Source: Myxococcales bacterium UBA1238 (GTDB lineage Bacteria > Myxococcota_A > Bradymonadia > UBA7976 > UBA1532). Taken from it: 64,000 nt of DNA. The stretch covers positions 15,986 to 79,985 of the forward strand of contig DBWM01000011.1 of NCBI GenBank assembly GCA_002309015.1, given 5' to 3'. Position numbers and translations under genes: made by a program. The notes beneath the pieces were generated by a model. The model saw only the letters and a list, made by a program, of their open reading frames with translations, made no database searches and was not told the DNA's origin. Every line of letters begins with the position of its first letter. Positions within the stretch are counted from its first letter, which is position 1. Shown here piece after piece: positions 1 to 64,000 of this stretch.

Positions 1-951
1 GCATCTTCCAGCTTGCAGAGTTCCCGGGCCAAAGGCGTGGGATCGAAGTCTTCACGCCGGCTTAACGCATAGAGCGCCTTCGCGCGCGATGATGAAAGGA
101 GCGTTTCATCCGCAACCATCGCCTGGAGCATGTGAAGCGATTCATTTTGATGGAGCTCCGCATAGGCGAGCCGGAGATCGCCGTTTTTGCCCCCGAGCAG
201 TTCATCCCTGAGCGCCACAATTTTTTCTTCGGATCCGAACTGCTCCTCCAGGTAACAGAGGGCTTTGGCCGCCGCATCCCCCGAGTCGTTCCGCGCGCGA
301 TCGATGATCGCTTCCTTGTAATCCGCGTAAGGTCGGCGCAACGCCTTTGCAAAGGCGATCGCTTCGCGCACCGCCTCCTCGATGCAGTTTGCATTTAATG
401 AAGACGTTAAGGCTTCGAGGCCGATCGAAAATTGTCCGCCCCAGTAACCGCCCATGGGGCTCGAGAAAATCTTTTGAATCTTTGCGCGCACGGGATCCGA
501 GAGCATGCCCATCAAAAGAGTGGGGATGCCGTCCACCACGAAGCGCTTGTCGAAGTTTTTGTCGCCCGTCTGCACGCCCATGCCCTCGTCCTCTTCGGTG
601 CGCAGGCGGAGTTCGAGATCCTCGGCCCAGTCGCTGCAGGAGACGCAAAAAGTCGGCGCGCGGGTCGCATCGATCGACAACAGAATTTCGCTGTCGGGTT
701 CGGGCCTGTAATGGTAGATGCGGCCTTCCTGAGTTTCTTCCATCCCCATCTGCTGCAGGGTTTTTCGCCAGTAATGCGGGCGCGCCCAGCGTTCGAGGGT
801 CGACATGCCCGTGGTCATCGCGCCGACCGCGGCCACAAAGGTGATGAGCGCGATGGGCCATGAATAGAGTCCCACAGGGAGTGCGACGGCGAGACAAATG
901 AGAAAAGCCAACCAGAGGAGCGCTACGGGCGGGCGATCTTTTGAGATCATG
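1..951 (-). CDS. hypothetical membrane-anchored protein; its C-terminus runs off the left edge of the window (absent from the supplied ORF track)
   Basis: ATG at 951-949 on the minus strand. My hand translation of this frame is stop-free to position 1 (317 codons): MISKDRPPVALLWLAFLICLAVALPVGLYSWPIALITFVAAVGAM..., followed by a soluble helical region (..AIAFAKALRRPYADYKEAIIDRARNDSGDAAAKALCYLEEQFGSEEK..). The listed 202..1272(-) ORF is a different, Arg-rich frame. Confidence 0.5.
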
Positions 952-1060
952 CGGCATGCCTTCCAAGGCCGTGAAAGTTTGTCTGATGATCTCTTGCGCC
1001 CCTGTTGTCAACGATTTCAGACAGTTGAATTGTTTGCGCTTTTCACTTAATGGGCGCGTT

Positions 1061-2950
1061 ATGTTTTTACGAGCGCTCGTCCGGCCTCTCTGCCTTTGGG
1101 CCATCTTTTTGACGCTTCTGTTTCGGCCCTCCGATCTGCGGGCCGAAGAGTTGCAGACGCCGATCCAAAGGATCGCTGCGCGGATCGCGGAGGCTGCATC
1201 GCGCGTTCCGCAAGCTGATCCGGCGGATCTTTTGTTTGAGAACGCGCATTCCCGGACGCTCTTTGCGGGCACGGGCTTTCACATCGCGCGCGCGCCCGAG
1301 GGACGCAGGATTGAGTTCATCCGATGCCTTTCGGCCGAGGTCTTCGTGCCCACCGAACCGCTCTACGATCTTTTGCGCCTGGCCAACTTCCTCCATGCAA
1401 CCACCAGAGAGCAGGTGATCCTGCGCGAGCTCGGCCTGAAAGAGGGCGATCCCTTTTTGCGCGAGCGTCTGGAGGACGCGCTTCGGAATTTGCGGGGCTT
1501 AGGCATCCTCACTGCGGCCGATGCATGGCCTGTAGAAGATGCGGACGGCCGGTTTGGTCTGCTGATCATCACGCGCGATCTCTGGAGTCTCCGCCTTGAG
1601 ACCCATTTTCAAATCACCGGACTCACGCTGGAGGAGGGTTTTCTGCAGCTTTCAGAGCGCAATCTTTTGGGGCGCGGCCTCAGCGCCTCCGTGAACACGT
1701 CGCTTCAACCCGTCACCTACGGGATCGGTGAGCGATTCTACGCGCGCAATCTTTCGGGCCTCGGGTGGTCCCTGGATCAGGCGGTCAATGCCTCGTTTGT
1801 GCGGACCGATCGATCCCTGGATCACAAGGGGCTCGATGGCTTTTCCGCCAGCCTCAACTGGGAGCGACCTTTTTATCATCTCGATCAACCCTGGGCCTTT
1901 GGGTTCCCCGTCTCGATCTCATGGGGTCACTCGCGGGCGCTGCGCGGGACCGAAGTTTTGACGTGGGATGATCCTTCGACAAAACCCGTGGAACAGTTCG
2001 AGCGCCGCTATGAATACAAGGCCGGATCCCTCGCTGCAAAAGCGATCCGGCAATGGGGCGGGGCCTACAAGCTCCGCGCATCCTTTGGTGCAAGCATGTA
2101 TCTCAGGGAGGCTTCGAGCGACCAAAATTTAGGCGAATCGGAGCGGGCCTTCATCGATGCGGTCATGTCTGAAGATCGGACGACCCTCGGGCCATTTCTG
2201 GGCGTCAGCTTTTTTAAAGCGCAATGGCACAGCTTCAGGGATCTCTCCACTTTTGGATTAAGCGAAGATCTCCGGCTGGGTCCGGGGGCAAGCTTTTCGC
2301 TCTCGCTGCCCTTCGATCTCACAGGCGCGGGCGATCACGCGGTCACCTTTGGCGCGGCCTTAAGCTACAGGGGGATCTTTTTAAACGAAGGCCTGTTCGA
2401 GCTCTCGATGGCCGCCGAAGGCCGCGCAGAATCCTGGGCCCTGGGTCAAAGCTTCGCGCGAGGCTTCGTAGAAGAAGAGTCGATGCTCCGCTTCCGCGCC
2501 GCAACCCCCAAAGTTTTTGGCATGCGCCTCGTCCTGCGCGCAGACGGCCGCTTCTTGCGCCAGAACCCCCGCCGCATGCTCACGCTCGGCGGTTCAAACG
2601 GCCTTCGCGGCTATGCGACCGACGCGCTTTACGGCTTTAATCAAAACCGCGCCCGTGGTAACCTCGAACTCAGAACCGGAGCCCTTGAGACCGCCTTCTT
2701 AAGGCTCGGTGCAGTTCTTTTCTACGATTGCGGCGGCTTTAAAGCCTACCATCACAGCGTCGGAACCGGCCTGCGCCTGCGCATCCCCCAGCTGAACCGC
2801 TCCGTATTCCGCCTGGATCTGGCCTCGCCCCTCGATGCAGCCGGCTTCACGGTCCTGTTCACCCTCGGATCCGCCCAGGCTGTCCCCGTAACCAGCCTGG
2901 AAGACGATCGCTTCGGCGCATCCGTAGGCGGCATCGCCGATCAACCCTGA
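1061..2950 (+). CDS. Omp85/BamA-family outer-membrane protein (POTRA-like segment plus 'bacterial surface antigen' beta-barrel)
   Basis: Internal ATG at 1061 gives a signal peptide (MFLRALVRPLCLWAIFLTLLF). POTRA-like REQVILRELGLKEGDPFLRERLEDALRNLRGLGIL. C-terminal Omp85 signature LGGSNGLRGY..GNLELR..FYDCGG..SVGTGLRLRIP..FRLDLASPL. Confidence 0.7.
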   Translation: MFLRALVRPLCLWAIFLTLLFRPSDLRAEELQTPIQRIAARIAEAASRVPQADPADLLFENAHSRTLFAGTGFHIARAPEGRRIEFIRCLSAEVFVPTEPLYDLLRLANFLHATTREQVILRELGLKEGDPFLRERLEDALRNLRGLGILTAADAWPVEDADGRFGLLIITRDLWSLRLETHFQITGLTLEEGFLQLSERNLLGRGLSASVNTSLQPVTYGIGERFYARNLSGLGWSLDQAVNASFVRTDRSLDHKGLDGFSASLNWERPFYHLDQPWAFGFPVSISWGHSRALRGTEVLTWDDPSTKPVEQFERRYEYKAGSLAAKAIRQWGGAYKLRASFGASMYLREASSDQNLGESERAFIDAVMSEDRTTLGPFLGVSFFKAQWHSFRDLSTFGLSEDLRLGPGASFSLSLPFDLTGAGDHAVTFGAALSYRGIFLNEGLFELSMAAEGRAESWALGQSFARGFVEEESMLRFRAATPKVFGMRLVLRADGRFLRQNPRRMLTLGGSNGLRGYATDALYGFNQNRARGNLELRTGALETAFLRLGAVLFYDCGGFKAYHHSVGTGLRLRIPQLNRSVFRLDLASPLDAAGFTVLFTLGSAQAVPVTSLEDDRFGASVGGIADQP

Positions 2951-2995
2951 TCGCAAGCCCGCGCATGTGGCGTGAGAAAGCCTGCGCGCGGGCGT

Positions 2996-3390
2996 GATGC
3001 GCGGATCACGGAAGTGGAGTGACGCGATCCGAGGACGCGATGCGCGGTGCGCGGAGGTGAAGTGACGTTGCGCGCAGGTTCGATGCGCGGATCACGGAAG
3101 TAAAGTGACGCGATCCGAGGACGCGATGCGTGGATCGCGGAGGTGAAGTGACGCGCAGCGCGGGTTTCATGCGTGGATCGCGGAGGTGAGGTGACGTGCA
3201 GCGCGGAGCGAATGCGGGGGGCATGGAGGTGAAGTGACGCGCAGCGCGGAGTGAATGCGTGGATCGCGGAGGTGAGGTGACGTGCAGCGCGGAGTGAATG
3301 CGGGGTGCATGGAGGTGAAGTGACGCGCAACGCGGGTTCGATGTGTGGATCGCGGAGGTGAGGTGACGTGCAGCGCGGAGTGAATGCGGG
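2996..3390. repeat. non-coding tandem array, about 9 units with an exact 43-bp period
   Basis: Unit starts, hand-indexed, at 2996, 3039, 3082, 3125, 3168, 3211, 3254, 3297, 3340 and 3383. Consensus is roughly GATGCGTGGATCGCGGAGGTGAAGTGACGYGCAGCGCGGAGTGA. Units are directly adjacent with no spacers. Confidence 0.9.
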
Positions 3391-3518
3391 GGCGCGCTTT
3401 GTTCATGGACGCGCGCGCAGGTTGCATCCGGGGATCAATCTTTTACGGCGTCAGGTTCGCAGGCGGGATCGGCGCGCAGGATCTCTTCGTCGGCTGGCGC
3501 GCGGGTGAGAGGGGGGGA

Positions 3519-4505
3519 TCACCGGACGCGGGTCATCTGGATCCAGGGGTTGCCGTTGCAGCCCTTTTCCAGATCGTTTTGATCCGGAGCTGGAGTCTGC
3601 TCTGCAATTTCCTTGGACTCTGCGTCCTTGCGGGTTGGGCAGTAGTACCAATGCCCATCCTGTTCGGGGATCCAGTCGAATCGGCTGTATGTGACAGTAT
3701 GGTTGGGAAGAATGGGGATCGGGCTGAGGATCGCGTAGTCTTCGCCATATTTGATGATGTTGTAGCCTTCGCTGGCCGTTTCGTTGGAACCTGCTCTGAT
3801 GATCCAGCCCGCGCGCTCAATGAAATGCTGATTGGACGCATCGTCTGTATGCTCGCCCATAAGTTCAAAATAGCATTGGCCTTTGGGCTGATCCCTGCAT
3901 ACAGGGATGGGCGTGAGCTGGATCCAGGCTTCTTCCCCGCAGCCACCTTGTGCAGGTGCGCTGCGATCGGCACCGGTGGCCTGCTCCGCTTCTGTCAAAG
4001 AGTTTGCGCTCTCCGTGATGGCGCAGATCCAAATCTCTTCACCTTGTGTGATCCAGTCGATGCGGCTGTACAGGCCGTTCAACTCTTCGCTCTCAAAGAT
4101 GTTCTTTGCGAGCACGTAGTCTTCGCCGATCTTTTCGAACCGGTAGCGCTTGGTTTCGCTAAAGATGGCCATGCCTTGCCGGACGGTCCAGTCCTCGTTC
4201 GTGATCACATGTGTTGCGCTGTCGCTTGCATAGTAGCCCTTCAGTGCAAAATCATCCTGCCCGCCGGCATCGTCGGTGCTGCTGTCGGCTTCAGCATCCT
4301 GCCCGCCGGCATCACCGGTGCTGCTGTCGGCTTCAGCATCCTGCCCGCCGGCGTCACCCGTGCTGCTGTCGGCTTCAGCATCCTGCCCGCCGGCGTCACC
4401 CGTGCTGCTGTCGGCAAAATCCTGCGGTTCGCGGTCGTCGTCGTCGTCGCAAGCCTGTAAACCGGCCATCCCGAGGATGAGCCCCATCATGCAAAACATT
4501 CTCAT
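3519..4505 (-). CDS. secreted lipoprotein with acidic tandem repeats and two copies of an unassigned ~110-aa domain
   Basis: Lipobox MGLILGMAGLQAC. 3x ADSSTGDAGGQDAE repeat. Two internal repeats share the pattern ..Y..D...H.I....W......F.K.GEDY.......YSR(I/F)DWI.....W.C........E.....GC....WIQ(L/M)T. GAGGGA lies 7 nt upstream of the ATG. Confidence 0.75.
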   Translation of the reverse strand: MRMFCMMGLILGMAGLQACDDDDDREPQDFADSSTGDAGGQDAEADSSTGDAGGQDAEADSSTGDAGGQDAEADSSTDDAGGQDDFALKGYYASDSATHVITNEDWTVRQGMAIFSETKRYRFEKIGEDYVLAKNIFESEELNGLYSRIDWITQGEEIWICAITESANSLTEAEQATGADRSAPAQGGCGEEAWIQLTPIPVCRDQPKGQCYFELMGEHTDDASNQHFIERAGWIIRAGSNETASEGYNIIKYGEDYAILSPIPILPNHTVTYSRFDWIPEQDGHWYYCPTRKDAESKEIAEQTPAPDQNDLEKGCNGNPWIQMTRVR

Positions 4506-4662
4506 TGCGTTTCCCTCGCTTCCTTTCTGCGATGCCGTTCCCTGCGCCCTCTCGCGCGCGCATCATGCCTGAAAGAACGGCCTCTTGCATCATTTTGCCC
4601 TTCAGTCAAAGCCGCGCCCAGACGCCATCCGCAACTTTCTATTCAAAAGCGATCCGCGTTTC

Positions 4663-4832
4663 CTGGGATCGCGCAGGCGGGATCCGCACCCCAAACCCGC
4701 GCCGCATCGCTTTCACTCGACGCGCGCGCAGGCCATACCCGCGCAGCATCGCTTTCACGCCACGCGGGCGCAGGCTACATTCGCGCAGCATCGCTTTAAA
4801 CGCGCGGGGGCGCAGGTTGCATCCGGGGAGCA
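4663..4832. repeat. degenerate 42-bp tandem repeats related to the 43-bp family
   Basis: CATCGCTTTCAC..GCGCAGG.. units start at 4705, 4747 and 4789. The 3' part (GCGCAGGTTGCATCCGGGG) matches a segment of the 2996-3390 array and of 3415-3440. Confidence 0.6.
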
Positions 4833-4912
4833 AACTTTTGCGGCGTTCGTATCGCAGGCGGGATCTGCGCGCAGGATCTTTTCGTCGGCCTGCGCGCAGG
4901 TGAGGTGGGGGA

Positions 4913-6022
4913 TCAATCCTGGGGAATCAGTCTGCTCCAGGGGGCGCCGTTGCAGCCGTTGGTTTCGAGCGCGGTGGGATCGGCCGTGGTGACCGCTTCA
5001 GCTTCTTCCAAAGTTGCGGCGCTGTAGGCGATCTGGCAGAACCAGATGTCACCGTTCGAGATCACCCAGTCGAAGCGGCTGAACTGATCCTGATTCCATG
5101 AATGCACGGTGTTCCTGGCGATCACATAGTTTGTAGCATATTTCTTGAAGGTGAAGAGCGAGGCGTCGGATTCGTAACCCAGGAAGCTCATGGTCCAGCT
5201 GTCGTTTTCAATGATGTGAGAGCTGCAGTAGTCGTCCGTGTAGGTCCCTGCAAGGGCAAACGCGCAGTCGTTCCCGCCATCATCCTGGCATGCAGCTTTG
5301 GGCGTAAGTTTGCTCCAGGGGTTCTCGAAGCATCCACCGCTTGCAGGATCGGTGCGATCGGCCTCGGTGACCGCTTCCGCTTCTTTTGCGCTCTCTGCAT
5401 CGTAGGCGATGCGGCAGAACCAGTAGTCGTCGCCGACTTTCTCCCAGTCGATGCGGCTGAACTTGCCGTAATGATCGCGCGTTGCGGCGTCGTTCTGGGC
5501 GATCACGTAGTTTGTGCCGACTTTCACGAACCTGAAGACCTCGGGATCATTTTGTTCATTGTCGTCTTTGACGGTCCAGGAGCTGTTCATAATGACGTGC
5601 TCCTCGTTCGCGTCTGTGGTGTACTGGCCGCGCAGTTCAAAATGGGGCGTCGCGACGATCGCTTCGGGGGTGCAGCTGGGTGGTTCGCTTGCATCGCCGG
5701 CGTCGTCCGTGCTGCCGTCGGTGTCGGTGGATGCATCGCCGGCGTCGTCCGTGCTGCCGTCGGTGTCGGCGTCCAGTTCGCCGGCGTCATCCGTGCTGCC
5801 GTCGGTGTCGGTGGATGCATCGCCGGCGTCGTCCGTGCTGCTGTCGGCTGTGGCGTCTGCATTGCCCGCATCGCCCGTGCCCGCGTCGGCGTTTGCGTCG
5901 GTCTCGACCGCTGCGTCGCCGTCACCGCCGTCTACATCGACGAGATCATCGTCGTCGATGTCGTCGCAGGCCCATAAACAAGCCACCCCAAGGATGGCAC
6001 TCAGGATGTAAAGTGATCGCAT
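4913..6022 (-). CDS. secreted lipoprotein, paralog of 3519..4505
   Basis: Internal ATG at 6022 gives MRSLYILSAILGVACLWAC (lipobox). Asp/Thr/Gly-rich repeats (GSTDDAGDASTDTD x3) are followed by the same duplicated domain (FSRIDWEKVGDDYWFCRIAY..GGCFENPWSKLTP; FSRFDWVISNGDIWFCQIAY..NGCNGAPWSRLIP). The 126 upstream codons of the listed ORF lie inside repeat DNA and look non-coding. Confidence 0.75.
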   Translation of the reverse strand: MRSLYILSAILGVACLWACDDIDDDDLVDVDGGDGDAAVETDANADAGTGDAGNADATADSSTDDAGDASTDTDGSTDDAGELDADTDGSTDDAGDASTDTDGSTDDAGDASEPPSCTPEAIVATPHFELRGQYTTDANEEHVIMNSSWTVKDDNEQNDPEVFRFVKVGTNYVIAQNDAATRDHYGKFSRIDWEKVGDDYWFCRIAYDAESAKEAEAVTEADRTDPASGGCFENPWSKLTPKAACQDDGGNDCAFALAGTYTDDYCSSHIIENDSWTMSFLGYESDASLFTFKKYATNYVIARNTVHSWNQDQFSRFDWVISNGDIWFCQIAYSAATLEEAEAVTTADPTALETNGCNGAPWSRLIPQD

Positions 6023-6299
6023 TGCGATGCCCTTTCTGCCCATCTGCAAATCGGTTCGCTCTGCGACGCTGCGCGAGCGTAACCTCTTCCGCGAAAGGCT
6101 GCTCATGATTTTGCTCCTGCATGGAAGCGGCGCGCGGGGATTTGTATCTGGCTTGCACCCCCAGGTGCTCACAGTAGCGGGACTGCGCCGGACTTGATCC
6201 GCAGATCGCACCGGACTTCCAAACGCCTGCGCGCTCGCGCTCCGCCCCCCATTGGGCGATGCGCGCGGCGCAAAAAACATGTTCGCGGGTGCAATGTCA

Positions 6300-6425
6300 A
6301 CTGCAGCGTTGTTTGAAAACTGCGGCGCAGGTTTTGTGGGCGGATCAAAAGAAGAAGAAAACTGCGGCGGGGGTTTGGCGGGCGCGCGTGCTTTGTTCAA
6401 AAAACGGCGCGCAGGTTGGGCGGGC
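6300..6425. repeat. short related repeats (GAAAACTGCGGCG..GG boxes)
   Basis: GAAAACTGCGGCGCAGGTTTTG, GAAAACTGCGGCGGGGGTTTGG and AAAAACGGCGCGCAGGTTGGG lie within ~110 bp. They are similar to the boxes at 10231-10549. Confidence 0.4.
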
Positions 6426-6446
6426 GAGCAGAAGTTTTAAAAACGC

Positions 6447-8003
6447 TCACTCTTCTTCGGCGTGCTTGGCCTTGTCGAAGTTGGCGCCCTTGGTGAACCA
6501 GCCCTTGAAGACCAAAGCCAAAATGGTGCCCGCCATCGCCACGCAACCGAGGATCAGGAACATCATGTAAGGTGAATCGACGTAGTCGACCTTGAACGCG
6601 GCGAGCTGCTGCTGCAGGAACAAGGGGTTCTCCTTCGGGGGCTCGGCGCACCAGCGCGCGAGCATGAGTCCGGAGCAGGCGGAAATTCCCATCTTGGCGA
6701 GGAAGTAGGGGAGGATCGACATCCCAAGATATGTACCTTCCTGTCCCTCGGGTGCGATGGCCGCCGTATATTCCTGCAGTCGCGGCGACCAGATGAGTTC
6801 TCCGATCGTCAGAATAAACAGGAAAATGAACGCCATGAGATAGGTGTAGTACACGAGCGTGTTGCCCTCTGTGAGCGGGGCTCCGACGAAGGACGTGACA
6901 AATTCGCGGAGGAACCCGGGCAGCGCACCGTAGAGCGAATGAATGAAGCTGTCTGTTCCGGGCGTGTTGGGGATGGCGCAGACAAACATGGAAAGCGAAC
7001 TGATGAACGCGCCCCCCACCAACATTTTGTAAACGTTGAAGCGCTCGAGGATGGGGATGAGCACGATCAATCCGATGATGACGAGGATCGGGTTGAAGGC
7101 CTGGAGCGCGCCAATCTTAGCGTCGGGTCCGATGACGCGGAGCCAGAACTTGGGATGTAAAAGAGAGATGTAAAGGAACACGGCCCGCACGCCGAGGAGT
7201 AAGGTGATGAGCGTCACGAAGCGCCAGAAGACGCCGTCCGAGAAAACCTGCCGCGCGATCTCGATCATGCTGCGCTTCGGCTTGTCCTCTTTCTTTTCTT
7301 CCACCTCGGGCTCTTCGCCGGGGCTGTATAACTGATCGGTGTTGCGGATCGTGAGCAGGGTGATCACGATCGTGAGCACTGCGGTGAAGGCGCCGAGGGT
7401 CATGATGTGATATCGGGGCAGCCCGAGGTCGAGATAGAAGATGTCGACGATGAATCCGCCGCCCATCGCGCCCACGTTCATGAAGAGATACCAGAGGTTA
7501 AAGCCTGCAGAGCGGGATCGCTTGGTGGTGAAGCGCTTGTTGGCCGCCTGAAACACGGTCTGAAGCATCGCCATGAACGGCGCCATCAGCGCGAGCGCCC
7601 CCACGACCACCACGTCGCGCAATACAGAGTTCGGCATCGCCATGCCGGCCACCGCGAGCGTTCCGCGCGTAATCCCGAGCCCGGCCAGCGCCACGTAGAG
7701 CGACTTCTTAATGCCCAGCCAGTCGGAGATCATGCCCGAGATCAACAGGAAAATCGATGTGAGCGAGGAGAAGACCGTGAATGCCCAGCCTGCGGTTTTG
7801 TCGGAGAACCCGTAGTTCTCGGTCAGCATGACGACCACAATGTTGAACATGGCAAAGTAAGCGACGCAGTCGAGTGCGTTGATCGCCTGCAGGCCCCAGA
7901 ACTCCTTGCGCGTCTCTTTTAAGACGGCAAAATCCTTGAAGTACTGGACGATGAAGTTGGCTTTCTTTTTGGGGGATCCGGTTTGGGGTTCGGTTTCGGT
8001 CAT
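6447..8003 (-). CDS. MFS-type transporter (possibly POT/PTR2-like peptide transporter)
   Basis: About 12-14 hydrophobic segments and a central charged loop (SPGEEPEVEEKKEDKPKRS). ATG at 8003 (MTETEPQTGSPKKKANF) is preferred over the upstream start. The family call is by overall architecture only. Confidence 0.65.
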   Translation of the reverse strand: MTETEPQTGSPKKKANFIVQYFKDFAVLKETRKEFWGLQAINALDCVAYFAMFNIVVVMLTENYGFSDKTAGWAFTVFSSLTSIFLLISGMISDWLGIKKSLYVALAGLGITRGTLAVAGMAMPNSVLRDVVVVGALALMAPFMAMLQTVFQAANKRFTTKRSRSAGFNLWYLFMNVGAMGGGFIVDIFYLDLGLPRYHIMTLGAFTAVLTIVITLLTIRNTDQLYSPGEEPEVEEKKEDKPKRSMIEIARQVFSDGVFWRFVTLITLLLGVRAVFLYISLLHPKFWLRVIGPDAKIGALQAFNPILVIIGLIVLIPILERFNVYKMLVGGAFISSLSMFVCAIPNTPGTDSFIHSLYGALPGFLREFVTSFVGAPLTEGNTLVYYTYLMAFIFLFILTIGELIWSPRLQEYTAAIAPEGQEGTYLGMSILPYFLAKMGISACSGLMLARWCAEPPKENPLFLQQQLAAFKVDYVDSPYMMFLILGCVAMAGTILALVFKGWFTKGANFDKAKHAEEE

Positions 8004-8137
8004 CGCATTTCCTTTGCGCGCGGCCCGCATGGGCGGGGCAGATTTTTAAAACCCGGGCAGATCGCAAAACATGCGGGATTTGTCAAGGTTACAAACTTTG
8101 CACCGCACCCTGAGTCCCTACTTTTGCGCCCGAAGTT

Positions 8138-9703
8138 GTGATATTCACGCGCGCCATGAGCGAACCAGAAAACTTTAAAGAAAAAATCCTGCAGGCCTGC
8201 CTGCTGCTCGAAGCCGTAGACGCCGATCGCGGCCTTTTGATCCAGGTGGATCCCGAACTCAGAAAGCGGTTTCTCACAGCTGCAGGTCTCGTCTCGCGTC
8301 CCGACAGAGATGCGCGCCGAAAGCTTGTGCGGGCCGGACGCAAACAAAACCGTGCAGATCGCAAGGCCTCCGACGCCGAACTGATCGAACAGACCGGCAT
8401 CAGGGAGCTCAGGGCCGCGCCCGTGTTTCAAACACCCGCGTTCCTCCCACCACCTCCGGTGAACGCGCAATGCGAAGAGTTTGAATCGACCCCTGAACCC
8501 GCGAAACAACTTTCTGAAGAGCGCAGCTGCTACATCTGCAAGCGGCGTTACAACACTCTGCACCCGTTTTACGACCAGCTCTGCCCCGAGTGCGGCGACT
8601 TCAACTACAAGAAGCGCTTTCAGACGGCCGATCTCACCGGCAGAACCGCGCTGGTCACGGGCGGCAGGGTCAAGATCGGTTATCAGGCCGCCGTGATGCT
8701 GCTCCGCGCCGGCGCGAAAGTGATCGTTTGCACAAGGTTCCCCAGGGATGCTGCGGCGCGCTTTGCCCGCGAAAAAGAGTTTCCCGAATGGCAGGGCCGG
8801 ATCGAAGTTCACGGACTCGATTTGCGCCACACCCCAAGCGTGGAAGCGTTCTGTCAGCATCTTTGCGACACGGAGCCGAGGCTCGATTTCATCATCAACA
8901 ATGCCTGTCAGACCGTGCGCCGCCCTTCGGGCTTTTATCGTCACTTGATGGATGCGGAGTCTGAACCCTGGTCGCAGTTGCCCAAACAAGCGCGCGCCCT
9001 GCTCGAGTCCTACGAAACCATGCGTCACGCAAAGGGGCTCCTCGTAGAAGGTCCGATCGCATTGCCCAAGCAATGGTCGCCCGCGCAGGCGCCGGGTCTG
9101 ACGCACGCCGCTGAGATGAGTCAGCTCGCGGTGCTGGCCGAGGATCTCAACTTTTCAAAAGAGTTGTTCCCCGAAGGGCTCCTCGATGCAGATTTGCAAC
9201 AGGTGGATCTCCGCACCATGAACTCGTGGCGCATGGAACTTGCAGATGTGCAGAGCGGGGAGCTGCTCGAGGTGCAACTCGTCAACGCCGTTGCACCCTT
9301 CGTGCTGGACTCGAAACTGAAGCCTTTGATGTTGAAAACCCCGGAGCGCGACAAGCACATCGTCAACGTCTCTGCCATGGAAGGCCAGTTCTACCGGCGG
9401 TACAAAACTGCAAGGCATCCGCACACCAACATGGCGAAGGCGGCCCTCAACATGCTGACGCGCACCTCGGCCGCCGACTACGTGCGCGATGGCATCCACA
9501 TGAACAGCGTCGACACCGGATGGGTCACCGACGAAGATCCCGCACTTCTGGCCGCAAGGAAGGTGGAGGAACACGGCTTTTCACCGCCGTTGGACATCGT
9601 TGACGGGGCCGCGCGCATCGTCGATCCGATCTTCAGCGGCTTCAACACCGGCATCCACGTCTGGGGACAATTCCTAAAGGACTACAAGCCCGTCGCGTGG
9701 TGA
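8138..9703 (+). CDS. SDR-family oxidoreductase with an N-terminal extension and a CxxC..CxxC zinc ribbon
   Basis: Rossmann motif TGRTALVTGGRVKIGYQ. INNACQ. Zinc ribbon CYICKRRYNTLHPFYDQLCPEC immediately upstream of the SDR domain. Confidence 0.75.
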   Translation: MIFTRAMSEPENFKEKILQACLLLEAVDADRGLLIQVDPELRKRFLTAAGLVSRPDRDARRKLVRAGRKQNRADRKASDAELIEQTGIRELRAAPVFQTPAFLPPPPVNAQCEEFESTPEPAKQLSEERSCYICKRRYNTLHPFYDQLCPECGDFNYKKRFQTADLTGRTALVTGGRVKIGYQAAVMLLRAGAKVIVCTRFPRDAAARFAREKEFPEWQGRIEVHGLDLRHTPSVEAFCQHLCDTEPRLDFIINNACQTVRRPSGFYRHLMDAESEPWSQLPKQARALLESYETMRHAKGLLVEGPIALPKQWSPAQAPGLTHAAEMSQLAVLAEDLNFSKELFPEGLLDADLQQVDLRTMNSWRMELADVQSGELLEVQLVNAVAPFVLDSKLKPLMLKTPERDKHIVNVSAMEGQFYRRYKTARHPHTNMAKAALNMLTRTSAADYVRDGIHMNSVDTGWVTDEDPALLAARKVEEHGFSPPLDIVDGAARIVDPIFSGFNTGIHVWGQFLKDYKPVAW

Positions 9704-9730
9704 AACTGCAACGATCCCGCGCGCGGGTGC

Positions 9731-10130
9731 AATGGGCGGATCACGGAAGTGAGTTGACCTGCGTCGCGGGCGGGATGGGCGGATCACGGTTGTGAAGGCA
9801 ACTGCGGCGCAGGCAGCATGCCCGGGCAAAAAATCTGAGAAGGTTGCATCACAGGCTCTGTGCGCTGCGCGCCGAGGTGAAGTCGCGTGCAGGGCGGAGG
9901 CGATGGGCGGATCGCGGAGGTTGAGCGACATGCAGCGCAGATGTGATGGGCGGAGCATGGAGGTGAAGGAGCGTGCAGGACGGATGCAATGCGGGGATCG
10001 CGGAGGTGAAGCGACGTGCAGGACGGATGCGATGGGCGAATCGCGGAGGTTGAGTGACTTGCATGCCGGACGCGATGCGGGGATCGCGGAGGTGAAGTAA
10101 CGTGCATGACGGGCGCGATGGTCGATGCAC
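9731..10130. repeat. non-coding tandem array, about 9 units with an exact 43-bp period (same family as 2996-3390)
   Basis: Unit starts, hand-indexed, at 9731, 9774, 9817, 9859/9860, 9902, 9945, 9988, 10031, 10074 and 10117. The core GGATCGCGGAGGTGAAG is shared with the first array. Confidence 0.9.
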
Positions 10131-10230
10131 GGGACTCCACAAAAATGCGCGCGGTTTTCAAAACCTGCAAATTGCAAATGATCCTTCTGCAAACGGGCAT
10201 ACAGCCGTGATCGAAGCCTTTGCGCGAGTC

Positions 10231-10549
10231 GGAAACTGCGATGCAGGCGTGAATGCCGGATTGCGCGCGATTGAAAACTGCGATGCAGACGTGAAATTTA
10301 AAATCCGGGATACGGTAAAATGGAAAACGGGTCTGAATGAAGAGTCCCGAAAGCATGAAACGCCATTTGCAGCCCTGAAACCCGGATCCAGAACGCCTGA
10401 ATTCTCAAAAGCGTCCCTCTTTTTTGAGATCGCGCCTGCGCGATTGGGGCATGAAGCCCTGTTTGAAGGATTTGCGGCTTTAGGGATCCTCATTGTGAGG
10501 CTGCAAGCGGGATCCGCGTCCGTTGAAAACCGCGATGCAGGCGTGAATG
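10231..10549. repeat. three copies of a 23-25-nt box in the long leader of the protease cluster
   Basis: GGAAACTGCGATGCAGGCGTGAATG (10231), GAAAACTGCGATGCAGACGTGAA (10273) and GAAAACCGCGATGCAGGCGTGAATG (10525). Confidence 0.6.
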
Positions 10550-10796
10550 TGCGATCCCGAACCGATGCGAAAAAAGATGCAGAGTGACATGAAGGCTCCG
10601 GATGCGCTGTAAATGGGGATGCAGGTCTGCAGGAATGCTTTGGAAACGCTGCATCTTCGCTTGCAGGCGCTCTTTGGGCATGCGGATTCTTACGCATTAA
10701 AGTTGCATTTATGAACGCTTCGTATTGTGCAATCCGTTACCCCTGTGTTAAATAAAGCGAGATTGCCTGATTTTTGAGTGCGAAAGGGGAAATGCG

Positions 10797-12431
10797 ATGC
10801 GCTTTGATCGCCTGATGCTGTTGCCTTTGCTGATGGTTTGCTGTTTTGGATGCGGTTCCGACGAAAGCCGCGATGCGGACGAGAATGGCGCGGAGGCCGA
10901 CAGCTCAAATTCGGAATCCCTCGGCAAATGGAGCGTTTTGAGCCAGGGCGTTCCCAAAAACAGCGATCTCGTCGACGAAGCGAAGGCCGATCAGGTTTTT
11001 CCGGCGCAGTTCGATCTGGTCGCCACCCAGTCGCCCGTCAAGGATCAGGGCGGCCGCAGCGTTTGCTCGATCTTCTCCACCGTCGCGCTGATGGAACATC
11101 TCTACATCAAAGAGGGCACCATCAAAAATCCCGATTTTTCAGAGCAATACCTGCAGTGGGCGGTCAAAAATCAGTTCAAAAAATACACCGACACTGAGGC
11201 TTCAAACGCCGAAATCAACCTGAAAACCATCGCGTTTTACGGCATCCCCGAAGAGAACGCCTGGACTTACGAATCTTCGCGCTGGAACAAATCCCGGAAT
11301 TCCGAATGCTCCGGCAGCGGCCACGATCACGAGCCCATCATCTGCTACAGCAACGGCGAACCCCCGGAATCCGCAAAGAACGCGAAGCTCTGGAAGCTGC
11401 CCTACAACACGCGCTACGTGAACAGCAAGGCCCAAAACATCAAGGCCTACATGTACGGCACCGAGCGCGCGGCTATCGCGAGCGTGCAATTCTTCTACCA
11501 AAGCTGGAATCACGGCAGCTCGAACCTCAAGATCAACGCCGACTCCAAGGGCAAAGGCTACGTGCTTTACCCGAACGAGGAGGATTTTGAATACAGCCTC
11601 GAACATGACGCGGGGCATTCCGTGCTGCTCGTGGGCTGGGACGACAATCTCGAAGTGCCGATCGTCGACAAAGCGGGCAAGCGCATCATCGGCGAAGACG
11701 GTAAGCCTGTGACCGAAAAAGGATTTTTCCTGTTTAAGAACTCCTGGGGCTCGCGCGGATCCTTCGGCGCTCAAAACCCCAAGGGCAGAGGTTACGGCTG
11801 GATTTCTTACCGTTACGTCGAAGATTTCGGCTCCATCGCGGTGGCGGCCGAGCCCGAGGTCAAGCTCGATCCCGAAATCTGCGACGACAAGATCGACAAC
11901 AACGGCGATCACCTCATCGACTGCGATGATCCGATGTGCGCCGACGACAAATACTGCACCACCGATCCCGAAATCTGCGACGACGGCATCGATAACGACG
12001 GAGACGGCCTGAAAGACTGCGCAGACAGCGACTGCTTCGGCACCTTCCATTGCGCCAGCGATGCGGCTGTGAAGCGCTTTACCTCGAACGAGCGCATCGC
12101 GATTCCCGATAACGACAGCGACGGCATCACCTCGACCATTGAGGCCGAGGGCAATGGCAAAATCGGCAGCCTGCGCGTGCATGTCGAGATCGATCACCCT
12201 TACCGCCGCGATCTCGAAGTGGTGCTGATGTCGCCCGAAGGCGAGTTTGCGGTCGTCTTCGATCACGACGCCCGAAACGAGGCCAACCTGGACGTGACGG
12301 TGGAGCTCAGCGAATTTGACGGCGCCTCATATGCCGGCGAATGGACGCTGATCGTGGCCGATACCGCTGCAGGCGAGACCGGTACCCTCAAGAACTGGTC
12401 GCTCGAAATCGTCGAGCAGGGCGCCCGCTGA
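10797..12431 (+). CDS. lipoprotein papain-like (C1) cysteine peptidase + Cys/Asp-rich repeats + proprotein-convertase P-domain (paralog 1)
   Basis: Lipobox LLMVCCFGCGSD. Catalytic-type motifs DQGGRSVCSIFST (Gln/Cys), GHSVLLVGWDD (His) and FKNSWG (Asn). 2x EICDD(K/G)IDN(N/D)GD..DC.D..C. P-domain-like IPDNDSDGITSTIE..LRVHVEIDHPYRRDLEVVLMSPEG..GEWTLIVADTAAGETGTLKNWSLEI. Confidence 0.85.
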   Translation: MRFDRLMLLPLLMVCCFGCGSDESRDADENGAEADSSNSESLGKWSVLSQGVPKNSDLVDEAKADQVFPAQFDLVATQSPVKDQGGRSVCSIFSTVALMEHLYIKEGTIKNPDFSEQYLQWAVKNQFKKYTDTEASNAEINLKTIAFYGIPEENAWTYESSRWNKSRNSECSGSGHDHEPIICYSNGEPPESAKNAKLWKLPYNTRYVNSKAQNIKAYMYGTERAAIASVQFFYQSWNHGSSNLKINADSKGKGYVLYPNEEDFEYSLEHDAGHSVLLVGWDDNLEVPIVDKAGKRIIGEDGKPVTEKGFFLFKNSWGSRGSFGAQNPKGRGYGWISYRYVEDFGSIAVAAEPEVKLDPEICDDKIDNNGDHLIDCDDPMCADDKYCTTDPEICDDGIDNDGDGLKDCADSDCFGTFHCASDAAVKRFTSNERIAIPDNDSDGITSTIEAEGNGKIGSLRVHVEIDHPYRRDLEVVLMSPEGEFAVVFDHDARNEANLDVTVELSEFDGASYAGEWTLIVADTAAGETGTLKNWSLEIVEQGAR

Positions 12432-12595
12432 GCGGCGATGACCTGCACTGGATGCGGGCAAAAAATTTTTTTTGATGCAGATGCTTTTTTGATGAATAAA
12501 AAACCGAATCGCGCGTTATAGGGCGGTTTTTGAGCGTGCGCAGGCGACGTTTGTGCGCATGGCCCTCATGAGGCGCTTTTGGCAAGGAGTTTTTT

Positions 12596-14239
12596 ATGAA
12601 GCGTTTTTCTTCTTCTTTTGTAGCCGCTTTGATTGCGGGCAGCCTTTGCGCTTGCGGATCCGATGGCGATAACCATGAAAATGATCCGCTCGACGACGAT
12701 GTGGTGATCAACGCTGCGCTTTCCGATCTCGATGCTTTGCTCGAAGGCGCGCCCAAGAACAGCGAACTGCGCGACGAACCCAAGGCCGACCAGGTCTTCC
12801 CGGCGCAGTTTGATTTGATGGCCACCCAGTCGCCCGTCAGGGATCAGGGGTATCGCGGTGTTTGCTCCATTTTCTCGACCGTGGCTTTGATGGAGCATCT
12901 CTACAAGAAGGAAGGCACCATCGAAAATCCCGATTTCTCGGAACAATATCTGCAATGGTCCGTCAAGAATCAGCATAAGAAGTTCACGACCTCTGGCGGA
13001 TCCAACGCGACCTATAACCTGGAAGCCATTGCGAAATACGGCATCGTTGCTGAGAGTGACTGGCGTTACGAAGATCGCCCCTGGAGCCATTCCAGCCACC
13101 CCGAATGCTCCGGCGATTGCGATGACAACGAGCCCGTCGCCTGCTACACCAACGGCGAGCCGCCCGAAGCCGCCAAGAGCGCGCGCCTCTGGAAGCTGCC
13201 CAAGTCGACGCGTTACGTGAACAGCAAGCCTCAAAACATCAAGGCTTACATGTACGGCACCGGCAACGCGGTGATCTCCGGCGGTCAGTTCTTCTACCAG
13301 GGCTGGAACCACGGCGGATCCAACTTAAGGGTCAACAAGGAATATTCGCGCCAGGGCTACGTGCTCTATCCCAACGACGCCGATAAGGAATACAGCAACG
13401 CGCACCGCGCCGGTCACTCCTACCTGCTCGTGGGCTGGGATGACAATCTCGAAGTGCCGATCATGGACAAGAACGGTCAGCAGGTCCTCGACGAAAACGG
13501 CAACCCCAAGGTTGAAAAGGGCTTCTGGTTGTTCAAGAACTCCTGGGGCACCGACAGCTTTGGCATCAAGAACCCCAAAGGCGCAGGCTACGGCTGGATT
13601 TCTTACAAATATGTTGAAGAATTCGGCTCCATCGCGGTGGCTGACGAACCCAAGCTCGAGCCCGAAATCTGCGACGACGGCAAAGACAACAACGGCGATA
13701 ACCGCATCGACTGCGAAGATCCGAAATGCGCCGAAGATCCGGTCTGCGTGATTGAGCCCGAAATCTGCGGCGACGGCAAAGACAACGACAAGGATGGCGA
13801 TTTCGATTGCGACGACAGCGATTGCGCCGATGCGATCGAATGCACCGCAATCCGTATGGAATCCACGAAGTCCGAAGCGATCCCCGACGGCTACAGCGAG
13901 GTTCTGTCCGATCTGGAGTTTGAGGGCGAAGGCGTGATCAAGCATCTCCGCGTCACCCTCGATATTACGCACCCCTATCGCCGCGATCTCGCTGTGACCC
14001 TGTATTCGCCCTGCTACTGGGATGGCGGTGATGACGACTGCGCCATCGAGCTTTACGACGGCAAGTCCGATCCCGACCGCAACGCTGTCGATTTGAAGCA
14101 AACCTTCGAGAGCGATGCTTTGAACGGCAAGATTTACGCGGGTGACTGGATTTTGCGCGTGGCCGACGATACCGAAGGCGAAGAGGGCGTTCTGAACAGC
14201 TGGTCGCTCGAAGTGGTCCCCGAAGCGGCCTCGAAGTAA
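12596..14239 (+). CDS. C1 cysteine peptidase + Cys/Asp-rich repeats + P-domain lipoprotein (paralog 2)
   Basis: Lipobox IAGSLCACGSD. DQGYRGVCSIFST, GHSYLLVGWDD, FKNSWG. EICDDGKDNNGDNRIDCEDPKC and EICGDGKDNDKDGDFDCDDSDC. ITHPYRRDLAVTLYSP..GDWILRVADDTEGEEGVLNSWSLEV. Confidence 0.85.
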   Translation: MKRFSSSFVAALIAGSLCACGSDGDNHENDPLDDDVVINAALSDLDALLEGAPKNSELRDEPKADQVFPAQFDLMATQSPVRDQGYRGVCSIFSTVALMEHLYKKEGTIENPDFSEQYLQWSVKNQHKKFTTSGGSNATYNLEAIAKYGIVAESDWRYEDRPWSHSSHPECSGDCDDNEPVACYTNGEPPEAAKSARLWKLPKSTRYVNSKPQNIKAYMYGTGNAVISGGQFFYQGWNHGGSNLRVNKEYSRQGYVLYPNDADKEYSNAHRAGHSYLLVGWDDNLEVPIMDKNGQQVLDENGNPKVEKGFWLFKNSWGTDSFGIKNPKGAGYGWISYKYVEEFGSIAVADEPKLEPEICDDGKDNNGDNRIDCEDPKCAEDPVCVIEPEICGDGKDNDKDGDFDCDDSDCADAIECTAIRMESTKSEAIPDGYSEVLSDLEFEGEGVIKHLRVTLDITHPYRRDLAVTLYSPCYWDGGDDDCAIELYDGKSDPDRNAVDLKQTFESDALNGKIYAGDWILRVADDTEGEEGVLNSWSLEVVPEAASK

Positions 14240-14273
14240 TGCTTGCATTTTGAGAGCATTCTTTGCTTTAAAG

Positions 14274-14322
14274 GCGCGATCCTGAACATTTCCCGCGGGT
14301 CATTTCAGGATCGCGCTTTTTT
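14274..14322 (+). terminator. rho-independent terminator after protease paralog 2
   Basis: 13-bp perfect stem GCGCGATCCTGAA (14274-14286) / TTCAGGATCGCGC (14304-14316), followed by TTTTTT. Confidence 0.75.
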
Positions 14323-14384
14323 GCGCCCAGGAATCGATAACTGACAAAAATACTGAATGAAATCAACCGGTTGTAAGGAGCGAT

Positions 14385-15911
14385 ATGAAGCGCTTTTCTC
14401 CTTTTTTGATGGCTTTGCTGGCAGCGCAATTTGTGGCCTGCGGTGATGAGAACCACAACGAAGTGGATGACGACGATACCCCCGCATTGAACGCGCCGCT
14501 CACTTCGCTTCAGGTTTTGATGAAGGGCGCGCCCAAAAACGGTGATTTGCCCGACGAGCCGAAAGCGGATCAGGTCTTCCCCTCTGCGTTCGATTTGATG
14601 GATTCTCAAAGCCCCGTCAAGGATCAGGCCTACCGCGGCGTCTGCTCGATCTTCTCGACCATCGCGCTGATGGAGCATCTCTACAAGAAGGAAGGCACCC
14701 TCAAAGATCCCGATTTTTCGGAGCAATATCTGCAATGGTCCGTCAAGAATCAGGTGAAGTCGTTCCAGGACAGCGAGGGTTCGAGCGAGGAAGACAATCT
14801 CGAAGCGATCTTCAAATGGGGCGTGCCTGAAGAGAGCGCCTGGCCCTACGAGGAATCCCCCTGGAGCCACAGGCAGCATCCCGAATGCTCCGGCGATTGC
14901 AACGATAACGAGCCCTTAGCCTGCTACACCAACGGCGAGCCGCCCGAATCCGCTCAAAATGCCAAGCTCTTCAAGCTCAAAGCGAGCCGGCGTTACATCA
15001 ACAGCAAGCCGAAGAACATTAAATCCTATATGTACGGCACCGGCCATGCGGTGATCGCGGGCGGTCAATTCTTCTACCAAAGCTGGAATCACGGCGGATC
15101 CAACTTAAAGGTCAGCAAGGAATATTCGCGCCAGGGCTACGTGCTCTATCCCAACGCGGACGACATCGCCTACAGCAACGAAAACGAAGCGGGCCATTCC
15201 TTCCTGCTCGTGGGCTGGGACGACAATCTCGAAGTGCCGATCGTCGACAAAGCGGGCAAACAGGTGCTCGATGAAAACGGTAACCCCAAGGTTGAAAAGG
15301 GTTTCTGGCTCTTTAAGAACTCCTGGGGCACCGACAGCTTTGGCATCAAGAATCCCAAGGGCGCAGGCTACGGCTGGATCTCTTACAAATATGTAGAAGA
15401 ATTTGCATCGGTGGCCGTGGCCGACGAGCCCGAAATCGAGCGACCCGCTGAAATCTGCGACGACGGCATCGACAACGACGGCGATGGTTACAAGGACTGC
15501 GCCGACAGCGACTGCGCCAAGGACGCCGCCTGCAAGTCCAAGAACATCCGCGTGGAATCCAACGAAGCTGTAGAGATTCCCGATGACGACAGCAATGGCG
15601 TGATTTCAAGTCTGGAGGTTGAAGGTGAGGGCACCATCGGCAAGCTCAAGCTTTTCGTCGATATTACGCACCCTTACCGCCGCGATCTGACGATCTGGCT
15701 TTACGCGCCCGATCAGGAGAGCGCGGTCGTCTTCTATGGCAGGACCGATGCCGCCCAGCGCACTGCGAATCTTCAGAAAACCTTTACCATTCCAGACTTT
15801 AAGGGCAAGCCCTTTGCGGGTGAATGGAGCCTGATGGTGATCGACGATGCTGAAGAAGATTCTGGTCGCCTGAACAGCTGGTCCCTCGACATCACGCCTG
15901 CCAAAAAATAA
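14385..15911 (+). CDS. C1 cysteine peptidase + Cys/Asp-rich repeat + P-domain lipoprotein (paralog 3)
   Basis: Lipobox AAQFVACGDE. DQAYRGVCSIFST, GHSFLLVGWDD, FKNSWG. A single EICDDGIDNDGDGYKDCADSDC repeat. ITHPYRRDLTIWLYAP..GEWSLMVIDDAEEDSGRLNSWSLDI. Confidence 0.85.
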   Translation: MKRFSPFLMALLAAQFVACGDENHNEVDDDDTPALNAPLTSLQVLMKGAPKNGDLPDEPKADQVFPSAFDLMDSQSPVKDQAYRGVCSIFSTIALMEHLYKKEGTLKDPDFSEQYLQWSVKNQVKSFQDSEGSSEEDNLEAIFKWGVPEESAWPYEESPWSHRQHPECSGDCNDNEPLACYTNGEPPESAQNAKLFKLKASRRYINSKPKNIKSYMYGTGHAVIAGGQFFYQSWNHGGSNLKVSKEYSRQGYVLYPNADDIAYSNENEAGHSFLLVGWDDNLEVPIVDKAGKQVLDENGNPKVEKGFWLFKNSWGTDSFGIKNPKGAGYGWISYKYVEEFASVAVADEPEIERPAEICDDGIDNDGDGYKDCADSDCAKDAACKSKNIRVESNEAVEIPDDDSNGVISSLEVEGEGTIGKLKLFVDITHPYRRDLTIWLYAPDQESAVVFYGRTDAAQRTANLQKTFTIPDFKGKPFAGEWSLMVIDDAEEDSGRLNSWSLDITPAKK

Positions 15912-16054
15912 GGCCGATCTCACCTTCTGATTTCACACCCAAATCCTGCCTTTTTTCCCCGCCTCAAAAATTTCGTCGATTCTGCGCAACATTTGCCGCC
16001 GGGCGCCGATGAAGAGATCGCTCAGCGGACAAATCACCAGCAGAGGAGACAAAA

Positions 16055-16510
16055 ATGCGAGTTCCGAATGAGTTGCCGTTCGACGTGACGTTGCCTTTCA
16101 CCGACGAGGATCCCATGGAGCGCGAAGAGATCGCGATGCATCTCTACGCGTATTTTTTGCAGGCGCCCGAATCCAAAAGATTGCGCAGGCGACCCCGTAA
16201 CCTGGATGCCGCAAGAAGGCTCTGCAGCGAGATGGCGGCCTACCAGAATCCCTTTTGCGCGACCCCTTACGACATGAAGGCGATCACGCGCAGCTGGGTT
16301 TTGAGTGGCGCCTTTACAGAAGATGAGCTTGAGGCCGGACGCCGGGAATTGCGCGCTCTGTGGCGATTTTTTGGTCGCTGCGGCGCCCCCTATGCCGAAG
16401 ACTGCCTCCTTTGGCTGGACGAAACCTGGATCTGGCCCCGGGATCTGCGGAAAAAGCGCCTCGCCGCGCGCCTGAAACGCGAACAGGGTCTGCTTCAGGC
16501 GGCGGCGTAA
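16055..16510 (+). CDS. hypothetical protein
   Basis: GGAG lies 8 nt upstream of the ATG. The composition is protein-like compared with the Arg-rich antisense ORF 16034..16555. No recognisable motif. Confidence 0.5.
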   Translation: MRVPNELPFDVTLPFTDEDPMEREEIAMHLYAYFLQAPESKRLRRRPRNLDAARRLCSEMAAYQNPFCATPYDMKAITRSWVLSGAFTEDELEAGRRELRALWRFFGRCGAPYAEDCLLWLDETWIWPRDLRKKRLAARLKREQGLLQAAA

Positions 16511-16586
16511 GCGTGGAGGCAGGAATCGGTGAATTCTTGCAGGCCGCTGCACCACGCATGAGAAGGGAAGCCGTGAGAGGGCGCTC

Positions 16587-17411
16587 CTAACGCTGGCATG
16601 CTTCGCAAAAGACGCTGCTTCGCTGGGCGATCACTGCTTGCACGAGGGGTTTTCCGCAAAGGGGGCAGGGATCGCCGGCGTGGCCGTAGATTTTTAAGAA
16701 AGGCGTGCTGCGGTAGGAGCGGCCCTGGCTTTGGATGTAATCTTCGCGCGTGGTCTGATTTTTGTGGATGTATTCATCGATGCAGGCGGGGATCGCGGCG
16801 GCCAGGCGCGCGAGTTCGTCCGCTTTGAGGCTGCAGGCGGGGCGTTTGGGTGAGAGCCTGGCGGCAAAAAGGATCTCGTCGGCGTAAATGTTACCGATGC
16901 CCGCTACGATCTGTTGATCGAGCAGGCATTCTTTGAGCATCTTTTTGCGCCTGAGAAGCGTTTTCCCGAGAGATGCTGCGCAGAGCTCAGGATCTAAGGG
17001 CTCCATGCCCAGCTTGTGGATCCCGCTTAAGCGATCTTCTTCGCCGGCGCGAAAGAACCAGAGGCGGCCAAAACGGCGGGGATCGATGTAACGCATCTGC
17101 AGGCCGCTGCTCAGATCCAAAATGACATGCGTATGCTTTTCCTGAGGGGCCTCCCGGGGCAGGATCAGAAGGCAGCCGGTCATGCGTAGATGGACGATCA
17201 GGCGCGCGCGGTCGTCGAAGAGGATTTGAATGTATTTGCCGCGCCTTGTGATCGCGGTGGCGGTCTTTGGGCAGAGGGCTTCTGCAAAAACTGAGGCCCT
17301 GGGATGCGCGATCACATCCTTGCGATTGAGGGTGACGCGCTCGATGCGGCAGCCCAGAAGATCGGGTGAGAGGATGCGGCAGACGGTTTCCACTTCGGGG
17401 AGTTCGGGCAT
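16587..17411 (-). CDS. mutM: formamidopyrimidine-DNA glycosylase
   Basis: N-terminal MPELPEVETV. H2TH region. C-terminal zinc finger CPLCGKPL..RSSVFCEACQ. Confidence 0.95.
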   Translation of the reverse strand: MPELPEVETVCRILSPDLLGCRIERVTLNRKDVIAHPRASVFAEALCPKTATAITRRGKYIQILFDDRARLIVHLRMTGCLLILPREAPQEKHTHVILDLSSGLQMRYIDPRRFGRLWFFRAGEEDRLSGIHKLGMEPLDPELCAASLGKTLLRRKKMLKECLLDQQIVAGIGNIYADEILFAARLSPKRPACSLKADELARLAAAIPACIDEYIHKNQTTREDYIQSQGRSYRSTPFLKIYGHAGDPCPLCGKPLVQAVIAQRSSVFCEACQR

Positions 17412-17428
17412 GGTCGCTTAAAAGGCTT

Positions 17429-18031
17429 TCAGCGCTGTGAAGCCTTTCCCTGAACGCAAAAAAGCTGCCCCTTCTTTTGCACGATCACATCCAAAAAGCC
17501 AACGGCCTGAAGCGCCTTTTGAATCTGCTCCGCGGTCTGGCGTTTCATGCAGGGCACCTTCTTTTCCCAGTCGATTTTGGGATCTCCGTAGTTGTTGACG
17601 ATCACGCAGCGCCCGCCGGGCGTCAGAACGCGGTGGATCTCCTGAAAGCCGCGCTCGATCTCTTTCCAAAAGAATACGGTCTCAAAGGCGGTCACCAGGG
17701 AGAGGCTGTAATCTTCAAAAGGCAACGCCTCGACGCGGCCCTGAAGAATTTTGCATCTTTTTCCGAGAGCGGCGCGGTTCACCTTTTGGGCTTTTTTGAC
17801 GCTCTCTTCAGAGAGATCGAGGCCGTAAACGAATGCGGAGGCGCTCTTTTGGAGCAGGCGCCGAACGTTATATCCGCCGCCGCAGCCGAGATCGGCGATC
17901 TGGCCCGATTTGGGTACATCGAACTGCTCGAAGGCCCAGCGCGCCATCGGTAAATGTTCGCGCTCCATCAGGATGAGCATCAGGCGGCCGAGAATCCCTT
18001 TGGGATGTCCAAATTGATCTGTAAAGGCCAT
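17429..18031 (-). CDS. class I SAM-dependent methyltransferase
   Basis: Motif I IADLGCGGGYN. Typical ~200-aa Methyltransf_11/25 layout. Confidence 0.8.
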   Translation of the reverse strand: MAFTDQFGHPKGILGRLMLILMEREHLPMARWAFEQFDVPKSGQIADLGCGGGYNVRRLLQKSASAFVYGLDLSEESVKKAQKVNRAALGKRCKILQGRVEALPFEDYSLSLVTAFETVFFWKEIERGFQEIHRVLTPGGRCVIVNNYGDPKIDWEKKVPCMKRQTAEQIQKALQAVGFLDVIVQKKGQLFCVQGKASQR

Positions 18032-18267
18032 GGTTCCCCCCTTAACGGGCTTTCAGGATCGCGAGCATCTGATCCCATCCGGCTTTGGCTCGATCTCGAT
18101 CGCGTCGTCGTAGAGGACGGGGATCTGATTTTGGGCATTCCTCGCGCGCTTTGGCCAGAATCGCCTCCAAATCGCCGCCCATCGCCTTCTTAAAACCGAT
18201 CGCGCGCAATAAAAGCCTGAACAGCGCATATTTGAACGACATTTTCAAATTCTTTGGGCTTTGGGCG

Positions 18268-18867
18268 TTACGCGGTTTCGTGCTCGCGCACGCATTCCGT
18301 ATAGAGCAGATCGATGCGTCCGGGGCGAAGTTCGCTCTTTTGAACCCGGAATCCATGTTGCTGCAAAAAGGCCTGATATTCCGAGGCGTTCCATTCATGG
18401 GCAAAGCGGACGCCAAAGAGCCTGAGGCATTTTATCCAGAAGTTCGGGCGATCCGACTGAACGAAGTTCGGCGCGATCAAAAGGCCGCCGGGAGCAAGTA
18501 CGCGGTCGATCTCGGCCAGGGCTTTTTCGGGCTCAGGGATGATATGGAGGGCGCTTGCGATGATCACCACCTCAAAACAGCCCTTTTCAAAGGGAAGCGC
18601 CGTCGCATCGGCCACCTGAAAACTTAAATTCGGCGCCGTTGAGCCCTTTTTCGCCTGCTCGATCATTTTGGGTGCAAAGTCGGTCGCCACAACGCTTTTT
18701 GCGCTCGATGCGATCTGCTTTGCGATCAGCCCCGGCCCCGTCGCAATCTCGAGCACCGTCCGATCTTTCACCGCCTGCGCGATTTGCGCGTACATATATT
18801 CATAGATCGATTTTTGCGACCGCATCACCCAGCCGTAAAACGGCGCGTAAAGATTCCAGATGTTCAC
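18268..18867 (-). CDS. class I SAM-dependent methyltransferase
   Basis: Motif I VLEIATGPGLIA. Post-I VVATDFAPKMI. VVIIASALHIIPEPEKAL. Confidence 0.8.
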   Translation of the reverse strand: MNIWNLYAPFYGWVMRSQKSIYEYMYAQIAQAVKDRTVLEIATGPGLIAKQIASSAKSVVATDFAPKMIEQAKKGSTAPNLSFQVADATALPFEKGCFEVVIIASALHIIPEPEKALAEIDRVLAPGGLLIAPNFVQSDRPNFWIKCLRLFGVRFAHEWNASEYQAFLQQHGFRVQKSELRPGRIDLLYTECVREHETA

Positions 18868-18991
18868 CGCGTCACCCCTCCATTCGCATCGCCGTAAATT
18901 GTTAGACGACTCTTAAACTGTAAACGAAGCTGCGCGCGGTTGCCAGCAAAAAGGAGAGAGCGGGATCAGGCCTCACGCCATCAGCGATCGC

Positions 18992-20365
18992 TCACGACAG
19001 GGCTTTTTGCCTTCTGAAGAGGATAAAGAGGATCGAGGAGAGGGCGAGGGCGGCGGGGTAGAAGAGCCAGGGGAGGAATGCGAGGGGGTTCAGTTTGACG
19101 ATGCTGGCGGCGATGAGGAGCTGAGCGCCGTAGGGGAGGAAGCCTTGCATGCAGCAGGAGAACGTATCGAGCAGGCTGGCCATGCGGCGGGGGTCGATTT
19201 TGTATTGGGTAGCGATGTGTTGGGCGATCTCGCCGACGGTGAGAATGGCGACGGTGTTGTTGGCGGTGCAGGCGTCGACGAGGGCGACCAAGAGGCCGAC
19301 GGAGAGTTCGGCGCCGCGGCTGGAGCGGATACGGAAGGTGAGTTTTTGGGTGATGTAATGGAGGCCGCCGTTCATGCGGACGATTTCGAGGAGGCCACCG
19401 GCCATCATGGTGACGATGATCAGTTCGCCCATGCCGAGGATGCCTTTGCCCATCGTCTCGAACCAGGTGATGAAGCTGTAGGATCCGTCGAGGATGCCAA
19501 TCGCTCCGGTGAGGATCAGGCCGCCGGTGAGGACGACCATCACGTTGAGACCAAGGAGGGCAGTGATGAGGACGGCGAGATAGGGGATGAGTTTTAAGAA
19601 CTGGATTTCAGGCAGGTTTTGGGGCGAATGGATGCCTTGTCCGAGGAAGAGATAGAGGCCGATCATCAAAAGAGCGGGGGGGAGGGCGATCCAGAAGTTG
19701 GCGCGGAATTTGTCTTTGGGCGCGCAGCCCTGGGTGCTGGTCGCGACGATCGTCGTATCTGAGATGAAGGAGAGGTTGTCGCCAAAGAAGGATCCGCCGA
19801 TGACGATGGCGGACATCATCGCGAGATCCGCTCCGGTCGATTGAGCGAGGCCGAGGGCGATCGGCATGAGGGCGACGATCGTGCCGACGCTGGTTCCAAT
19901 CGCGAGGGAGACGAGGCAGGAAGCTAAAAAGAGGCCGACGAGGAGGATGCTTCCGGGAAAGAGCGAGAGCGTGAAATAGACGGTCGCATCGATGGAGCCC
20001 ATGCCTTTTGCAGAGGCAGCAAAGGCGCCCGCGAGGACAAAAATCCAGAGCATCAGCATCAGGTTCGAGGTGCCCGCCCCCCGGCTATAGCTCAGAATCC
20101 GCTGCATGATCGGTTTGCCCGGCGATGTTGCAATCGCATAGATGCTCGAAAACATGAACGCGACGGTGATCGGCATCTTGTAGAAGTCGCCTGAGACGAT
20201 CGAGGTTGCGAGATAGAGGATGACGAAGACGAACAGGGGACTGAGGGCGAGGAGACCTTGTCTGTGTCCTACCATTTTGCTGGTTTCGAGGGTGGGCGAG
20301 GCCTGTATGACGGCCTCCTCAAAACTGTTGTCGAGATCATTTTCTTTTTCGTCGGTGCGAGCCAC
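18992..20365 (-). CDS. NhaC-family Na+/H+ antiporter-like membrane protein
   Basis: Polytopic membrane protein (~11-12 TM). Sequence style typical of the NhaC C-terminal family (..GAGTSNLMLMLWIFVLAGAFAASAKGMGSIDATV..). The start may instead be the internal Met at 20275. Confidence 0.75.
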   Translation of the reverse strand: MARTDEKENDLDNSFEEAVIQASPTLETSKMVGHRQGLLALSPLFVFVILYLATSIVSGDFYKMPITVAFMFSSIYAIATSPGKPIMQRILSYSRGAGTSNLMLMLWIFVLAGAFAASAKGMGSIDATVYFTLSLFPGSILLVGLFLASCLVSLAIGTSVGTIVALMPIALGLAQSTGADLAMMSAIVIGGSFFGDNLSFISDTTIVATSTQGCAPKDKFRANFWIALPPALLMIGLYLFLGQGIHSPQNLPEIQFLKLIPYLAVLITALLGLNVMVVLTGGLILTGAIGILDGSYSFITWFETMGKGILGMGELIIVTMMAGGLLEIVRMNGGLHYITQKLTFRIRSSRGAELSVGLLVALVDACTANNTVAILTVGEIAQHIATQYKIDPRRMASLLDTFSCCMQGFLPYGAQLLIAASIVKLNPLAFLPWLFYPAALALSSILFILFRRQKALS

Positions 20366-20595
20366 AAAAAATCTCCATAAAAAGTCATTCTGTACGCTAT
20401 ATCCGCGTCGTGGTTTCGATCAAAGTGCAAAATATATACCCACGAAAAAAGTAGGTATAAGAGAGCGATTGAAAACCGGAGGACCGCTTTTGGGGAAGCG
20501 GCTTTTTCAGCTCTCATGGCATGGTGAGGAGAATCTGGAGAAAACGAAAGCGGAGAATGAGGGAGAAGCGCAAATGGGGGGGCGAGGAAATCGCT

Positions 20596-21131
20596 TTATT
20601 TCACCGTTTTCCCCAGCTGGTAGGCGGCCTCGGCGTAGGGGGTGCCTTTGATGCTTCCGGGCGTCCAGATTCCGGGGGCGATCACCTGACCCGCATCTTC
20701 CCAGCCCATATAGTCGATGAGCGTGCGATAATGGGCCACCATCGCATCGGCATCTTTTTTGGCCTGATTGGCGTAAGCCATCAGAAATGCAGCTTTTTTC
20801 TTTACATGAAGCTGGCCGTTCAGCGCATAGAAGCGATCGATCACGGTTTTTAACTGCGCCGAGAAACCAAAATCATACATGGGGGAACAGAAGACGATCA
20901 GATCGGCGCTGACGAGTTCAGATCGCAGGCTCTTTGTGAAGTCATCGTTGAAGATGCAGGGCCCGTTCATCCCACAATGATTGCAGCCCACGCAGGGCCG
21001 AACGTCGCTTTCGGCCGCATTGAAGCGAAGAATTCATACCCCGCTTCCTTTGCACCCTTCTCGAACCGATCGGCCATGTGATTCATGTTGCCATTTTTGC
21101 GCGGGCTGCCCGTCAGTAAGACGATCTTCAT
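20596..21131 (-). pseudogene. flavodoxin-like NAD(P)H-dependent FMN reductase / iron-sulfur flavoprotein-like gene, interrupted by a -1 frameshift
   Basis: ATG at 21131 reads MKIVLLTGSPRKNGNMNHMADRFEKGAKEAGYE and then drifts to a stop. Another frame continues ILRFNAAESDVRPCVGCNHCGMNGPC... to 20596. Total length is 536 nt (not divisible by 3). The junction is at GGGTATGAATTCTTCGC (~21026-21042), consistent with GAAATT having become GAATT. Confidence 0.7.
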
Positions 21132-21264
21132 CTTTTTGTTTTCCCCCCTGGCAGCGTCCGTCGTCGTCCCCGATGCGAGTACCTAAGAGGGGGAAAGCAG
21201 CAGACTGCCCGCCAGCACAGCGGCTGAGGATTGAAGGAACTTACGGCGATCCATGGAGTTTTCC

Positions 21265-22014
21265 CTATTTTTGCCAGATATGGACGATCTCGCCGATATA
21301 CATGTAATGGACGTCGATGCCCCTCTGCTTGTACCAGTCGCGCTGTTCCTGCTGGAGCAGGCTGGAATCGAACTGGGCGGCGTAGATCTTTTTGCATTCA
21401 ATGGCAAAGTCGGACTCGGCGTAGCGCGGGTTTCCGAGCTCGGTCCATTCGGCGGTCAGATGGGCGCCCGCAACTTTATCTTCATCGCGCCCCGAAACGC
21501 GGCCCAGATAAGCCAGCTGATCGCGCATCGCCTCTGGAAAATGCGAAACCGTGAAGTGATCGTTCTTTTGAAGAAAGTCAAAGGTGTAACGACTGGGGCT
21601 GACATAGATGGTGACGACATCCTTGCTCCAAAGACGGCCGATGCTGCCCCAGCCGATCGTCATCAGGTTGGCTTTTTCCTTGTTGCCGGCGGCCACGACC
21701 ATCCAGTCTTCACCAAAAAGCCGCGCCATATTGTAAGGGATCTCGCGCGGCGCGATCTCTTTCCATGCCTTCGAATTCATCTTCCGATCCTCCTGGATTG
21801 CTTTGGCTCTTACGAGCGCAGCCCGCTCCTTCTCCTGGAGTGCTCTGGCTTTTACGAGCTCAGCCAGCTCCTCCTCCTGAATTGCTTTGGCTTTTACGAG
21901 CTCAGCCTGAGCCTCCTCCGACTTTGCAGAAGGCGCCTCCGTTTGGGACTCGCGGCTGCAGGCACAGAGGAACAGACAACCGAAGAGCCATGTGCGGGCA
22001 GATGCGTTCATCAT
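21265..22014 (-). CDS. flavin-reductase-like (FMN-binding split-barrel) protein with N-terminal lipoprotein signal and coiled repeat
   Basis: LFGCLFLCACS lipobox. 3x (E/A)LV(K/R)A(K/R)A(I/L)QE repeat. Then the flavin-reductase-like core (..MVVAAGNKEKANLMTIGWGSIG..VTIYVSPSRYT..). The alternative ATG at 21780 would give a cytoplasmic protein. Confidence 0.65.
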   Translation of the reverse strand: MMNASARTWLFGCLFLCACSRESQTEAPSAKSEEAQAELVKAKAIQEEELAELVKARALQEKERAALVRAKAIQEDRKMNSKAWKEIAPREIPYNMARLFGEDWMVVAAGNKEKANLMTIGWGSIGRLWSKDVVTIYVSPSRYTFDFLQKNDHFTVSHFPEAMRDQLAYLGRVSGRDEDKVAGAHLTAEWTELGNPRYAESDFAIECKKIYAAQFDSSLLQQEQRDWYKQRGIDVHYMYIGEIVHIWQK

Positions 22015-22038
22015 ATGAGACTCTCTGCAGCTTTAAAG

Positions 22039-22854
22039 CTACTTCTTGGCCTTGGCGTTTTCGTCCTTTGAAGACTCCGCCGGCGGCTCTTTTTCTCCCT
22101 CTTTCTTGGCCTTCTTCTTCGTTTGGATCTTATGGAAGCAGGATTCGACGATCTTGTAATCGCTGTTGTAGGCCATGAGCAGTCGCGCGTAGGCGTGATT
22201 GTAGAAGTTGCGCGCTTTTTCGGCGACCTGATTCAAAGCGATCGTGGCGTCATTCTCTGCGCTGATGGCCGCCGCCCGCTTTTCGATCTGATCGCGAATC
22301 TTTTGCATATTGGCTTCGAGATCTGGAATATGATTCCTGAAGAGTTCATAATCCGCATCAGCCGCAATCTTATCGCGCAAACGGTGGATGTAATCGATGT
22401 GATGCGAATAACCGTGATTGGGATTCGACAGCTCCGTCGGGCTCTTAGGGAAAATCTTCAGATAAATCGGATCCTTGGAATCCCCCTGAAGATGCGCCCT
22501 GACCTCGCGCGCAATCTGAAGGACGAGCTTGTGGCTGTCGGTCACCACCTGTTTTAACTCCGCATTGAGCCCCACCCGGTTGGCATTGGCCATCATGAGC
22601 GCATCCTGCGCCTGATGCAGCTGCTGCAGATGATCGCCGCATTCAACCATCAACTGCTTTGGCCCATTCGGCCCCTCAGGATCCTCCGGCGCAGGCTTCC
22701 GCATCAACTGCACGCGCAAAAACAAAATCGAGTTATAAGTGGTCGTATGAGGCGTCTTATCGGTCAGCTGATTCATCCATTCTCTCCCCAGGGCAGCCCC
22801 CGCCACCCCAAAAGGCCAGTCTCCATCACCGGCCATATTCACATTTTTGAGCAT
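22039..22854 (-). CDS. hypothetical helical protein with Lys-rich tail
   Basis: Long ORF with protein-like composition, ending 24 nt upstream of the next gene start. No motif recognised. Confidence 0.55.
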   Translation of the reverse strand: MLKNVNMAGDGDWPFGVAGAALGREWMNQLTDKTPHTTTYNSILFLRVQLMRKPAPEDPEGPNGPKQLMVECGDHLQQLHQAQDALMMANANRVGLNAELKQVVTDSHKLVLQIAREVRAHLQGDSKDPIYLKIFPKSPTELSNPNHGYSHHIDYIHRLRDKIAADADYELFRNHIPDLEANMQKIRDQIEKRAAAISAENDATIALNQVAEKARNFYNHAYARLLMAYNSDYKIVESCFHKIQTKKKAKKEGEKEPPAESSKDENAKAKK

Positions 22855-23075
22855 AGCAGATTCGAGGATTCAAAAAAGAGTTTTTTTTCATGGATGGGCG
22901 ATTTTTTTGAGGGAGGGTGTATGCAGAAGTGATACTTTGAAGGCGTCGTGAGAGCATGGGGAAGGCGATTGAACGATTGAATTCCGTGGGCTTGTGGATC
23001 GATGGCGGTGTTTAACGAGTGAATGGGGGTTATGGAGAGCTGGGCGATGGAATTCAGGGCGTGAATGCCTGTGGC

Positions 23076-23190
23076 GGAAGTTCGGGATGGGGAGTTAACG
23101 CGTGAATGGAGGATGGGGAAGTTCGGGATGGGGAGTTAATGGATGAAGGAAAATGGTGGGGGAGTTCGGGAGATGGGGAGCAGTGGATAG
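23076..23190. repeat. ~41-44-bp tandem repeats (different sequence family)
   Basis: GGAAGTTCGGGATGGGGAGTTAA.. starts at 23076, 23117 and 23161. Confidence 0.6.
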
Positions 23191-23232
23191 AGCGAGCTTA
23201 AACGAATCAGCTGAGCGGATTCGTGAGGTTTT

Positions 23233-23895
23233 TTAATCGTCTTCTTTTGGGGGAATGAGCATCAGACTGGAATCGAACTCTCCCTTTTGCTTGAAATATT
23301 GGATCATATCGATAAACGGATTGAGTTCCTCACCGTCTTCATTGAGATACCATTCAATATACTCCGCATCGCCTTTTGAACCGTAAAAACAGGCTTCAAA
23401 GACCGCTTTTCGGGCCTGGCGCAGGCGATAGGCGTTTAAATTTAAGAGTTCGACGGTATAGCGGCCTTGTTTGGTCTTTCCTTCAATCTGACCATCAGAG
23501 AAAAATCGAAAATGCCTTTCGCAGCCTTCCTGCAAAGGTGAGACGAAGAGCGCTTCATCAAATCTGTTTTGTTTGCTGTGGCCGCAGGTGCTTTGCGCGC
23601 CTTTGGTTTCGCAGGAAGCGACGATGTTTTCATAGCACATCGACTTTTGAGGGTATCGCTCTTTGGGGCAGATATGCTCGTTATGAGCATGATCGGGTGA
23701 AATTCTCTGGCAGCAGTAAGCGCAGAGAAATTTCTGTTCATCAACCAGGCTTTCGCGCAGTTTTCTTGCGATGTTTCGGCCTTCCTCTGTTTGGACGAGC
23801 GCCTGATAAGTGAGGTTGCGACGCTTTTGAAGGTATTGGCTCCAGAACTCAGGCGTGTTCGTTTTCGTGATTCTTCTCATCTTTCCTCTTTGCAT
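23233..23895 (-). CDS. ptuB: HNH endonuclease, Septu PtuB-like (TIGR02646-type)
   Basis: CAYCCQRISPDHAHNEHICPKERYP..NIVASCE....CGHSKQNRF matches the HNH layout of PtuB/retron-associated HNH proteins. It lies immediately downstream of the ATPase and overlaps it. The alternative start at 23880 shortens the overlap. Confidence 0.8.
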   Translation of the reverse strand: MQRGKMRRITKTNTPEFWSQYLQKRRNLTYQALVQTEEGRNIARKLRESLVDEQKFLCAYCCQRISPDHAHNEHICPKERYPQKSMCYENIVASCETKGAQSTCGHSKQNRFDEALFVSPLQEGCERHFRFFSDGQIEGKTKQGRYTVELLNLNAYRLRQARKAVFEACFYGSKGDAEYIEWYLNEDGEELNPFIDMIQYFKQKGEFDSSLMLIPPKEDD

Positions 23896-25165
23896 AGTTG
23901 AGTCTCATCGAGAGCCTGAGGGCATCTGCATGCTGAGCGCCTGTCGTTTCGGAAATCTTTGAGAGCAGCCTTTGCGCGAGATCATACTGCCGATCTTCGA
24001 TCGCCAGCTCTGTATCATGTAAAAGCTTTTCAAAATCCTGGTTTCGGCAGGATGTGTTCATAAACTCTTCAAGGATATAGTTCGCATCATATCCGTTCAT
24101 CTGAGGCAGTTCATCGACGGTGATCGTCTCATCGTGAATCAGTTTTCGGATGCGACAGGGCTGATCGATCTCACCGAGCACCTGCGGAGAATGCGTTGAG
24201 AGCATAAACTGGCAATGGGGAAAGATGGAAAGCAGGTTAGGGATCACTCTCCGCTGCCATTTGGGATGGAGATGGAGTTCGATCTCATCGATGAGAATGA
24301 CGCCTTCTCCTTCGAGCGGTGAGGTGAGCCCGGGATTGGCGATCGCGAGCCTTAAAGCGATGTCACCGACGAGTGCGAGCAAACATTTTTCGCCATCAGA
24401 GAGCTGGCCAAAGCCAATCTTTTGCGCGTTCTTTTCAATACAGATTTTAAACGGCTTCTTCTCTACATGGAGATCTTTAAATTCAGGAATCATCCTTTGA
24501 ATCGCTTCCTGAACCGCTTCATGCTGCCTTCTGTGCCATTTTAAGAACGGATCGGGGTAATCGATCGGCAAAAAATCCTGATCGGCTTCACATTCCCGGA
24601 AGCGTCCAATAAAAGTTCTGAAATCGAGCGCGCTCGAAAGCGCGTTGTCATACGCATTGAAGGGCGAAGTCGCCGGGCGGTAGGTGCGAATGCGTTCCGG
24701 AATCTCTAAGATGGCGCGGTTGGTGGGGTAATAGGCGACGAGAGGCAATCGCGCCTGCATGATCGAGTCGTCATGAGAGATTTCTTCAAAGAATTGCTTG
24801 AAGGGCTCCATGTTTTCGACATGTTCGAGAACGCCATCCGTATTTTCGTAGAATGAATAGCCTTCGCCTCGTTCTGCGTAGATATATTCAGAGATAAAGA
24901 AGCCTTTTTTCCCATCGAACTGATGCTGAAGGATGATTTCGCCCTCATACTGCATCTGTCCGGCGCGAATGTTCTCATTTTTGCCCGAAAGCTCAAACTC
25001 TGAGTCGAAATAACGGCATTTTGAAAGCATGAGCGCCAAAAAATCGAGAATCGTCGATTTGCCTGTGCCGTTATCTCCGATGAAAACATTGAGCCTCGGA
25101 TCAAAATCGAGTTCGAGCTTCTCAATCCCTCTGAAATCCCGGATATTTAATCGTTTGACGCGCAT
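23849..25165 (-). CDS. ptuA: ABC/AAA_15-21-type ATPase, Septu PtuA-like
   Basis: MRVKRLNIRDFRGIEKLELDF. Walker A GDNGTGKST. Signature LSDGEK. Walker B VILIDEIELHLHP. H-loop STHSPQV. Confidence 0.8.
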   Translation of the reverse strand: MRVKRLNIRDFRGIEKLELDFDPRLNVFIGDNGTGKSTILDFLALMLSKCRYFDSEFELSGKNENIRAGQMQYEGEIILQHQFDGKKGFFISEYIYAERGEGYSFYENTDGVLEHVENMEPFKQFFEEISHDDSIMQARLPLVAYYPTNRAILEIPERIRTYRPATSPFNAYDNALSSALDFRTFIGRFRECEADQDFLPIDYPDPFLKWHRRQHEAVQEAIQRMIPEFKDLHVEKKPFKICIEKNAQKIGFGQLSDGEKCLLALVGDIALRLAIANPGLTSPLEGEGVILIDEIELHLHPKWQRRVIPNLLSIFPHCQFMLSTHSPQVLGEIDQPCRIRKLIHDETITVDELPQMNGYDANYILEEFMNTSCRNQDFEKLLHDTELAIEDRQYDLAQRLLSKISETTGAQHADALRLSMRLNYAKRKDEKNHENEHA

Positions 25166-25286
25166 GAGCGGACTCCACCAATCAAAGCGATCAAAGTTTT
25201 AGCAGTTCTGCTGAAACGATGAAACTTATTTTGAAAATATGCGGCTTTTTGGCTTTGAACGATCGTGTTTTTGGGGATGATTTGAC

Positions 25287-26723
25287 TTAGTTGCAAGAAC
25301 CAAGCTGGTTTGAATCGATGTAATCAAAAATGAGAGGCGCTGTTATATCCCTCATAGGCCATCTGATTCTTTCCCGAGGGTGCTCGTTAAAGTATTGTTT
25401 AATTTGTTCAAGCTTATGAATAAACTCTTCCTCTCTTTTATATCCAAAGATCTGCGCAATCTCCTTTAAATGCTCTTTAGAACTTAATCTTTGAGAGAAC
25501 GTTTTCATTATCTGATAATATTTATCGTAACTACATGTGATCGGAATCCAAGGTTTTGATTTGTCAATCCCATTTTGAAAGACCGATGCTTGATAGCAAA
25601 GTGCATCAGCCAAAACGAATTGATCTTGCGTACAAATTCTTTTGTTGAGCGTCTGAACCCAATCATAGGCTATCCCTGAAAAATAGTTCTGCTGATCACG
25701 TTGCTTGATGGCTTCTTCAAGCTTTGAATTGTCATGATAAAATATACAAAAACTTTTATTCTGTTGCGTCATATATATAGTATTTATGGAGTATGTTTTA
25801 CTAAAAATATTTGACAGCTCTTTAAATCTCTCTTCTTTGTGATAAATTGCAATCGTATAAATAAAAAGCTCATGCAGGCGTGTTTTAAGTAACTCTGATT
25901 TGATTGTAGACAAAGGGTTGAGCACATTGAAGATTTCTTCATACGTCTTGGTAATTAATTTCTCAGAACCAGGGACGATATGTACATATTGAAGCAACTC
26001 AAGAAACTGATCCCTGATAAGTTGAGTCTGCTGATAAAGGGACAGGATCTGATCAGATTCGAGTTCTTTTGATGAATCGTCTGAAATCGACTGAATGAAT
26101 TTCTCTTTCACTTCTGCCAAATATTCTTTGAATTTATTTTCTCTTAGAAGATCAGATCCCTCTTTTTTTAAAGAAGCATATTTTCTTTTGAAGAGCTCAT
26201 TGGTGTCTTTAGGGTTGTCGACCCATAAGGGTTTGGTGCCCAGTTCCGGTTCTACAATCTCTGGCTGGCCATAAAGATGCCTTACAAGTTTTTGATAATT
26301 TTCATCTCCATCTTCGAAGTCGCATAGATCGATATAATTTCGTGATTTTAAATAGGCAGGGAGTGGATCTATCCCATCTTCATTGCGTTCAAATATGATT
26401 GGAATAAATTTTGCTTGATCAGCTTTTTTGTAAACTTCAGCAGATATAATCTGCGTTTCACTACCGACGCCTCCAGATCTTTCATTTGCTTTTTTGGAAT
26501 AGATCGGATCCAACAGGATTAAAACGTTGGTGACAGATGGGTCTGTCACACTTTTTTCCATAAAAGCATAGATATCCTGCCCAGGCCTGAGAGACCATTG
26601 GTCTAGCAAGACATTGACGCCATCGCTTTTTAAAAAACACGCCAGTTTAAGGACCTTATTTTTATAGTCCTCGTCTTTCCATGCGTAGGAAATAAAAACT
26701 TTTGGGTGTTCGATCTTTTCCAT
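25287..26723 (-). CDS. SEFIR/TIR-domain protein with uncharacterised ~330-aa C-terminal domain
   Basis: KVFISYAWKDEDYKNKVLKLACFLKSDGVNVLLDQWSLRPGQDI..KANERSGGVGSETQII..KFIPIIFE..LPAYLKSRNYIDL is a typical bacterial SEFIR/TIR N-terminal domain. ATG at 26723 has AAGGAA 9 nt upstream and lies 17 nt after the hsdS stop. The gene is strongly AT-rich. Confidence 0.85.
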   Translation of the reverse strand: MEKIEHPKVFISYAWKDEDYKNKVLKLACFLKSDGVNVLLDQWSLRPGQDIYAFMEKSVTDPSVTNVLILLDPIYSKKANERSGGVGSETQIISAEVYKKADQAKFIPIIFERNEDGIDPLPAYLKSRNYIDLCDFEDGDENYQKLVRHLYGQPEIVEPELGTKPLWVDNPKDTNELFKRKYASLKKEGSDLLRENKFKEYLAEVKEKFIQSISDDSSKELESDQILSLYQQTQLIRDQFLELLQYVHIVPGSEKLITKTYEEIFNVLNPLSTIKSELLKTRLHELFIYTIAIYHKEERFKELSNIFSKTYSINTIYMTQQNKSFCIFYHDNSKLEEAIKQRDQQNYFSGIAYDWVQTLNKRICTQDQFVLADALCYQASVFQNGIDKSKPWIPITCSYDKYYQIMKTFSQRLSSKEHLKEIAQIFGYKREEEFIHKLEQIKQYFNEHPRERIRWPMRDITAPLIFDYIDSNQLGSCN

Positions 26724-26740
26724 TGCTGATTTCCTTTCGA

Positions 26741-28201
26741 TCAGTTCAATTTCAGTCTCTCGCACAGCGGAAGCAACTCCTCAATCTTTGCCACAATGCG
26801 CTTCTGCTCTGCAAGGGGCGGGAGAGGAATCAGAAATTCTGAGAGCTTACCAACTGAGAGAAAATTGAATGTAGTTTTGCCTGCTTTTTGGAGGATGGTT
26901 GCTTTTAATGTTTGAACAAACATGTAAATATAAAGAGGAAATATTACAGGCTTATATATTTCTTTTACGACAAGTGCATTGAATTGTTGATTAGTTGTAA
27001 GTGGTATTTTTGTATATGCGTATTCTCCAACTGAAGCAGTGCAGCATAGTAAGACTGTTTCAGGTGGTACGATTCTCTCTGTATTCTTTGATAATGCTTT
27101 ACGTGTAATAAATTTTTCTGTTTTTGATATAAATCTTCCCTGGCGATGCACATCGTCAATTGTAAACCACGGAATATCTCCATTCTCCCAAAATTCTGGA
27201 TTGCTTTTGAGTGGAGTAAATCCATTAATTATATTGAACACTTCTCCCAGCCGTACCCAAATCCACCCCTCCGGGATTTCGAATGGGATCTCCTCCTCGC
27301 TGATCTCTGGCAGTGCCTTTTCCTTCTTAATCTTCCCAGCCCGAATCAAGGCTTGTTTCTCGCGTTGAATCTCGCGATACAACTCCTCTGCGGTTCCTTC
27401 TTCAGCGCGTTGCTCGACAAGCTTCCCCTGAATCGCAAGTTGCAGAATGGATTTTTGCAAATCTCCCGGAAAACGCCTGTTGAATGCTTCAAGCCGAGTC
27501 CAGGCTTTTTCATAGCGATCGATCAGCGGCAGAATTTCCTCAATCTTCGCGACAATGCGTTTTTGCTCAGCAAGTGGGGGAAGAGGAATCAGAAAATGTT
27601 TGAGCTTTTCTGCTTTAATTCCTTTTGCGGTAGTTCCTGTGCAATTATCTGATAATTGTCCTTGAAATGAGGGAGAGAGTATAAAGTACATCAGCAAAGT
27701 GAGATCTATAGTGTTCTCCTCATATTGTTGAAATGTAATTATCCTTTGGCCACATGAGCTAATTTCTAAATCACATAGTGCAGCGTTTCCCATTGGAGCT
27801 TCGGTTGTAAAAAGTAGATCGCCCTTTTTGGTAATTCCTCTATTTTTTCTGCCCTCATATTCGGACAAAGAAATGTATTCCTTACGAGTGTAGTCCATAT
27901 ACCCATTCTTAATATTTGAAGCGGTAATAAGAAAAACTCCTTCAGATACTTTGGTAGGAGTTTTTCCTCTATAATCAATGAAGTTGACAATCTCATTTAG
28001 CCTCATCATCTTCCAAGAACTTGGAACCTCAAAATCCATTGAAGAATAATCTAATTCATGCTTACATGGGCCAAGTTTAGTAATATATGGCGTTAGCTTT
28101 AAGTGCAGCTCTTCTGCTGTCCCTTCTTCAGCGCGCTGTTCGACGAGTTTGCCCTGGATGGCGAGTTGGAGGATGCTGTTTTTCAAATCTTTGGGTGTCA
28201 T
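26741..28201 (-). CDS. hsdS: type I restriction-modification specificity subunit
   Basis: Two target-recognition domains are separated by duplicated conserved helices: ILQLAIQGKLVEQRAEEGTAEEL x2 and LIPLPPLAEQKRIVAKIEE(I/L)LPL x2. ATGA overlap with fic. Confidence 0.9.
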   Translation of the reverse strand: MTPKDLKNSILQLAIQGKLVEQRAEEGTAEELHLKLTPYITKLGPCKHELDYSSMDFEVPSSWKMMRLNEIVNFIDYRGKTPTKVSEGVFLITASNIKNGYMDYTRKEYISLSEYEGRKNRGITKKGDLLFTTEAPMGNAALCDLEISSCGQRIITFQQYEENTIDLTLLMYFILSPSFQGQLSDNCTGTTAKGIKAEKLKHFLIPLPPLAEQKRIVAKIEEILPLIDRYEKAWTRLEAFNRRFPGDLQKSILQLAIQGKLVEQRAEEGTAEELYREIQREKQALIRAGKIKKEKALPEISEEEIPFEIPEGWIWVRLGEVFNIINGFTPLKSNPEFWENGDIPWFTIDDVHRQGRFISKTEKFITRKALSKNTERIVPPETVLLCCTASVGEYAYTKIPLTTNQQFNALVVKEIYKPVIFPLYIYMFVQTLKATILQKAGKTTFNFLSVGKLSEFLIPLPPLAEQKRIVAKIEELLPLCERLKLN

Positions 28202-28836
28202 CGCGGTTGTTCGGGGGAAGAGAAGGCATCCTGGACGATGCGTTCGAGGTAGCCTTTTTTGGAGAGATCGCCGAGATCGTGAAAGACGGCGTTGTAGGCG
28301 ACGAGGGCGGCGCGCATGTAGACGCTGTTTTCTTCAAAGATTTCGCGGCGAATGGCGAGCTGCTGATCTTCTGCAAACTGGCAGCAAAAGGTGATGACCG
28401 TGCGGGTATTGCCTTCGCGAAAGGGATGGATCTTCCATAACGAAGCCATGTCGAAGCAAAAATGCTGTGCAAATTCGGTGGGTTGCATTTGATGCCAGGA
28501 TCTTTGGGTCATCTGTTGAAGGCAGGAGGTGACCTGCTCTGTGATCGTGTTGTGATCGGCATATTCGACCGAAAGACCGCCCAGGACGGGTTCTTCTTTT
28601 TCGATGTTGATGCGGCGGAATTCCCCGGCCCAGTCGTAGAGATCCTGAAAGAGATAGCGGTGCAGGCGTTTTAAGTGAGAGAGGTCATAACAGCCCGTCA
28701 AGGGATTTTCGGTCAGTTCCCGCAGGCGCAGAGAGGTGTAATCGGCTTCGATTTTGCGAATGAAATCAGGATCTTTGATGGATAATCGGTTCTTTAGAGT
28801 TCGTGTGTTGGGGTATACATAAGGATCCTGCATCAC
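28198..28836 (-). CDS. fic: Fic/Fido-domain protein (class I, VbhT-like toxin)
   Basis: Fic motif HPFREGNTRT. ~210 aa. ATGA overlaps with both the upstream antitoxin-like gene and the downstream hsdS. Confidence 0.9.
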   Translation of the reverse strand: MMQDPYVYPNTRTLKNRLSIKDPDFIRKIEADYTSLRLRELTENPLTGCYDLSHLKRLHRYLFQDLYDWAGEFRRINIEKEEPVLGGLSVEYADHNTITEQVTSCLQQMTQRSWHQMQPTEFAQHFCFDMASLWKIHPFREGNTRTVITFCCQFAEDQQLAIRREIFEENSVYMRAALVAYNAVFHDLGDLSKKGYLERIVQDAFSSPEQPR

Positions 28837-29036
28837 TGTGGGACCTTCATTTTGTATTTCTTATCCAATAAAGCTTTGATGTCGCTGGTGGTGAGCTTGC
28901 CGTCGATTTCCAGTTGGACGTAGCGTTTGAATTCATCGGAGGGCTCCAATCCATCGATGCGGATCATACCGAGGGCGTATTTCCATGCGCGTTCTTTGCC
29001 CGCGCGGTCGATGGGGTTGGATATGTAGTCGTTCAT
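28833..29036 (-). CDS. VbhA-like Fic antitoxin
   Basis: 67 aa. ..ALGMIRIDGLEPSDEFKRYVQLEIDGKLTTSDI.. resembles the VbhA-family (S/T)xxxEG-LEPS helix. Positioned directly upstream of fic. Confidence 0.75.
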   Translation of the reverse strand: MNDYISNPIDRAGKERAWKYALGMIRIDGLEPSDEFKRYVQLEIDGKLTTSDIKALLDKKYKMKVPQ

Positions 29037-29124
29037 GCATGCTCCTCAAAAAGCCGATCAAAGCCCGCAGAATGCCACAAAAAAGGCCAAAAATCCAGCA
29101 AGAAGGGCGAGTTGCAGCTGGGGT

Positions 29125-30153
29125 TTATTCCCTGGAATGCGAAGGTTTTTGGGCAGTGAATGCCTTTAGAGCTTTGTCAAAATCCGATTCGATGGGTTGG
29201 GTGCGGTTGAAAATATCGTATTCGCGGGCGGCTTTCTCCTGGGCGGATTTTTGAGAGACGCGACCGTTGTCTTTTAAAATCTGATATTGTCTAAACTCCA
29301 AAAAGGCGTTCACGCTCTGTTCAAGTTCAGCCATGGTAAAGGTATTCTCGCGTTCAATCAGATCTTCGATATAATCAAAATAGCCTGTGACGGCGCGCTC
29401 AAGCTGGCGGATTTGGCTTTCGTTGAGATAGTTCTTTGCGATCATCACATTGGATTTCAAAATTCGGCCATCGGGCGCATTTTTCCATGTGGTGAGCCCC
29501 ATGTGTTCTTTGGTGTGATCGGCGTTTTGATAGACGATTTCGGCGGCGGTATGTTGGGTGATGGCATAGTGAAATTTGTTTTGAATGGTGGCGTAAAAAT
29601 GGCTGGCGAGTTCGGAATCCCGTGTATAGTCGATGCTGCATTCGGCAAAAATGTCGGTGATTTGCTGCCAGATGCGCCGTTCACTGGCGCGGATAGAGCG
29701 GACGCGCTCGAGGAGTTCCCGGAAGTAATCTTTACCAAAAGCCGTCTTGCCCTGCTTTAAACGGTCGTCATCGAGGACAAATCCTTTTTTGATAAAGTCT
29801 TTGAGGATGCCGGTGGCCCAAATTCGAAACTGGGTGGCTTTTTTGGAATTGACGCGGTAGCCCACAGAAATGATCGCGTCGAGGTTATAAAACTCCGCGT
29901 TTCTTTTGACTTTTCGCGTGCCTTCGTTTTGAACAGTTTCCATTTTGGAAACAGTTGCGTCGCGGCAGAGCTCTCCTTCGTCGTAGATATTGGCCAGATG
30001 TTTGGAAATCGCCGGCACCTGAACCCCAAAAAGCTCCGCCATCGCTTTTTGAGTCAGCCAGACGGTTTCATCCCGGATGTAAGCGCTGATGCTGACTGCG
30101 CCATCTTCTGAGCGATAAAGCATCAGATTCATTTGCTTTTCAAAATTGCTCAT
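29125..30153 (-). CDS. rhuM: RhuM-family protein
   Basis: ..VWLTQKAMAELFGVQVPAISKHLANIYDEGEL..YNLDAIISVGYRVNSKKATQFRIWAT..L is characteristic of RhuM proteins, which are commonly inserted in type I R-M operons. Confidence 0.85.
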   Translation of the reverse strand: MSNFEKQMNLMLYRSEDGAVSISAYIRDETVWLTQKAMAELFGVQVPAISKHLANIYDEGELCRDATVSKMETVQNEGTRKVKRNAEFYNLDAIISVGYRVNSKKATQFRIWATGILKDFIKKGFVLDDDRLKQGKTAFGKDYFRELLERVRSIRASERRIWQQITDIFAECSIDYTRDSELASHFYATIQNKFHYAITQHTAAEIVYQNADHTKEHMGLTTWKNAPDGRILKSNVMIAKNYLNESQIRQLERAVTGYFDYIEDLIERENTFTMAELEQSVNAFLEFRQYQILKDNGRVSQKSAQEKAAREYDIFNRTQPIESDFDKALKAFTAQKPSHSRE

Positions 30154-30166
30154 CGGTCCTCTTCCA

Positions 30167-31672
30167 TCATCCTTCGCGTCCCCCGAGTTTCCCTAGGATT
30201 TCGTCCAAAACGCGGTCGATTTCGGCGTTGAGGGAGGCGCGTTCTTCCTGGTAGCGCTGAATGAGGTCCATCGGCGCCAGAATTTCTTCTTCTTCGTGAG
30301 GGAAGCCGCATTGATCGAGGTTGTACCCCAAATCTCCGGAGAGCTCGGCGGCGGTGTAGCGTTTGGCTTTGGGGAAGCCGTCGAGCGAGATCTCTTCGCG
30401 GCGGTGCCACCATTCGATGACAGGGGCAAAATGCTCGGGCTTCATCGGCTTTGTTTTTGAGAAATGCTTATAGCCTTCGGGCATATCGAGGCGATAGAAC
30501 CAGGTGTTTTGGGTGGGGCCGGTGCGGTCAAAGAACAAGATGTTGGTCGTGATCGAGGTATAGGGCGAAAAGACGCTGCCGGGCAGGCGGATGATCGTAT
30601 GAAGGTTAAATTCAGAGAGGAGTTTTTTCTTGAGATTGATCTTGGCGTTGTCTGTCCCAAAGAGAAAGCCGTCAGGCAAAATGACAGCGGCGCGGCCGTT
30701 CGGTTTTAAGCGATACATGATGACGGCCATGAAGAGATCGGCGGTTTCAGAGCTTGCGAGATCAGAGGGGAAATGATTTTTGACGTCTGATTTTTCGCTG
30801 CCACCGTAGGGTGGATTCATCAAAATGACATCGAACTGATCGCGCTCGTTGTAATCGAGGACGTCAGAGAGCAGGCTGTTTTGATGGAAAATCTGCGGGT
30901 GATCGACGTCGTGCAGGAGCATGTTGGTGATGCAAAGCATGTATGGGAATTGCTTCTTTTCGAAGCCATAAATCGAGCAGCCAAAGGCTTCGCGGTCTTT
31001 TGCGGTTTTGAGCGAAGGTTCGAGGGCTTTTAGCCAGCTCGTCAAAAAGCCGCCGGTGCCGCAGGCAAAATCGGCCATCTTTTCGCCCACTTTGGGTTCG
31101 ATCATCTTCGCCATAAAATCGGTGACTGCGCGCGGTGTATAGAATTCCCCCGATGATCCGGCGCTTTGGAGCTCCTTTAAGATCGTCTCATAGATTTCAC
31201 CGAATGCATGGCTCTCCTCTGTGTCATTTAAGTCGAGTTCGTCAATGATATTCAGGAGTTGGCGCATGAGTACGCCATCTTTCATGTAGTTGTTGGCGTC
31301 TGCAAACACGCTTTTCACGATCGCTTTTTGAATGGGCGTCTCGCGATCGACGGGCAGATTTTTTAAGGTCGGAAACAGGTGGTTGTTGACGAACTCTAAG
31401 AGCGCTTCTCCGGTTTTGGCCTTGCCGTCGCTGTTCTGAGCCCAGTTTTTCCATTGGCATTCTTCGGGGATGATCGATTGATAAGAATTTTGATAAGAAA
31501 AGAGATCATCCCCGCTCAGATCAGCCATCATCCAGTTTTGCTCCTGGCTATCGTAGACCTTTAAAAAGAGCATCCAGGCGATCTGTTCGATGCGTTGCGC
31601 GTCTCCGTTGATGCCGGCGTCGTTGCGCATGACGTCGCGGACGCGCTTTACAAAAGAACCTAACTGACTCAT
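30167..31672 (-). CDS. hsdM: type I R-M N6-adenine DNA methyltransferase subunit
   Basis: HsdM N-terminal region. AdoMet motif DFACGTGGFL. Catalytic MNPPYGG (NPPY). Confidence 0.95.
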   Translation of the reverse strand: MSQLGSFVKRVRDVMRNDAGINGDAQRIEQIAWMLFLKVYDSQEQNWMMADLSGDDLFSYQNSYQSIIPEECQWKNWAQNSDGKAKTGEALLEFVNNHLFPTLKNLPVDRETPIQKAIVKSVFADANNYMKDGVLMRQLLNIIDELDLNDTEESHAFGEIYETILKELQSAGSSGEFYTPRAVTDFMAKMIEPKVGEKMADFACGTGGFLTSWLKALEPSLKTAKDREAFGCSIYGFEKKQFPYMLCITNMLLHDVDHPQIFHQNSLLSDVLDYNERDQFDVILMNPPYGGSEKSDVKNHFPSDLASSETADLFMAVIMYRLKPNGRAAVILPDGFLFGTDNAKINLKKKLLSEFNLHTIIRLPGSVFSPYTSITTNILFFDRTGPTQNTWFYRLDMPEGYKHFSKTKPMKPEHFAPVIEWWHRREEISLDGFPKAKRYTAAELSGDLGYNLDQCGFPHEEEEILAPMDLIQRYQEERASLNAEIDRVLDEILGKLGGREG

Positions 31673-33999
31673 TCAAACACCTCGTCGTAGAGAGCCGCTT
31701 CGAGCTCTGAAATCGCCTGTTTATATCCCGCAGGGCCGTTAAAATAGCCCGCAATTTTGGCGGGTTTACCATATTTTTGAAACTCTGGAAGCTGAAGCAC
31801 CTTGCCCGAGCGCAATTCGCCTGCGCCGTGATCGGCATATTGATCGAGCAGGAGTTCCAGAATGCTGCGGGCTTCGCCTTTGTATTTGTTTAAAAAATCG
31901 CGCTTTTTCACATGATTTGCGCGCTCTTTGCGCGTGAGCGGCTTTTGGTCGTAGGCGATGTGACAAACAAAGTCGAAGTCATCCACATCTTCAAGCTGCT
32001 GGTCTCTTTTTAACTGATCCAGATCGATGCCCTGAAGCCTGAGCATTTCCTTGATGCGACCGGAGTTCGGCGATTTACGCCATTCGCGGATAAAGGCACT
32101 GAGAGAGGCATAATGCCCAAGCAGGCTCGCTTTGGTGTAATCGACGATGTCTTCCTGACGAAGGAGCTTGCCCTCTGTGTCATAAACCGAGACCACACGG
32201 TGGATCACGTAAACCCTGCAGCCGTCTGCGGTCACATAGGGCTTGTAGCGGGGCTCTTTTTCCTCTTCATCGCCGGCATCGTTTTCATCGGACTCCGTTT
32301 CAGACGCTTGCTTTTCTTTCACTTCAAACTGATCGTCGATTTCGATCGGTCCATCCCATTCAGGATCCACAAAAAGCCGCGTGACGCCTCGAAAATCCAT
32401 CACGGTAAACGAAAGCTTGCCGTCAGCTTCCCGAATCCGCGTCCCGCGCCCGATGATCTGTTTAAACTCGGTCATCGAATTCAGGCATTCATCGAGGACG
32501 ATCAGCCTGGTCATCTTGCAATCGGCCCCGGTCGAAAGGAGCTTTGAGGTTGTGACGATGACGGGATATTTCGCGGCGACCGAAATGAAATAGTCGAGTT
32601 TGCCCTTGCCATATTCGTCGCTGCCGGTGATGCGCACCACATAATCCTCGTGCTTGTGCATCATGTCTTCGTTGCATCGGGCGAGCGCATCTCGCATGCG
32701 GAGGGCTGCTTCCTCGGTGGGGCAAAAGACGATCGTCTTCGCCATGCGGTCGGTCTGCTTCAAAAAATCGGTGATCTTCTGCGCAACTTCGCGCGTGCGA
32801 TCCTCGAGGACGATGTTGTAGTCGTAATCGCTGTTGTTATAGATGCGGTCTTCGATTTCGTGCCCGTTGGCGTCGAGTTGTCCCTTGGTGGGCCGCCATT
32901 CGTCGCCGACGTTGGTTTTAAAGCTGATCACCTTAAAGGGCGCCAAAAAGCCGTCATCGATGCCGTTGTTGAGGCTGTAGCTGTAGATGGGCTCCCCAAA
33001 ATAGTTGATGTTTGAAGTGTATCTGGTCTCCTTGGGCGTCGCGGTCATGCCGATTTGAGTCGCACCCGAAAAATATTCGAGGATTTGGCGCCAGGTGCTG
33101 TCCTCTTTGGCCGATCCGCGATGGCATTCGTCGACGATGATGAGGTCAAAGAAGTCGGGTCTGAAATATTTCTTGTAATGCTCCTCGCCGGATTCGCCCA
33201 TGAGCTGCTGATAGAGCGCAAAATAGACCTGGTACGAAGTGAGTTCGGAACGCTTATCCTTTTGAAAATTGATTTTGTGGATGACCTTTTCGAGCGGCGC
33301 AAAATCCTGCTGGATCGACTGATCGACCAGAATATTCCGATCGGCTAAGTATAGGATTTTCTGTTTGATTTCGCTTTTGAGCAGGCGATAGACGATTTGA
33401 AACGCCGTATAGGTTTTGCCGGTCCCCGTCGCCATCACCAAAAGCAAACGCTGCTGTCCCCGCGCGATCGCATCTACGGTGCGGTTGATCGCGATGCGCT
33501 GATAATAACGCGGGGGATATGTGCTTTGGCTGCTGTAGTAGGGCTGCGCGCGAAGCTTCTGCTGCAATTCCGTGGGATTCTCTGCAGAGTTGATGCGCCC
33601 CTGGAGCTCTTCGGGTGTTGGAAACTGATCGAGCGGAATCTCGCGCTCCTTGCCGGTCAAAAAGTCATGTTCCACAAAGCATTCGCCGTTCGAGCTGTAA
33701 GCAAAGTACAGATCGAGCATTTTCGCGTAAGCGATCGCCTGCTGCAGGCCCTCTGAGGGAGCATACCGGTTGGATTTGGCTTCAACCACCGCCACAGAAT
33801 AGTTCGGACGCAAAAAGAGTAAGTAATCCGCGCGCTTAGGCGCCGATCGGCTCGCCAGGTTGCCCCGCAGATTCACCTTTCCGTCGGTCAGCCGCGCCTC
33901 CATTTGGATTTGAAGACGCGGATCCCACGATCGCTCGATTGCGGGCGTAATATAAAGCCGTTTGATGTCTTCTTCGCTGTGCAGGCTCAAATCACTCAT
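31669..33999 (-). CDS. hsdR: type I restriction endonuclease R subunit (EcoAI/EcoEI-like, type IB-like)
   Basis: Helicase motif I MATGTGKT and motif II DECHRGS. C-terminal EcoEI-R-like tail (..LLDQYADHGAGEL..LQLPEFQKYG..). ATG at 33999 (MSDLSLHSEEDIKRLYITPAIE) is preferred. ATGA overlap with hsdM. Confidence 0.95.
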   Translation of the reverse strand: MSDLSLHSEEDIKRLYITPAIERSWDPRLQIQMEARLTDGKVNLRGNLASRSAPKRADYLLFLRPNYSVAVVEAKSNRYAPSEGLQQAIAYAKMLDLYFAYSSNGECFVEHDFLTGKEREIPLDQFPTPEELQGRINSAENPTELQQKLRAQPYYSSQSTYPPRYYQRIAINRTVDAIARGQQRLLLVMATGTGKTYTAFQIVYRLLKSEIKQKILYLADRNILVDQSIQQDFAPLEKVIHKINFQKDKRSELTSYQVYFALYQQLMGESGEEHYKKYFRPDFFDLIIVDECHRGSAKEDSTWRQILEYFSGATQIGMTATPKETRYTSNINYFGEPIYSYSLNNGIDDGFLAPFKVISFKTNVGDEWRPTKGQLDANGHEIEDRIYNNSDYDYNIVLEDRTREVAQKITDFLKQTDRMAKTIVFCPTEEAALRMRDALARCNEDMMHKHEDYVVRITGSDEYGKGKLDYFISVAAKYPVIVTTSKLLSTGADCKMTRLIVLDECLNSMTEFKQIIGRGTRIREADGKLSFTVMDFRGVTRLFVDPEWDGPIEIDDQFEVKEKQASETESDENDAGDEEEKEPRYKPYVTADGCRVYVIHRVVSVYDTEGKLLRQEDIVDYTKASLLGHYASLSAFIREWRKSPNSGRIKEMLRLQGIDLDQLKRDQQLEDVDDFDFVCHIAYDQKPLTRKERANHVKKRDFLNKYKGEARSILELLLDQYADHGAGELRSGKVLQLPEFQKYGKPAKIAGYFNGPAGYKQAISELEAALYDEVFE

Positions 34000-34143
34000 C
34001 AAAAGCGCCTCTCCGGATGCCTGAATCGAGCATGCCCGATTCAAAGGGGGCAATCAAGAAGGGGTGTTTCCAATCCCCCAGCCGTCACCTCACTCCATCT
34101 CGAACCTCTTGCCAAAGCTCTCAGATCCGTTTACTGCATAGCT

Positions 34144-34818
34144 ATGACGAGGATTTTGCTGATCGACGACGAGCCGGCCATCACTGAAAGTCTTGAATAT
34201 GCGCTGTTGCGCGAGGGCTTTGAGGCGCAGTCTGTGGCCAATCTGGCGGAAGCGGATCTTGCGCTCTCGAACCATCATTTTGATTTGGCAATTCTGGACT
34301 TAGGGCTTCCCGACGGTTACGGTCTGGATTGGCTTGGGCGGCTGCGTCAGACGTCCAATGTGCCGGTGATCATCCTTTCGAGTCACGACGATGCGCGCGA
34401 GCATGTGGCGGGCCTTGAGATGGGGGCCGACGACTACGTGGACAAGCCTTTTTCGCTGCGCGAGATGGTGGCGAGGGTGCGCGCGGTGCTGCGCCGTGTG
34501 GGAGAGCCGCCGGTTTCAAATGAGTCTCAGCTTCGGATCGATCATGATGCGCGCCAGGCGTTTGCGGGATCGCAGTTGTTGCATCTGTCGCGCACGGAGT
34601 TCGATTTGCTGGCGACGTTGTGGTCTCATGCGGGCCATGTGCTCGATCGCGAATCGCTGTTGTCGCTGGTTTGGGGCCCCGACATCGCGGTGACCGAGCG
34701 GACCATCGACGTGCATGTGAAGTCGCTGCGCAAAAAACTGGCGGCGGCGGGCATGAAGGGCGACGTGATCGAGACCGTGCGCGGCGTGGGCTATCGATGC
34801 ATGCGAGGCGCTGATTGA
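34144..34818 (+). CDS. OmpR-family response regulator
   Basis: MTRILLIDDEP...DLAILDLGLPDG receiver domain. Winged-helix C-terminus (..TIDVHVKSLRKKL..IETVRGVGYR). The longer listed ORF (from 33904) overlaps hsdR and is rejected. Confidence 0.9.
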   Translation: MTRILLIDDEPAITESLEYALLREGFEAQSVANLAEADLALSNHHFDLAILDLGLPDGYGLDWLGRLRQTSNVPVIILSSHDDAREHVAGLEMGADDYVDKPFSLREMVARVRAVLRRVGEPPVSNESQLRIDHDARQAFAGSQLLHLSRTEFDLLATLWSHAGHVLDRESLLSLVWGPDIAVTERTIDVHVKSLRKKLAAAGMKGDVIETVRGVGYRCMRGAD

Positions 34819-35954
34819 CTGAAGATTTTGTGGTCGCATCGGGCGAGGCCGTCCTGCTTTTGGGCGGTCTGCTGGTCGTTTTCGTACTCTTATGGATCGC
34901 GAGCCGTCTCTGTTATGCGGTGCGCCACGGCTTTTCAATCCGTTTTCTGCTGTTTCTGGCGATCCTGGGCACGACCCTGCTGACCACCGGCCTGATGGGC
35001 ATGTGGGCGGTCAATCGCGTGCAGGCTTTGGGGCTCGAACATCGGAATGCGTTCGTCGATCTGGTGCGCGGATTCGGTCCTAAGTCTGCGTTTTTGTTCT
35101 GTATTCTGCTGGTCTCCGCGTTGGCGGCCGCCTTGCTTCTGGGGCGCAGTCTGGCCCGTCCCATCGAGAGTCTCGCGCATTCTGCAGAGGAGATCGCTGC
35201 CGGAAAACGTCACGCCGTCCTGCCGCCTCCCGTCGGTCGCGAGGTTCGCCGCCTGACCCAGGCGTTTGAATCGATGCGCCGCTCCCTCGAGGATCGCCAT
35301 CAAATCGAGCAGTTTGTTGCAGATTTATCTCACGAGCTCAAGAATCCGGTTTCGGCCATCCGCGCTTCGACCGAGGCCCTGATGGAGGGCGCCGCGAGCG
35401 AACCCCAGATGCGGGAACGCTTTTTGTCGCGGATCGACGAGGCTTCTGCGCGTCTGGAGCTGCTGTTGCAGGATTTGCTGGCGCTGGCGCGTCTGGAGGC
35501 GCGGGGGATAGAGCCTGACGGCGAGATGGTGCAGCTGGATGAACTGGCGCGCGATGCGATCAAAAACTGTTCCGCAACGATTGAATCAAAAAGGATTGAT
35601 TTTAAAGAAGATTTTGAGCACGTGCGGATCCGTGGTGATGCGCGCTGGCTGCGGCGGGCCATCGACAATTTGCTCTCCAATGCCCTGCGTTACAGTCCCG
35701 AGGGGGGGAGGATCGATTGCCGCTTGTCTCTGGATCGCGAGGAGGCGGTTTTTCGGATTCAGGATCAGGGACCTGGCGTGCATCCGGCGTTAAAGCCAAA
35801 GATTTTTGAGCGCTTTGTGACCGATCGCGCCCATGCGGGGGGAACGGGGCTGGGGCTTGCGATCGTGCGTAGCGTAGCCGAGCATCACGGCGGATCGGCG
35901 AGGCTCATCGATCAGGAAAAGGGCGCCTGCTTTGAGATGCGTTTGCGCGCATAA
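34815..35954 (+). CDS. sensor histidine kinase (2 TM, HAMP, HisKA, HATPase_c)
   Basis: H-box FVADLSHELKNPVSAI. N-box LLSNALRYSP. G-boxes QDQGPGV and GTGLGLAIV. TTG start overlaps the response-regulator stop. Confidence 0.9.
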   Translation: MTEDFVVASGEAVLLLGGLLVVFVLLWIASRLCYAVRHGFSIRFLLFLAILGTTLLTTGLMGMWAVNRVQALGLEHRNAFVDLVRGFGPKSAFLFCILLVSALAAALLLGRSLARPIESLAHSAEEIAAGKRHAVLPPPVGREVRRLTQAFESMRRSLEDRHQIEQFVADLSHELKNPVSAIRASTEALMEGAASEPQMRERFLSRIDEASARLELLLQDLLALARLEARGIEPDGEMVQLDELARDAIKNCSATIESKRIDFKEDFEHVRIRGDARWLRRAIDNLLSNALRYSPEGGRIDCRLSLDREEAVFRIQDQGPGVHPALKPKIFERFVTDRAHAGGTGLGLAIVRSVAEHHGGSARLIDQEKGACFEMRLRA

Positions 35955-35972
35955 CCTGCTGATTTCAAAGAA

Positions 35973-36530
35973 TTAAATGTCCGCGCAAGGGTTCGGGTAA
36001 ATGCGAAAATCGCAGTCGCATTCGCCGCAGGTTTCAAGCTCGCAGTCCCGCTCGCTCAGACCGTACTGCATGCATCGCATCACCTGACAACAGTTGTAAC
36101 TGTCCCATAGGTCTTGCTTTTCGCCTTGCGAAGCGTCGGCTGGGGCGGAGGCATCTCTCTCGGCAACGCCCGCATCTTCGGCTTCTTCGTGCAAAAAAAC
36201 ATCGCAAATATGGGCGTTTTCTTCGACAGCGGCCCTGATGGCATCGCAGACGGGCATGGTGAGATCGGGGGCATCGTCGCAGAGCAGTTCGCAGCTCAAC
36301 GCGTCTACGCTTTGATTGCAGGCGGTTTCGGCGCAGTTTCGAAGGCCGGGGCAGAGTTTTTTGCAGCTGCCGCTTTCGGTCTGAGCGCTCTGGGCGGTTC
36401 TGGTTTGGTCAAACGCATCTAAAAACCGCGAGAGTTCGCCTCGCCTTCCGAGGGGGCTCAGATCCGCTTTTTCGCAAGCGCTGGTCCAGAAAAGAGGAAA
36501 TAAAGCGAGCGCGTATTTTAAAGGCAGCAT
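35973..36530 (-). CDS. Cys-rich secreted lipoprotein, unknown function
   Basis: ATG at 36530 gives MLPLKYALALFPLFWTSAC (lipobox). About 20 Cys in ~185 aa, ending ..CELETCGECDCDFRIYPNPCADI. Confidence 0.6.
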   Translation of the reverse strand: MLPLKYALALFPLFWTSACEKADLSPLGRRGELSRFLDAFDQTRTAQSAQTESGSCKKLCPGLRNCAETACNQSVDALSCELLCDDAPDLTMPVCDAIRAAVEENAHICDVFLHEEAEDAGVAERDASAPADASQGEKQDLWDSYNCCQVMRCMQYGLSERDCELETCGECDCDFRIYPNPCADI

Positions 36531-36670
36531 TTTTTCTCCAAACCGGTAACCGCTTAAAATGGCATAAACCCAAGGACCGCGCAATTTTATAACTGCCTAT
36601 TTTTTAAGTTGATTTTGCGGGTTTGAACTTTTATGTGCAATGCTTTGCCGGGTCGTCATGGGGAGAAAAA

Positions 36671-37162
36671 ATGCCTCTTTTTGAACCGAAATTGCCTCGA
36701 ATGCTGATTTTGATGCGCCACGCGCTGGCCGATCGCTCGGTGGCCGATTTTGAGCGACCTCTGACGCCGGTGGGGCAGGTCGATGCCTGGTCGATTGGGG
36801 TTCAGCTCAAGGGCATGGATTGGGTGCCCACCGAGGTGGTGGTGACTTCGGCCATCCGCACGCAACAAACCTGGGCGGCCATGCGCGATCACCTGGCGCC
36901 CGACGTGGAGCCTTGCATCGAACCCGGTCTCTTTCGTTGCCGCGAGTCTGCGATCGAGGCGCGGATTCAGCAATGCAGGTCGAATACGCTGATGGTGATC
37001 GCGCACAATCCGGCGATTTCGCGTCTGACGGCTCGATATATGGACATCACGGCGCTCCGTTTGGGCACGGGCTGGACCGTCGTTTTTGAGCGCGACGGCA
37101 AGAAATGGAACTTTTTGCAGCTGCTGAAGCCCAAGAGCGACTGGGAACCTGCGGTCGATTAA
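36671..37162 (+). CDS. histidine phosphatase superfamily, SixA-like phosphohistidine phosphatase
   Basis: GGGAGA RBS before the ATG at 36671. LILMRHALA (RHG-type motif). Second His in VIAHNPAIS. ~160 aa. Confidence 0.7.
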   Translation: MPLFEPKLPRMLILMRHALADRSVADFERPLTPVGQVDAWSIGVQLKGMDWVPTEVVVTSAIRTQQTWAAMRDHLAPDVEPCIEPGLFRCRESAIEARIQQCRSNTLMVIAHNPAISRLTARYMDITALRLGTGWTVVFERDGKKWNFLQLLKPKSDWEPAVD

Positions 37163-37206
37163 GTGATTTAGATCAATGCATTTTTTGCACTTTATCTTCC
37201 GCCTGA

Positions 37207-38169
37207 ATGGTTAAAAATTCACGGTATCGGGTTGCCAAACGGTTGGGAGAAACTGGGTTGGAATTATTGCCTGCACAAAGCGTGCCGTTCGATGGTCTGA
37301 GCCGCTTGCTCGACGAGATCGATCGCTTTGATTGTCTGAATCTGCCCTGGCGCGAAACTTTCGATAGCAAGCGCGCTTTTGTCATGATGCATCAGGGGTT
37401 ACCGATCGCCTGCGCGTGGATTTGGGGCGAGCGCGGCCTCGATGTGCGCGTGCATCCCCAATATCGCAAGCAAGGCATTGCAACCCTTTTGTTGAGTCAT
37501 CTCTCGCAGTTAGCGCCTCTGCCCGTTTGGGTTCAACATTGGAACGTGCATTTTGATCTCGCCAACCGCGCCGCTTTGGAAATGGCCGAGCGCATCAACG
37601 TGCGGTTCGAAAAGGTGCTGCGGCATCTCTGTTGGGAAGGCTCCGAAGAAGACGTGCCCCACGCGTTTCAGGTCGCCCGGTTGCAGTCCGTACAGCAAAC
37701 CGTTCGCGTTCAAAACTTCCTTAAAAAGAACAAAATCTCCTTTGTTTTGAGTGGGTTGGAAGCCTCTCGCCTGGAGGCTCAGATCGCCGTTTTAGAGGGC
37801 AGCGAGGTGGGTTGCCTGGTGGCCGAGCGCCTGCCCGAGGCGTTTGAGCTGCGATGTCTCTTCATTCAGCCCGAGCATCGCTGTTTCGGCATCGGCCGCT
37901 CGCTCGTATGCCATCTGATGGAACGCGCAGCGCAGCAACATTGCGGGATCTGTCTGAGGCTGAGCGAAGATTATGAAAAGCTGGTCGATGAGGAGGAAGG
38001 GGATGAGGGGAATGAGGATGAGGATTTGCCGTTTGAGATGAACGATTGGTTTTCCCATTTGGGATTCTGGACTTACCGAACGACGATCCTCGGCGTCTAT
38101 CGTTTACCTCTGCGACAAAAATTTACGCCTGACTCAAATAGTTTTCAAAAGCGGGCAATAAACGGCTGA
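37207..38169 (+). CDS. tandem GNAT-type N-acetyltransferase
   Basis: Two acetyl-CoA motif-A-like segments: YRKQGIATLLLSHL and HRCFGIGRSLVCHLMERA. Confidence 0.65.
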   Translation: MVKNSRYRVAKRLGETGLELLPAQSVPFDGLSRLLDEIDRFDCLNLPWRETFDSKRAFVMMHQGLPIACAWIWGERGLDVRVHPQYRKQGIATLLLSHLSQLAPLPVWVQHWNVHFDLANRAALEMAERINVRFEKVLRHLCWEGSEEDVPHAFQVARLQSVQQTVRVQNFLKKNKISFVLSGLEASRLEAQIAVLEGSEVGCLVAERLPEAFELRCLFIQPEHRCFGIGRSLVCHLMERAAQQHCGICLRLSEDYEKLVDEEEGDEGNEDEDLPFEMNDWFSHLGFWTYRTTILGVYRLPLRQKFTPDSNSFQKRAING

Positions 38170-38485
38170 GCTCGCATTGAAGGCAGTCGCAGGCGTCCTG
38201 AGCGGCATCGAGATCGTTTTCGATGGCGCTGGCCTCTACCAGTTCGGCGGTTTTGGCCGCAGCGGCCGCGCCGATGTACATCAGCCCACCCTTCAGCTTA
38301 TGAGCGGCCGATCCCAGTTCGCGATGAGATTTTTGACTGAGGGCGGTTTGCAGATCGCTCATATGCTGCTCATACTGAGTCAGAAACGAATCAAAAACTT
38401 CGCGTAACAACCCGCGATCATTCATGAAATCATCTTCGATGATCGCAGGGTCGATGATCGGTAAAGCGGCTTCTTGCATCGTCAC
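38123..38485 (-). CDS. stand-alone Hpt (histidine phosphotransfer) protein
   Basis: Hpt signature SAAHKLKGGLMYIGA within a ~120-aa four-helix-type sequence. Confidence 0.8.
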   Translation of the reverse strand: MTMQEAALPIIDPAIIEDDFMNDRGLLREVFDSFLTQYEQHMSDLQTALSQKSHRELGSAAHKLKGGLMYIGAAAAAKTAELVEASAIENDLDAAQDACDCLQCELSRLLPAFENYLSQA

Positions 38486-38506
38486 ACTCCGTTTGAAGCT
38501 GAGGCT

Positions 38507-38701
38507 TTAATGCATGAACTTCCGGTTTTTGCAAGAGGGAGATTGCTTCCTGCAGGATCCGAGCGGCAATCCGGCCTTGCGACAATGACAATTGGGCCCG
38601 CCGCAATGCGGTTGAAGCGGCTTTCGCCTGAAGATGACCCCCAGTCCGAGCGCCGCCATAAAGCCTAAAAAAGCCAGAAACGCAAATAAAAACGCATACA
38701 T
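38507..38701 (-). CDS. nqrM: (Na+)-NQR maturation factor NqrM-like
   Basis: 64 aa. A single N-terminal TM helix followed by the Cys cluster RRKPLQPHCGGPNCHC..GSC. Located directly after apbE (TAATG overlap), as in other nqr loci. Confidence 0.7.
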   Translation of the reverse strand: MYAFLFAFLAFLGFMAALGLGVIFRRKPLQPHCGGPNCHCRKAGLPLGSCRKQSPSCKNRKFMH

Positions 38702-39741
38702 TACGGCGCATCTCCAAAGACTTGAATCCAGGCTTGCGAAGGCAGCGCGCGCAGTCCCTCTTCGTTCCGCTCGATCAGATAGGCGGCCAGATGGAGCTGA
38801 TTGGCCCGATCCAGGCCTTCTTGGGGGCCCAGAACGTTGAGGGCGGTGGCCCAGGCGTCGGCGGTCATGCAGTCTTTGGCCCAGACGCTGACCGAGGTGA
38901 GGCTGTGTTCAATGGGCTTGCCTGTTCGCGGATCGATCGTGTGAGAGACCCGTTTCCCGTTGATTTCCCTGTAGTTAAAGTAATCCCCCGAAGTGGCCAG
39001 AGCGCCGCCTGTTTGCTTTAAAACCAGATACGCCGCCGATTGGCTTTCGGGGTGGGCGATGCCGAGCTTCCAAAGCTGCCCTTCCGGATTTTGACCCGAG
39101 ACCCGAATTTCTCCGCCGATCTCGACCAGATAATTAAAAATCCCTTTGGATTCGAGCAGTTCTGCGATTTTGTCCACGCCGTATCCCTTGGCGATGGCCG
39201 AAAGATTGCAGGCCGTTTCGGGGTTTTGTTTGACGATCGCGCGAGTTTGGGGATCGAGAGCGATTTGCCGGAACCCTACATTTCTTTTGATTTGACTCAA
39301 AATGAGATCGTCCGGCGGATCCTCTCGTTTTGCAGGTCCAAAGCCCCAGGCATCGATCAAAGGCGCGGTCGTAATGTCGAAGGCGCCGTCTGAAAGCGCG
39401 CTCACCTGCATCGCCTGTTCCATCACGCGAAAGAGCATCTCTGATGCCGAAAAACGCTGTGTTTTCGATGCGTTAAGGTTCGAAATTTCGGATTCCGGAT
39501 CGAAGACCGAAAGCGTCTTTTGCAGCCGTTCGAGCTCGGCCCGAATGTCGGTTTCGATGGCGTTTTTGCTTTGATTCCGGGGCAGTTCAAATTGCGCATG
39601 CCAAAACGTCCCCATGGTCAGGCCCTGCAGCCGATGCCATCGGGAGGGCGCGCGCAAGGCCCAGAAGAGCAGCAGACCGAGGGTGGCCGCTGTCAGCAAA
39701 AGGACGTATTTCTTAAATAAATTCAATGCATTATCCGCCAA
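38701..39741 (-). CDS. apbE: FAD:protein FMN transferase
   Basis: ApbE family hallmarks: [38 protein letters not shown]. Confidence 0.9.
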
Positions 39742-40957
39742 AATCGTCGTAAAGGATGTTTTCGGGCTCGACGCCTAAATCGCTTAACATCTTTTTGACG
39801 GCCGAAATCATCATCGGCGGACCGCAAAGGTAATATTCGATCGATTCAGGGGCGGGGTGATCCTTTAAATATTGCTCGAAAAGCACCTGGTGAATGAAGC
39901 CCCTGGGGTAGCGATCGCCGTCTTCCGGCAGAGGATCCGAGAGCGCCAATTGCCATGTAAAATTGGGATGTTCCGCCGCTAAACGATCAAAATCCTCCAC
40001 AAAAAAGGCTTCGCGCAGGCTGCGGGCGCCGTACCAGAACGAAATCCTGCGCTGGCTGTTTAAGCGCAGCAGCTGGTCAAAAATATGCGATCTCATCGGT
40101 GCCATGCCCGCACCGCCGCCGATGAAGACCATCTCATTTTCTGTTTCGCGCGCAAAGAATTCCCCAAACGGCCCCAAAACCGTGACCTCGTCGCCGGGCT
40201 TCAGATTGAAAATGTACGACGACATCTGGCCGGGCGGCGCGTCCGGGCTTTTTGGGGGGGGCGTCGCGATGCGCACGTTGAGCATGATGATGCCTTCTTC
40301 GAGGGGGAAGTTGGCCATCGAATAGGCGCGGGTCACCTTCTCGCGCACATGCGATTCGTAGCGCCAGAGATTGTATTTATCCCAGTCCGAACGGTATTCC
40401 TGAGAAATGTCAAAATCTTTAAACGAAACATCGTGCGGCGGCGCTTCGAGCTGAACGTAACCTCCTGCGCGGAAATGGAGCTTCTCGCCCTCAGGCAGCC
40501 TGAGAACCAGTTTCTTGATAAAAGTCGCGACGTTATCGTTCGAGACGACGGTGCATTTCATGCGGCGGACCGACAGGATCGAGTCGTCGAGCGCGAGTTG
40601 CATGTCTTGCGAAATCCTGGTCTGGCAGGCCAGATGGTAGCCGTCGCGGATCTCTTTGCGGCTTAAATGGGCGCTTTCTGTGGGCAAAACGCTGCCGGCG
40701 CCTTTTAAGACGCGCAATTTGCAAACGCCGCAGGTGCCCTGACCGCCGCAGGCCGAGGGGACAAAGATGCCGTTTTGAGCCAGGGCGCTGAGCAGGCTGT
40801 CTCCGGTTTCGGCGGTGACGGACTGGTTTTCGGCCCCCCCTAAGGCGAGCTGCACAGGCTTGCTGGGCAAAAGTTTTTGACGCGCAAGCAATAAAACGAT
40901 CACCAAAAGGGCGACCGTCAGAACAAAAACAGCGGTTCCAATGAGAATGGTCGGCAT
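39731..40957 (-). CDS. nqrF: Na+-translocating NADH:quinone reductase subunit F
   Basis: N-terminal TM. 2Fe-2S motif [14 protein letters not shown] motif [12 protein letters not shown] motif [12 protein letters not shown]. Confidence 0.95.
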
Positions 40958-40964
40958 AACAATC

Positions 40965-41579
40965 TCACAGTTGAATGCCAGAGAAGGCCATAAAGGCGAT
41001 CGCCATCAGTCCGGTTGTGATAAACGAAATCCCGAGTCCGCGAAGACCTTTGGGTACGTCCGAGTAATGCAGCTTTTCGCGAATGGCGGCGAATGCGGTG
41101 ATGGCGAGCATCCATCCGAGACCCGAACTCAATCCAAAAACGGCGGATTCCGCGCAGTCGTAATCGCGCTCGGCCATGAACAGGCTCCCTCCGAGGATCG
41201 CGCAATTGACCGCAATTAAAGGCAAAAAGATGCCCAGACTCAGATGCAGGGCGGGCAGAAAGCGCTCTAAAAGCATTTCCACCAGCTGAACCGACGCGGC
41301 GATGGTCCCGATAAAGCAAAGGTAAACCAAAAAGCTGAGATCGATCGAAGCGCATTCGTCCGACAACCAGCCGAGCGCACCGGGCTTTAAAATCGCGTTT
41401 AAAATTAAATGGTTAAGTGGCAACGTGAGCGTCATCACCAGCGTGACCGCAAGGCCCAGACCGACGGCGGTCTTCACTTTTTGCGAAACGGCCAAAAACG
41501 AGCACATGCCCAAAAAGAAGGCGAGCGCCATGTTTTCGGTAAAAATGCTTTTAATGGCGAGGGTTACGAGATGGCTCAT
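40965..41579 (-). CDS. nqrE: Na+-NQR subunit E
   Basis: ..[23 protein letters not shown].., ~200 aa, 6 TM. Confidence 0.95.
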
Positions 41580-42193
41580 CGGCCGGGCTCCTGCTGTTCA
41601 GGCTTGAGGGTGCGCAAAATCCAAATCAGCGCGGCGAGCAAAAAGAATGCGCCTGGGGCGAGCTGCAAGAGCCCGTTGCCCGCATACCATCCGCCTTCGG
41701 TTTGTAAGCGTAACACTTCGAAATTAAAGAGCTTTCCTGAACCCAGGAGCTCTCTGAATGCGCCGATGACGATGAGCACCAGGCCGTATCCCGCGCCGTT
41801 GCCGAGCCCGTCTAGAAAGCTGGGCCAGGGGGGATTTTTGAGCGCGTAGGCCTCGGCCCGTCCCATCACGATGCAGTTGGTGATGATGAGCCCCACGTAA
41901 ACCGATAACTGCTTGGAAATATTAAAGAAATAGGCCTTTAAAAACTGATCGGCGACGATGACCAGCGAGGCGATCACGGTCAGCTCGATGATGATGCGGA
42001 TGCTTTGGGGGATGCGATGCCGAAGCAGGCTGACGGTCAGGTTCGACATGGCGGTGACGGCGGCGACGGCGATGCCCATGACGACGGCGGTTTCGAGCTT
42101 GGTGGTGACCGCGAGCGCCGAGCAAATGCCCAAAATCTGCTTGGAAATCGGGTTGTTATCAACCAGCGGGTCGGTAAAGGGGTTCAGATTCAT
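41576..42193 (-). CDS. nqrD: Na+-NQR subunit D
   Basis: ..[21 protein letters not shown].., ~205 aa polytopic. Confidence 0.95.
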
Positions 42194-42918
42194 GGGGCGC
42201 CTCTTTGATGCTTTTTAAGATAGCGGCCGTAGCCTTCGTCGGAGAGCCAAAACCGGAGCAGATTTGTGACGCCGCGGCCGGTCAGGGTGGCGCCCGAAAG
42301 GCCGTCCACGCGATGCGGATCGCTTTCGGCGGGACCTGCAATGCCCTTGATGATGGCGATGTCGACGTTCCCTAAATTGTTAAAAACTTTGCGGTTTTCC
42401 CATTTTTTGGTCCATCTCGGATTGGAGATTTCGCCGCCGAGTCCAGGCGTCTCGCCGTGTTTGTAAAAGCTCAGCCCGCGCACGGTGCGCCCGTCGGCGT
42501 TGAGGGCCAAAAAGCCGTAAAGGCGCGACCAGAGGCCCTGGCCCTCGATGGGCAGGATGTGAAGCTCGATCTGGTCGCCTGCGCGCTTTTGAAAGATCGG
42601 CATGCAAACGGGGATTTTGCTGATACCTGCTGGATTTGCGGGCGCATCCCTTGTGGCCTCGCTGGGCGCGGAACAGGGCTCGCCCGTAGCTAGATCGATG
42701 TGCACGGGCGTGAGTTCGCCGTAGGCCTGGGCGATTTCTGCGGGCGTGGCGTCTTGAGCGATCAGGTTTGCGGCGGCCAAAACATTGCGCTGGCGTTCGA
42801 GTTCAGCGTTTTCCTGCTGGCGGTCGCGCAAAAGCACGACGGATCCCGCGACGCAAAGGGCGCAAACGGCGCTGACGGCGATGGCAAAGAGCAGGGTGGT
42901 GCTGTTTTTAATGCGCAT
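42190..42918 (-). CDS. nqrC: Na+-NQR subunit C
   Basis: N-terminal TM. FMN attachment motif [13 protein letters not shown]. Confidence 0.9.
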
Positions 42919-44119
42919 CTCGGGCGGTCCTCCGGCGAATATGCGCGGCGATCACCATGTGATCGATCAGCGGTGCGAGCATATTCATGAATAAAATCGC
43001 GAGCATAACCCCTTCCGGATAGGCGGGGTTGAAGACGCGCAGCGTGACGATGAGGGCGCCCAGTAAGAGCCCGTAAATCCATTTGCCCCTGAGGCTCATG
43101 GCCGAGGTGACGGGATCGGTGGCCATAAAGAAGCAGCCAAAAGCCCATCCGCCGAGCACCATGTGCCAATAAAAAGGCAATGAAAACATGGGGTTGCTGC
43201 TGTCTGGGCAAAGGTTGAGCAGGGTGGCCGTAAGGGTTGTGCCGATCGCGATGCCGAGCACGATGCGCCAGGAGATGATTTGGGTCAAAAGCAGGAACAG
43301 GCCGCCCAAAAGGCATAAAAATGCGGAGGTTTCGCCGATGGCGCCGCCCATCTGTCCAAAAAAGGCGTTCCACCAGTCGCTGCCAAAGGTGAAGCTCTGG
43401 GCGTTTTCGTGGGCGTTGTGAAGCAGGGTCGCGCCCGAAAGTCCGTCCGGAAACTGAGCCGCCGTCCAAATGGATTCACCTGTAATATTCGATGGATAGG
43501 CAAAAAAGAGGAACGCTCGGCCGACCAGTGCGGGGTTCATAAAGTTGGTGCCCGTGCCCCCAAAAACTTCTTTGCCGACCACCACGCCGAACGCGATGCC
43601 GAGCGCCACCTGCCAAAGGGGGATGGTGACGGGCAAAATGAGCGGAAAGAGCGTTCCGGTGACCAAAAAGCCTTCGTTGATGGTTTGGCGCCGCACGAGG
43701 GCGAAGAGGGTTTCGAGGCCGCCGCCCACCACAAAGGTGACCAGATAGATGGGGAAAAACCAGCAGAGTCCGTGAAAAAAGTCGTTTAAAACCGATGGGT
43801 TAAAAGAACCACCGAGAGCGCTGAAAAGATGGGTTTGCCAGGCGTCGAGGGGCGATGCGCCTTTTGAAATGGCCAGGTGAATTTGATGTCCGGTGTTGTA
43901 AATACCGAAGATCATTGAAGGAAAGACGGCAATCACGACCAGGCTCATGATGCGCTTTAAGTCGAGCCCGTCGCGCACATGGGTGCGGCCCTGGGTCACG
44001 TCGCCGGTGGTAAAGCAAAAGCTGTCGAAGGCGTCGTAAATGGGCGCAAAGACGTGCCATTTTTGGCCTGGGGCAAATTTCGGCTTTAATTTGTCGAGGC
44101 CTTTTTTTAGGTAATTCAT
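42908..44119 (-). CDS. nqrB: Na+-NQR subunit B
   Basis: ..DGLSGATLL.. and ..FFMATDPVTS... ATG at 44119 forms an ATGA overlap with the nqrA stop. Confidence 0.95.
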   Translation of the reverse strand: MNYLKKGLDKLKPKFAPGQKWHVFAPIYDAFDSFCFTTGDVTQGRTHVRDGLDLKRIMSLVVIAVFPSMIFGIYNTGHQIHLAISKGASPLDAWQTHLFSALGGSFNPSVLNDFFHGLCWFFPIYLVTFVVGGGLETLFALVRRQTINEGFLVTGTLFPLILPVTIPLWQVALGIAFGVVVGKEVFGGTGTNFMNPALVGRAFLFFAYPSNITGESIWTAAQFPDGLSGATLLHNAHENAQSFTFGSDWWNAFFGQMGGAIGETSAFLCLLGGLFLLLTQIISWRIVLGIAIGTTLTATLLNLCPDSSNPMFSLPFYWHMVLGGWAFGCFFMATDPVTSAMSLRGKWIYGLLLGALIVTLRVFNPAYPEGVMLAILFMNMLAPLIDHMVIAAHIRRRTARDAH

Positions 44120-45480
44120 TGATTTTCTTTCCAAATCTGGTCGAGTACGCGGCGAAGGACCGGACCAAAATCTTCTTTTTCGGGGCTGACGAACGTGCAG
44201 AGCGACAGGTCTTCTTCCTCAAGTTCCAGAGCCCCGAGCGCGATCGCTTGCTCGAGATCTTCGGTGAGCAGGGCGCGCAGCAAAAACGTAGGCTCCAGGC
44301 GCAGGGGCATGACGCGCTCGTAGAGCTCGATGGGCACCATGGGTCGCTTCTCGCCGTGCGATGAGCTGGTGATCCGGCAATGAGCGGGCGAAAATAACCG
44401 CGACGTAAATGCCCGGATGACAGAGAAAATCCGGCTTCCCGGAGCGATCCATCCGAGCAGCCGGCGCTCGCGATCTTCTTCCAAAACCGAAATCTGATGC
44501 GAATAGCGGCTCAAAAAGGGCACGGCATCCTGATCGATGGCGCGTCCGTAAAAGACCGATCCATCGATGATGCGCATGGATTCGGGTTGAAAATCAGCCA
44601 GTTCGCCTTCCAGAAGCTCGTTGATGGAGGCTCCGGCCGGGCATTTGAGCAAGCGCGGCTGAAGGACGCCCGCCCCCCCCAGAGAGATCACCCGATCGCA
44701 ATGTAACTGCCCGGTTTGAAACAGTTTTCCGAGCGCCGCAATGTCCTGATAGCCGATATGCCAGATCGGATTCTGAAGCGAAGCGGGCCTTAAAAAATGG
44801 ATGTGGGTGCCGACCAGCCCTGCAGGATGTTTGCCTTTGAATTCAATCACCTGGAGGCGTTCATCTTCAATCTGCGGAATCTTTGCCTGAGGCGCTTTGC
44901 ACAAAAAGACGGGGCAATCGACGAGCTTTAAACAGACGCGCAGCCCCAGCAAAAACGCTTCCTCCTGGCCTGCGAGCACCGTCTGGGGATCGGGCGCGAG
45001 CGGGCGCGTGTCGATGGCGGTCACAAAAAGCGCTTTGGGCGCGCGCTCAGGATTCGGAATGGCTCCAAAAGGCCGCTCTCTGAAAGCCGTAAAAAGGCCG
45101 GATTCCAGAATGAATTCGATGAGTTGTGCCTGCGTGTACTGCGAGAGATCGGGGCCCTTCCAAAGCGAAAACGGAGTCGCAGATGCGTCGGGATCGAGCG
45201 CGATTTCGATGCTTTGAAGCGCGCGACGCTCGCCCCGGCGGATGCGGGTGATCTCTCCGCTGCCCGGAGCTGTGATGCGCAGCCCGGGATTTGAGCGATC
45301 GGTGGCTAAGCATTGGCCACAAAGGACTTTTTCGCCCTCAGAACAATGGAGATCGGGCTTGAAGTATTTAAAGTCGTCAAAAACGACCGCCACATGTTTG
45401 ACCGTTTGGGAGACGATTTCTTGACGTGGCTCGCCCTGCATGGGCAGGCAAATGCCGCGTTTGATGGTGTAACTGGTCAT
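44116..45480 (-). CDS. nqrA: Na+-NQR subunit A
   Basis: MTSYTIKRGICLPMQGEP.. is an NqrA-type N-terminus. ~450 aa soluble subunit heading the nqrBCDEF genes. Confidence 0.9.
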   Translation of the reverse strand: MTSYTIKRGICLPMQGEPRQEIVSQTVKHVAVVFDDFKYFKPDLHCSEGEKVLCGQCLATDRSNPGLRITAPGSGEITRIRRGERRALQSIEIALDPDASATPFSLWKGPDLSQYTQAQLIEFILESGLFTAFRERPFGAIPNPERAPKALFVTAIDTRPLAPDPQTVLAGQEEAFLLGLRVCLKLVDCPVFLCKAPQAKIPQIEDERLQVIEFKGKHPAGLVGTHIHFLRPASLQNPIWHIGYQDIAALGKLFQTGQLHCDRVISLGGAGVLQPRLLKCPAGASINELLEGELADFQPESMRIIDGSVFYGRAIDQDAVPFLSRYSHQISVLEEDRERRLLGWIAPGSRIFSVIRAFTSRLFSPAHCRITSSSHGEKRPMVPIELYERVMPLRLEPTFLLRALLTEDLEQAIALGALELEEEDLSLCTFVSPEKEDFGPVLRRVLDQIWKENQ

Positions 45481-45492
45481 AAATAAAGGGAT

Positions 45493-47715
45493 TTATGGAT
45501 GTTGAAGTTCTGCTGCAAGTTTTGCTCCGCGGATCAGGGCCGAGGCTGCATGTTGTGTAAAATCGATGCGCACTTCCTGCTCTACGAGCGATCGCCGAAT
45601 GCCTCCCCGGGCTTCTTCCGGATTGGGCATTAACCACGCGTTTTCTTTACGAATCTGGTCTCTTGCGAGGGCATTCAGGGCTGCGCTCACCTGCGCGTAA
45701 AGCGCATCCGTGGGCTGGTTTTGATGGGCGGCCAGCGCTGTGGTCGAAATGATCGCTTCCGTAAAGCCGGCGGCTGCGGGCGCCTGGGGCACCATGATCG
45801 CGCCAAAGCCGTAATGACCCTCAAAATCCGCATTCTGCCATTCGCCTTTCTCGTACTGCAGGCGACCGATGAAATCTGCATAACCCTGGCAAAACTCGAG
45901 ATATTTCGGCGATTGCAATGCGGGCCAGGCTTCTTCTGCGGCGATGCAGGTCCAGTGATCCGCACCGTAAATCACCTTGCCTAAGAAAAATTCGCTGTAT
46001 TTTTGCGTGGTTAGGAAATCAAGGGCGCGCTCTGCGGCTTTGAGATAGCGATCCTCTTTGAGGATTTTGGAAGCCATCACGAGGGCGAGGGCGGCTTCTT
46101 CGGAATAAAACATGAGCCGCTTTTGGCGATCGGGCGTATTGGTTGCAAGATGGTAGAAATGATAGAAATCGCCGTTTTCCTTTTGCATGTCGAGCAAAAA
46201 CTGCGCGAGGCGATGCAGGGTGCCTTCGTATTGCGGATCGCCTGTCTGGCGCTGGTATTCGAGCATGCCCACCATGGTGAGCGCGGTGCCGCCGAGCTCT
46301 GCGCGCTCATTGCGCATGACGCAACTCCTTTGAGGGGAACCACAATTTTCGGGAATGACGTGGGCGAGCCAGTCGATGGCTTTTTTGGCACCCTGTTTGA
46401 AGCGGTCGGATTGGGTTTGCCCGTAAATCAGCGCGAGGGCGTAAATGGTGCCGGAATGGCGCGGTAAGCTGTAAAAGTCGAGATCGGGGGTGGAGTGGGT
46501 ATTGGTGAGCGGAAAATATTGATAAAAAAAACGGCCGTCGGGCATCAGCTGGCGCAAAATGAAGTCGCCTCCCTCGATGGCGGCTTGCTTCCAGGCTTCC
46601 GGTCCCTCGTTTTCAAGAGGCGTGTTGCCGCGAACGGCGTCGATGGCGCGGCCTTCAAATTCGATGAACCCTTCGCTGCGAATGCGCTCCAATGATTCGC
46701 GCTGCGTGCCAATTCGTTGAAATACCGACGAAAAATCGAGTCCGAGCCGCAATTCTCTGATGCTCGGAATGAGCGGGGCGGCTCCAAATCGGTTCATTTT
46801 GATGAGGTCATCGGGCAGCAGGTAGGGGGAGTCGGGCGTTTTGGGGTGCAGGCCGTCGATGCCGGGATTGACCGAGAGCGGCAATAAGGGCGCGATGCCT
46901 TCGAAGATGGGGCCGTGGGCCGAAATGCGGTCGATTTTGATGCGGGCGTCGGGGTGATTCCGAAGGAGGCTGGCGTCGATTTTTCGAACGGCATCGGTGA
47001 GCGCGCTTTCAAAATGAGGGCCGTTTCCTTCGGTGCGGGAGACCAGATTTCCTTTGTCCCAAAAGGAGATAAAGAGCGGCCCCTGCTCCATGCCGATATG
47101 GCTGAGCTCGCCTGTCTGTGGAAGCTCGGTTTGGTTTACGGCCGCGCGCACGTAGCGGATGGCGAGATCCTTCTGGTGAGCGTCGAGGGCCTGAGGGCTG
47201 CTTAAGCCGTAAACCTGCGAGATGCCAAACCCAAAGAGAAAGGGCAGGCTGCAGAGTCCAAAGAGGGTGCAGACTAAGGTTTTGGTGGTTTTGCAGCGGC
47301 CTTTGATGCGGATGAGGCTGCGCAGCGCCAGGGCTGGAAACAATCCGAAGATCTCGATCGCGACGGAAGCGAAAAGGAGGGCGCCGATCGAGGCACCTTT
47401 TCCAAAATCACCAAAGATTCCGCGCAGATAAGCCCATGATGAGACGAGCGCCGTTGTGAGCAGGAGGGCGATGAGAAAGCCCAGAAAACTACAAAAAACG
47501 GCCAGATTCCAGCCCCAGTTTCGACCTCGCCAGAGTCCGGGGCTTGCTGTGAGATGGAGCGCGGCAAAGGCGATGAGGCCTGCGTTGAGGGCGGGCGTTT
47601 TCCAGGGCAAAAACGCGGCGACGAGGGCCGCCAGCAACAGACCGTAGATCGCGTAGACGATGGACCAAAAATGCATGCAGGGCAAGGCGTTGGCAGCTGT
47701 GGAATGGTCGTTCAA
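45493..47715 (-). CDS. large membrane protein: N-terminal ~6 TM, middle domain, C-terminal (alpha/alpha)-toroid-like repeats; function unknown
   Basis: 740-aa ORF ending 12 nt upstream of the nqrA start. Hydrophobic N-terminus. C-terminal region with repeated aromatic/Gly motifs (..LMPDGRFFYQY.., ..GGTALTMVGMLEYQ.., ..MQKENGDFYHFY..) reminiscent of prenyltransferase/terpene-cyclase-like toroids (weak call). Confidence 0.65.
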   Translation of the reverse strand: MNDHSTAANALPCMHFWSIVYAIYGLLLAALVAAFLPWKTPALNAGLIAFAALHLTASPGLWRGRNWGWNLAVFCSFLGFLIALLLTTALVSSWAYLRGIFGDFGKGASIGALLFASVAIEIFGLFPALALRSLIRIKGRCKTTKTLVCTLFGLCSLPFLFGFGISQVYGLSSPQALDAHQKDLAIRYVRAAVNQTELPQTGELSHIGMEQGPLFISFWDKGNLVSRTEGNGPHFESALTDAVRKIDASLLRNHPDARIKIDRISAHGPIFEGIAPLLPLSVNPGIDGLHPKTPDSPYLLPDDLIKMNRFGAAPLIPSIRELRLGLDFSSVFQRIGTQRESLERIRSEGFIEFEGRAIDAVRGNTPLENEGPEAWKQAAIEGGDFILRQLMPDGRFFYQYFPLTNTHSTPDLDFYSLPRHSGTIYALALIYGQTQSDRFKQGAKKAIDWLAHVIPENCGSPQRSCVMRNERAELGGTALTMVGMLEYQRQTGDPQYEGTLHRLAQFLLDMQKENGDFYHFYHLATNTPDRQKRLMFYSEEAALALVMASKILKEDRYLKAAERALDFLTTQKYSEFFLGKVIYGADHWTCIAAEEAWPALQSPKYLEFCQGYADFIGRLQYEKGEWQNADFEGHYGFGAIMVPQAPAAAGFTEAIISTTALAAHQNQPTDALYAQVSAALNALARDQIRKENAWLMPNPEEARGGIRRSLVEQEVRIDFTQHAASALIRGAKLAAELQHP

Positions 47716-48006
47716 AACGAGGTCCCCCTACAAATTTGCTGGCGGTATGGCCCGCTTGTTGCGCCTAAAACAAGAGTCTTTTGGTGTAAAAAGGATGAAG
47801 TTGCTCAGCTGCTGCCCGGAAAATCTTTTGTAAAATCAATGAAATTGAAGAGTTGGACGAATCGAGGATTTTGTCATTGGAGGGCCTTTACTTTGATTTT
47901 TTGAGTGATAATCTAAAACGAGCATGTTCTTTGCCCATGAGCGGCGGGTGAGCAAAGAAAGAAGTTGTTGAGGCAGAGCCGTTTTTTGAAGGAAGCGAGG
48001 TTGTGT

Positions 48007-48231
48007 ATGATTCCACCTAAAACGGATCCACGTTGGCGGGCGATGGTCGAAGGACGTTTGGTGTTCGAACCTTCGTTTTTGGCGCTGAAGTTTTTGTTGC
48101 AACGCATTCATATTCGTCTGCATTCCAATGCCCAGGAAGTTCAAATCGACGAAATGGTGAATGATTTATATTCGTTCTTCGAAAAATACGAGCGCTTTTT
48201 AAGCGATGACATCAAGCGTGCATTCTTTTAG
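48007..48231 (+). CDS. small hypothetical protein
   Basis: ATG at 48007 is preceded by GGAAGCGAGG. Ends 30 nt before the next gene. No motif. The listed ORF begins at a TTG at 47965. Confidence 0.4.
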   Translation: MIPPKTDPRWRAMVEGRLVFEPSFLALKFLLQRIHIRLHSNAQEVQIDEMVNDLYSFFEKYERFLSDDIKRAFF

Positions 48232-48260
48232 TCACTGAATAAGGATGATAAGGAGAGATC

Positions 48261-49256
48261 ATGTCCATCATTTTAACTCTGGCTGAAACAGAAGCGCTTG
48301 TTCGCGCGGGTAAAAAACTGTTCATCGCGGGTGAAGCTGATCTGTTGCGCCGTTTGCCCAAAGGACAGTGGATTGGTGGGACGGCTTCGCATTTTGTGGG
48401 CCAGGATGGTGGCGTATGCGGCGCTGGCAAGCTTTGCGTGCAGGAAATCTGGAAGCAGGATTACAACATTTCGATCCGCGTCTATGGTGTGGATGACTTG
48501 CCAAAGATTCCCAACGATGCGTTTGGGAACGGCTATTCGATTATTTTCCTGCCCTTCCACAGCCCGGTTCATTTGAAGTATGCGACGGATGTGCCTGAAT
48601 ATGAAAACATTTTCTTGCATCCCATCGTCGGCTTTGTGGCGAGCGTCGATCCTTTTGGTCCCAAAGATGTGATTCCGATGGTGATCAATGGCATGACCGG
48701 CGAGATGACTTCTGAATGCGCCATGGTGATGCATGTGGAGTTACCTCCGACCGAAATTGCCAAAGTGGGCATCATCAATGTGTATGAAATCGATCCCAAC
48801 GGGCCCACGATTGTGTTTGAAAAAACCGGAGTTACAGCCAATGAAGCGATCATTAACGGCGTCAGGCAGCCCCTCGCGCCTTTCCTGAAAGCTGAGGCTC
48901 CCGGTGAGATTCTGATTGCGGATTACATGGGTACCAATATCAATGTGGATATTCAGCATGTACCCGACGATGAAAGCGAAGTTTCCTTTTACGGGCCTGT
49001 ATTCAGGGGCATTCATTACCGCTTTATCCGCCACGATGTGGATTACAGCCAAAAGATTCGCAATCAGGCTCAGCAGTGGAATGGCAAGAACGTCGTCTAT
49101 GCCTTTAACTGCATCTCTAACTATTTGAACTTCAAGCTTGAAGGCGAAAAACTGGGACCCTTTACCGGACCCTGCACCTTTGGAGAAGTGGCTTACCAGA
49201 TTCTCAATGGTACCCTGGCTTACATGCTGATTGAGCCGGTGACCCATCATGAGTGA
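48261..49256 (+). CDS. hypothetical protein (weak FIST-C-like C-terminus)
   Basis: AAGGAGAG RBS. 331 aa of protein-like composition. The C-terminal ..GPFTGPCTFGEVAYQILNGTLAYMLIE loosely recalls the FIST_C ending. Confidence 0.6.
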   Translation: MSIILTLAETEALVRAGKKLFIAGEADLLRRLPKGQWIGGTASHFVGQDGGVCGAGKLCVQEIWKQDYNISIRVYGVDDLPKIPNDAFGNGYSIIFLPFHSPVHLKYATDVPEYENIFLHPIVGFVASVDPFGPKDVIPMVINGMTGEMTSECAMVMHVELPPTEIAKVGIINVYEIDPNGPTIVFEKTGVTANEAIINGVRQPLAPFLKAEAPGEILIADYMGTNINVDIQHVPDDESEVSFYGPVFRGIHYRFIRHDVDYSQKIRNQAQQWNGKNVVYAFNCISNYLNFKLEGEKLGPFTGPCTFGEVAYQILNGTLAYMLIEPVTHHE

Positions 49257-49339
49257 TGTTGGCGCCTTTCCTGCCTCTTTTGCCTGGTTGCGCACTTGCC
49301 TTTTTGTTCATTCCTTAAATCATTGATTGGAGATTTACC

Positions 49340-49993
49340 TTGTCGAACGAAGGATTACAGGATCTGTTTATTGGTATTGCGGGTTTAATCGGGGCGGGCA
49401 AGACGACCCTGGCGACCGCTCTGGGGAAGCATATTGGCCTGCCCGTGTATTATGAACCTGTGGCCGATAACGAATATCTGGCCGATTTTTACAGAGATAC
49501 GGCGCGTTATGCCTTTCAGACGCAAATCTATCTGTTAAACAGAAGATTCCAGCAGCATCAGGAGATCATCTGGCGCGGCGGCGGCGGTGTGCAGGATCGC
49601 ACCATTTATGAAGATTCTGTATTTGCAAAGACTCTGGTCAATCAGGGATTGATGGACGAACGCGATTACAGGACCTATCTGCAGCTCTTTCGGCATATGA
49701 GCAACTTCATGTGTCGGCCCAATGTGATCATCTTTCTCGATCTTTCGCCGGAGTCGTCGCTGGCGCGCATTAAAGAGCGCAGCCGCGATGTGGAGACCGG
49801 GATCTCGATCGATTATTTGCGCGCATTACACAAAGAATATCAGGTATTTATCAAGGATATTTCGCGCAGCGTACCCGTGATTCGCGTGCTTTGGGAGGAG
49901 TATCGCGATGTGGAAGATATGGCTCGAATGATAGAACGTGAGTATTTGCAAGGATCCTTTTTAAGGGATGCCGCCTGGAGTCCAACTCTGTGA
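49340..49993 (+). CDS. deoxynucleoside kinase (dAK/dGK/dCK family)
   Basis: P-loop GLIGAGKTT. YYEPV..N.YL..FY.D..RYAF..Q.YLLNRR. DRTIYEDSVFA. TTG start with a TGGAGA RBS. Confidence 0.85.
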   Translation: MSNEGLQDLFIGIAGLIGAGKTTLATALGKHIGLPVYYEPVADNEYLADFYRDTARYAFQTQIYLLNRRFQQHQEIIWRGGGGVQDRTIYEDSVFAKTLVNQGLMDERDYRTYLQLFRHMSNFMCRPNVIIFLDLSPESSLARIKERSRDVETGISIDYLRALHKEYQVFIKDISRSVPVIRVLWEEYRDVEDMARMIEREYLQGSFLRDAAWSPTL

Positions 49994-50165
49994 CAACATA
50001 GGATTTTCCCGCCTCACTTCTTCTTGCTCTCGGTTTCCTTCTTTCATATGCTCCTTTTGGGTTGTAGGCGACATGGGTCGCTTACTGGTGGCGTAATTTT
50101 GTCTGTTACCGCCTAAAGCGCGAAATGTCCTTTGTTTTTTCAATAGTTACCCGAAGGAATTCGCA

Positions 50166-53100
50166 ATGAAAACTTGGATGCTGATTTTACTGACGGGTTT
50201 TGGGTGTTCCGCTTGCGGTGATGAGTACGAGAACGCAAAAAATTATTGTCAAACAGAGGAATGTAATCAATTAGGTACATGTGTTCAAGGGGCCAAAGGC
50301 CCCGTGTGCCTTTGTTATGACTGGGCATTGCGTCAGGGCAACCAATGTATTGAAAAACCGACGCCTTGCGACTCTCTGAAATGTGGTGGTCACGGGAGTT
50401 GCTGGCAGCAGGATCAGGAAGCGCGGTGTTTTTGCGATGAGGGCTACGAACTCAAAAATAATACATGCGTTCCGATGGCGGATCCTTGCCAGGGAGTTAC
50501 ATGCGGCGGTCACGGCAGATGTGTCAATGCTTCCGGAAACGCGGTCTGTCTGTGCGATGATGGCTACGTTCAATCCAAGTCGAGCTGCGTACCAGGCGAA
50601 AATCCTTGTGAAAACGTAGATTGCAATCAACAGGGGTTCTGTGCCTTAACGGCCAGGAATCAAGCGGCTTGTATTTGTAATTCAGGTTATGTTGCGGTCG
50701 GGGCCAGTTGTCAGGAGATCACCGATGCCTGCTCGGGGCATGATTGCGGAGTTGGCGTTTGCGTGGTCAATGACTCCAACGAACCCCAATGTATTTGTCC
50801 TGAAGGTTACCGGGAAATCGATCATAAATGTGTGGCTGTGCGCGCCACTTGCGACGGCGTCACTTGCTCGGGAAAAGGTGTTTGCCGGGTGGCTTACGGC
50901 GAAGACTCTCAATTGAGCCCTTTCTGTATTTGCGAGCAAGGTTATGATTCCGTTGTCTCTGGAGGACAACCTGATTGTCGGGAGGATCTTGCGCGTTCGG
51001 CTTGCAAGAATTGGAATTGTTCCCATCAGGGCGTTTGCGTGGTCGATCAGCAGGGAGACTCCGGGATTTCTGATGGTGCGCGGTGCGTTTGTAATGAGGG
51101 CTTTCACGCTGAGGGACGGGAATGTATTGCAGATCTTGATGTTTGTTTGGATAAATGTACGGAAAACGGACGATGCATCAAAGTAGAAATCCCTTCTGAT
51201 TCGAGGAAAAAATACGCGCCAAAATGCATCTGTGATGAAGGTTATGCTGCGCTGGGACTGAATTGCGTCGAAAAACCTTCATCCCCGTTGCCCGAGTTTA
51301 TGCCTGCAGATTTATCGCTCGTCGCTCGGCATCCCAGTACATATCAGCCTTACATTAAGGGACGACTGCTGGCTTACGCGCATATCGACCCTGTAACAGG
51401 CGATATCCCTTCTGTTTTTCATCACTTAGAACAAATTTCGACCATTCTTTGGGAGCATCATGCAAAGATTCAGGCCTATGATGCCCAAAGTCGGCGCTAT
51501 ATTTTACAATTCGATGAAATGCTTTCAAAAGAAGAGATGTTGCAACAGCGCGATGAAATTGCGTTATTGACGGATGGCGACTTCCCCCTCTTTGATGTGG
51601 TGATCGAGGATTTTATAGATACGCCATCGGGTTTGCCGAATGATCCGTGGGAGTTTGGACATTGCACCGATAGCTGCTGGTCGGATAATGCGGGTGGTAA
51701 CTGGTTCTTGGAAGCTTTAAATGCACCTGCTGCGTGGGACTGGACAAGGGGGGGGCATGCTGCAGTGGGTATCATCGATTTTGGGATTCAGCGCCATGTG
51801 GATTTGGATGAGCGCTTAAAGCGCGTCAATCTATTGGATGTGACGCCTTCACAGGAAGAGATCGATCACGGGACGGCTGTGGCTGGTGTGATTGGTGCTA
51901 CGGGAGATAATGGCAAAGGATTGACGGGATTGCTTTGGAGTCCATCAATCTATTTTTGCCAGACAGATGGGACGTTTTCACGATTCATGAATTGCATGCA
52001 CTGGCTTCAGGACCAGGAAGTGCTGGTGATCAATTATTCTGCCAATCACAATTGGAGTCATCTTTCCGATGAGATGAAGCCCTGGAATTTGGCGGCATCA
52101 CAAAGTTCGAATGACAATGAAATTGCGGCGTGGACACGGGAGTTCGCGTCTTTAGACTCTCGTTTGAGCTTGGTGCAGAGTGCAGGGAATGAAGCTTTAA
52201 GCCGGGCTCGGTTGAAATATGCAGCACCTGCAGCGGGGATTGATGAAAATGGAATGGGGTTGAAGTCGCGGATTTGGATTGTGGGATCTGCAAAAAGCAG
52301 CAACGATGCAAAAGCAGATTACAGCAATGCCGCCGATTTTTATGTGGTCGGCGGAGATGGCGACTGCTCTGATGCGACTGCTTCCAATAACAATGCAACT
52401 TGCCGAAATATAACGGTTTTACAGGGAGAAAACCGAATCATCGGCGGCCGGTATGGAAGCTCTTACGCCGCAGCTTTAATGACCGCTACTTTGGGGATGT
52501 TGCGATCGGTAGGTGCTCAGAAAGAAATTGGGGAATACATGACTTCTGTGTTTTCAACAGAGAATCTTTCAGACCCCTTTTATTTAAACGTGGCGCAGGC
52601 ACTTCTTAAAGTTGTGAATAGCTGTGCCGGTTATGCCTATGCTTGTGGCGGTACCCATAAATGCGATGAAAACATGAGGCCATACGGTGATGGCCTCATG
52701 CATTTTAATGTGATCGATGGCGAATGTGGCTGTACGCCCAATTGTGTGGGGAAACTCTGTGGAAGCGAGGATGGTTGCGGGGGGATTTGTGCGGGGGCAG
52801 ATTATCGACATTGTTCTGGAGATCTGCTGAGTTATTGTGATGCGGACAGCCGATCGATGAAGACGTTGTCTTGTTCGACCGGGATATTGCCTGCCAATAC
52901 ATATCGTTGCGGTTGGAATGAAGAGCTCAGCCGTTATGATTGCCTGCAGGAGCTTGGGCCTGGGTGCGCTGTACAGCAATGCGGTATCGATCTCGCAACA
53001 GGAAAAGATTGTGGTTCCTGCGGTGAAAAGATTTGTTTGAACGGACAATGCGTCGATTCTCTGGTCAATGAGATGAGAGTGATTCCGGCTGCTGGAGAGA

Positions 53101-53978
53101 CGTTTATCATGGGCACTTCGGAAGAAGATCTTGAGAGGTTGTCGTCTCGATCTGAGAAAGCCAATGCTCAGAGGGAAGAGATCGCTCATTCTGTGCATTT
53201 CACGCATTCTTACAGGATACTCAAACATGAGGTGACTCAAAAAGAATGGAAAGATGTGATGGGTCATTTACCTGTTACTTTGACAGGCGATGGCTCAACC
53301 CGACCTGTGTCCCTCGTGAATTGGTATGAGGCGCTTGCCTGGTGTAATGCCCGATCGGAACTGGAAGGTCTTGAGCCTTGCTATGAGATGACCAATTGCG
53401 TTTTGACGCCGGGCACCCATGCGCGCTATCGCTGTGAATCTGTGGAGTTTAAGGGGGTGGATTGCAAAGGTTATCGCTTGCCGACAGAGGCTGAATGGGA
53501 GTTTGCGGCGCGCATGGACAATCGCCCCGAAGTCCTTTACGGTAATCCTGAAGATGTGAAGAGGATTGCGTGGTGCGAATCAACCGGTGTTCATGACATT
53601 GAACAGAAGGATCCCATCGGACCTGGTGAAAGTTTATATGACATGTTGGGCAATGTGGCGGAATGGACCTGGGATCGCTATGACGAGCATTATGGATTGA
53701 CTCAATCAGGGGCAGATTTGTTGAACTCCGAGGTAACAGATCCTCTCGGATTGGTTTCTTCTGCAGGATATGGGACCGGTGAAGCGATTAAACATGTGAT
53801 TAAAGGAGGAGCGTATCATCAAAACGCAGAAGTGATGCGCGCTTCTTATCGCGGGACTTCTCTGGTGGGCAGTTATCACGGTACGACTGCTTCCGGATCG
53901 AATGAAGCGAGAGGAGATGTGGGATTTCGACCGGTTCGCACGATGACTGAAGACGAAATGATCGAAGATGCGCATTGA
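50166..53978 (+). CDS. 1270-aa lipoprotein: ~8 EGF-like repeats + S8 subtilase domain + Cys-rich linker + FGE-sulfatase (SUMF1-like) domain
   Basis: Lipobox LLTGFGCSACG. EGF-like modules C..(4-5)C...G.C......C.C..GY.....C from ~50244 to ~51290. S8 triad context VGIIDFGI / DHGTAVAGVIGA / QSAGNEA / GSSYAAALMTATLG. FGE-type C-terminus (..VNWYEALAWCN..GYRLPTEAEWEFAAR..YDMLGNVAEWTWD..VIKGGAY..GFRPVR). Confidence 0.85.
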   Translation: MKTWMLILLTGFGCSACGDEYENAKNYCQTEECNQLGTCVQGAKGPVCLCYDWALRQGNQCIEKPTPCDSLKCGGHGSCWQQDQEARCFCDEGYELKNNTCVPMADPCQGVTCGGHGRCVNASGNAVCLCDDGYVQSKSSCVPGENPCENVDCNQQGFCALTARNQAACICNSGYVAVGASCQEITDACSGHDCGVGVCVVNDSNEPQCICPEGYREIDHKCVAVRATCDGVTCSGKGVCRVAYGEDSQLSPFCICEQGYDSVVSGGQPDCREDLARSACKNWNCSHQGVCVVDQQGDSGISDGARCVCNEGFHAEGRECIADLDVCLDKCTENGRCIKVEIPSDSRKKYAPKCICDEGYAALGLNCVEKPSSPLPEFMPADLSLVARHPSTYQPYIKGRLLAYAHIDPVTGDIPSVFHHLEQISTILWEHHAKIQAYDAQSRRYILQFDEMLSKEEMLQQRDEIALLTDGDFPLFDVVIEDFIDTPSGLPNDPWEFGHCTDSCWSDNAGGNWFLEALNAPAAWDWTRGGHAAVGIIDFGIQRHVDLDERLKRVNLLDVTPSQEEIDHGTAVAGVIGATGDNGKGLTGLLWSPSIYFCQTDGTFSRFMNCMHWLQDQEVLVINYSANHNWSHLSDEMKPWNLAASQSSNDNEIAAWTREFASLDSRLSLVQSAGNEALSRARLKYAAPAAGIDENGMGLKSRIWIVGSAKSSNDAKADYSNAADFYVVGGDGDCSDATASNNNATCRNITVLQGENRIIGGRYGSSYAAALMTATLGMLRSVGAQKEIGEYMTSVFSTENLSDPFYLNVAQALLKVVNSCAGYAYACGGTHKCDENMRPYGDGLMHFNVIDGECGCTPNCVGKLCGSEDGCGGICAGADYRHCSGDLLSYCDADSRSMKTLSCSTGILPANTYRCGWNEELSRYDCLQELGPGCAVQQCGIDLATGKDCGSCGEKICLNGQCVDSLVNEMRVIPAAGETFIMGTSEEDLERLSSRSEKANAQREEIAHSVHFTHSYRILKHEVTQKEWKDVMGHLPVTLTGDGSTRPVSLVNWYEALAWCNARSELEGLEPCYEMTNCVLTPGTHARYRCESVEFKGVDCKGYRLPTEAEWEFAARMDNRPEVLYGNPEDVKRIAWCESTGVHDIEQKDPIGPGESLYDMLGNVAEWTWDRYDEHYGLTQSGADLLNSEVTDPLGLVSSAGYGTGEAIKHVIKGGAYHQNAEVMRASYRGTSLVGSYHGTTASGSNEARGDVGFRPVRTMTEDEMIEDAH

Positions 53979-55522
53979 GAGAGGTTGAGCCGGTGACAGA
54001 CGAAGAGCGCCTCAAAGAAGGTTTACAGGAAGCTTTGGGATTTCATCGCGCAGGTTTGTTTGCTGAGGCGCGCCGTCATTATCTTGCGCTTTTGGAACGC
54101 TTTCCCAAGCATCCGGATGTGATTGAACTCTTTGGTGTATTAAATCATCAGGAGGGGCATCTGGATGCGGCATTGGCGTATTTACAAAAAGCAATCCATT
54201 ATGCTCCTGAAATTTCTTTTTATTACAATAACTTAGGAGAAACCTTGCGACAGCTGGGCCGGCTTGAGGAAGCGCAGACGGCGTATCAAAAGGCCCTTTC
54301 GCTCGAGCCGTCATCGGTTGAAGCGGGCAACAATTTGGCGCTCACCCTTCAGGCGCAGGGTGATTTGGACGGCGCGATCGCTCGTTTTCAGCAGACGATT
54401 CAGCTTGCGCCTCAGGCGCAGCTTTTTGACAATTTAGGCCACGCTTTTCGCGCATTGGGGCGCAGAGAAGAGGCGATTGCGGCGTATCGCCGGGCGCTGG
54501 AGCTGGAGCCCGAAAGGGGGGAGAGCTGGCTTGCGCTTTGTTCGGCGCGTCGCTTTGAGGATGTCAGGGATCCGGAGCTTCTGCATGTGCAAGCGCTGTA
54601 TGAAAATACCCAAAACAGATTGCAAAAAGCGTACTTAGGCTTTGCCCTTGTGCAGGCTTTGGAACAATGTAAAGCGCATGAGCGGGCGTTCGATGTGGCT
54701 TTGGTGGCCAACGCGCTTTGGAAATCGTTTCATCCTTTTGATGCGGAAGCGCACGCACAGGCGGTCGATCGCCTGATAGAGCGTGCAACCCCCGATTTGC
54801 TGTGTCATGCGCGTTTGGATCGCTGTGATTTACCGGTGCTGATCGTCGGTTCGCCGCGTTCCGGAACGACTGCAGTTGAACAGATTTTGTCCTGTCACCC
54901 CATGGTTTATGGTGCAGGAGAGCTGCCGGAACTTGACCGCCTGGCGCATCAATTGCCGCTTGAGGCGGATGCTGCTGAATTGGCGGGTGGGGCGTCGGCT
55001 TATTTGAAAGCGCTGACGCGCGGGGCTGCAAAGGATGTGACGCGCATCACCGATAAAATGCCCGCCAACCTGTTTCATTTGGGGCTCATCTGTCGCATGT
55101 TCCCGGAGGCGCGCGTGATTCGCGTAAAGCGGAACTTGCTCGATACCGGTGCTTCGTTGTTTATGAATCACTTTGCGCGAGGGAACGAATTCGCATCGGA
55201 TTTGAGCGATATTGGCTCATGGCTGCTGGATTTGGAGCGCATGTGGGCTCATTGGAAGGAAGTTTTGCCGTTGCGCATTTTTGAACTCGATTACGAGACG
55301 CTGGTGCAAGACTTTGAGCCGACGGTTCGAAAACTGCTTGAATTTTTACAATTGCCTTGGTGTGAAGATTGCTTAAAATTCGATCAAAATCCGCGAGCGG
55401 TGCAAACGGCGAGCGCGTTTCAGGTTCGGACGCCGCTCTACAACCGCTCGATTGGGCGATGGCGTTTTTATGGTGAACGCTTAAAGCCCCTGGCTGATGC
55501 ATTAAATCTTGAGTGGGAGTAA
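53975..55522 (+). CDS. TPR-repeat sulfotransferase-family protein
   Basis: N-terminal TPRs (..AEARRHYLALLERFPKHPD.., ..LGRLEEAQTAYQKALSLEPS..). 5'-PSB-type loop VGSPRSGTTAVEQIL. C-terminal sulfotransferase-like region. Confidence 0.85.
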   Translation: MREVEPVTDEERLKEGLQEALGFHRAGLFAEARRHYLALLERFPKHPDVIELFGVLNHQEGHLDAALAYLQKAIHYAPEISFYYNNLGETLRQLGRLEEAQTAYQKALSLEPSSVEAGNNLALTLQAQGDLDGAIARFQQTIQLAPQAQLFDNLGHAFRALGRREEAIAAYRRALELEPERGESWLALCSARRFEDVRDPELLHVQALYENTQNRLQKAYLGFALVQALEQCKAHERAFDVALVANALWKSFHPFDAEAHAQAVDRLIERATPDLLCHARLDRCDLPVLIVGSPRSGTTAVEQILSCHPMVYGAGELPELDRLAHQLPLEADAAELAGGASAYLKALTRGAAKDVTRITDKMPANLFHLGLICRMFPEARVIRVKRNLLDTGASLFMNHFARGNEFASDLSDIGSWLLDLERMWAHWKEVLPLRIFELDYETLVQDFEPTVRKLLEFLQLPWCEDCLKFDQNPRAVQTASAFQVRTPLYNRSIGRWRFYGERLKPLADALNLEWE

Positions 55523-56690
55523 CCTCTTGAAATTATTTACTTTGTTGGCTGCTTTGCTGATGCTGTCCTCGCATGTGTGGGCTTATCCGATGGGGGAGGC
55601 GGCGCGCTTTTTGGCAGGGATGGAGCTTAAGGAGGATTCGGCGGTGGCGTTGTCGAAGTCGCCGCTTTATGCGAGGCATAAGGAGCTGCTCGATCGCAGC
55701 TTTGCGCAATACATGACGAAGAATTTCGTGCCCGCGCGCGACTTTGCTTCGAAAGAGCTGAGCGATTTGGGGCACGAAGTCGTCTTTTATCCTTTTGGCG
55801 GCCCAGACATTTTAAATGCGTGCATCTTTTTGCCATCGGCCAAGACCTATATCCTGCTGGGGCTTGAAGACATCGGCGGATTGCCCGATTTGGCGGCGGA
55901 TAGCCCGGACTATGCCTTAAAAGGCCTGGAAGCCGTTCGCGGATCGCTGGTGCAGATTTTTGGGATGAACTTTTTCAGAGTTTTGTCCATGCGGCAGGAA
56001 GTGGGCAGCCATCCTTACGCGGGGGTTGCGGGCCTGATCATGATGTTCCTGAGCCGAACCGGTTATGAGGTCTTGTCGGCGCGCCGCATCGAGCTCAGTT
56101 CCAGCGGTGAGGTGATCGAGCCCACCAGCGAAAACCCTCGGGGGCTTGAGATTCAGTTCCGCATGCGCGGCGATTCACTCGTTAAAAATCTCTATTATTT
56201 CCGCGGGGATGTGTCGGATTCGGCTTTGGCAAAACGCGTGGGGCTGATCGCCTTTATCCGGAAGCAGACGGGCATGACGACGTTCTTAAAAGCCGCCTCT
56301 TATTTGATGTATGAACCTTATTTTGATGACATGCGCGCGCTGATTTTGAACGGAAGCGATGCGGTGATCGAAGACTTGTCGGGCATTCCCTATCACTATT
56401 TTGCGAGAAATGAGCGCTGGCAGGTTGCGCTTTATGGCCGCTACGACAAACCGATCGACGGTTTTAAGGATCGCTGCCAGCCCGATTTTGCGCGCGACGT
56501 GAGCCTTTTTGATCGGCCACCGCTCGATTTCTCGTTTGGGTACGAATACCGGACGGGTCAATCGCATATGCTGGTGGCGCGCAAGCGTGCAGGGGCTTAT
56601 GTGCCGCCGCCGGAGCTGGACGGTGTGGCCGATCACGGTGAGAAGACGCGTTGCAAGGGAAAGCGGGTGCAGATCGAGTTGCTTCCGTGA
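55509..56690 (+). CDS. secreted hypothetical protein
   Basis: Signal peptide LKLFTLLAALLMLSSHVWA. 393 aa. Conserved-looking YPFGGPD segment. No family recognised. Start uncertain (TTG at 55509 or 55527). Confidence 0.6.
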   Translation: MSGSNLLKLFTLLAALLMLSSHVWAYPMGEAARFLAGMELKEDSAVALSKSPLYARHKELLDRSFAQYMTKNFVPARDFASKELSDLGHEVVFYPFGGPDILNACIFLPSAKTYILLGLEDIGGLPDLAADSPDYALKGLEAVRGSLVQIFGMNFFRVLSMRQEVGSHPYAGVAGLIMMFLSRTGYEVLSARRIELSSSGEVIEPTSENPRGLEIQFRMRGDSLVKNLYYFRGDVSDSALAKRVGLIAFIRKQTGMTTFLKAASYLMYEPYFDDMRALILNGSDAVIEDLSGIPYHYFARNERWQVALYGRYDKPIDGFKDRCQPDFARDVSLFDRPPLDFSFGYEYRTGQSHMLVARKRAGAYVPPPELDGVADHGEKTRCKGKRVQIELLP

Positions 56691-56719
56691 GCGAATGATG
56701 GGAGGAGCGGGCGGCAGAT

Positions 56720-56747
56720 AAAAAAAGAGCGCTCGATGGAGCGCTCT
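56720..56747 (-). terminator. rho-independent terminator downstream of tRNA-Leu (palindrome may also stop the + strand gene)
   Basis: Minus strand reads AGAGCGCTC-CATC-GAGCGCTCT followed by TTTTTTT (A-run 56720-56726 on the plus strand). Confidence 0.7.
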
Positions 56748-56771
56748 CAAACATTCGCAAATGCGGTGAAG

Positions 56772-56855
56772 TGCCGGAGGTGGGAATCGAACCCACACAT
56801 CCTTTCGGATACTGGATTTTGAGTCCAGCGCGTCTACCTATTTCACCACTCCGGC
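56772..56855 (-). tRNA. tRNA-Leu (anticodon CAA), 84 nt, long variable arm, CCA not encoded
   Basis: Minus strand reads GCCGGAGTGGTGAAATAGGTAGACGCGCTGGACTCAAAATCCAGTATCCGAAAGGATGTGTGGGTTCGATTCCCACCTCCGGCA. Acceptor GCCGGAG/CTCCGGC. Anticodon loop CUCAAAA. T-loop GGTTCGATTCC. Confidence 0.95.
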
Positions 56856-56892
56856 GAAGGTGCGGCGTTTATAGGCCTGCATCGTTTGGGAG

Positions 56893-58761
56893 TCAACCTT
56901 TTTTATGAGGCAGATGGCCTTTTTTTCGGGGATCTCCTCCGCCTGGAGCTTTTTTCTTTAAGTTTTCGCGCATTGCGGATTCTGGCGGCACTAAACAATG
57001 GGGGCCGAATCCGATGAGATCGGCGCGTCCGGCTGCAATGAGGGCTTCGCGGGCGAGAGGTTGCTGTGCGGGATCCCAATAGAGGGCGAGGGCTTTTTGC
57101 ATGCGCTTTTCGCGGAGGCCTTTGGCCACATAGATGGGCTCCAGCGTATCGGGATCGAGGCCGGTGTAATACATGGCGGTGGCGCGGGTCATCGGCGTGG
57201 GGATGAAGTCCTGCACCTGGCGGGGGCGCAAATGGTGCGCTTTGAGCCACAACGCGAGTCTGACGGCGTCCTGCAGGCTGCAGCCGGGATGCGAGGTGAT
57301 AAAATAGGGCACGCAGAACTGATTTTTACCGCATTTGGCGCTCGCCTTTTCGAAGATTTCGCAAAAAGCTTCGTAGCGCTCCACGGGCGGCTTGCCCATC
57401 GCCGCGAGGGTTTGGGGCGCGATATGTTCGGGGGCGAGCGAAAGCTGTCCGCCCACATGGTGAGCCGCTAAATCCTCAATATACTTCGGATCTTCGGCGG
57501 CAAAGTCGTATCGAATGCCCGAGGCGATGAACGCGCGCTTGACCCCCGGATATTCGCGCACCTGCTTCATGAGTTCGCGGATTTCGTTGTGCGACGGATC
57601 CATGTTCCTGCAGCGCGTGGGGTAGAGGCAGGAGTGGCGTTTGCATCTCGTGGGGTCGGCTTTGCAGCGCTTGCAGTAAAGATCGGCCGAGGGCCCACCC
57701 AAATCGGTGATCACGCCGTCAAATCCGGGGCGCTTCTTTAACCGCTCGATTTCGTTCAGCACGCTTTTTAAAGATCGGCTCTGCACCTGCTTGCCCGCAT
57801 GCGCGGTGATGGCGCAGAACGAGCAGCCGCCGAAGCAGCCGCGCATTAAAGTGATCGAGTTCTTCACGGTTTCGAAGGCGGGGATCGATTCCTGGTAGCT
57901 CGGGTGCGGAAGGTAGCAGAAGGGGAGCGCGTAGACCTGATCCATCGAGAGATCGCCGCTGCCGTTGCCGTCGCCGTCGGCCAGTGGGGCTGCGGGGGCT
58001 TCGATCACCAGCGCGCGCTCGGCGTGCATCTGCACCAAATACTCGCCGTCATGCGGTCTCCAGCGGTGCAACTGCCCCGTCATGCGGGCAAACGCCGTTT
58101 TATCGTCGCGCACCTCCTCAAAACTGGGGAGCTTCTCGCCTTTTTCGGCGATCTCCGGGCTTTCTTTGCCGCCTGCAAGCCACGCGGTGCCGGGGATCCC
58201 GCGCAGGTTGTCGCCGGGGTTCTGTTTTAAGCGCGCAACGATCGCTTTGTAGGGCCGCTCCCCCATGCCGTAGGTGAGCAGGTCCGCTTTGGCGTCCACC
58301 AAAATCGACCGCCGCACGTTGTCCGACCAGTAATCGTAATGGGCGATGCGCCGCAAAGAGGCCTCGATGCCGCCGATGATGATCCTCGAGTCGGGATAGG
58401 CTTCGCGGCAGCGCTGGGCGTAGATGATCGTCGCGCGATCGGGGCGCATCCCCGTTTTTCCGCCGGGGGAATAGTGATCTTCCTTGCGATTTTGCTTTTG
58501 CGCGGTCAATCGATTGAGCATCGAATCCAGGTTTCCAGCGGTCACACCAAAGAAGAGGCGCGGGCGGCCAAAGCGTTTAAACGGCTCCGCTGAATGCCAG
58601 TCGGGTTGCGCGAGGATCGCGACGCGAAGCCCTAAAGACTCCAGGAATCGCCCGATCACGGCGGGTCCAAACGAAGGGTGATCGACGTAGGCGTCGCCCT
58701 GAACCAGGACCACATCTGCAGGTCCGCTGAGTTCGCTGGGATCGATCGGTAAAAAGCGCAT
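56893..58761 (-). CDS. ygiQ: YgiQ-family radical SAM protein
   Basis: MRFLPIDPSEL..VVLVQGDAYVDHPSFG..AILAQPDW N-terminus typical of YgiQ/UPF0313. Radical SAM cluster motif CFGGCSFC. Confidence 0.9.
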   Translation of the reverse strand: MRFLPIDPSELSGPADVVLVQGDAYVDHPSFGPAVIGRFLESLGLRVAILAQPDWHSAEPFKRFGRPRLFFGVTAGNLDSMLNRLTAQKQNRKEDHYSPGGKTGMRPDRATIIYAQRCREAYPDSRIIIGGIEASLRRIAHYDYWSDNVRRSILVDAKADLLTYGMGERPYKAIVARLKQNPGDNLRGIPGTAWLAGGKESPEIAEKGEKLPSFEEVRDDKTAFARMTGQLHRWRPHDGEYLVQMHAERALVIEAPAAPLADGDGNGSGDLSMDQVYALPFCYLPHPSYQESIPAFETVKNSITLMRGCFGGCSFCAITAHAGKQVQSRSLKSVLNEIERLKKRPGFDGVITDLGGPSADLYCKRCKADPTRCKRHSCLYPTRCRNMDPSHNEIRELMKQVREYPGVKRAFIASGIRYDFAAEDPKYIEDLAAHHVGGQLSLAPEHIAPQTLAAMGKPPVERYEAFCEIFEKASAKCGKNQFCVPYFITSHPGCSLQDAVRLALWLKAHHLRPRQVQDFIPTPMTRATAMYYTGLDPDTLEPIYVAKGLREKRMQKALALYWDPAQQPLAREALIAAGRADLIGFGPHCLVPPESAMRENLKKKAPGGGDPRKKGHLPHKKG

Positions 58762-59961
58762 TTAAATCTCGGCTACTTTTCGAGTGATCAGGGTTTTGAG
58801 TTCCGCAACCGCGCGCGCAAAGAGATCGGGTTCGATGAGCAGGCTCACCACCGCAAACGCCTCGCGTTCAAAGTCGTAAAGCCAGCCGGGTTGCACCAGG
58901 ATCCCCAGATCCAAAAGCTGCGAAATCCATTGATCCTCGGACTGGATGCGAGGGAGCTCGATGACCGCAGTCCAGCCGCCTTCGGTGCGGCGAACGCTCG
59001 CGGCGGTTTGCTGAAGGTTTTCTTTTAAGACAGCCAGGTTCCTTGCGCAGCGTTCCGCGATCTCTTTGCGCACGACGTCGCCCTCTTTTAAGAAGCGAGG
59101 CAGGGCGAGCTGCACGGGGGTGCTGACCGAAAGATAGGTATCGGCGATCAATTCCAGGCGAGCGAGGGCTTCTTCCACGAGATCATCGGGGCCGCAGACG
59201 ACCGTCCAGCCGAGTTTCATTTGAGGCAGGCCCACCTGTTTGGAAAGGCCGCCGAGCACAAAGCAAAGGCATTTGGGATTCAGATCCAGCAGGCTTTCGA
59301 TGCGGTCTTCATCCTCTGCACCTTCCAGAGCATAGGGCGCAAAGACTTCATCGCAGATGATCGGCAGGCCCAGGGCTTCCAAATGCGCAAAATCATTTGC
59401 ATGCAAATAATGCCCCGTCGGGTTGTTGGGGCTGACCGCCAGGATCGCGCGGGTTTTGGGCCCCGGAATTAAGGTCCCCGAATCCACATACCAGGCGTCG
59501 TCGTAGGCCAAACGGTAGGATCTTAAGCTTAAGCCCTCGAGGCGGGCCAGATGTTCGAAGAGCGGGTAGCTCGGGCTTGGGGCCATCACGTCGTCGCCGC
59601 AGTTGCCGCCGTCGGAGAGCAGTTTGAACAGCCAGCTGTAGGCTTCGCTCGTGCTCGCAGAGAGGACGATCCGCCGCCAGTCGACTGCGCGCGCCGGTTT
59701 TTTGCCTGTAGCCGGTCTCGAGAGGCTTTCGGCCACCGCTTTTCGGGCTTCGATCGAGCCAAAGGGCGCGGGGTTGTAGCGCAGATCGTCTTTGGTCGAG
59801 AGCGCGGTGAGCATCGGTTCCGGATAAGAGAGGCCCACCCGCGTGGGGTTGCTGACGCTCAGGTCGGCCCAAATCTGCCCCGACCGCCGCATTTCGGTGA
59901 TCTTTTGGCTGAGCTGGTTCTGCTGGTGATCAAAGTCGCTTCTTCGCGAAAAAAGGCTCAT
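58762..59961 (-). CDS. PLP-dependent aminotransferase, class I/II
   Basis: ATG at 59961 (MSLFSRRSDFDHQQN..). SPNNPTG. Lys motif GGLSKQVGLPQMKLGW. The upstream 86 codons of the listed ORF are Pro/Arg/Lys-rich and look non-coding. Confidence 0.85.
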   Translation of the reverse strand: MSLFSRRSDFDHQQNQLSQKITEMRRSGQIWADLSVSNPTRVGLSYPEPMLTALSTKDDLRYNPAPFGSIEARKAVAESLSRPATGKKPARAVDWRRIVLSASTSEAYSWLFKLLSDGGNCGDDVMAPSPSYPLFEHLARLEGLSLRSYRLAYDDAWYVDSGTLIPGPKTRAILAVSPNNPTGHYLHANDFAHLEALGLPIICDEVFAPYALEGAEDEDRIESLLDLNPKCLCFVLGGLSKQVGLPQMKLGWTVVCGPDDLVEEALARLELIADTYLSVSTPVQLALPRFLKEGDVVRKEIAERCARNLAVLKENLQQTAASVRRTEGGWTAVIELPRIQSEDQWISQLLDLGILVQPGWLYDFEREAFAVVSLLIEPDLFARAVAELKTLITRKVAEI

Positions 59962-60249
59962 CGTTCGCTCTCGTTTGGGCCGTCTCCCCGGGCGGCAGTT
60001 TTTCGGGCAGTCTATGGCGTTTTTGCGGGGCTTTTTCAATGGATTGGGGGCCTGCGCGGGCTTTTTGGGGGGCAGATTTCGGGTGAGAATTGCGGGCCTT
60101 TGGGCGATCCGCCACTTTGGGCGCCAAAGGATCGCCTGATTTTTGGGCCCGATCCCTGCGGCGGCGGCCCGCTTTGATGCGTGACCTTCGATGCAGGCTG
60201 TGGCAAACTTGCGGCGCATTTTGGCAAAGGGGTCGTGTGAGGAATCGTC

Positions 60250-61278
60250 ATGAAGTTACCAGGTCGAAACGAGCCTTGCTGGTGTGGCAGCGGTAAAAAA
60301 TACAAGCAATGTCATCTCGATTCGGATGCGCGCGGAGAAACGGCGCCACCCGCGTTGCTGGCAGAGCAGGAAGAAGAGAGCAGGCGGGCTGCAAATCGCA
60401 TCATGCCGGGCCGGATTTCTCCCGAGCGTCCAGTGCCGCCAGAGATCGTTCGCCCGCCTTACGTGGGGGGAACAAGGCCCAAAGGTCGAAGCTGTTTAAA
60501 GCGTCCTGAAGAGATTCCGGCGATGCGGGCTGCCTGTGCAGCTGCGCGGAAAGTATTGGATGCGGTCGTGCTTGCAGCCAAAGCGGGGGTGACGACCGAC
60601 GAGCTCGATCGGGTGGCTCACGAAGAAACGATCAAATTGGGCGCCTATCCGAGCTGCCTCAAATATTGCGGTTACCCGAAGTCCATCTGCACGTCGCTGA
60701 ACGAAGTCATCTGTCACGGGATCCCCGACGATCGTCCCTTGAAGGACGGCGATATTTTGAACTGCGACATGACCGTTTACCTGAACGGCTACCACGGCGA
60801 CTGCAACGAGACCATTTTTATCGGCAAGCCCGACGCCGAATCCCTAAAGCTCGTCCGCTGCGCCTATGACTGCATGATGGCAGGCATCGAGGCCGTCCGC
60901 CCCGGCAGAAACTTCAACGTCATCGGCTCGGCCATCGAGGCGCGCGCCGAAAAGGATCACTTCAGCGTGGTCCGCGACTACACCGGCCACGGGATCGGCG
61001 CCGATTTCCACATGTCGCCCGCCGTCTTCCATTATTTCGATCGCTACAGCCGCGCGATCATCGAGGAAGGGATGACCTTCACCGTGGAACCGATGATCAA
61101 CGTCGGCACCTGGCGCTGCAAGATCTGGAACGATCAATGGACCACCGTCACCGCCGACTTAAAGCGCTCCGCCCAATTTGAGCACACCATCTTAGTGACC
61201 AAAAACGGCGCCGAAATTTTAACGGGCAGCGACCAGACGCCGTATTTCAAGAAGCAATTGAAAGAGTGGGGCCTGTAA
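60250..61278 (+). CDS. map: type I methionine aminopeptidase with N-terminal SEC-C zinc motif (copy 1)
   Basis: SEC-C CWCGSGKKYKQCH. MetAP core ..EVICHGIPDDRPLKDGDILNCDMTVYLNGYHGDCNET.. and ..YTGHGIG..H...EPM.. Confidence 0.95.
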   Translation: MKLPGRNEPCWCGSGKKYKQCHLDSDARGETAPPALLAEQEEESRRAANRIMPGRISPERPVPPEIVRPPYVGGTRPKGRSCLKRPEEIPAMRAACAAARKVLDAVVLAAKAGVTTDELDRVAHEETIKLGAYPSCLKYCGYPKSICTSLNEVICHGIPDDRPLKDGDILNCDMTVYLNGYHGDCNETIFIGKPDAESLKLVRCAYDCMMAGIEAVRPGRNFNVIGSAIEARAEKDHFSVVRDYTGHGIGADFHMSPAVFHYFDRYSRAIIEEGMTFTVEPMINVGTWRCKIWNDQWTTVTADLKRSAQFEHTILVTKNGAEILTGSDQTPYFKKQLKEWGL

Positions 61279-61389
61279 TTTTTTGGGACGCTCTGCTTCT
61301 GTTCAGAAAACTTCCTTTCTTTTTTCTTCTTTAATCAGGGAAATTCTTTTTAGAGGGTCTTTTGGGGTCGAGAGGTTTGGCTGAATTTT

Positions 61390-61431
61390 GAGGATGATCG
61401 AGCAATTTTTGGAGATCATCCTCGGATTTTT
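61390..61431 (+). terminator. candidate rho-independent terminator downstream of map copy 1
   Basis: GAGGATGATC (61390-61399) / GATCATCCTC (61414-61423) stem, then GGATTTTT. Confidence 0.55.
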
Positions 61432-61539
61432 GCTGATCTTTCTGGTTTTGATTGGAGATCCTTTTGGGGGAATACTCAAGGATCTCTTGTTTTCGATGGA
61501 CCATTTTCACTTCATAAGGACTTATCTAGGGCGATAAAA

Positions 61540-61623
61540 GAAACCCCTCGTTCCGAACGAGCGGTTTCTCCATCTCACTGCACCCTCAGCTCTTCCGCCG
61601 TACGGCCGGGGGCGGCCTGGACT
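61540..61623 (+). repeat. conserved non-coding module A (copy 1): hairpin plus ~55 nt
   Basis: GAAACCCCTCGTTCCGAACGAGCGGTTTCTCCATCTCACTGCACCCTCAGCTCTTCCGCCGTACGGCC aligns with the reverse complement of 63880-63970, with compensatory changes in the stem. Confidence 0.6.
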
Positions 61624-61913
61624 TTGAGGATGGCAGAAAGATCCTGTGCCGTCCCCTGGACCCGAGGGAGATCTCTTTTGGAGGGAGCCTGAGGATCGGA
61701 GATCCGGAGAGGGTCCCAGGTCTTCCTCGCTCCGCTCGTCAGAGGCAGGGCCCCTACGGGAGCTTTCCATGGCAGGGGGGGTGAACTTCGGGGATCATTG
61801 AGTATTTTGAACAGATGGGATATTGAAATTAAGCGATCCATTGAAATCAACTCTCGATGGAAAATGAGTTGAGCAAGATCATGGACTCTCAAGTACACAG
61901 TAAGCGGAAAGCT

Positions 61914-61993
61914 GTCCCCACCGGGGAAGGTGTCACGGCGAAGCCGGGAGGGAAGGGGACTCCCAACTCAGGTGAGGCCTCGATGACTGAGGG
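61914..61993 (+). repeat. conserved non-coding module B (copy 1), 80 nt
   Basis: GTCCCC....GGTGYCACGGCGAAGCCG.GA.GGAAGGGGA.T.......GGTGAGGCCTCGATG: 60/80 identical (ungapped hand alignment) to 63390-63469, in the same orientation. Confidence 0.6.
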
Positions 61994-62146
61994 TTACAAC
62001 TCGATCCATCGTAAAAATCGTACCCTAATCCAGCTTTACAACCTTCCTTCCTGACGATGCGCGCCCTGATTTGAGGCGTGAACTTCGATGCAGGCTGTGG
62101 CAAACTGAAGGTCCTCTTGAGCAAAAATGTTGTGTGAGGAGTCGTC

Positions 62147-63178
62147 ATGAAATTACCCGGTCGAAACGAGCCTTGTTGGTGTGGGAGCGGTAAAAAATAC
62201 AAGCAATGCCATCTCGATTCGGATGCGCGCGGAGAGACGGCGCCGCCTGCGTTGCTCGCGGAGCAGGCTGAAGAGAGCAGGCGGGCTGCAAACCGCATCA
62301 TGCCAGGCCGGATTTCACCCGAGCGTCCAGTGCCGCAAGCGATCGTCCGCCCGTCTTATGTGGGGGGAGGCCGCCCCAAACGGAAAAGTTGTCTGAAACG
62401 CCCTGAAGAGATTCCGGCGATGCGGAAAGCCTGTGAGGCGGCGCGGAAAGTCTTGGATGCGGTCGTTCTTGCAGCCAAAGTGGGGGTGACGACCGACGAG
62501 CTCGATCGGGTGGCGCACGAGGAAACTTTAAAGTTGGGCGCCTATCCGAGCTGCCTCAAATATTGCGGTTACCCGAAGTCCATCTGCACGTCGCTGAACG
62601 AAGTCATCTGTCACGGGATCCCCGACGATCGCCCCCTGAAGGACGGCGATATTTTAAACTGCGACATGACCGTTTACTTAAATGGCTACCACGGCGACTG
62701 CAACGAGACCCTTTTTATTGGAAAGCCCGACGAAGAATCCTTAAAACTCGTCCGCTGCGCCTATGACTGCATGATGGCGGGCATCGAGGCCGTCCGCCCC
62801 GGCAGAAACTTCAACGTCATCGGGGCAGCCATCGAGGCGCGCGCCGAGAAGGATCACTTCAGCGTGGTCCGCGATTACACCGGCCACGGGATCGGCGCTG
62901 ATTTTCACATGCTGCCCGACGTCTACCATTTTTTCGATCGCTACAGCCGCGCGATCATCGAGGAAGGGATGACGTTCACCGTGGAGCCGATGATCAACGC
63001 CGGCACCTGGAAATGCAAGATCTGGAACGACAACTGGACCACCGTCACCGCCGACTTAAAGCGCTCCGCTCAGTTTGAGCACACCATCTTAGTGACCAAA
63101 AACGGCGCCGAAATTTTAACGGGCAGCGATCAGACGCCGTATTTCAAGAAGCAGCTCCAGGAATGGGGGATCAAGTAA
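62147..63178 (+). CDS. map: type I methionine aminopeptidase with SEC-C motif (copy 2, tandem paralog)
   Basis: Collinear with copy 1 over the full length, with only scattered substitutions (clearly >90% aa identity by eye). About 70 bp of upstream sequence is also shared (CTTCGATGCAGGCTGTGGCAAACT). Confidence 0.95.
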   Translation: MKLPGRNEPCWCGSGKKYKQCHLDSDARGETAPPALLAEQAEESRRAANRIMPGRISPERPVPQAIVRPSYVGGGRPKRKSCLKRPEEIPAMRKACEAARKVLDAVVLAAKVGVTTDELDRVAHEETLKLGAYPSCLKYCGYPKSICTSLNEVICHGIPDDRPLKDGDILNCDMTVYLNGYHGDCNETLFIGKPDEESLKLVRCAYDCMMAGIEAVRPGRNFNVIGAAIEARAEKDHFSVVRDYTGHGIGADFHMLPDVYHFFDRYSRAIIEEGMTFTVEPMINAGTWKCKIWNDNWTTVTADLKRSAQFEHTILVTKNGAEILTGSDQTPYFKKQLQEWGIK

Positions 63179-63389
63179 CCCCCATTCCCCCCCTCTCCGC
63201 TCTGGAGCATGATCTCTCTTTCTGAAAACATCCGCGGTTGTTCCTTATATATCCATAAAATTTCACAATCAGTTTTCCTTATCAAATGAGGTGATCTGCT
63301 TGAAATAAAGAATGATCTACAAATTTGTAAGGAATCTGAACGCCTCGATTAGGAAGTCATCTTTCTAAATAAAGAGGATCTGAAAAGTC

Positions 63390-63469
63390 GTCCCCGTAGG
63401 TGTTGGTGCCACGGCGAAGCCGTGACGGAAGGGGAGTCTGCATGCGGGTGAGGCCTCGATGGGGGAGGA
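63390..63469 (+). repeat. conserved non-coding module B (copy 2)
   Basis: See 61914-61993. Contains the hairpin CACGG-CGAAG-CCGTG. Confidence 0.6.
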
Positions 63470-63879
63470 TTGCGGCGAGATCTTCGTTCAAATTCGAAGC
63501 CTGCCTTTGATTTACAAGTCCCCTTCCGGCCGCTGCGCGGCCACCTTCCCCGGGGGGGACGGCTTTACCATCTCTTTCATTTAGATGATCCTGACCTGAT
63601 CGTAGCTCATGAAATAAAATCTCGAAACATCTTCCAGAGATCCCCCAATCATCCAAAGATGCCGCGAGACATCCCCCAAAGATCTCCCATCGGCGCAGCG
63701 AATTCAGAGGATCCCCCAGCTTAAACCGATCCTGCGCCCCAGGAATCCAGACGCAGTTTTGTGGGGGAGCTGAAAGCTCACCTGCAAAACTGCATCTCCC
63801 GTCTCTCACGATGCCCCGGGAGGAAAAAAAGGCAGGCATCGGCGCTCTTCGCCGATGCCGTGTAGTTGTCCTTTGGGGA

Positions 63880-63970
63880 GGTCCGGAGGGCGCGAGCCCT
63901 CCGCCGTCAGGGGAAGAGGGAAGAGTGCAGAGAGGGTGAGAAACCCCCGCCCCGGAAGCGGGGGTGTCTC
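63880..63970 (-). repeat. conserved non-coding module A (copy 2, inverted relative to copy 1)
   Basis: The reverse complement CCCCCGCTTCCGGGGCGGGGGTTTCTCACCCTCTCTGCACTCTTCCCTCTTCCCCTGACGGC aligns with 61545-61610. Confidence 0.6.
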
Positions 63971-64000
63971 ATCCTCTTTGCAAAAGAAATCTTGGTTTTC

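Follow-up and report, generated by a model that had tools for sequence, protein, structure and literature searches.

A predicted type IB restriction-modification operon as a likely defence hotspot with a conserved core and an exchangeable slot

Conserved core and exchangeable slot

The locus that we analysed, in a window of 64,000 nucleotides, is likely to be a chromosomal defence hotspot organized around a type IB restriction-modification (R-M) operon, with a conserved core, an exchangeable slot and layered immunity as the outcome. Nine co-oriented ORFs lie on the minus strand, namely hsdR, hsdM, rhuM, a vbhA-like ORF, fic, hsdS, a SEFIR/TIR gene, ptuA and ptuB. Their positions and names, proposed in an earlier note on this DNA, held when Pfam, PADLOC and NCBIfam were searched, apart from two start codons discussed below. 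Judging from alignments with related contigs, the locus is composed of two parts, a conserved core and a variable slot, rather than being a single unit.

The core (26741-33999, hsdR-hsdM-rhuM-vbhA-fic-hsdS) is 96.7-98.8% identical at the nucleotide level in sister strains, being replaced only at the target-recognition domains (TRDs) of hsdS and, in comparison with contig L123, in a patch of rhuM. Across the R-M core, contig L089, coming from metagenome GCA_016648615.1, matches the window at 98.8% identity and has a swapped TRD1, while in L123 both TRD1 and TRD2 are swapped. L123 has 96.7% identity across window positions 28143-32583, with flanks at 92.7-95%, and protein identities of 98% for HsdM, 98.5% for VbhA, 97% for Fic and 91% for RhuM. 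The replaced, hypervariable patch of rhuM (29884..30010, minus strand, about aa 54-87), delimited by nucleotide and protein alignment, has 45 differences per 100 nt with L123, against 0-9 per 100 nt elsewhere. All near-identical contigs carry the island, and its site is the same in each. At the level of these alignments, the comparison shows that the core was inherited together with the flanking backbone and that HsdS, and with it the predicted specificity, changes between strains by TRD replacement.

The strain-variable slot lies downstream of hsdS (23190..26745) and is occupied here by bSEFIR and Septu, which are also found between hsdS and ORF271 in contigs L081 and L088. In L123, the same interval contains the Gabija genes GajA and GajB (PADLOC 6.7e-129 and 4.4e-68), and a contig of metagenome GCA_016648615.1, the source that also includes L089, has the same Gabija-ORF271 arrangement, as revealed by the Pfam domain content of its gene list. 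Alignment with L123 breaks off in the last hsdS codons and is recovered from about 23188-23190 on, the cargo starting 17 nt past the hsdS stop in the window and 19 nt past it in L123. Comparison with related genomes, which the earlier note had suggested for defining the boundaries, therefore delimited the slot (~23190-26745), whose edges are the hsdS stop and the backbone upstream of ORF271. Close relatives thus share the genes on both sides but not the cargo between them, which is the pattern of a core-flanked defence hotspot, and the breakpoints show, as far as aligned contigs can, that whole defence systems were exchanged in the slot between close strains.

We propose that this exchange would occur by homologous recombination, without integrase or transposase, anchored on one side in the conserved hsdS 3' end and on the other in the conserved DNA upstream of ORF271. 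No island-free relative or empty site was found among the five or six contigs of the lineage, so that only the breakpoints inform this mechanism; these contigs present two cargo states, a low number that reflects how barely the lineage has been sampled. Core defence hotspots have been described in P. aeruginosa (cDHS; PMC10250203) and in the defence-island repertoire of E. coli (PMC10121019). The present locus resembles them in having a fixed site between conserved genes, strain-varying defence systems and no mobility genes, but it differs in that the slot is bordered on one side by the hsdS 3' end itself.

The R-M operon and its borders

The R-M system belongs to type IB by prediction, HsdR, HsdM and HsdS being encoded together with Pfam and PADLOC matches for all three, and its catalytic motifs are intact. 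hsdR (31669..33999, minus strand) encodes a restriction subunit of the EcoAI/FtnUII family of 776 aa, recognized by Pfam (ResIII 2.6e-45, EcoEI_R_C 3.9e-32) and by NCBIfam NF046051 (1049.7 bits, cut-off 550), in which nuclease and SF2 helicase motifs are present (D58...E73-x-K75, GTGKT and DECH). A TTG at 34053, where the start had been placed previously, would lengthen the ORF, but gene callers make 33999 the likely start. hsdM (30167..31672, minus strand) encodes the N6-adenine methyltransferase subunit of 501 aa (N6_Mtase E = 1.3e-63, plus HsdM_N), which contains the AdoMet-binding motif DFACGTGGF and the catalytic NPPY. The specificity subunit of 486 aa is encoded by hsdS (26741..28201, minus strand; Pfam Methylase_S 1.2e-45) and has duplicated conserved segments and two Methylase_S domains; TRD1 (about 27602-28096) and TRD2 (about 26846-27346) are both AT-rich and strain-variable.

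The junctions between the genes are tight. ATGA overlaps at hsdR/hsdM and fic/hsdS, as well as gaps of 13, 88, 17 and 121 nt, were found as described earlier. On the contrary, the vbhA/fic junction reads GTGATG and not ATGA, corresponding to a 4-nt overlap (GTGA) or a 1-nt overlap (TGATG), and the ptuA/ptuB overlap is likely 32 nt instead of 47. Considering these tight or overlapping junctions and the position of hsdS downstream of them, rhuM and vbhA-fic are probably transcribed with the operon, and fic and hsdS, which overlap by 4 nt, may be translationally coupled. When the three internal gaps were folded, none was more stable than its shuffled counterparts, and a scan reported no terminator-like site in them. 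Upstream, the divergent intergenic region of 144 nt between hsdR and the response-regulator gene (34000..34143) is presumed to be the promoter region of the hsd operon; no sigma-70-like match was found there on the minus strand.

We also looked at base composition. The GC mosaic described earlier is real for the AT-rich bSEFIR gene (36.8%) and for the TRDs of hsdS (36-38%, compared with 49-51% in its conserved regions), whereas hsdR (52.8%) and hsdM (51.5%) are slightly below the flanks (53-60%) and not quite host-like as had been claimed. PtuA and PtuB are at 48.4% and 46.8%. GC and GC3 differ sharply from module to module, GC being 36.8% in bSEFIR, 48% in Septu and 52% in hsdRM.

At the right border, Pfam confirmed the two-component system, composed of an OmpR-type response regulator (34144-34818; Response_reg/Trans_reg_C) and a histidine kinase (34815-35954; HAMP/HisKA/HATPase_c), both on the plus strand (34144..35954) and part of the host backbone; this arrangement is shared with contigs L083, L085 and L089. 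The left border is ORF271 (22039..22854, minus strand), a lineage-specific orphan without Pfam, PADLOC or NCBIfam match that neighbours both cargo types and whose sole other homologue found likewise flanks a type I R-M locus. Upstream of ORF271, a non-coding region (22855..23189) is aligned and conserved in contigs L123 and L125. It holds the tandem repeats that had been described as a ~42-bp block at 23076-23190; the block is there, consisting of two 41-nt copies (23059-23140, 83% identical) and of degenerate partial copies between 23012 and 23171. According to this alignment, the left-edge repeat block is conserved backbone and lies outside the exchangeable DNA.

The absence of mobility genes and of a tRNA at the borders was confirmed by Pfam scan, tRNA search and repeat comparison. 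No integrase or transposase was detected in Pfam scans of the ORFs from 10797 to 40957, no tRNA is located at the borders (the sole tRNA in the window is a tRNA-Leu at 56771, 22.7 kb off), and no direct or inverted repeat of at least 10 bp, hence no att-like repeat, is common to both. The locus therefore lacks the marks of an integrative mobile element or of a classical genomic island, which are an integrase or transposase, a tRNA target and direct repeats.

All these observations bear on the idea of the earlier note that the nine genes are one composite unit. An obligate multi-component system of nine genes, or a single mobile element acquired at once, would agree with co-orientation, short junctions and the lack of an internal terminator-like site in the scan. 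We nevertheless consider it extremely improbable, as Gabija takes the place of bSEFIR and Septu in contigs of two other metagenome sources whose core and flanks are unchanged, the modules diverge in GC and GC3, every module has autonomous relatives elsewhere, and neither recombinase nor tRNA nor border repeats were found.

Genes embedded between hsdM and hsdS

rhuM (29125..30153, minus strand, 13 nt past hsdM) is an embedded single-gene candidate for defence or toxicity, encoding 342 aa (Pfam Virulence_RhuM 1e-104; PADLOC PDC-S05 4.7e-156). Its AlphaFold model, which is poor (pLDDT 57.5), gave no significant PDB match. The vbhA-like ORF (28833..29036, minus strand, 88 nt past rhuM) encodes 67 aa and is a putative Fic inhibitor or antitoxin. 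It scores 23.7 bits with Pfam VbhA, under the gathering cut-off of 25.9, and its best PDB match, a weak one, is VbhA (E = 0.045). fic (28198..28836, minus strand) encodes a class I-like protein of 211-212 aa, with matches to Pfam Fic (1e-14) and PADLOC PDC-S04 (1.9e-52) and with VbhT as best PDB match (E = 1.9e-24). Thus rhuM and fic match the PDC-S05 and PDC-S04 models, respectively, and both are located between hsdM and hsdS.

The predicted Fic fold, together with a small partner ORF overlapping the start of fic, corresponds to class I, as in the toxin-antitoxin pairs VbhT/VbhA and FicT/FicA, where a small upstream ORF overlaps a Fic of ~210 aa. The motifs of both partners are different from these. 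The Fic motif is HPFREGNTRTV, departing from the canonical HxFx(D/E)GNGRxxR by Thr at the second Gly and by Val at the final Arg. In the partner, the segment aligned to the inhibitory motif reads G-M-I-R-I-D-G, where Asp replaces Glu and Ser/Thr is absent, whereas the antitoxin motif is (S/T)xxxE(G/N) and VbhA has S-x-x-x-E-G; homologous partners read (L/I)DG, and those next to Fic are annotated by NCBI as VbhA-family antitoxins. As both motifs are non-canonical, AMPylation and VbhA-style inhibition can only be called putative here, and the catalytic activity of this Fic, as far as its motif indicates, may differ from AMPylation of gyrase and topoisomerase IV. We also observed that this protein is part of a Fic subfamily with a conserved non-canonical active-site motif, as 'GNTR' is present in 119 of 120 Fic homologues, with a hydrophobic residue ending the motif where the canonical Arg would be.

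We asked how often such genes are embedded in R-M operons. Among EcoAI-family relatives with hsdR and hsdM on the contig, 26 of 78 carry other defence-type genes inside the operon, all unrelated to RhuM and Fic (e.g. GmrSD, Mrr and PD-(D/E)XK genes), and several relatives have defence genes directly after hsdS. None of 80 HsdR relatives has RhuM or Fic between hsd genes; in one of them, L046, a RhuM homologue is encoded on the opposite strand, about 6 kb upstream. When searched from the side of the embedded genes, R-M embedding does recur. The closest non-self Fic (66% identity, contig L118) lies in the order hsdM-small ORF-fic-hsdS, and the closest plasmid RhuM homologues are inside type I R-M operons of Bacteroides pBUN2 and Aeromonas pMC64A. 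Both families also occur free: a RhuM homologue stands alone in Ligilactobacillus, and other Fic homologues (57-64%), away from any R-M gene, form modules of two genes in polysaccharide loci and conjugative elements. The earlier claim that this neighbourhood, a defence island without mobility genes, is not a chance one is supported by the R-M-embedded homologues, by the defence-type genes in the 26 operons and by those after hsdS, while the free modules speak against one composite unit.

Embedding has precedents. Layered defence for R-M with RhuM and Doc/Fic was put forward in 2013, in work that also described these genes at such a location among hsd genes (PMC3710099), and 'guilt by embedding' was formalized in 2024, making PDC-S04 and PDC-S05 searchable candidates (bioRxiv 10.1101/2024.01.29.577857). 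TgvAB of Vibrio cholerae VPI-2 shows that autonomy of embedded genes is possible, combined with a complementary specificity (PMC11411939). With PrrC/EcoprrI, TgvAB and PDC-S04/S05, our locus shares co-oriented, tightly spaced defence or toxin-type genes between hsd genes. It differs from them in that RhuM and VbhA-like/Fic stand side by side between hsdM and hsdS, L118 being without RhuM, in that it has no PrrC-type ABC-ATPase/HEPN anticodon nuclease, and in that its link to the R-M enzyme is a putative one.

By analogy with PrrC and EcoprrI, RhuM and/or VbhA-Fic might be guards, held inactive by HsdMS/HsdR or by VbhA and firing once an anti-restriction protein of a phage has disabled the type I enzyme; their embedding would in that case be a sign of physical or regulatory dependence on R-M. 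We hold this to be unlikely, despite several points in its favour: the two genes occupy the hsdM-hsdS position, which is the same kind of site as that of PrrC; RhuM and Doc/Fic were proposed as multilevel R-M-linked defence in the 2013 work; PDC-S04 and PDC-S05 are phage-defence candidates from the guilt-by-embedding work; the closest Fic and RhuM homologues are embedded in unrelated hosts, which also fits functional dependence on the R-M complex; and the 4-nt fic/hsdS overlap is kept in L118 and L123. Against it, close Fic homologues and some RhuM homologues live without R-M genes nearby, and the cargo of the 26 relatives, none of it RhuM or Fic, suggests that the embedding site accepts anything. 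Moreover, when a PDC-S05 RhuM-type gene was tried in E. coli as a single candidate system, it gave protection, lowering T7 and T5 plating efficiency ~1000-fold, the tested representative being from another organism (bioRxiv 10.1101/2024.09.26.614923).

VbhA-Fic, and perhaps RhuM, could also be an addiction or selfish module inserted in the hsd operon, persisting by lethal loss or by hitch-hiking with no anti-phage role. The VbhA-Fic module is mobile across very different contexts: the closest plasmid Fic homologues (39-43%) are free VbhA-Fic pairs adjoining stability and transfer genes (zeta toxin, ParM, relaxase), and Fic homologues in conjugative elements adjoin an integrase. This reading appears quite improbable to us considering that R-M embedding recurs across phyla for both families, that the core is maintained at 97-98% amino-acid identity with no decay seen, and that phage protection has been published for PDC-S05/RhuM as well as for the class 2 Fic SoFic (PMC12249575, referring to Millman 2022); for PDC-S04 itself, our literature search found no experimental test.

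Slot cargo and layered immunity

The first cargo gene (25287..26723, minus strand) encodes a bSEFIR-type SEFIR/TIR protein of 478 aa (Pfam TIR_2 6.7e-19, SEFIR 2.5e-15; PADLOC bSEFIR E = 3.5e-85). Like the described bSEFIR (bioRxiv 10.1101/2022.05.11.491447), it combines in one polypeptide a SEFIR/TIR domain at the N-terminus and an extended C-terminal region, its PADLOC match covering model positions 31-370 of 412; it differs in being only ~31% identical to Bacillus plasmid homologues and in starting 17 nt past the hsdS stop. Next comes Septu, with a gene for a Walker-motif ABC-type ATPase followed by an overlapping gene for an HNH nuclease. ptuA (23849..25165, minus strand, 121 nt past bSEFIR) encodes 438 aa (PADLOC PtuA 2.8e-115), with Walker A GDNGTGKS and Walker B VILIDE present. 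ptuB (23233..23880, minus strand) encodes 215 aa, its likelier start being the ATG at 23880 given the Shine-Dalgarno sequence, the choice of gene callers and the PADLOC alignment (3.7e-46), which begins there, at residue 6 of the 220-aa ORF. PtuB scores 67.9 bits (cut-off 52.15) with NCBIfam TIGR02646, the retron-system putative HNH endonuclease subfamily; the pair is under the NCBIfam cut-offs of the retron-Ec78 PtuA and PtuB equivalogs. The neighbourhood lacks both a reverse transcriptase and a retron RNA, and we therefore assign the pair to plain type I Septu rather than to its retron-linked form.

Returning to the hotspot with layered immunity, the functions that we assign to its genes are inferred from family membership. 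Restriction of unmodified DNA would be the first layer, and behind it would come several abortive or nuclease systems that act independently. RhuM and VbhA-like/Fic would be self-contained second-line modules of toxin type (abortive infection or growth arrest) that back up restriction, presumably not subunits of the R-M enzyme. By analogy with characterized families, bSEFIR would act through NAD+ depletion and Septu would cleave DNA by means of the PtuA ATPase and the PtuB HNH nuclease. Both would be autonomous, benefiting from co-localization in the island and possibly from hsd read-through, with no physical cooperation. A scan found no promoter-like match on the cargo strand after hsdS; cargo lying 17-19 nt past hsdS could therefore depend on hsd transcription, which would amount to coupling of a kind. 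The earlier suggestion of layered or coupled immunity rather than chance adjacency can thus be retained in part: as R-M-embedded genes and core-flanked hotspots are both published, adjacency is non-random and layered defence plausible, while the idea that the nine genes are all obligately coupled finds no support.

A more speculative pair of linked ideas, to which we would give little credit as yet, is that (a) promoter-less defence cassettes have a dedicated docking point at the hsdS 3' end, being expressed by read-through from the R-M operon and exchanged by recombination that uses the conserved C-terminal region of hsdS as anchor, and (b) the Fic subfamily, with its active site HxFREGNTRxx[V/I] and its Asp-type VbhA-like partner, is a new enzymatic variety monitoring R-M in a PrrC-like manner. 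If (a) were true, EcoAI-family R-M operons would be recombinase-free 'expression platforms' for other immune systems.

Current concepts are unchanged by this locus, as there are publications on type I R-M embedding, on defence hotspots and on layered immunity, and it draws attention to a large Fic subfamily whose catalytic motif is altered. Its interest is in being a natural example of the assembly of a defence island in which mobile-element machinery has no part: an R-M operon maintained by vertical inheritance gathers nested toxin-type genes, and its downstream end is a site of exchange. SEFIR plus Septu and Gabija interchange there in contigs whose shared flanks differ by a few percent, with breakpoints precise to a few nucleotides, and the prediction is that the cargo would be transcribed by read-through from the hsd promoter.

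The type IB core and its junctions

Nine long ORFs are present on the minus strand at 23233-34053, in the order hsdR-hsdM-rhuM-vbhA-like-fic-hsdS-bSEFIR-ptuA-ptuB, and the names that an earlier note on this DNA had given them were upheld by Pfam, PADLOC and NCBIfam. HsdR contains ResIII and EcoEI_R_C domains and is assigned as a type IB enzyme because it scored 1049.7 bits against the EcoAI/FtnUII equivalog of NCBIfam (cut-off 550). Its catalytic motifs (D...ExK, GTGKT and DECH) are intact, as are those of HsdM (DFACGTGGF and NPPY), which matches N6_Mtase in Pfam (E = 1.3e-63). Results showed that the type IB restriction-modification (R-M) gene set is intact. The other genes were recognised by Pfam (rhuM, E = 1e-104) or by PADLOC, in which rhuM and fic correspond to the phage-defence candidates PDC-S05 and PDC-S04 (E = 1.9e-52 for fic) and the SEFIR/TIR protein to the bSEFIR model (E = 3.5e-85). 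The vbhA-like ORF of 67 aa reached 23.7 bits in Pfam, slightly under the gathering score of 25.9, while the same scans identified ptuA and ptuB as Septu genes, PtuA having intact Walker A and Walker B motifs.

We also read the junctions from the sequence, and they agree with those described before except at three places. The vbhA/fic junction is GTGATG and not the ATGA that had been claimed, and ptuA and ptuB overlap by 32 nt, instead of 47 nt, if ptuB starts at 23880. This start appears the most likely one, considering that a Shine-Dalgarno sequence is found there, that the gene callers chose it and that it is where the PADLOC profile begins to align. For hsdR, the likeliest start is 33999. 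As rhuM and vbhA-fic precede hsdS in the gene order, hsdS has to be expressed through or after both modules. The three would share a common transcript, with the translation of fic and hsdS presumably coupled and the hsd promoter located inside the 144-nt divergent region 34000-34143. Match counts in promoter and terminator scans did not exceed the shuffled expectation, and RNA folds of the intergenic regions gave insignificant z-scores.

Exchange of cargo and of target-recognition domains

Exact-protein look-ups showed the island at the same site in all near-identical contigs. Among the related loci fetched for comparison, L081 and L088 are 100% identical to the window, L083 is 98.4% identical, and L089, in which the first target-recognition domain (TRD1) of hsdS is replaced, is 98.8% identical. 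Look-ups with HsdM, the right-flank kinase and the left-border gene ORF271 returned solely island-bearing contigs and no empty site; a metagenome scan with the histidine kinase gave the identical contig and distant kinases (at most 28% identity), with no island-free relative, and E. coli genomes and PLSDB plasmids had no match when the island was used as a megablast query.

The most informative comparison is with L123, a contig reached through the RhuM homologue search, which shares 96.7% nucleotide identity with window 28143-32583. Its core is composed of hsdR (the contig begins within the gene), hsdM, RhuM, VbhA, Fic and hsdS, with the order and overlaps of the window, and both of its hsdS target-recognition domains differ from those of the window. 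Downstream of hsdS, L123 carries GajA and GajB (PADLOC, 6.7e-129 and 4.4e-68) in place of bSEFIR, PtuA and PtuB, and homology restarts at window ~23188, from where it extends at 92.7% across the repeat block, ORF271 and the flavin reductase. The earlier note had proposed that the boundaries be defined against related genomes; as L123 homology stops in the last hsdS codons (~26745-26750) and restarts at ~23190, 43 nt beyond the ptuB stop, the breakpoints of the cargo are placed there. A second Gabija arrangement, [partial ORF]-GajA-GajB-ORF271 with ORF271 at 99% identity, was found in a metagenome contig of GCA_016648615.1. This assembly is also the source of L089, and therefore the cargo swap is seen in a source holding a contig only about 1% divergent from the window. 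These comparisons show that the downstream cargo has been replaced at the strain level. In both variants the first cargo gene starts 17-19 nt past the stop codon of hsdS, behind a ribosome-binding site of its own; the cargo is probably expressed by read-through from hsdS, and its swap could have occurred by homologous recombination that used the conserved 3' end of hsdS and the region upstream of ORF271.

The hsdS gene itself is also subject to exchange. Its target-recognition domains are swapped among strains that are 96.7-98.8% identical elsewhere, the conserved hsdS segments being at 83-91%, and, judged from the sequences, R-M specificity is apparently switching inside this lineage. The exchange regions map to window 26846-27346 and 27602-28096, L089 276-829 and L123 4451-5700.

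The GC mosaic previously noted was borne out: flanks are at 53-60%, hsdR and hsdM at about 52%, bSEFIR at 36.8% and Septu at 47-48%, and hsdS is at 49-51% in its conserved regions versus 36-38% in the target-recognition domains. The right flank is indeed a two-component system (OmpR-type response regulator and histidine kinase). In agreement with the earlier note, Pfam scans of the ORFs at 10797-40957 revealed neither integrase nor transposase, and no tRNA lies at the borders, the sole tRNA of the window being 22.7 kb away; a search for repeats of at least 10 bp common to both borders found none. The tandem repeat announced at the left border exists, in the form of two copies of 41 nt (23059-23140) accompanied by degenerate partial ones. 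We considered this block as an att or recombination site and ruled it out: it is backbone, because it is kept upstream of ORF271 with both cargo types and lies outside the exchanged DNA. Elsewhere in the window it does not recur, and of the fetched loci only contigs of the same locus contain it. An extension of the island into its flanks was likewise ruled out, since PADLOC gave no match to ORF271, the flavin reductase or the right-flank ORFs.

Several observations were made around the island. ORF271 (22039-22854) is an orphan of 271 aa with a lysine-rich tail and no family match. Its protein search returned a single other cluster, at 50% identity, and the homologue adjoins a type I hsdM-hsdS pair, an ADP-ribosylglycohydrolase and a HepT/MNT pair; ORF271 may represent a defence-associated gene family. 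The flavin reductase gene (21265-22014) contains an in-frame 42-bp tandem repeat in its N-terminal part (21788-21919; 3.1 copies, 85% matches), and its called length varies among related contigs (249, 235 and 171 aa). A segment of ~2.3 kb (18954-21257), with an FMN-reductase-like ORF and a Na+/H+ antiporter gene, is missing in L123, where window 21258 is fused straight to 18953, a second indel near the island. Further away, a second block of lower GC (45-55%) at 47836-56690 adjoins tRNA-Leu(caa) at 56771-56855 and encodes a 1270-aa protein with EGF, subtilase and FGE-sulfatase domains, a TPR-sulfotransferase, a DUF6976 protein, a deoxynucleoside kinase and, beside the tRNA, a 393-aa ORF with no Pfam match; it may be another acquired region. 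The gene content, with an Nqr operon besides the EGF, subtilase and FGE-sulfatase protein and the TPR-sulfotransferase, is faintly suggestive of a PVC-type bacterium. The window also has three tandem paralogous genes for papain-like (C1) peptidases whose C-terminus is a proprotein-convertase P-domain (10797-15911) and a cobalamin riboswitch on the minus strand at 6119-6280 (32.5 bits, slightly over the Rfam gathering score of 31.5).

RhuM and Fic as embedded modules

A genome-contig scan with HsdR provided 80 loci with relatives at 62-68% identity, mostly from gut Clostridia. Their default order is hsdR-hsdM-hsdS, with inserted genes in 26 of the 78 where hsdR and hsdM could both be placed. 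The insertions encode GmrSD-like proteins (about 850 aa), nucleases of the Mrr type, a 170-aa protein weakly PD-(D/E)XK-like, or an uncharacterised pair of 322 aa and about 200 aa. Neither RhuM nor Fic was found between hsd genes in any of the 80; in one of them, L046, the opposite strand encodes a RhuM homologue, about 6 kb upstream of hsdR. The pair occupies the hsdM-hsdS position in L020 (16461-18025), L029 (13798-15374) and L069 (16440-18006); the L020 pair has no Pfam or PADLOC match, those of L029 and L069 share its sizes and position, and by the logic of embedding it is a candidate undescribed defence module.

We also took a census of the first two ORFs 3' of hsdS in the 49 relatives with at least 3 kb of sequence there, using Pfam, which was more informative than a PADLOC version swamped by redundant specificity-subunit models. 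Tyrosine recombinases and extra hsdS copies (shufflons) were found, together with three Gabija-like pairs, two TIR proteins, Abi_alpha and McrBC. The Gabija pairs (L021, L022 and L067) share only 27-34% identity with the L123 pair, which rules out co-inheritance of Gabija with the R-M operon and indicates independent arrivals.

The nearest plasmid homologues of RhuM are embedded in type I operons of Bacteroides and Aeromonas, a Ligilactobacillus homologue stands alone, and a phase-variable hsd locus has a 526-aa variant embedded in it. The AlphaFold2 model of RhuM is poor (pLDDT 57.5, pTM 0.37); used as a Foldseek query against the PDB, this poor model gave no match below E = 0.001, and a sequence search of the PDB gave none. 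The N-terminal part of the model, of moderate confidence, resembles a strand-plus-helix DNA-binding module. Between the window and L123 alleles, a patch of rhuM (~29884-30010, aa ~54-87) is replaced, with 45 differences per 100 nt versus 0-9 elsewhere, and the flanking RhuM sequence is near-identical. In the low-confidence model this patch maps to a beta-hairpin in the N-terminal domain and may therefore determine specificity.

The nearest non-self Fic, at 66% identity, belongs to L118, whose order is hsdR-hsdM-small ORF-fic-hsdS, without RhuM and with the same 4-nt fic/hsdS overlap as the window. Homologues at 57-64% identity are free pairs of a small ORF and Fic (in a conjugative element, a polysaccharide locus and elsewhere), and the nearest plasmid ones (39-43%) are free VbhA-Fic pairs adjoining stability or transfer genes. 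The best alignment of Fic is with VbhT (E = 1.9e-24). Its motif, however, is HPFREGNTRTV instead of the canonical HxFx(D/E)GNGRxxR, and the partner ORF has ...IDG where VbhA carries the inhibitory S-x-x-x-E-G, so both the catalytic and the inhibitory motif depart from those of class I Fic toxin-antitoxins. The H.FREGNTR..[V/I] motif is found in 119 of the 120 homologues examined (P0001-P0120), which suggests that this subfamily is a distinct, uncharacterised catalytic variety. At E <= 1e-20, the window Fic (28198-28836) and its homologues number more than 2000 proteins. The module probably still works as a Fic toxin with its inhibitor.

A proposed layered defence and its precedents

R-M operons with PrrC-like, Doc/Fic and RhuM-like genes have been described and a 'multilevel defence program' proposed (Anantharaman et al. 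2013, PMC3710099). 'Guilt by embedding' was formalised for Hma, BREX, DISARM and type I R-M by Payne et al. (2024, bioRxiv 10.1101/2024.01.29.577857), who made untested PDC candidates searchable in PADLOC. When one PDC-S05 (RhuM) gene was tested in E. coli as the only candidate system, plating of T7 and T5 fell about 1000-fold (bioRxiv 10.1101/2024.09.26.614923), and TgvAB is a characterised autonomous system inside a type I operon (PMC11411939). Fic classes are set by the source of the inhibitory helix, and SoFic, of class 2, is a validated anti-phage protein (PMC12249575). Core-flanked defence hotspots are known in P. aeruginosa (PMC10250203) and in E. coli (PMC10121019). The concepts that apply to this locus, namely defence islands, embedding of genes in type I R-M operons and hotspots that lack mobility genes, have all been published before.

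The earlier note had read the nine genes as one composite island. Their adjacency is indeed non-random, but they are not one unit, because bSEFIR, ptuA and ptuB are cargo that can be exchanged and autonomous relatives of the embedded modules exist. Layered defence is the most sensible reading, in which restriction would act first, followed by RhuM, Fic, bSEFIR and Septu as independent layers, with bSEFIR depleting NAD+ and Septu providing an ATPase-controlled HNH nuclease. In conclusion, the analysis has modest value in giving nucleotide-level breakpoints for a swap of Gabija and SEFIR plus Septu anchored at hsdS, and also in describing the double embedding of RhuM plus Fic and a non-canonical Fic subfamily.

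Follow-up and report, generated by a model that had tools for sequence, protein, structure and literature searches.

The region considered here is a ~12-kb defence island within the 64,000-nucleotide stretch of DNA that was analysed (hereafter the window). It is typical of such islands in its composition: a type I restriction-modification (R-M) operon with RhuM and Fic/DOC genes is followed by a SEFIR-domain gene of the bSEFIR family, and then by a Septu pair. The features are, in order of coordinates:

23233..25165, minus strand: Septu genes ptuA (23849-25165; PADLOC PtuA E 2.8e-115) and ptuB (23233-23895; PADLOC PtuB E 3.7e-46)
25287..26723, minus strand: bSEFIR coding sequence, 478 aa plus stop (open reading frame and translation, PADLOC, phrog_11745)
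25290..26204, minus strand: C-terminal all-alpha domain, residues ~174-478, a family-specific part of bSEFIR presumed to act in sensing or regulation
26205..26273, minus strand: inter-domain linker, residues ~151-173, mostly of low confidence in the AlphaFold2 model
26274..26705, minus strand: SEFIR (STIR-clan) domain, residues 7-150 (Pfam, PDB sequence match, Foldseek, bSEFIR model)
26457..26459, minus strand: codon of E89, within GGVGSETQIIS, the candidate catalytic glutamate
26601..26603, minus strand: codon of D41, aligned with D40 of the validated bSEFIR
26731..26736, minus strand: AAGGAA motif resembling a ribosome-binding site
26741..28201, minus strand: hsdS, encoding the specificity subunit of the type I R-M system (Pfam Methylase_S; PADLOC Specificity_I E 4.5e-139)
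28198..30153, minus strand: Fic/DOC (PDC-S04) and RhuM (PDC-S05) genes between hsdM and hsdS (Pfam/PADLOC)
30167..34053, minus strand: the type I R-M genes hsdM and hsdR (Pfam/PADLOC)

The open reading frame that encloses the bSEFIR gene spans 25287..26765 on the minus strand (stop codon at 25287-25289), and is full length, without frameshift or truncation. The start codon preferred in the initial annotation, the ATG at 26723 preceded by an AAGGAA ribosome-binding site, is well supported: the resulting N-terminus (MEKIEHPKVF) agrees with those of 39 full-length homologs, gene calling on two public contigs, from independent sequencing runs, gives an identical 478-aa product, and the AAGGAA motif, identified by consensus resemblance only, lies 7 nt 5' of the ATG. 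A GTG start at 26765, which would overlap hsdS, was rejected, as both the homolog N-termini and the independent gene calls favour the ATG. The sequence motifs by which the SEFIR/TIR-like N-terminus was originally recognized (KVFISYAW, DQWSLRPGQD, GGVGSETQ and KFIPIIF) were each found in the translation.

Compositionally, the bSEFIR gene (GC 0.366) and hsdS (0.410) are indeed AT-rich against a GC-rich background (0.576 and 0.549 in the flanks), from which a recent horizontal acquisition had been proposed. Composition and the taxonomy of its relatives suggest that the gene was probably acquired horizontally, but with a closest known relative of the protein that is only 45% identical, the acquisition cannot be shown to be “recent”. 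HsdM and HsdR are 78% and 68% identical, respectively, to their counterparts at a locus in an Oscillospiraceae MAG, which likewise has a bSEFIR homolog. As for the host, it carries Nqr genes, is GC-rich and does not look like a Firmicute, and the closest named relatives of its YgiQ are from Myxococcota (56-58% identity).

Judged from sequence comparison, the gene is very probably bSEFIR in a divergent but intact form, a one-gene abortive-infection system that is complete in itself. Across the whole protein, the PADLOC bSEFIR model (PDLC03957) matches residues 1-445 with 282 bits (E 2.6e-84; runner-up family E 5.5e-5), and phrog_11745 matches with an E-value of 3e-88. The experimentally validated bSEFIR of Bacillus sp. 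NIO-1130 aligns by BLASTP to residues 4-313 (33% identity, E 4e-53), and a profile of 40 family sequences compared with it by hhalign (probability 100, E 1.8e-52) extends over template residues 4-397, taking in the HEL and WFPxTY motifs; the validated sequence used for these comparisons, from the preprint supplement, comprises 399 residues and lacks the last ~70. Overall, 375 homologs were recovered, and of the 120 listed, most have 470-490 aa and nearly all cover 99-100% of the query. Because bSEFIR was described in 2022, the gene is not a new defence component, contrary to its initial reading as an undescribed one: it is called by a known PADLOC model and is homologous to the validated protein over 399 residues. 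The alternative first offered, a single-gene TIR effector with a new sensor domain, was right as to the type of protein, a single-gene TIR-like effector with a C-terminal, probably sensory, domain of its own, but the domain in question belongs to the described bSEFIR. As both PADLOC and DefenseFinder carry bSEFIR, standard annotation would label the gene as such, and the assignment is of little importance for this window.

The N-terminal assignment to the SEFIR/TIR group is confirmed by Pfam, which matches both TIR_2 (residues 9-147, 6e-19) and SEFIR (residues 7-117, 2e-15; 57.6 bits, cutoff 23). The TIR_2 score (69.1 bits) is slightly higher than that of SEFIR, a comparison made here with hmmscan, while the selection rule of Millman et al., under which the SEFIR match must exceed the TIR match, uses HHsearch against PDB70 and Pfam. 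Among sequences of solved structures the order is reversed, with SEFIR entries reaching an E-value of 2.5e-28 vs. 0.004 for the best TIR. The top entry, and the solved structure that matches residues 7-159 best, is BcSEFIR of Bacillus cereus (PDB 5Y8E, 5Y8F), with 42% identity to 5y8e and a Foldseek TM of 0.82; these crystal structures comprise the SEFIR domain only, and the C-terminal domain is in no solved structure. Taken alone, the SEFIR part scores 226 bits against the PADLOC bSEFIR model. Residues 7-150 would thus be, by homology, the NADase effector. Mutation D40A in the validated bSEFIR abolishes defence (Millman et al., preprint), and this residue is retained here as D41 in both the BLASTP and hhalign alignments and is invariant in 40 sequences. 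Equally invariant is E89, which the validated protein keeps within GGVGDETQII and which, by analogy with TIR NADases, is likely the catalytic residue. Beyond the SEFIR domain, the AlphaFold2 model drops below a pLDDT of 50 at residues 156-168 and 170-172, within the linker.

The remainder of the protein, introduced as a ~330-aa unassigned and helical-looking region, comprises ~310 aa without a match in Pfam (E 0.01) or in NCBIfam (up to E = 1), but it is a conserved domain of the bSEFIR family. Matched alone, this half scores 45 bits against the PADLOC bSEFIR model (E 3e-12) and reaches an E-value of 5e-23 against phrog_11745, so that the novelty once claimed for it gives way to a described system. 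Its helical character is borne out by a separate model, which is all-alpha and confident (pLDDT 87, pTM 0.88). Foldseek searches with this model returned nothing significant among PDB folds (best E 0.11) and no match among the viral structures of BFVD (best E 0.19), and the full model retrieved SEFIR/TIR matches only, plus designed-helical-repeat noise. In a profile search of PDB sequences, the C-terminal domain gave only weak matches, of its helical residues 173-319 to the dynein stalk (best E 0.004), which were read as coiled-coil composition, not homology, and set aside.

The C-terminal domain has 184 representatives among 1.84 billion proteins, and most full-length ones among the 150 listed place a region of ~150 aa before it; the nine distant members checked in Pfam all have a SEFIR domain at the N-terminus (9/9). 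Among the matches listed, the domain is almost confined to bSEFIR proteins, with one exception, a PD-T4-6-like Ser/Thr kinase fused to it in P0181 (646 aa, 4 contigs). The C-terminal domain of this fusion is 26% identical to that of the window protein over 268 aligned columns (E 2e-31), and keeps the HEL, ADxLC and WFPxTY motifs. The window protein, unlike P0181, has no kinase domain, and the link between the two bears only on the portability of the C-terminal domain.

Among known systems, the closest in architecture is the NIO-1130 bSEFIR, which like the window protein joins a SEFIR domain of ~150 aa to an alpha-helical C-terminal part of ~310 aa (468-480 aa in total), and the two have in common D40/D41, GGVGxETQII, HEL and W(F/I)PxT. 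Beyond its divergence from that ortholog, the window copy differs in its GC-rich non-Firmicute host, in two substitutions (F393I and Y397C) and in its position at the end of a type I R-M operon. Thoeris ThsB, the TIR-APAZ protein of SPARTA and AbTir have the STIR-clan fold in common with the window SEFIR (Foldseek), and NAD+ cleavage chemistry is, according to the literature, common to TIR NADases and bSEFIR, although SEFIR forms an outgroup to TIR, which sets it apart from the TIR NADases. A Thoeris-like reading was rejected: the ThsB model matches the window protein weakly (E 0.0027, PADLOC), and the nine neighbouring proteins scanned (18995-34053) include no ThsA-like protein, Argonaute or other partner, as the initial annotation had said of known TIR partners. 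The domain fold is also that of the eukaryotic SEFIR of IL-17 receptors and Act1 (TRAF3IP2), the IL-17RA/RB/ACT1 assembly (9ot1_E) being the third-best Foldseek match, with a sequence-profile E-value of 0.003. These eukaryotic domains are signalling scaffolds without a homolog of the bSEFIR C-terminal domain, and we know of no NADase role for them.

Could the SEFIR protein instead be a co-transcribed accessory of the type I R-M or Septu system, triggered by them or acting as their second-line effector, and so not autonomous? In the window, the hsdS stop codon (26741-26743) is separated from the bSEFIR ATG by 17 nt, and a 121-nt gap 3' of bSEFIR leads to the ptuA ATG (25165), both PtuA and PtuB being complete; both distances had been given correctly at the outset. 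A simple scan of the minus strand found no promoter-like site and no terminator-like site in either the hsdS-bSEFIR or the bSEFIR-ptuA gap, in line with the earlier remark that no terminator lies on either side, and its sole minus-strand terminator-like match (28241-28226) is upstream, at the fic/hsdS junction. Transcription of hsdS may continue into the gene. Across genomes, the homolog and the gene upstream of it share a strand in 59 of 76 species-level loci, with a median gap of 48 nt; HsdR is the commonest family in that position (9/76), BREX genes flank the homolog in ~4 loci, in several loci the homolog lies inside BREX between BrxC and PglX, and a type I locus occurs within 10 kb in a few further loci.

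However, the immediate neighbours are heterogeneous, and ~80% of the 76 loci have no type I R-M, BREX or Septu gene adjoining the homolog; where it is embedded in operons, these are unrelated to one another (type I, type II or III methyltransferases, BREX), and relatives are also found alone beside integrases, in prophages and on plasmids. The association with Septu is rare. Among the 80 loci scanned for Ptu, a PtuAB pair stands beside the homolog only in a BREX-embedded lineage (L006-L009), where the homolog lies directly 3' of PtuA-PtuB; a PtuB-like ORF alone was found on one short contig (L052), three other loci have only weak PtuA-like matches 1.8-5 kb away, and no Ptu family ranks among the top neighbour families (76 loci upstream, 74 downstream). 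Neighbours as varied as these speak for a gene lodged in a defence island rather than one with an obligate partner, and it is a general trait of defence islands that independent defence genes are embedded in R-M or BREX operons. Furthermore, the validated ortholog acts alone: the NIO-1130 bSEFIR gene, cloned by itself with its native promoter, gives protection from phi29 (Millman et al., preprint). We therefore consider a TIR module working with R-M or Septu, as first suggested, to be very improbable; by analogy with the ortholog, bSEFIR would be independent of its neighbours. Two narrower versions were rejected, a third Septu component as Ptu adjacency is rare among homologs, and a conserved component of hsdRMS operons as most loci have no type I genes. 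That bSEFIR often lies on the same strand directly 3' of R-M or BREX genes is nonetheless to be weighed in studies of its regulation.

It is very unlikely that the window copy is inactive or repurposed, i.e., a decaying passenger or a SEFIR interaction scaffold without NADase or defence role. For such a reading, the protein departs from the consensus at 18 of the 113 columns that are ≥90% conserved, including the two substitutions noted above, which fall within a WFPxTY motif otherwise kept by the 39 homologs as well as by the validated protein and the kinase fusion; the composition of its gene stands out from that of the foreign host, and an earlier structural paper, cited by Millman et al. 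(preprint), proposed bacterial SEFIR domains as general interaction modules. Against it, the full-length reading frame lies within a dense defence island, the identical protein was obtained in two sequencing runs, both domains are modelled confidently, and at all 56 columns that are invariant in the 40-sequence alignment, window protein included, the family residue is present (e.g., D41, GGVG-x-E, H284/E285 and D373).

For an active single-gene bSEFIR, a mechanism can be proposed from the published biology of the family. bSEFIR was validated experimentally in 2022 as a single-gene anti-phage system, and is reported to deplete NAD+ directly through its N-terminal SEFIR domain, without signalling to a separate effector; phages escape it through mutations in their major capsid protein, and phage NARP1 counteracts it. 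Phage protection and infection-dependent NAD+ depletion were established for the NIO-1130 ortholog, and by analogy the window copy would likewise suffice as a single gene, deplete NAD+, be escaped through capsid mutations and be open to counteraction by NARP1. The all-alpha C-terminal domain (~174-478) would most likely hold the protein inactive and sense infection; on triggering, an interface that includes D41 would bring SEFIR domains together, NAD+ would be cleaved to ADP-ribose and nicotinamide with E89 the likely catalytic residue, and the resulting loss of NAD+ would starve both the phage and the infected cell.

Finally, it is tempting to speculate, although we hold this to be a doubtful proposal, that the C-terminal domain senses phage as a portable module not bound to one effector, of a fold not in any solved structure and common to the SEFIR NADase and at least one PD-T4-6-like Ser/Thr kinase, in which the strictly conserved polar residues E262, H284/E285, D373, C376 and E417 would form a ligand- or capsid-recognition site, and that the gene's frequent position at the 3' end of operons for type I R-M and BREX would provide a co-expressed, layered second line of defence. 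The kinase fusion supports the domain as a swappable sensor, and a confident all-alpha model without a solved or viral structural relative is of modest value for the bSEFIR family. If true, the portable sensor would be a property of the whole bSEFIR family, with nothing in it specific to this window.

The gene examined here lies in an island whose genes, all on the minus strand, follow the order hsdR, hsdM, RhuM (PDC-S05), Fic/DOC (PDC-S04), hsdS, bSEFIR, Septu PtuA and PtuB (PDC-S04 and PDC-S05 are PADLOC candidate defence families). The features in or next to it are:

25287-26765, minus strand: ORF of the bSEFIR gene
28198-30153, minus strand: RhuM-family gene (PDC-S05, E 5e-156) and Fic/DOC gene (PDC-S04, E 2e-52), identified with PADLOC, between hsdM and hsdS
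22039-22854, minus strand: 271-aa ORF just downstream of ptuB

This last ORF, for which no Pfam, PADLOC or PHROG match was found, lies on the margin of the lower-GC island, to whose cargo it may also belong. The gene calls of an identical public contig (L001) include a 67-aa ORF between RhuM and Fic/DOC, a candidate small partner or antitoxin for the latter.

The bSEFIR ORF is real, and its most likely start is the ATG at 26723, with which the N-termini of 39 full-length homologs agree and which has an AAGGAA motif 7 nt on its 5' side. The resulting product is 478 aa long (N-terminus MEKIEHPKVFISYAW), and an identical 478-aa protein is called on two independent public contigs. A gap of 17 nt separates this ATG from the hsdS stop codon upstream, and one of 121 nt separates the gene from the ptuA start downstream; GC content is 0.366 for the bSEFIR gene and 0.410 for hsdS, against 0.576 and 0.549 in the flanks and 0.47-0.53 in the other island genes. 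Pfam recognizes TIR_2 (residues 9-147) and SEFIR (residues 7-117), with no Pfam match in the remaining 330 residues and no NCBIfam match for the protein. ORF calls, Pfam and GC content thus bear out all factual elements of the initial annotation on this gene (ORF, spacing, motif-bearing domain, AT-richness). A simple consensus scan found neither a minus-strand promoter-like site nor, in the gaps flanking bSEFIR, a minus-strand terminator-like site, which is compatible with co-transcription with the neighbours but does not prove it.

The gene had been put forward as an undescribed defence component, yet it has already been described as bSEFIR (Millman et al., 10.1101/2022.05.11.491447). The PADLOC-DB bSEFIR model (PDLC03957) matches residues 1-445 with an E-value of 2.6e-84 (282 bits), the next-best family reaching only 5.5e-5, and the N-terminal 149 residues scanned alone score 226 bits against it. 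[quoted passage not shown] By BLASTP, residues 4-313 align to its residues 3-320 (33% identity, E 4e-53), well beyond SEFIR and spanning the conserved LHEL(F/I)(I/L)Y helix, while a 40-member family profile covers its residues 4-397 (probability 100, E 1.8e-52), taking in the terminal WFPxTY motif. Since both alignments reach beyond the SEFIR domain, homology indicates that the gene is a bSEFIR member along its whole length; this family corresponds to phrog_11745. Over residues 7-159, the protein shares 42% identity and the SEFIR fold with the B. cereus SEFIR domain 5Y8E, its best solved-structure relative (E 2.5e-28, Foldseek TM 0.82), followed in the structure ranking by the human IL-17RA/RB/ACT1 SEFIR assembly and TIR domains. 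All 40 aligned sequences carry D41, the counterpart of the validated protein's D40, and likewise E89 within GGVG-x-E-T-Q-I-I-S.

The D40A mutation abolished bSEFIR defence, and homologs were reported in 460 genomes from >20 phyla (10.1101/2022.05.11.491447). SEFIR was later characterized as a single-protein system in which NAD+ is depleted via the N-terminal SEFIR domain, giving ADPR and nicotinamide, and which the phage NARP1 pathway overcomes (10.1101/2024.02.11.579819). Phages escape bSEFIR through major capsid protein mutations, and the capsid protein by itself triggers no bSEFIR toxicity (10.1101/2022.08.27.505566). The initial suggestion of a TIR-like effector that acts as a single gene and has its own, probably sensory, domain was hence of the right kind, the family being bSEFIR.

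Regarding the C-terminal domain, which had been left unplaced, it is still without an assigned fold or function, but it is the C-terminal hallmark of a known family: its 329 residues scanned alone match profile positions 180-370 of the bSEFIR model (E 3.3e-12). A search of 5.8 billion clustered proteins yielded 375 homologs of the full protein, the best 120 of which are mostly 470-490 aa long, 38-45% identical, nearly all covering 99-100% of the query, and mostly from Clostridia. Against the 39 aligned homologs, identity averages 59% over the N-terminal domain and 32% over the C-terminal one; in the latter, E262, E285, F287, Y311, Y347, G350, A372, D373, C376, W392, P394, Y399, S415 and E417 are invariant, and at least 90% of sequences share H284. 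AlphaFold2 produced a confident two-domain model of the full-length protein (pLDDT 84) and an almost wholly helical model of residues 167-478 alone (pLDDT 87, pTM 0.88). Foldseek searches with the C-terminal domain gave no significant match: the top hit in PDB (350,542 chains) had E 0.11 and a TM of about 0.2, and the top one in BFVD had E 0.19. Exhaustive phmmer with the C-terminal 329 residues as query against 1.84 billion representatives recovered only 184 proteins; among the 150 listed, most of the full-length ones measure about 470-490 aa and have the domain at about 150-480, and all nine distant ones checked carry an N-terminal SEFIR domain. The one exception to this pairing is a kinase fusion protein, P0181:

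L090 (public contig), 4846-6786: P0181, 646 aa, on four contigs; kinase at residues 54-264, C-terminal domain at residues 385-643

Its Ser/Thr kinase domain is PD-T4-6-like (PD-T4-6 models, E 2.8e-38), and its C-terminal module is that of bSEFIR (26% identity over 268 aligned columns, E 2e-31; HEL, ADxLC and WFPxTY kept), the effector being swapped. An exchange of effectors on one presumed sensor module is what a sensory or regulatory role would predict. About 3.6 kb upstream of P0181 there is a DUF6414 gene.

To place the island in context, neighbours were surveyed at 80 species-level loci encoding homologs. In 59/76 loci the gene upstream shares the homolog's strand, and the median gap is 48 nt, so homologs often follow closely on other genes. 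The neighbours are heterogeneous: type I HsdR is immediately upstream in 9/76 loci, about 4 have BrxC upstream or PglX downstream, type II or III methyltransferases adjoin the homolog in 4-5, and no Ptu family is at the top of the upstream or downstream family lists. Other homologs have as neighbours an integrase plus PemK and GmrSD, or prophage lysis genes; relatives covering >90% of the query are carried by two distinct prophages as well as by Bacillus and Pseudomonas plasmids. Searching with the window's PtuA, PtuB and Hsd proteins gave the same heterogeneous picture, a PtuAB pair adjoining a homolog only in one BREX-embedded lineage (L006-L009), with a PtuB-like ORF alone on a short contig (L052) and weak PtuA-like matches only, 1.8-5 kb away, at three other loci.

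L006-L009 (gut-metagenome Clostridia), 5900-9440: bSEFIR homolog directly after a Septu PtuA-PtuB pair

This lineage is a second case of Septu beside bSEFIR, in the opposite order to the window's; in it and in two further gut-metagenome Clostridia loci (L010, L012) the homolog lies within a BREX operon, between brxC and pglX. An Oscillospiraceae MAG (L044, 1865-11443) carries a type I R-M system with HsdM 78% and HsdR 68% identical to the window's, and a bSEFIR homolog, 38% identical, 2.3 kb downstream of hsdS; the three intervening ORFs (116, 277 and 268 aa) have no PADLOC match. This suggests that related R-M cassettes collect different cargo at their 3' ends.

The pattern is that of a mobile autonomous defence gene settling in defence islands and inside R-M/BREX operons, and not that of a dedicated hsdS or ptuA partner, for which recurrent adjacency had been proposed as a check. 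The proposal that the protein is a TIR module working with R-M or Septu thus found no backing, and given this pattern and the single-gene protection shown for the ortholog, we consider functional coupling of bSEFIR to its neighbours very unlikely.

The host of the gene is GC-rich and not a Firmicute, and its lineage is poorly sampled, since the best named relatives of the window's YgiQ radical-SAM protein, from Myxococcota, share only 56-58% identity with it. Elsewhere, the window carries genes for Nqr subunits, P-domain papain-like peptidases and a protein with FGE-sulfatase and subtilase domains:

10797-15911, plus strand: three tandem paralogous genes (544, 547 and 508 aa), each with papain-like Peptidase_C1 and a C-terminal proprotein-convertase P-domain
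50166-53978, plus strand: 1270-aa protein with EGF-like repeats, subtilase (Peptidase_S8) and FGE-sulfatase, an unusual mix for a bacterium

The nearest bSEFIR relatives come from low-GC Clostridia. Of the "recent horizontal acquisition" initially proposed, composition and taxonomy support the horizontal part; the closest relative among the 120 listed of 375 is only 45% identical, too distant to point to a donor or to support "recent".

The window bSEFIR is probably functional. Its ORF is intact, and two sequencing runs give the same sequence. Of 113 columns with at least 90% conservation, it matches the family at 95 and differs at 18; two of the differences (F393I and Y397C) fall within WFPxTY, which here reads WIPITC but is retained by the 39 homologs, the validated protein and the kinase fusion alike. 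This variant may mean altered specificity or reduced function. The protein has full-length homology to bSEFIR, conserved D41 and E89, and no conserved partner gene; single-gene protection, NAD+ depletion, capsid-linked escape and abortive infection come from the literature on the ortholog. In the proposed mechanism, the SEFIR domain would be held inactive by the C-terminal domain, which would sense a capsid-related cue; activation would proceed by SEFIR-SEFIR association via the D41 surface, and E89 would be the catalytic residue for cleavage of NAD+ to ADPR and nicotinamide. The C-terminal domain with its fold and presumed ligand, its transfer to a kinase effector and the frequent placement behind R-M and BREX genes are matters of the whole bSEFIR family, none of them peculiar to this window.
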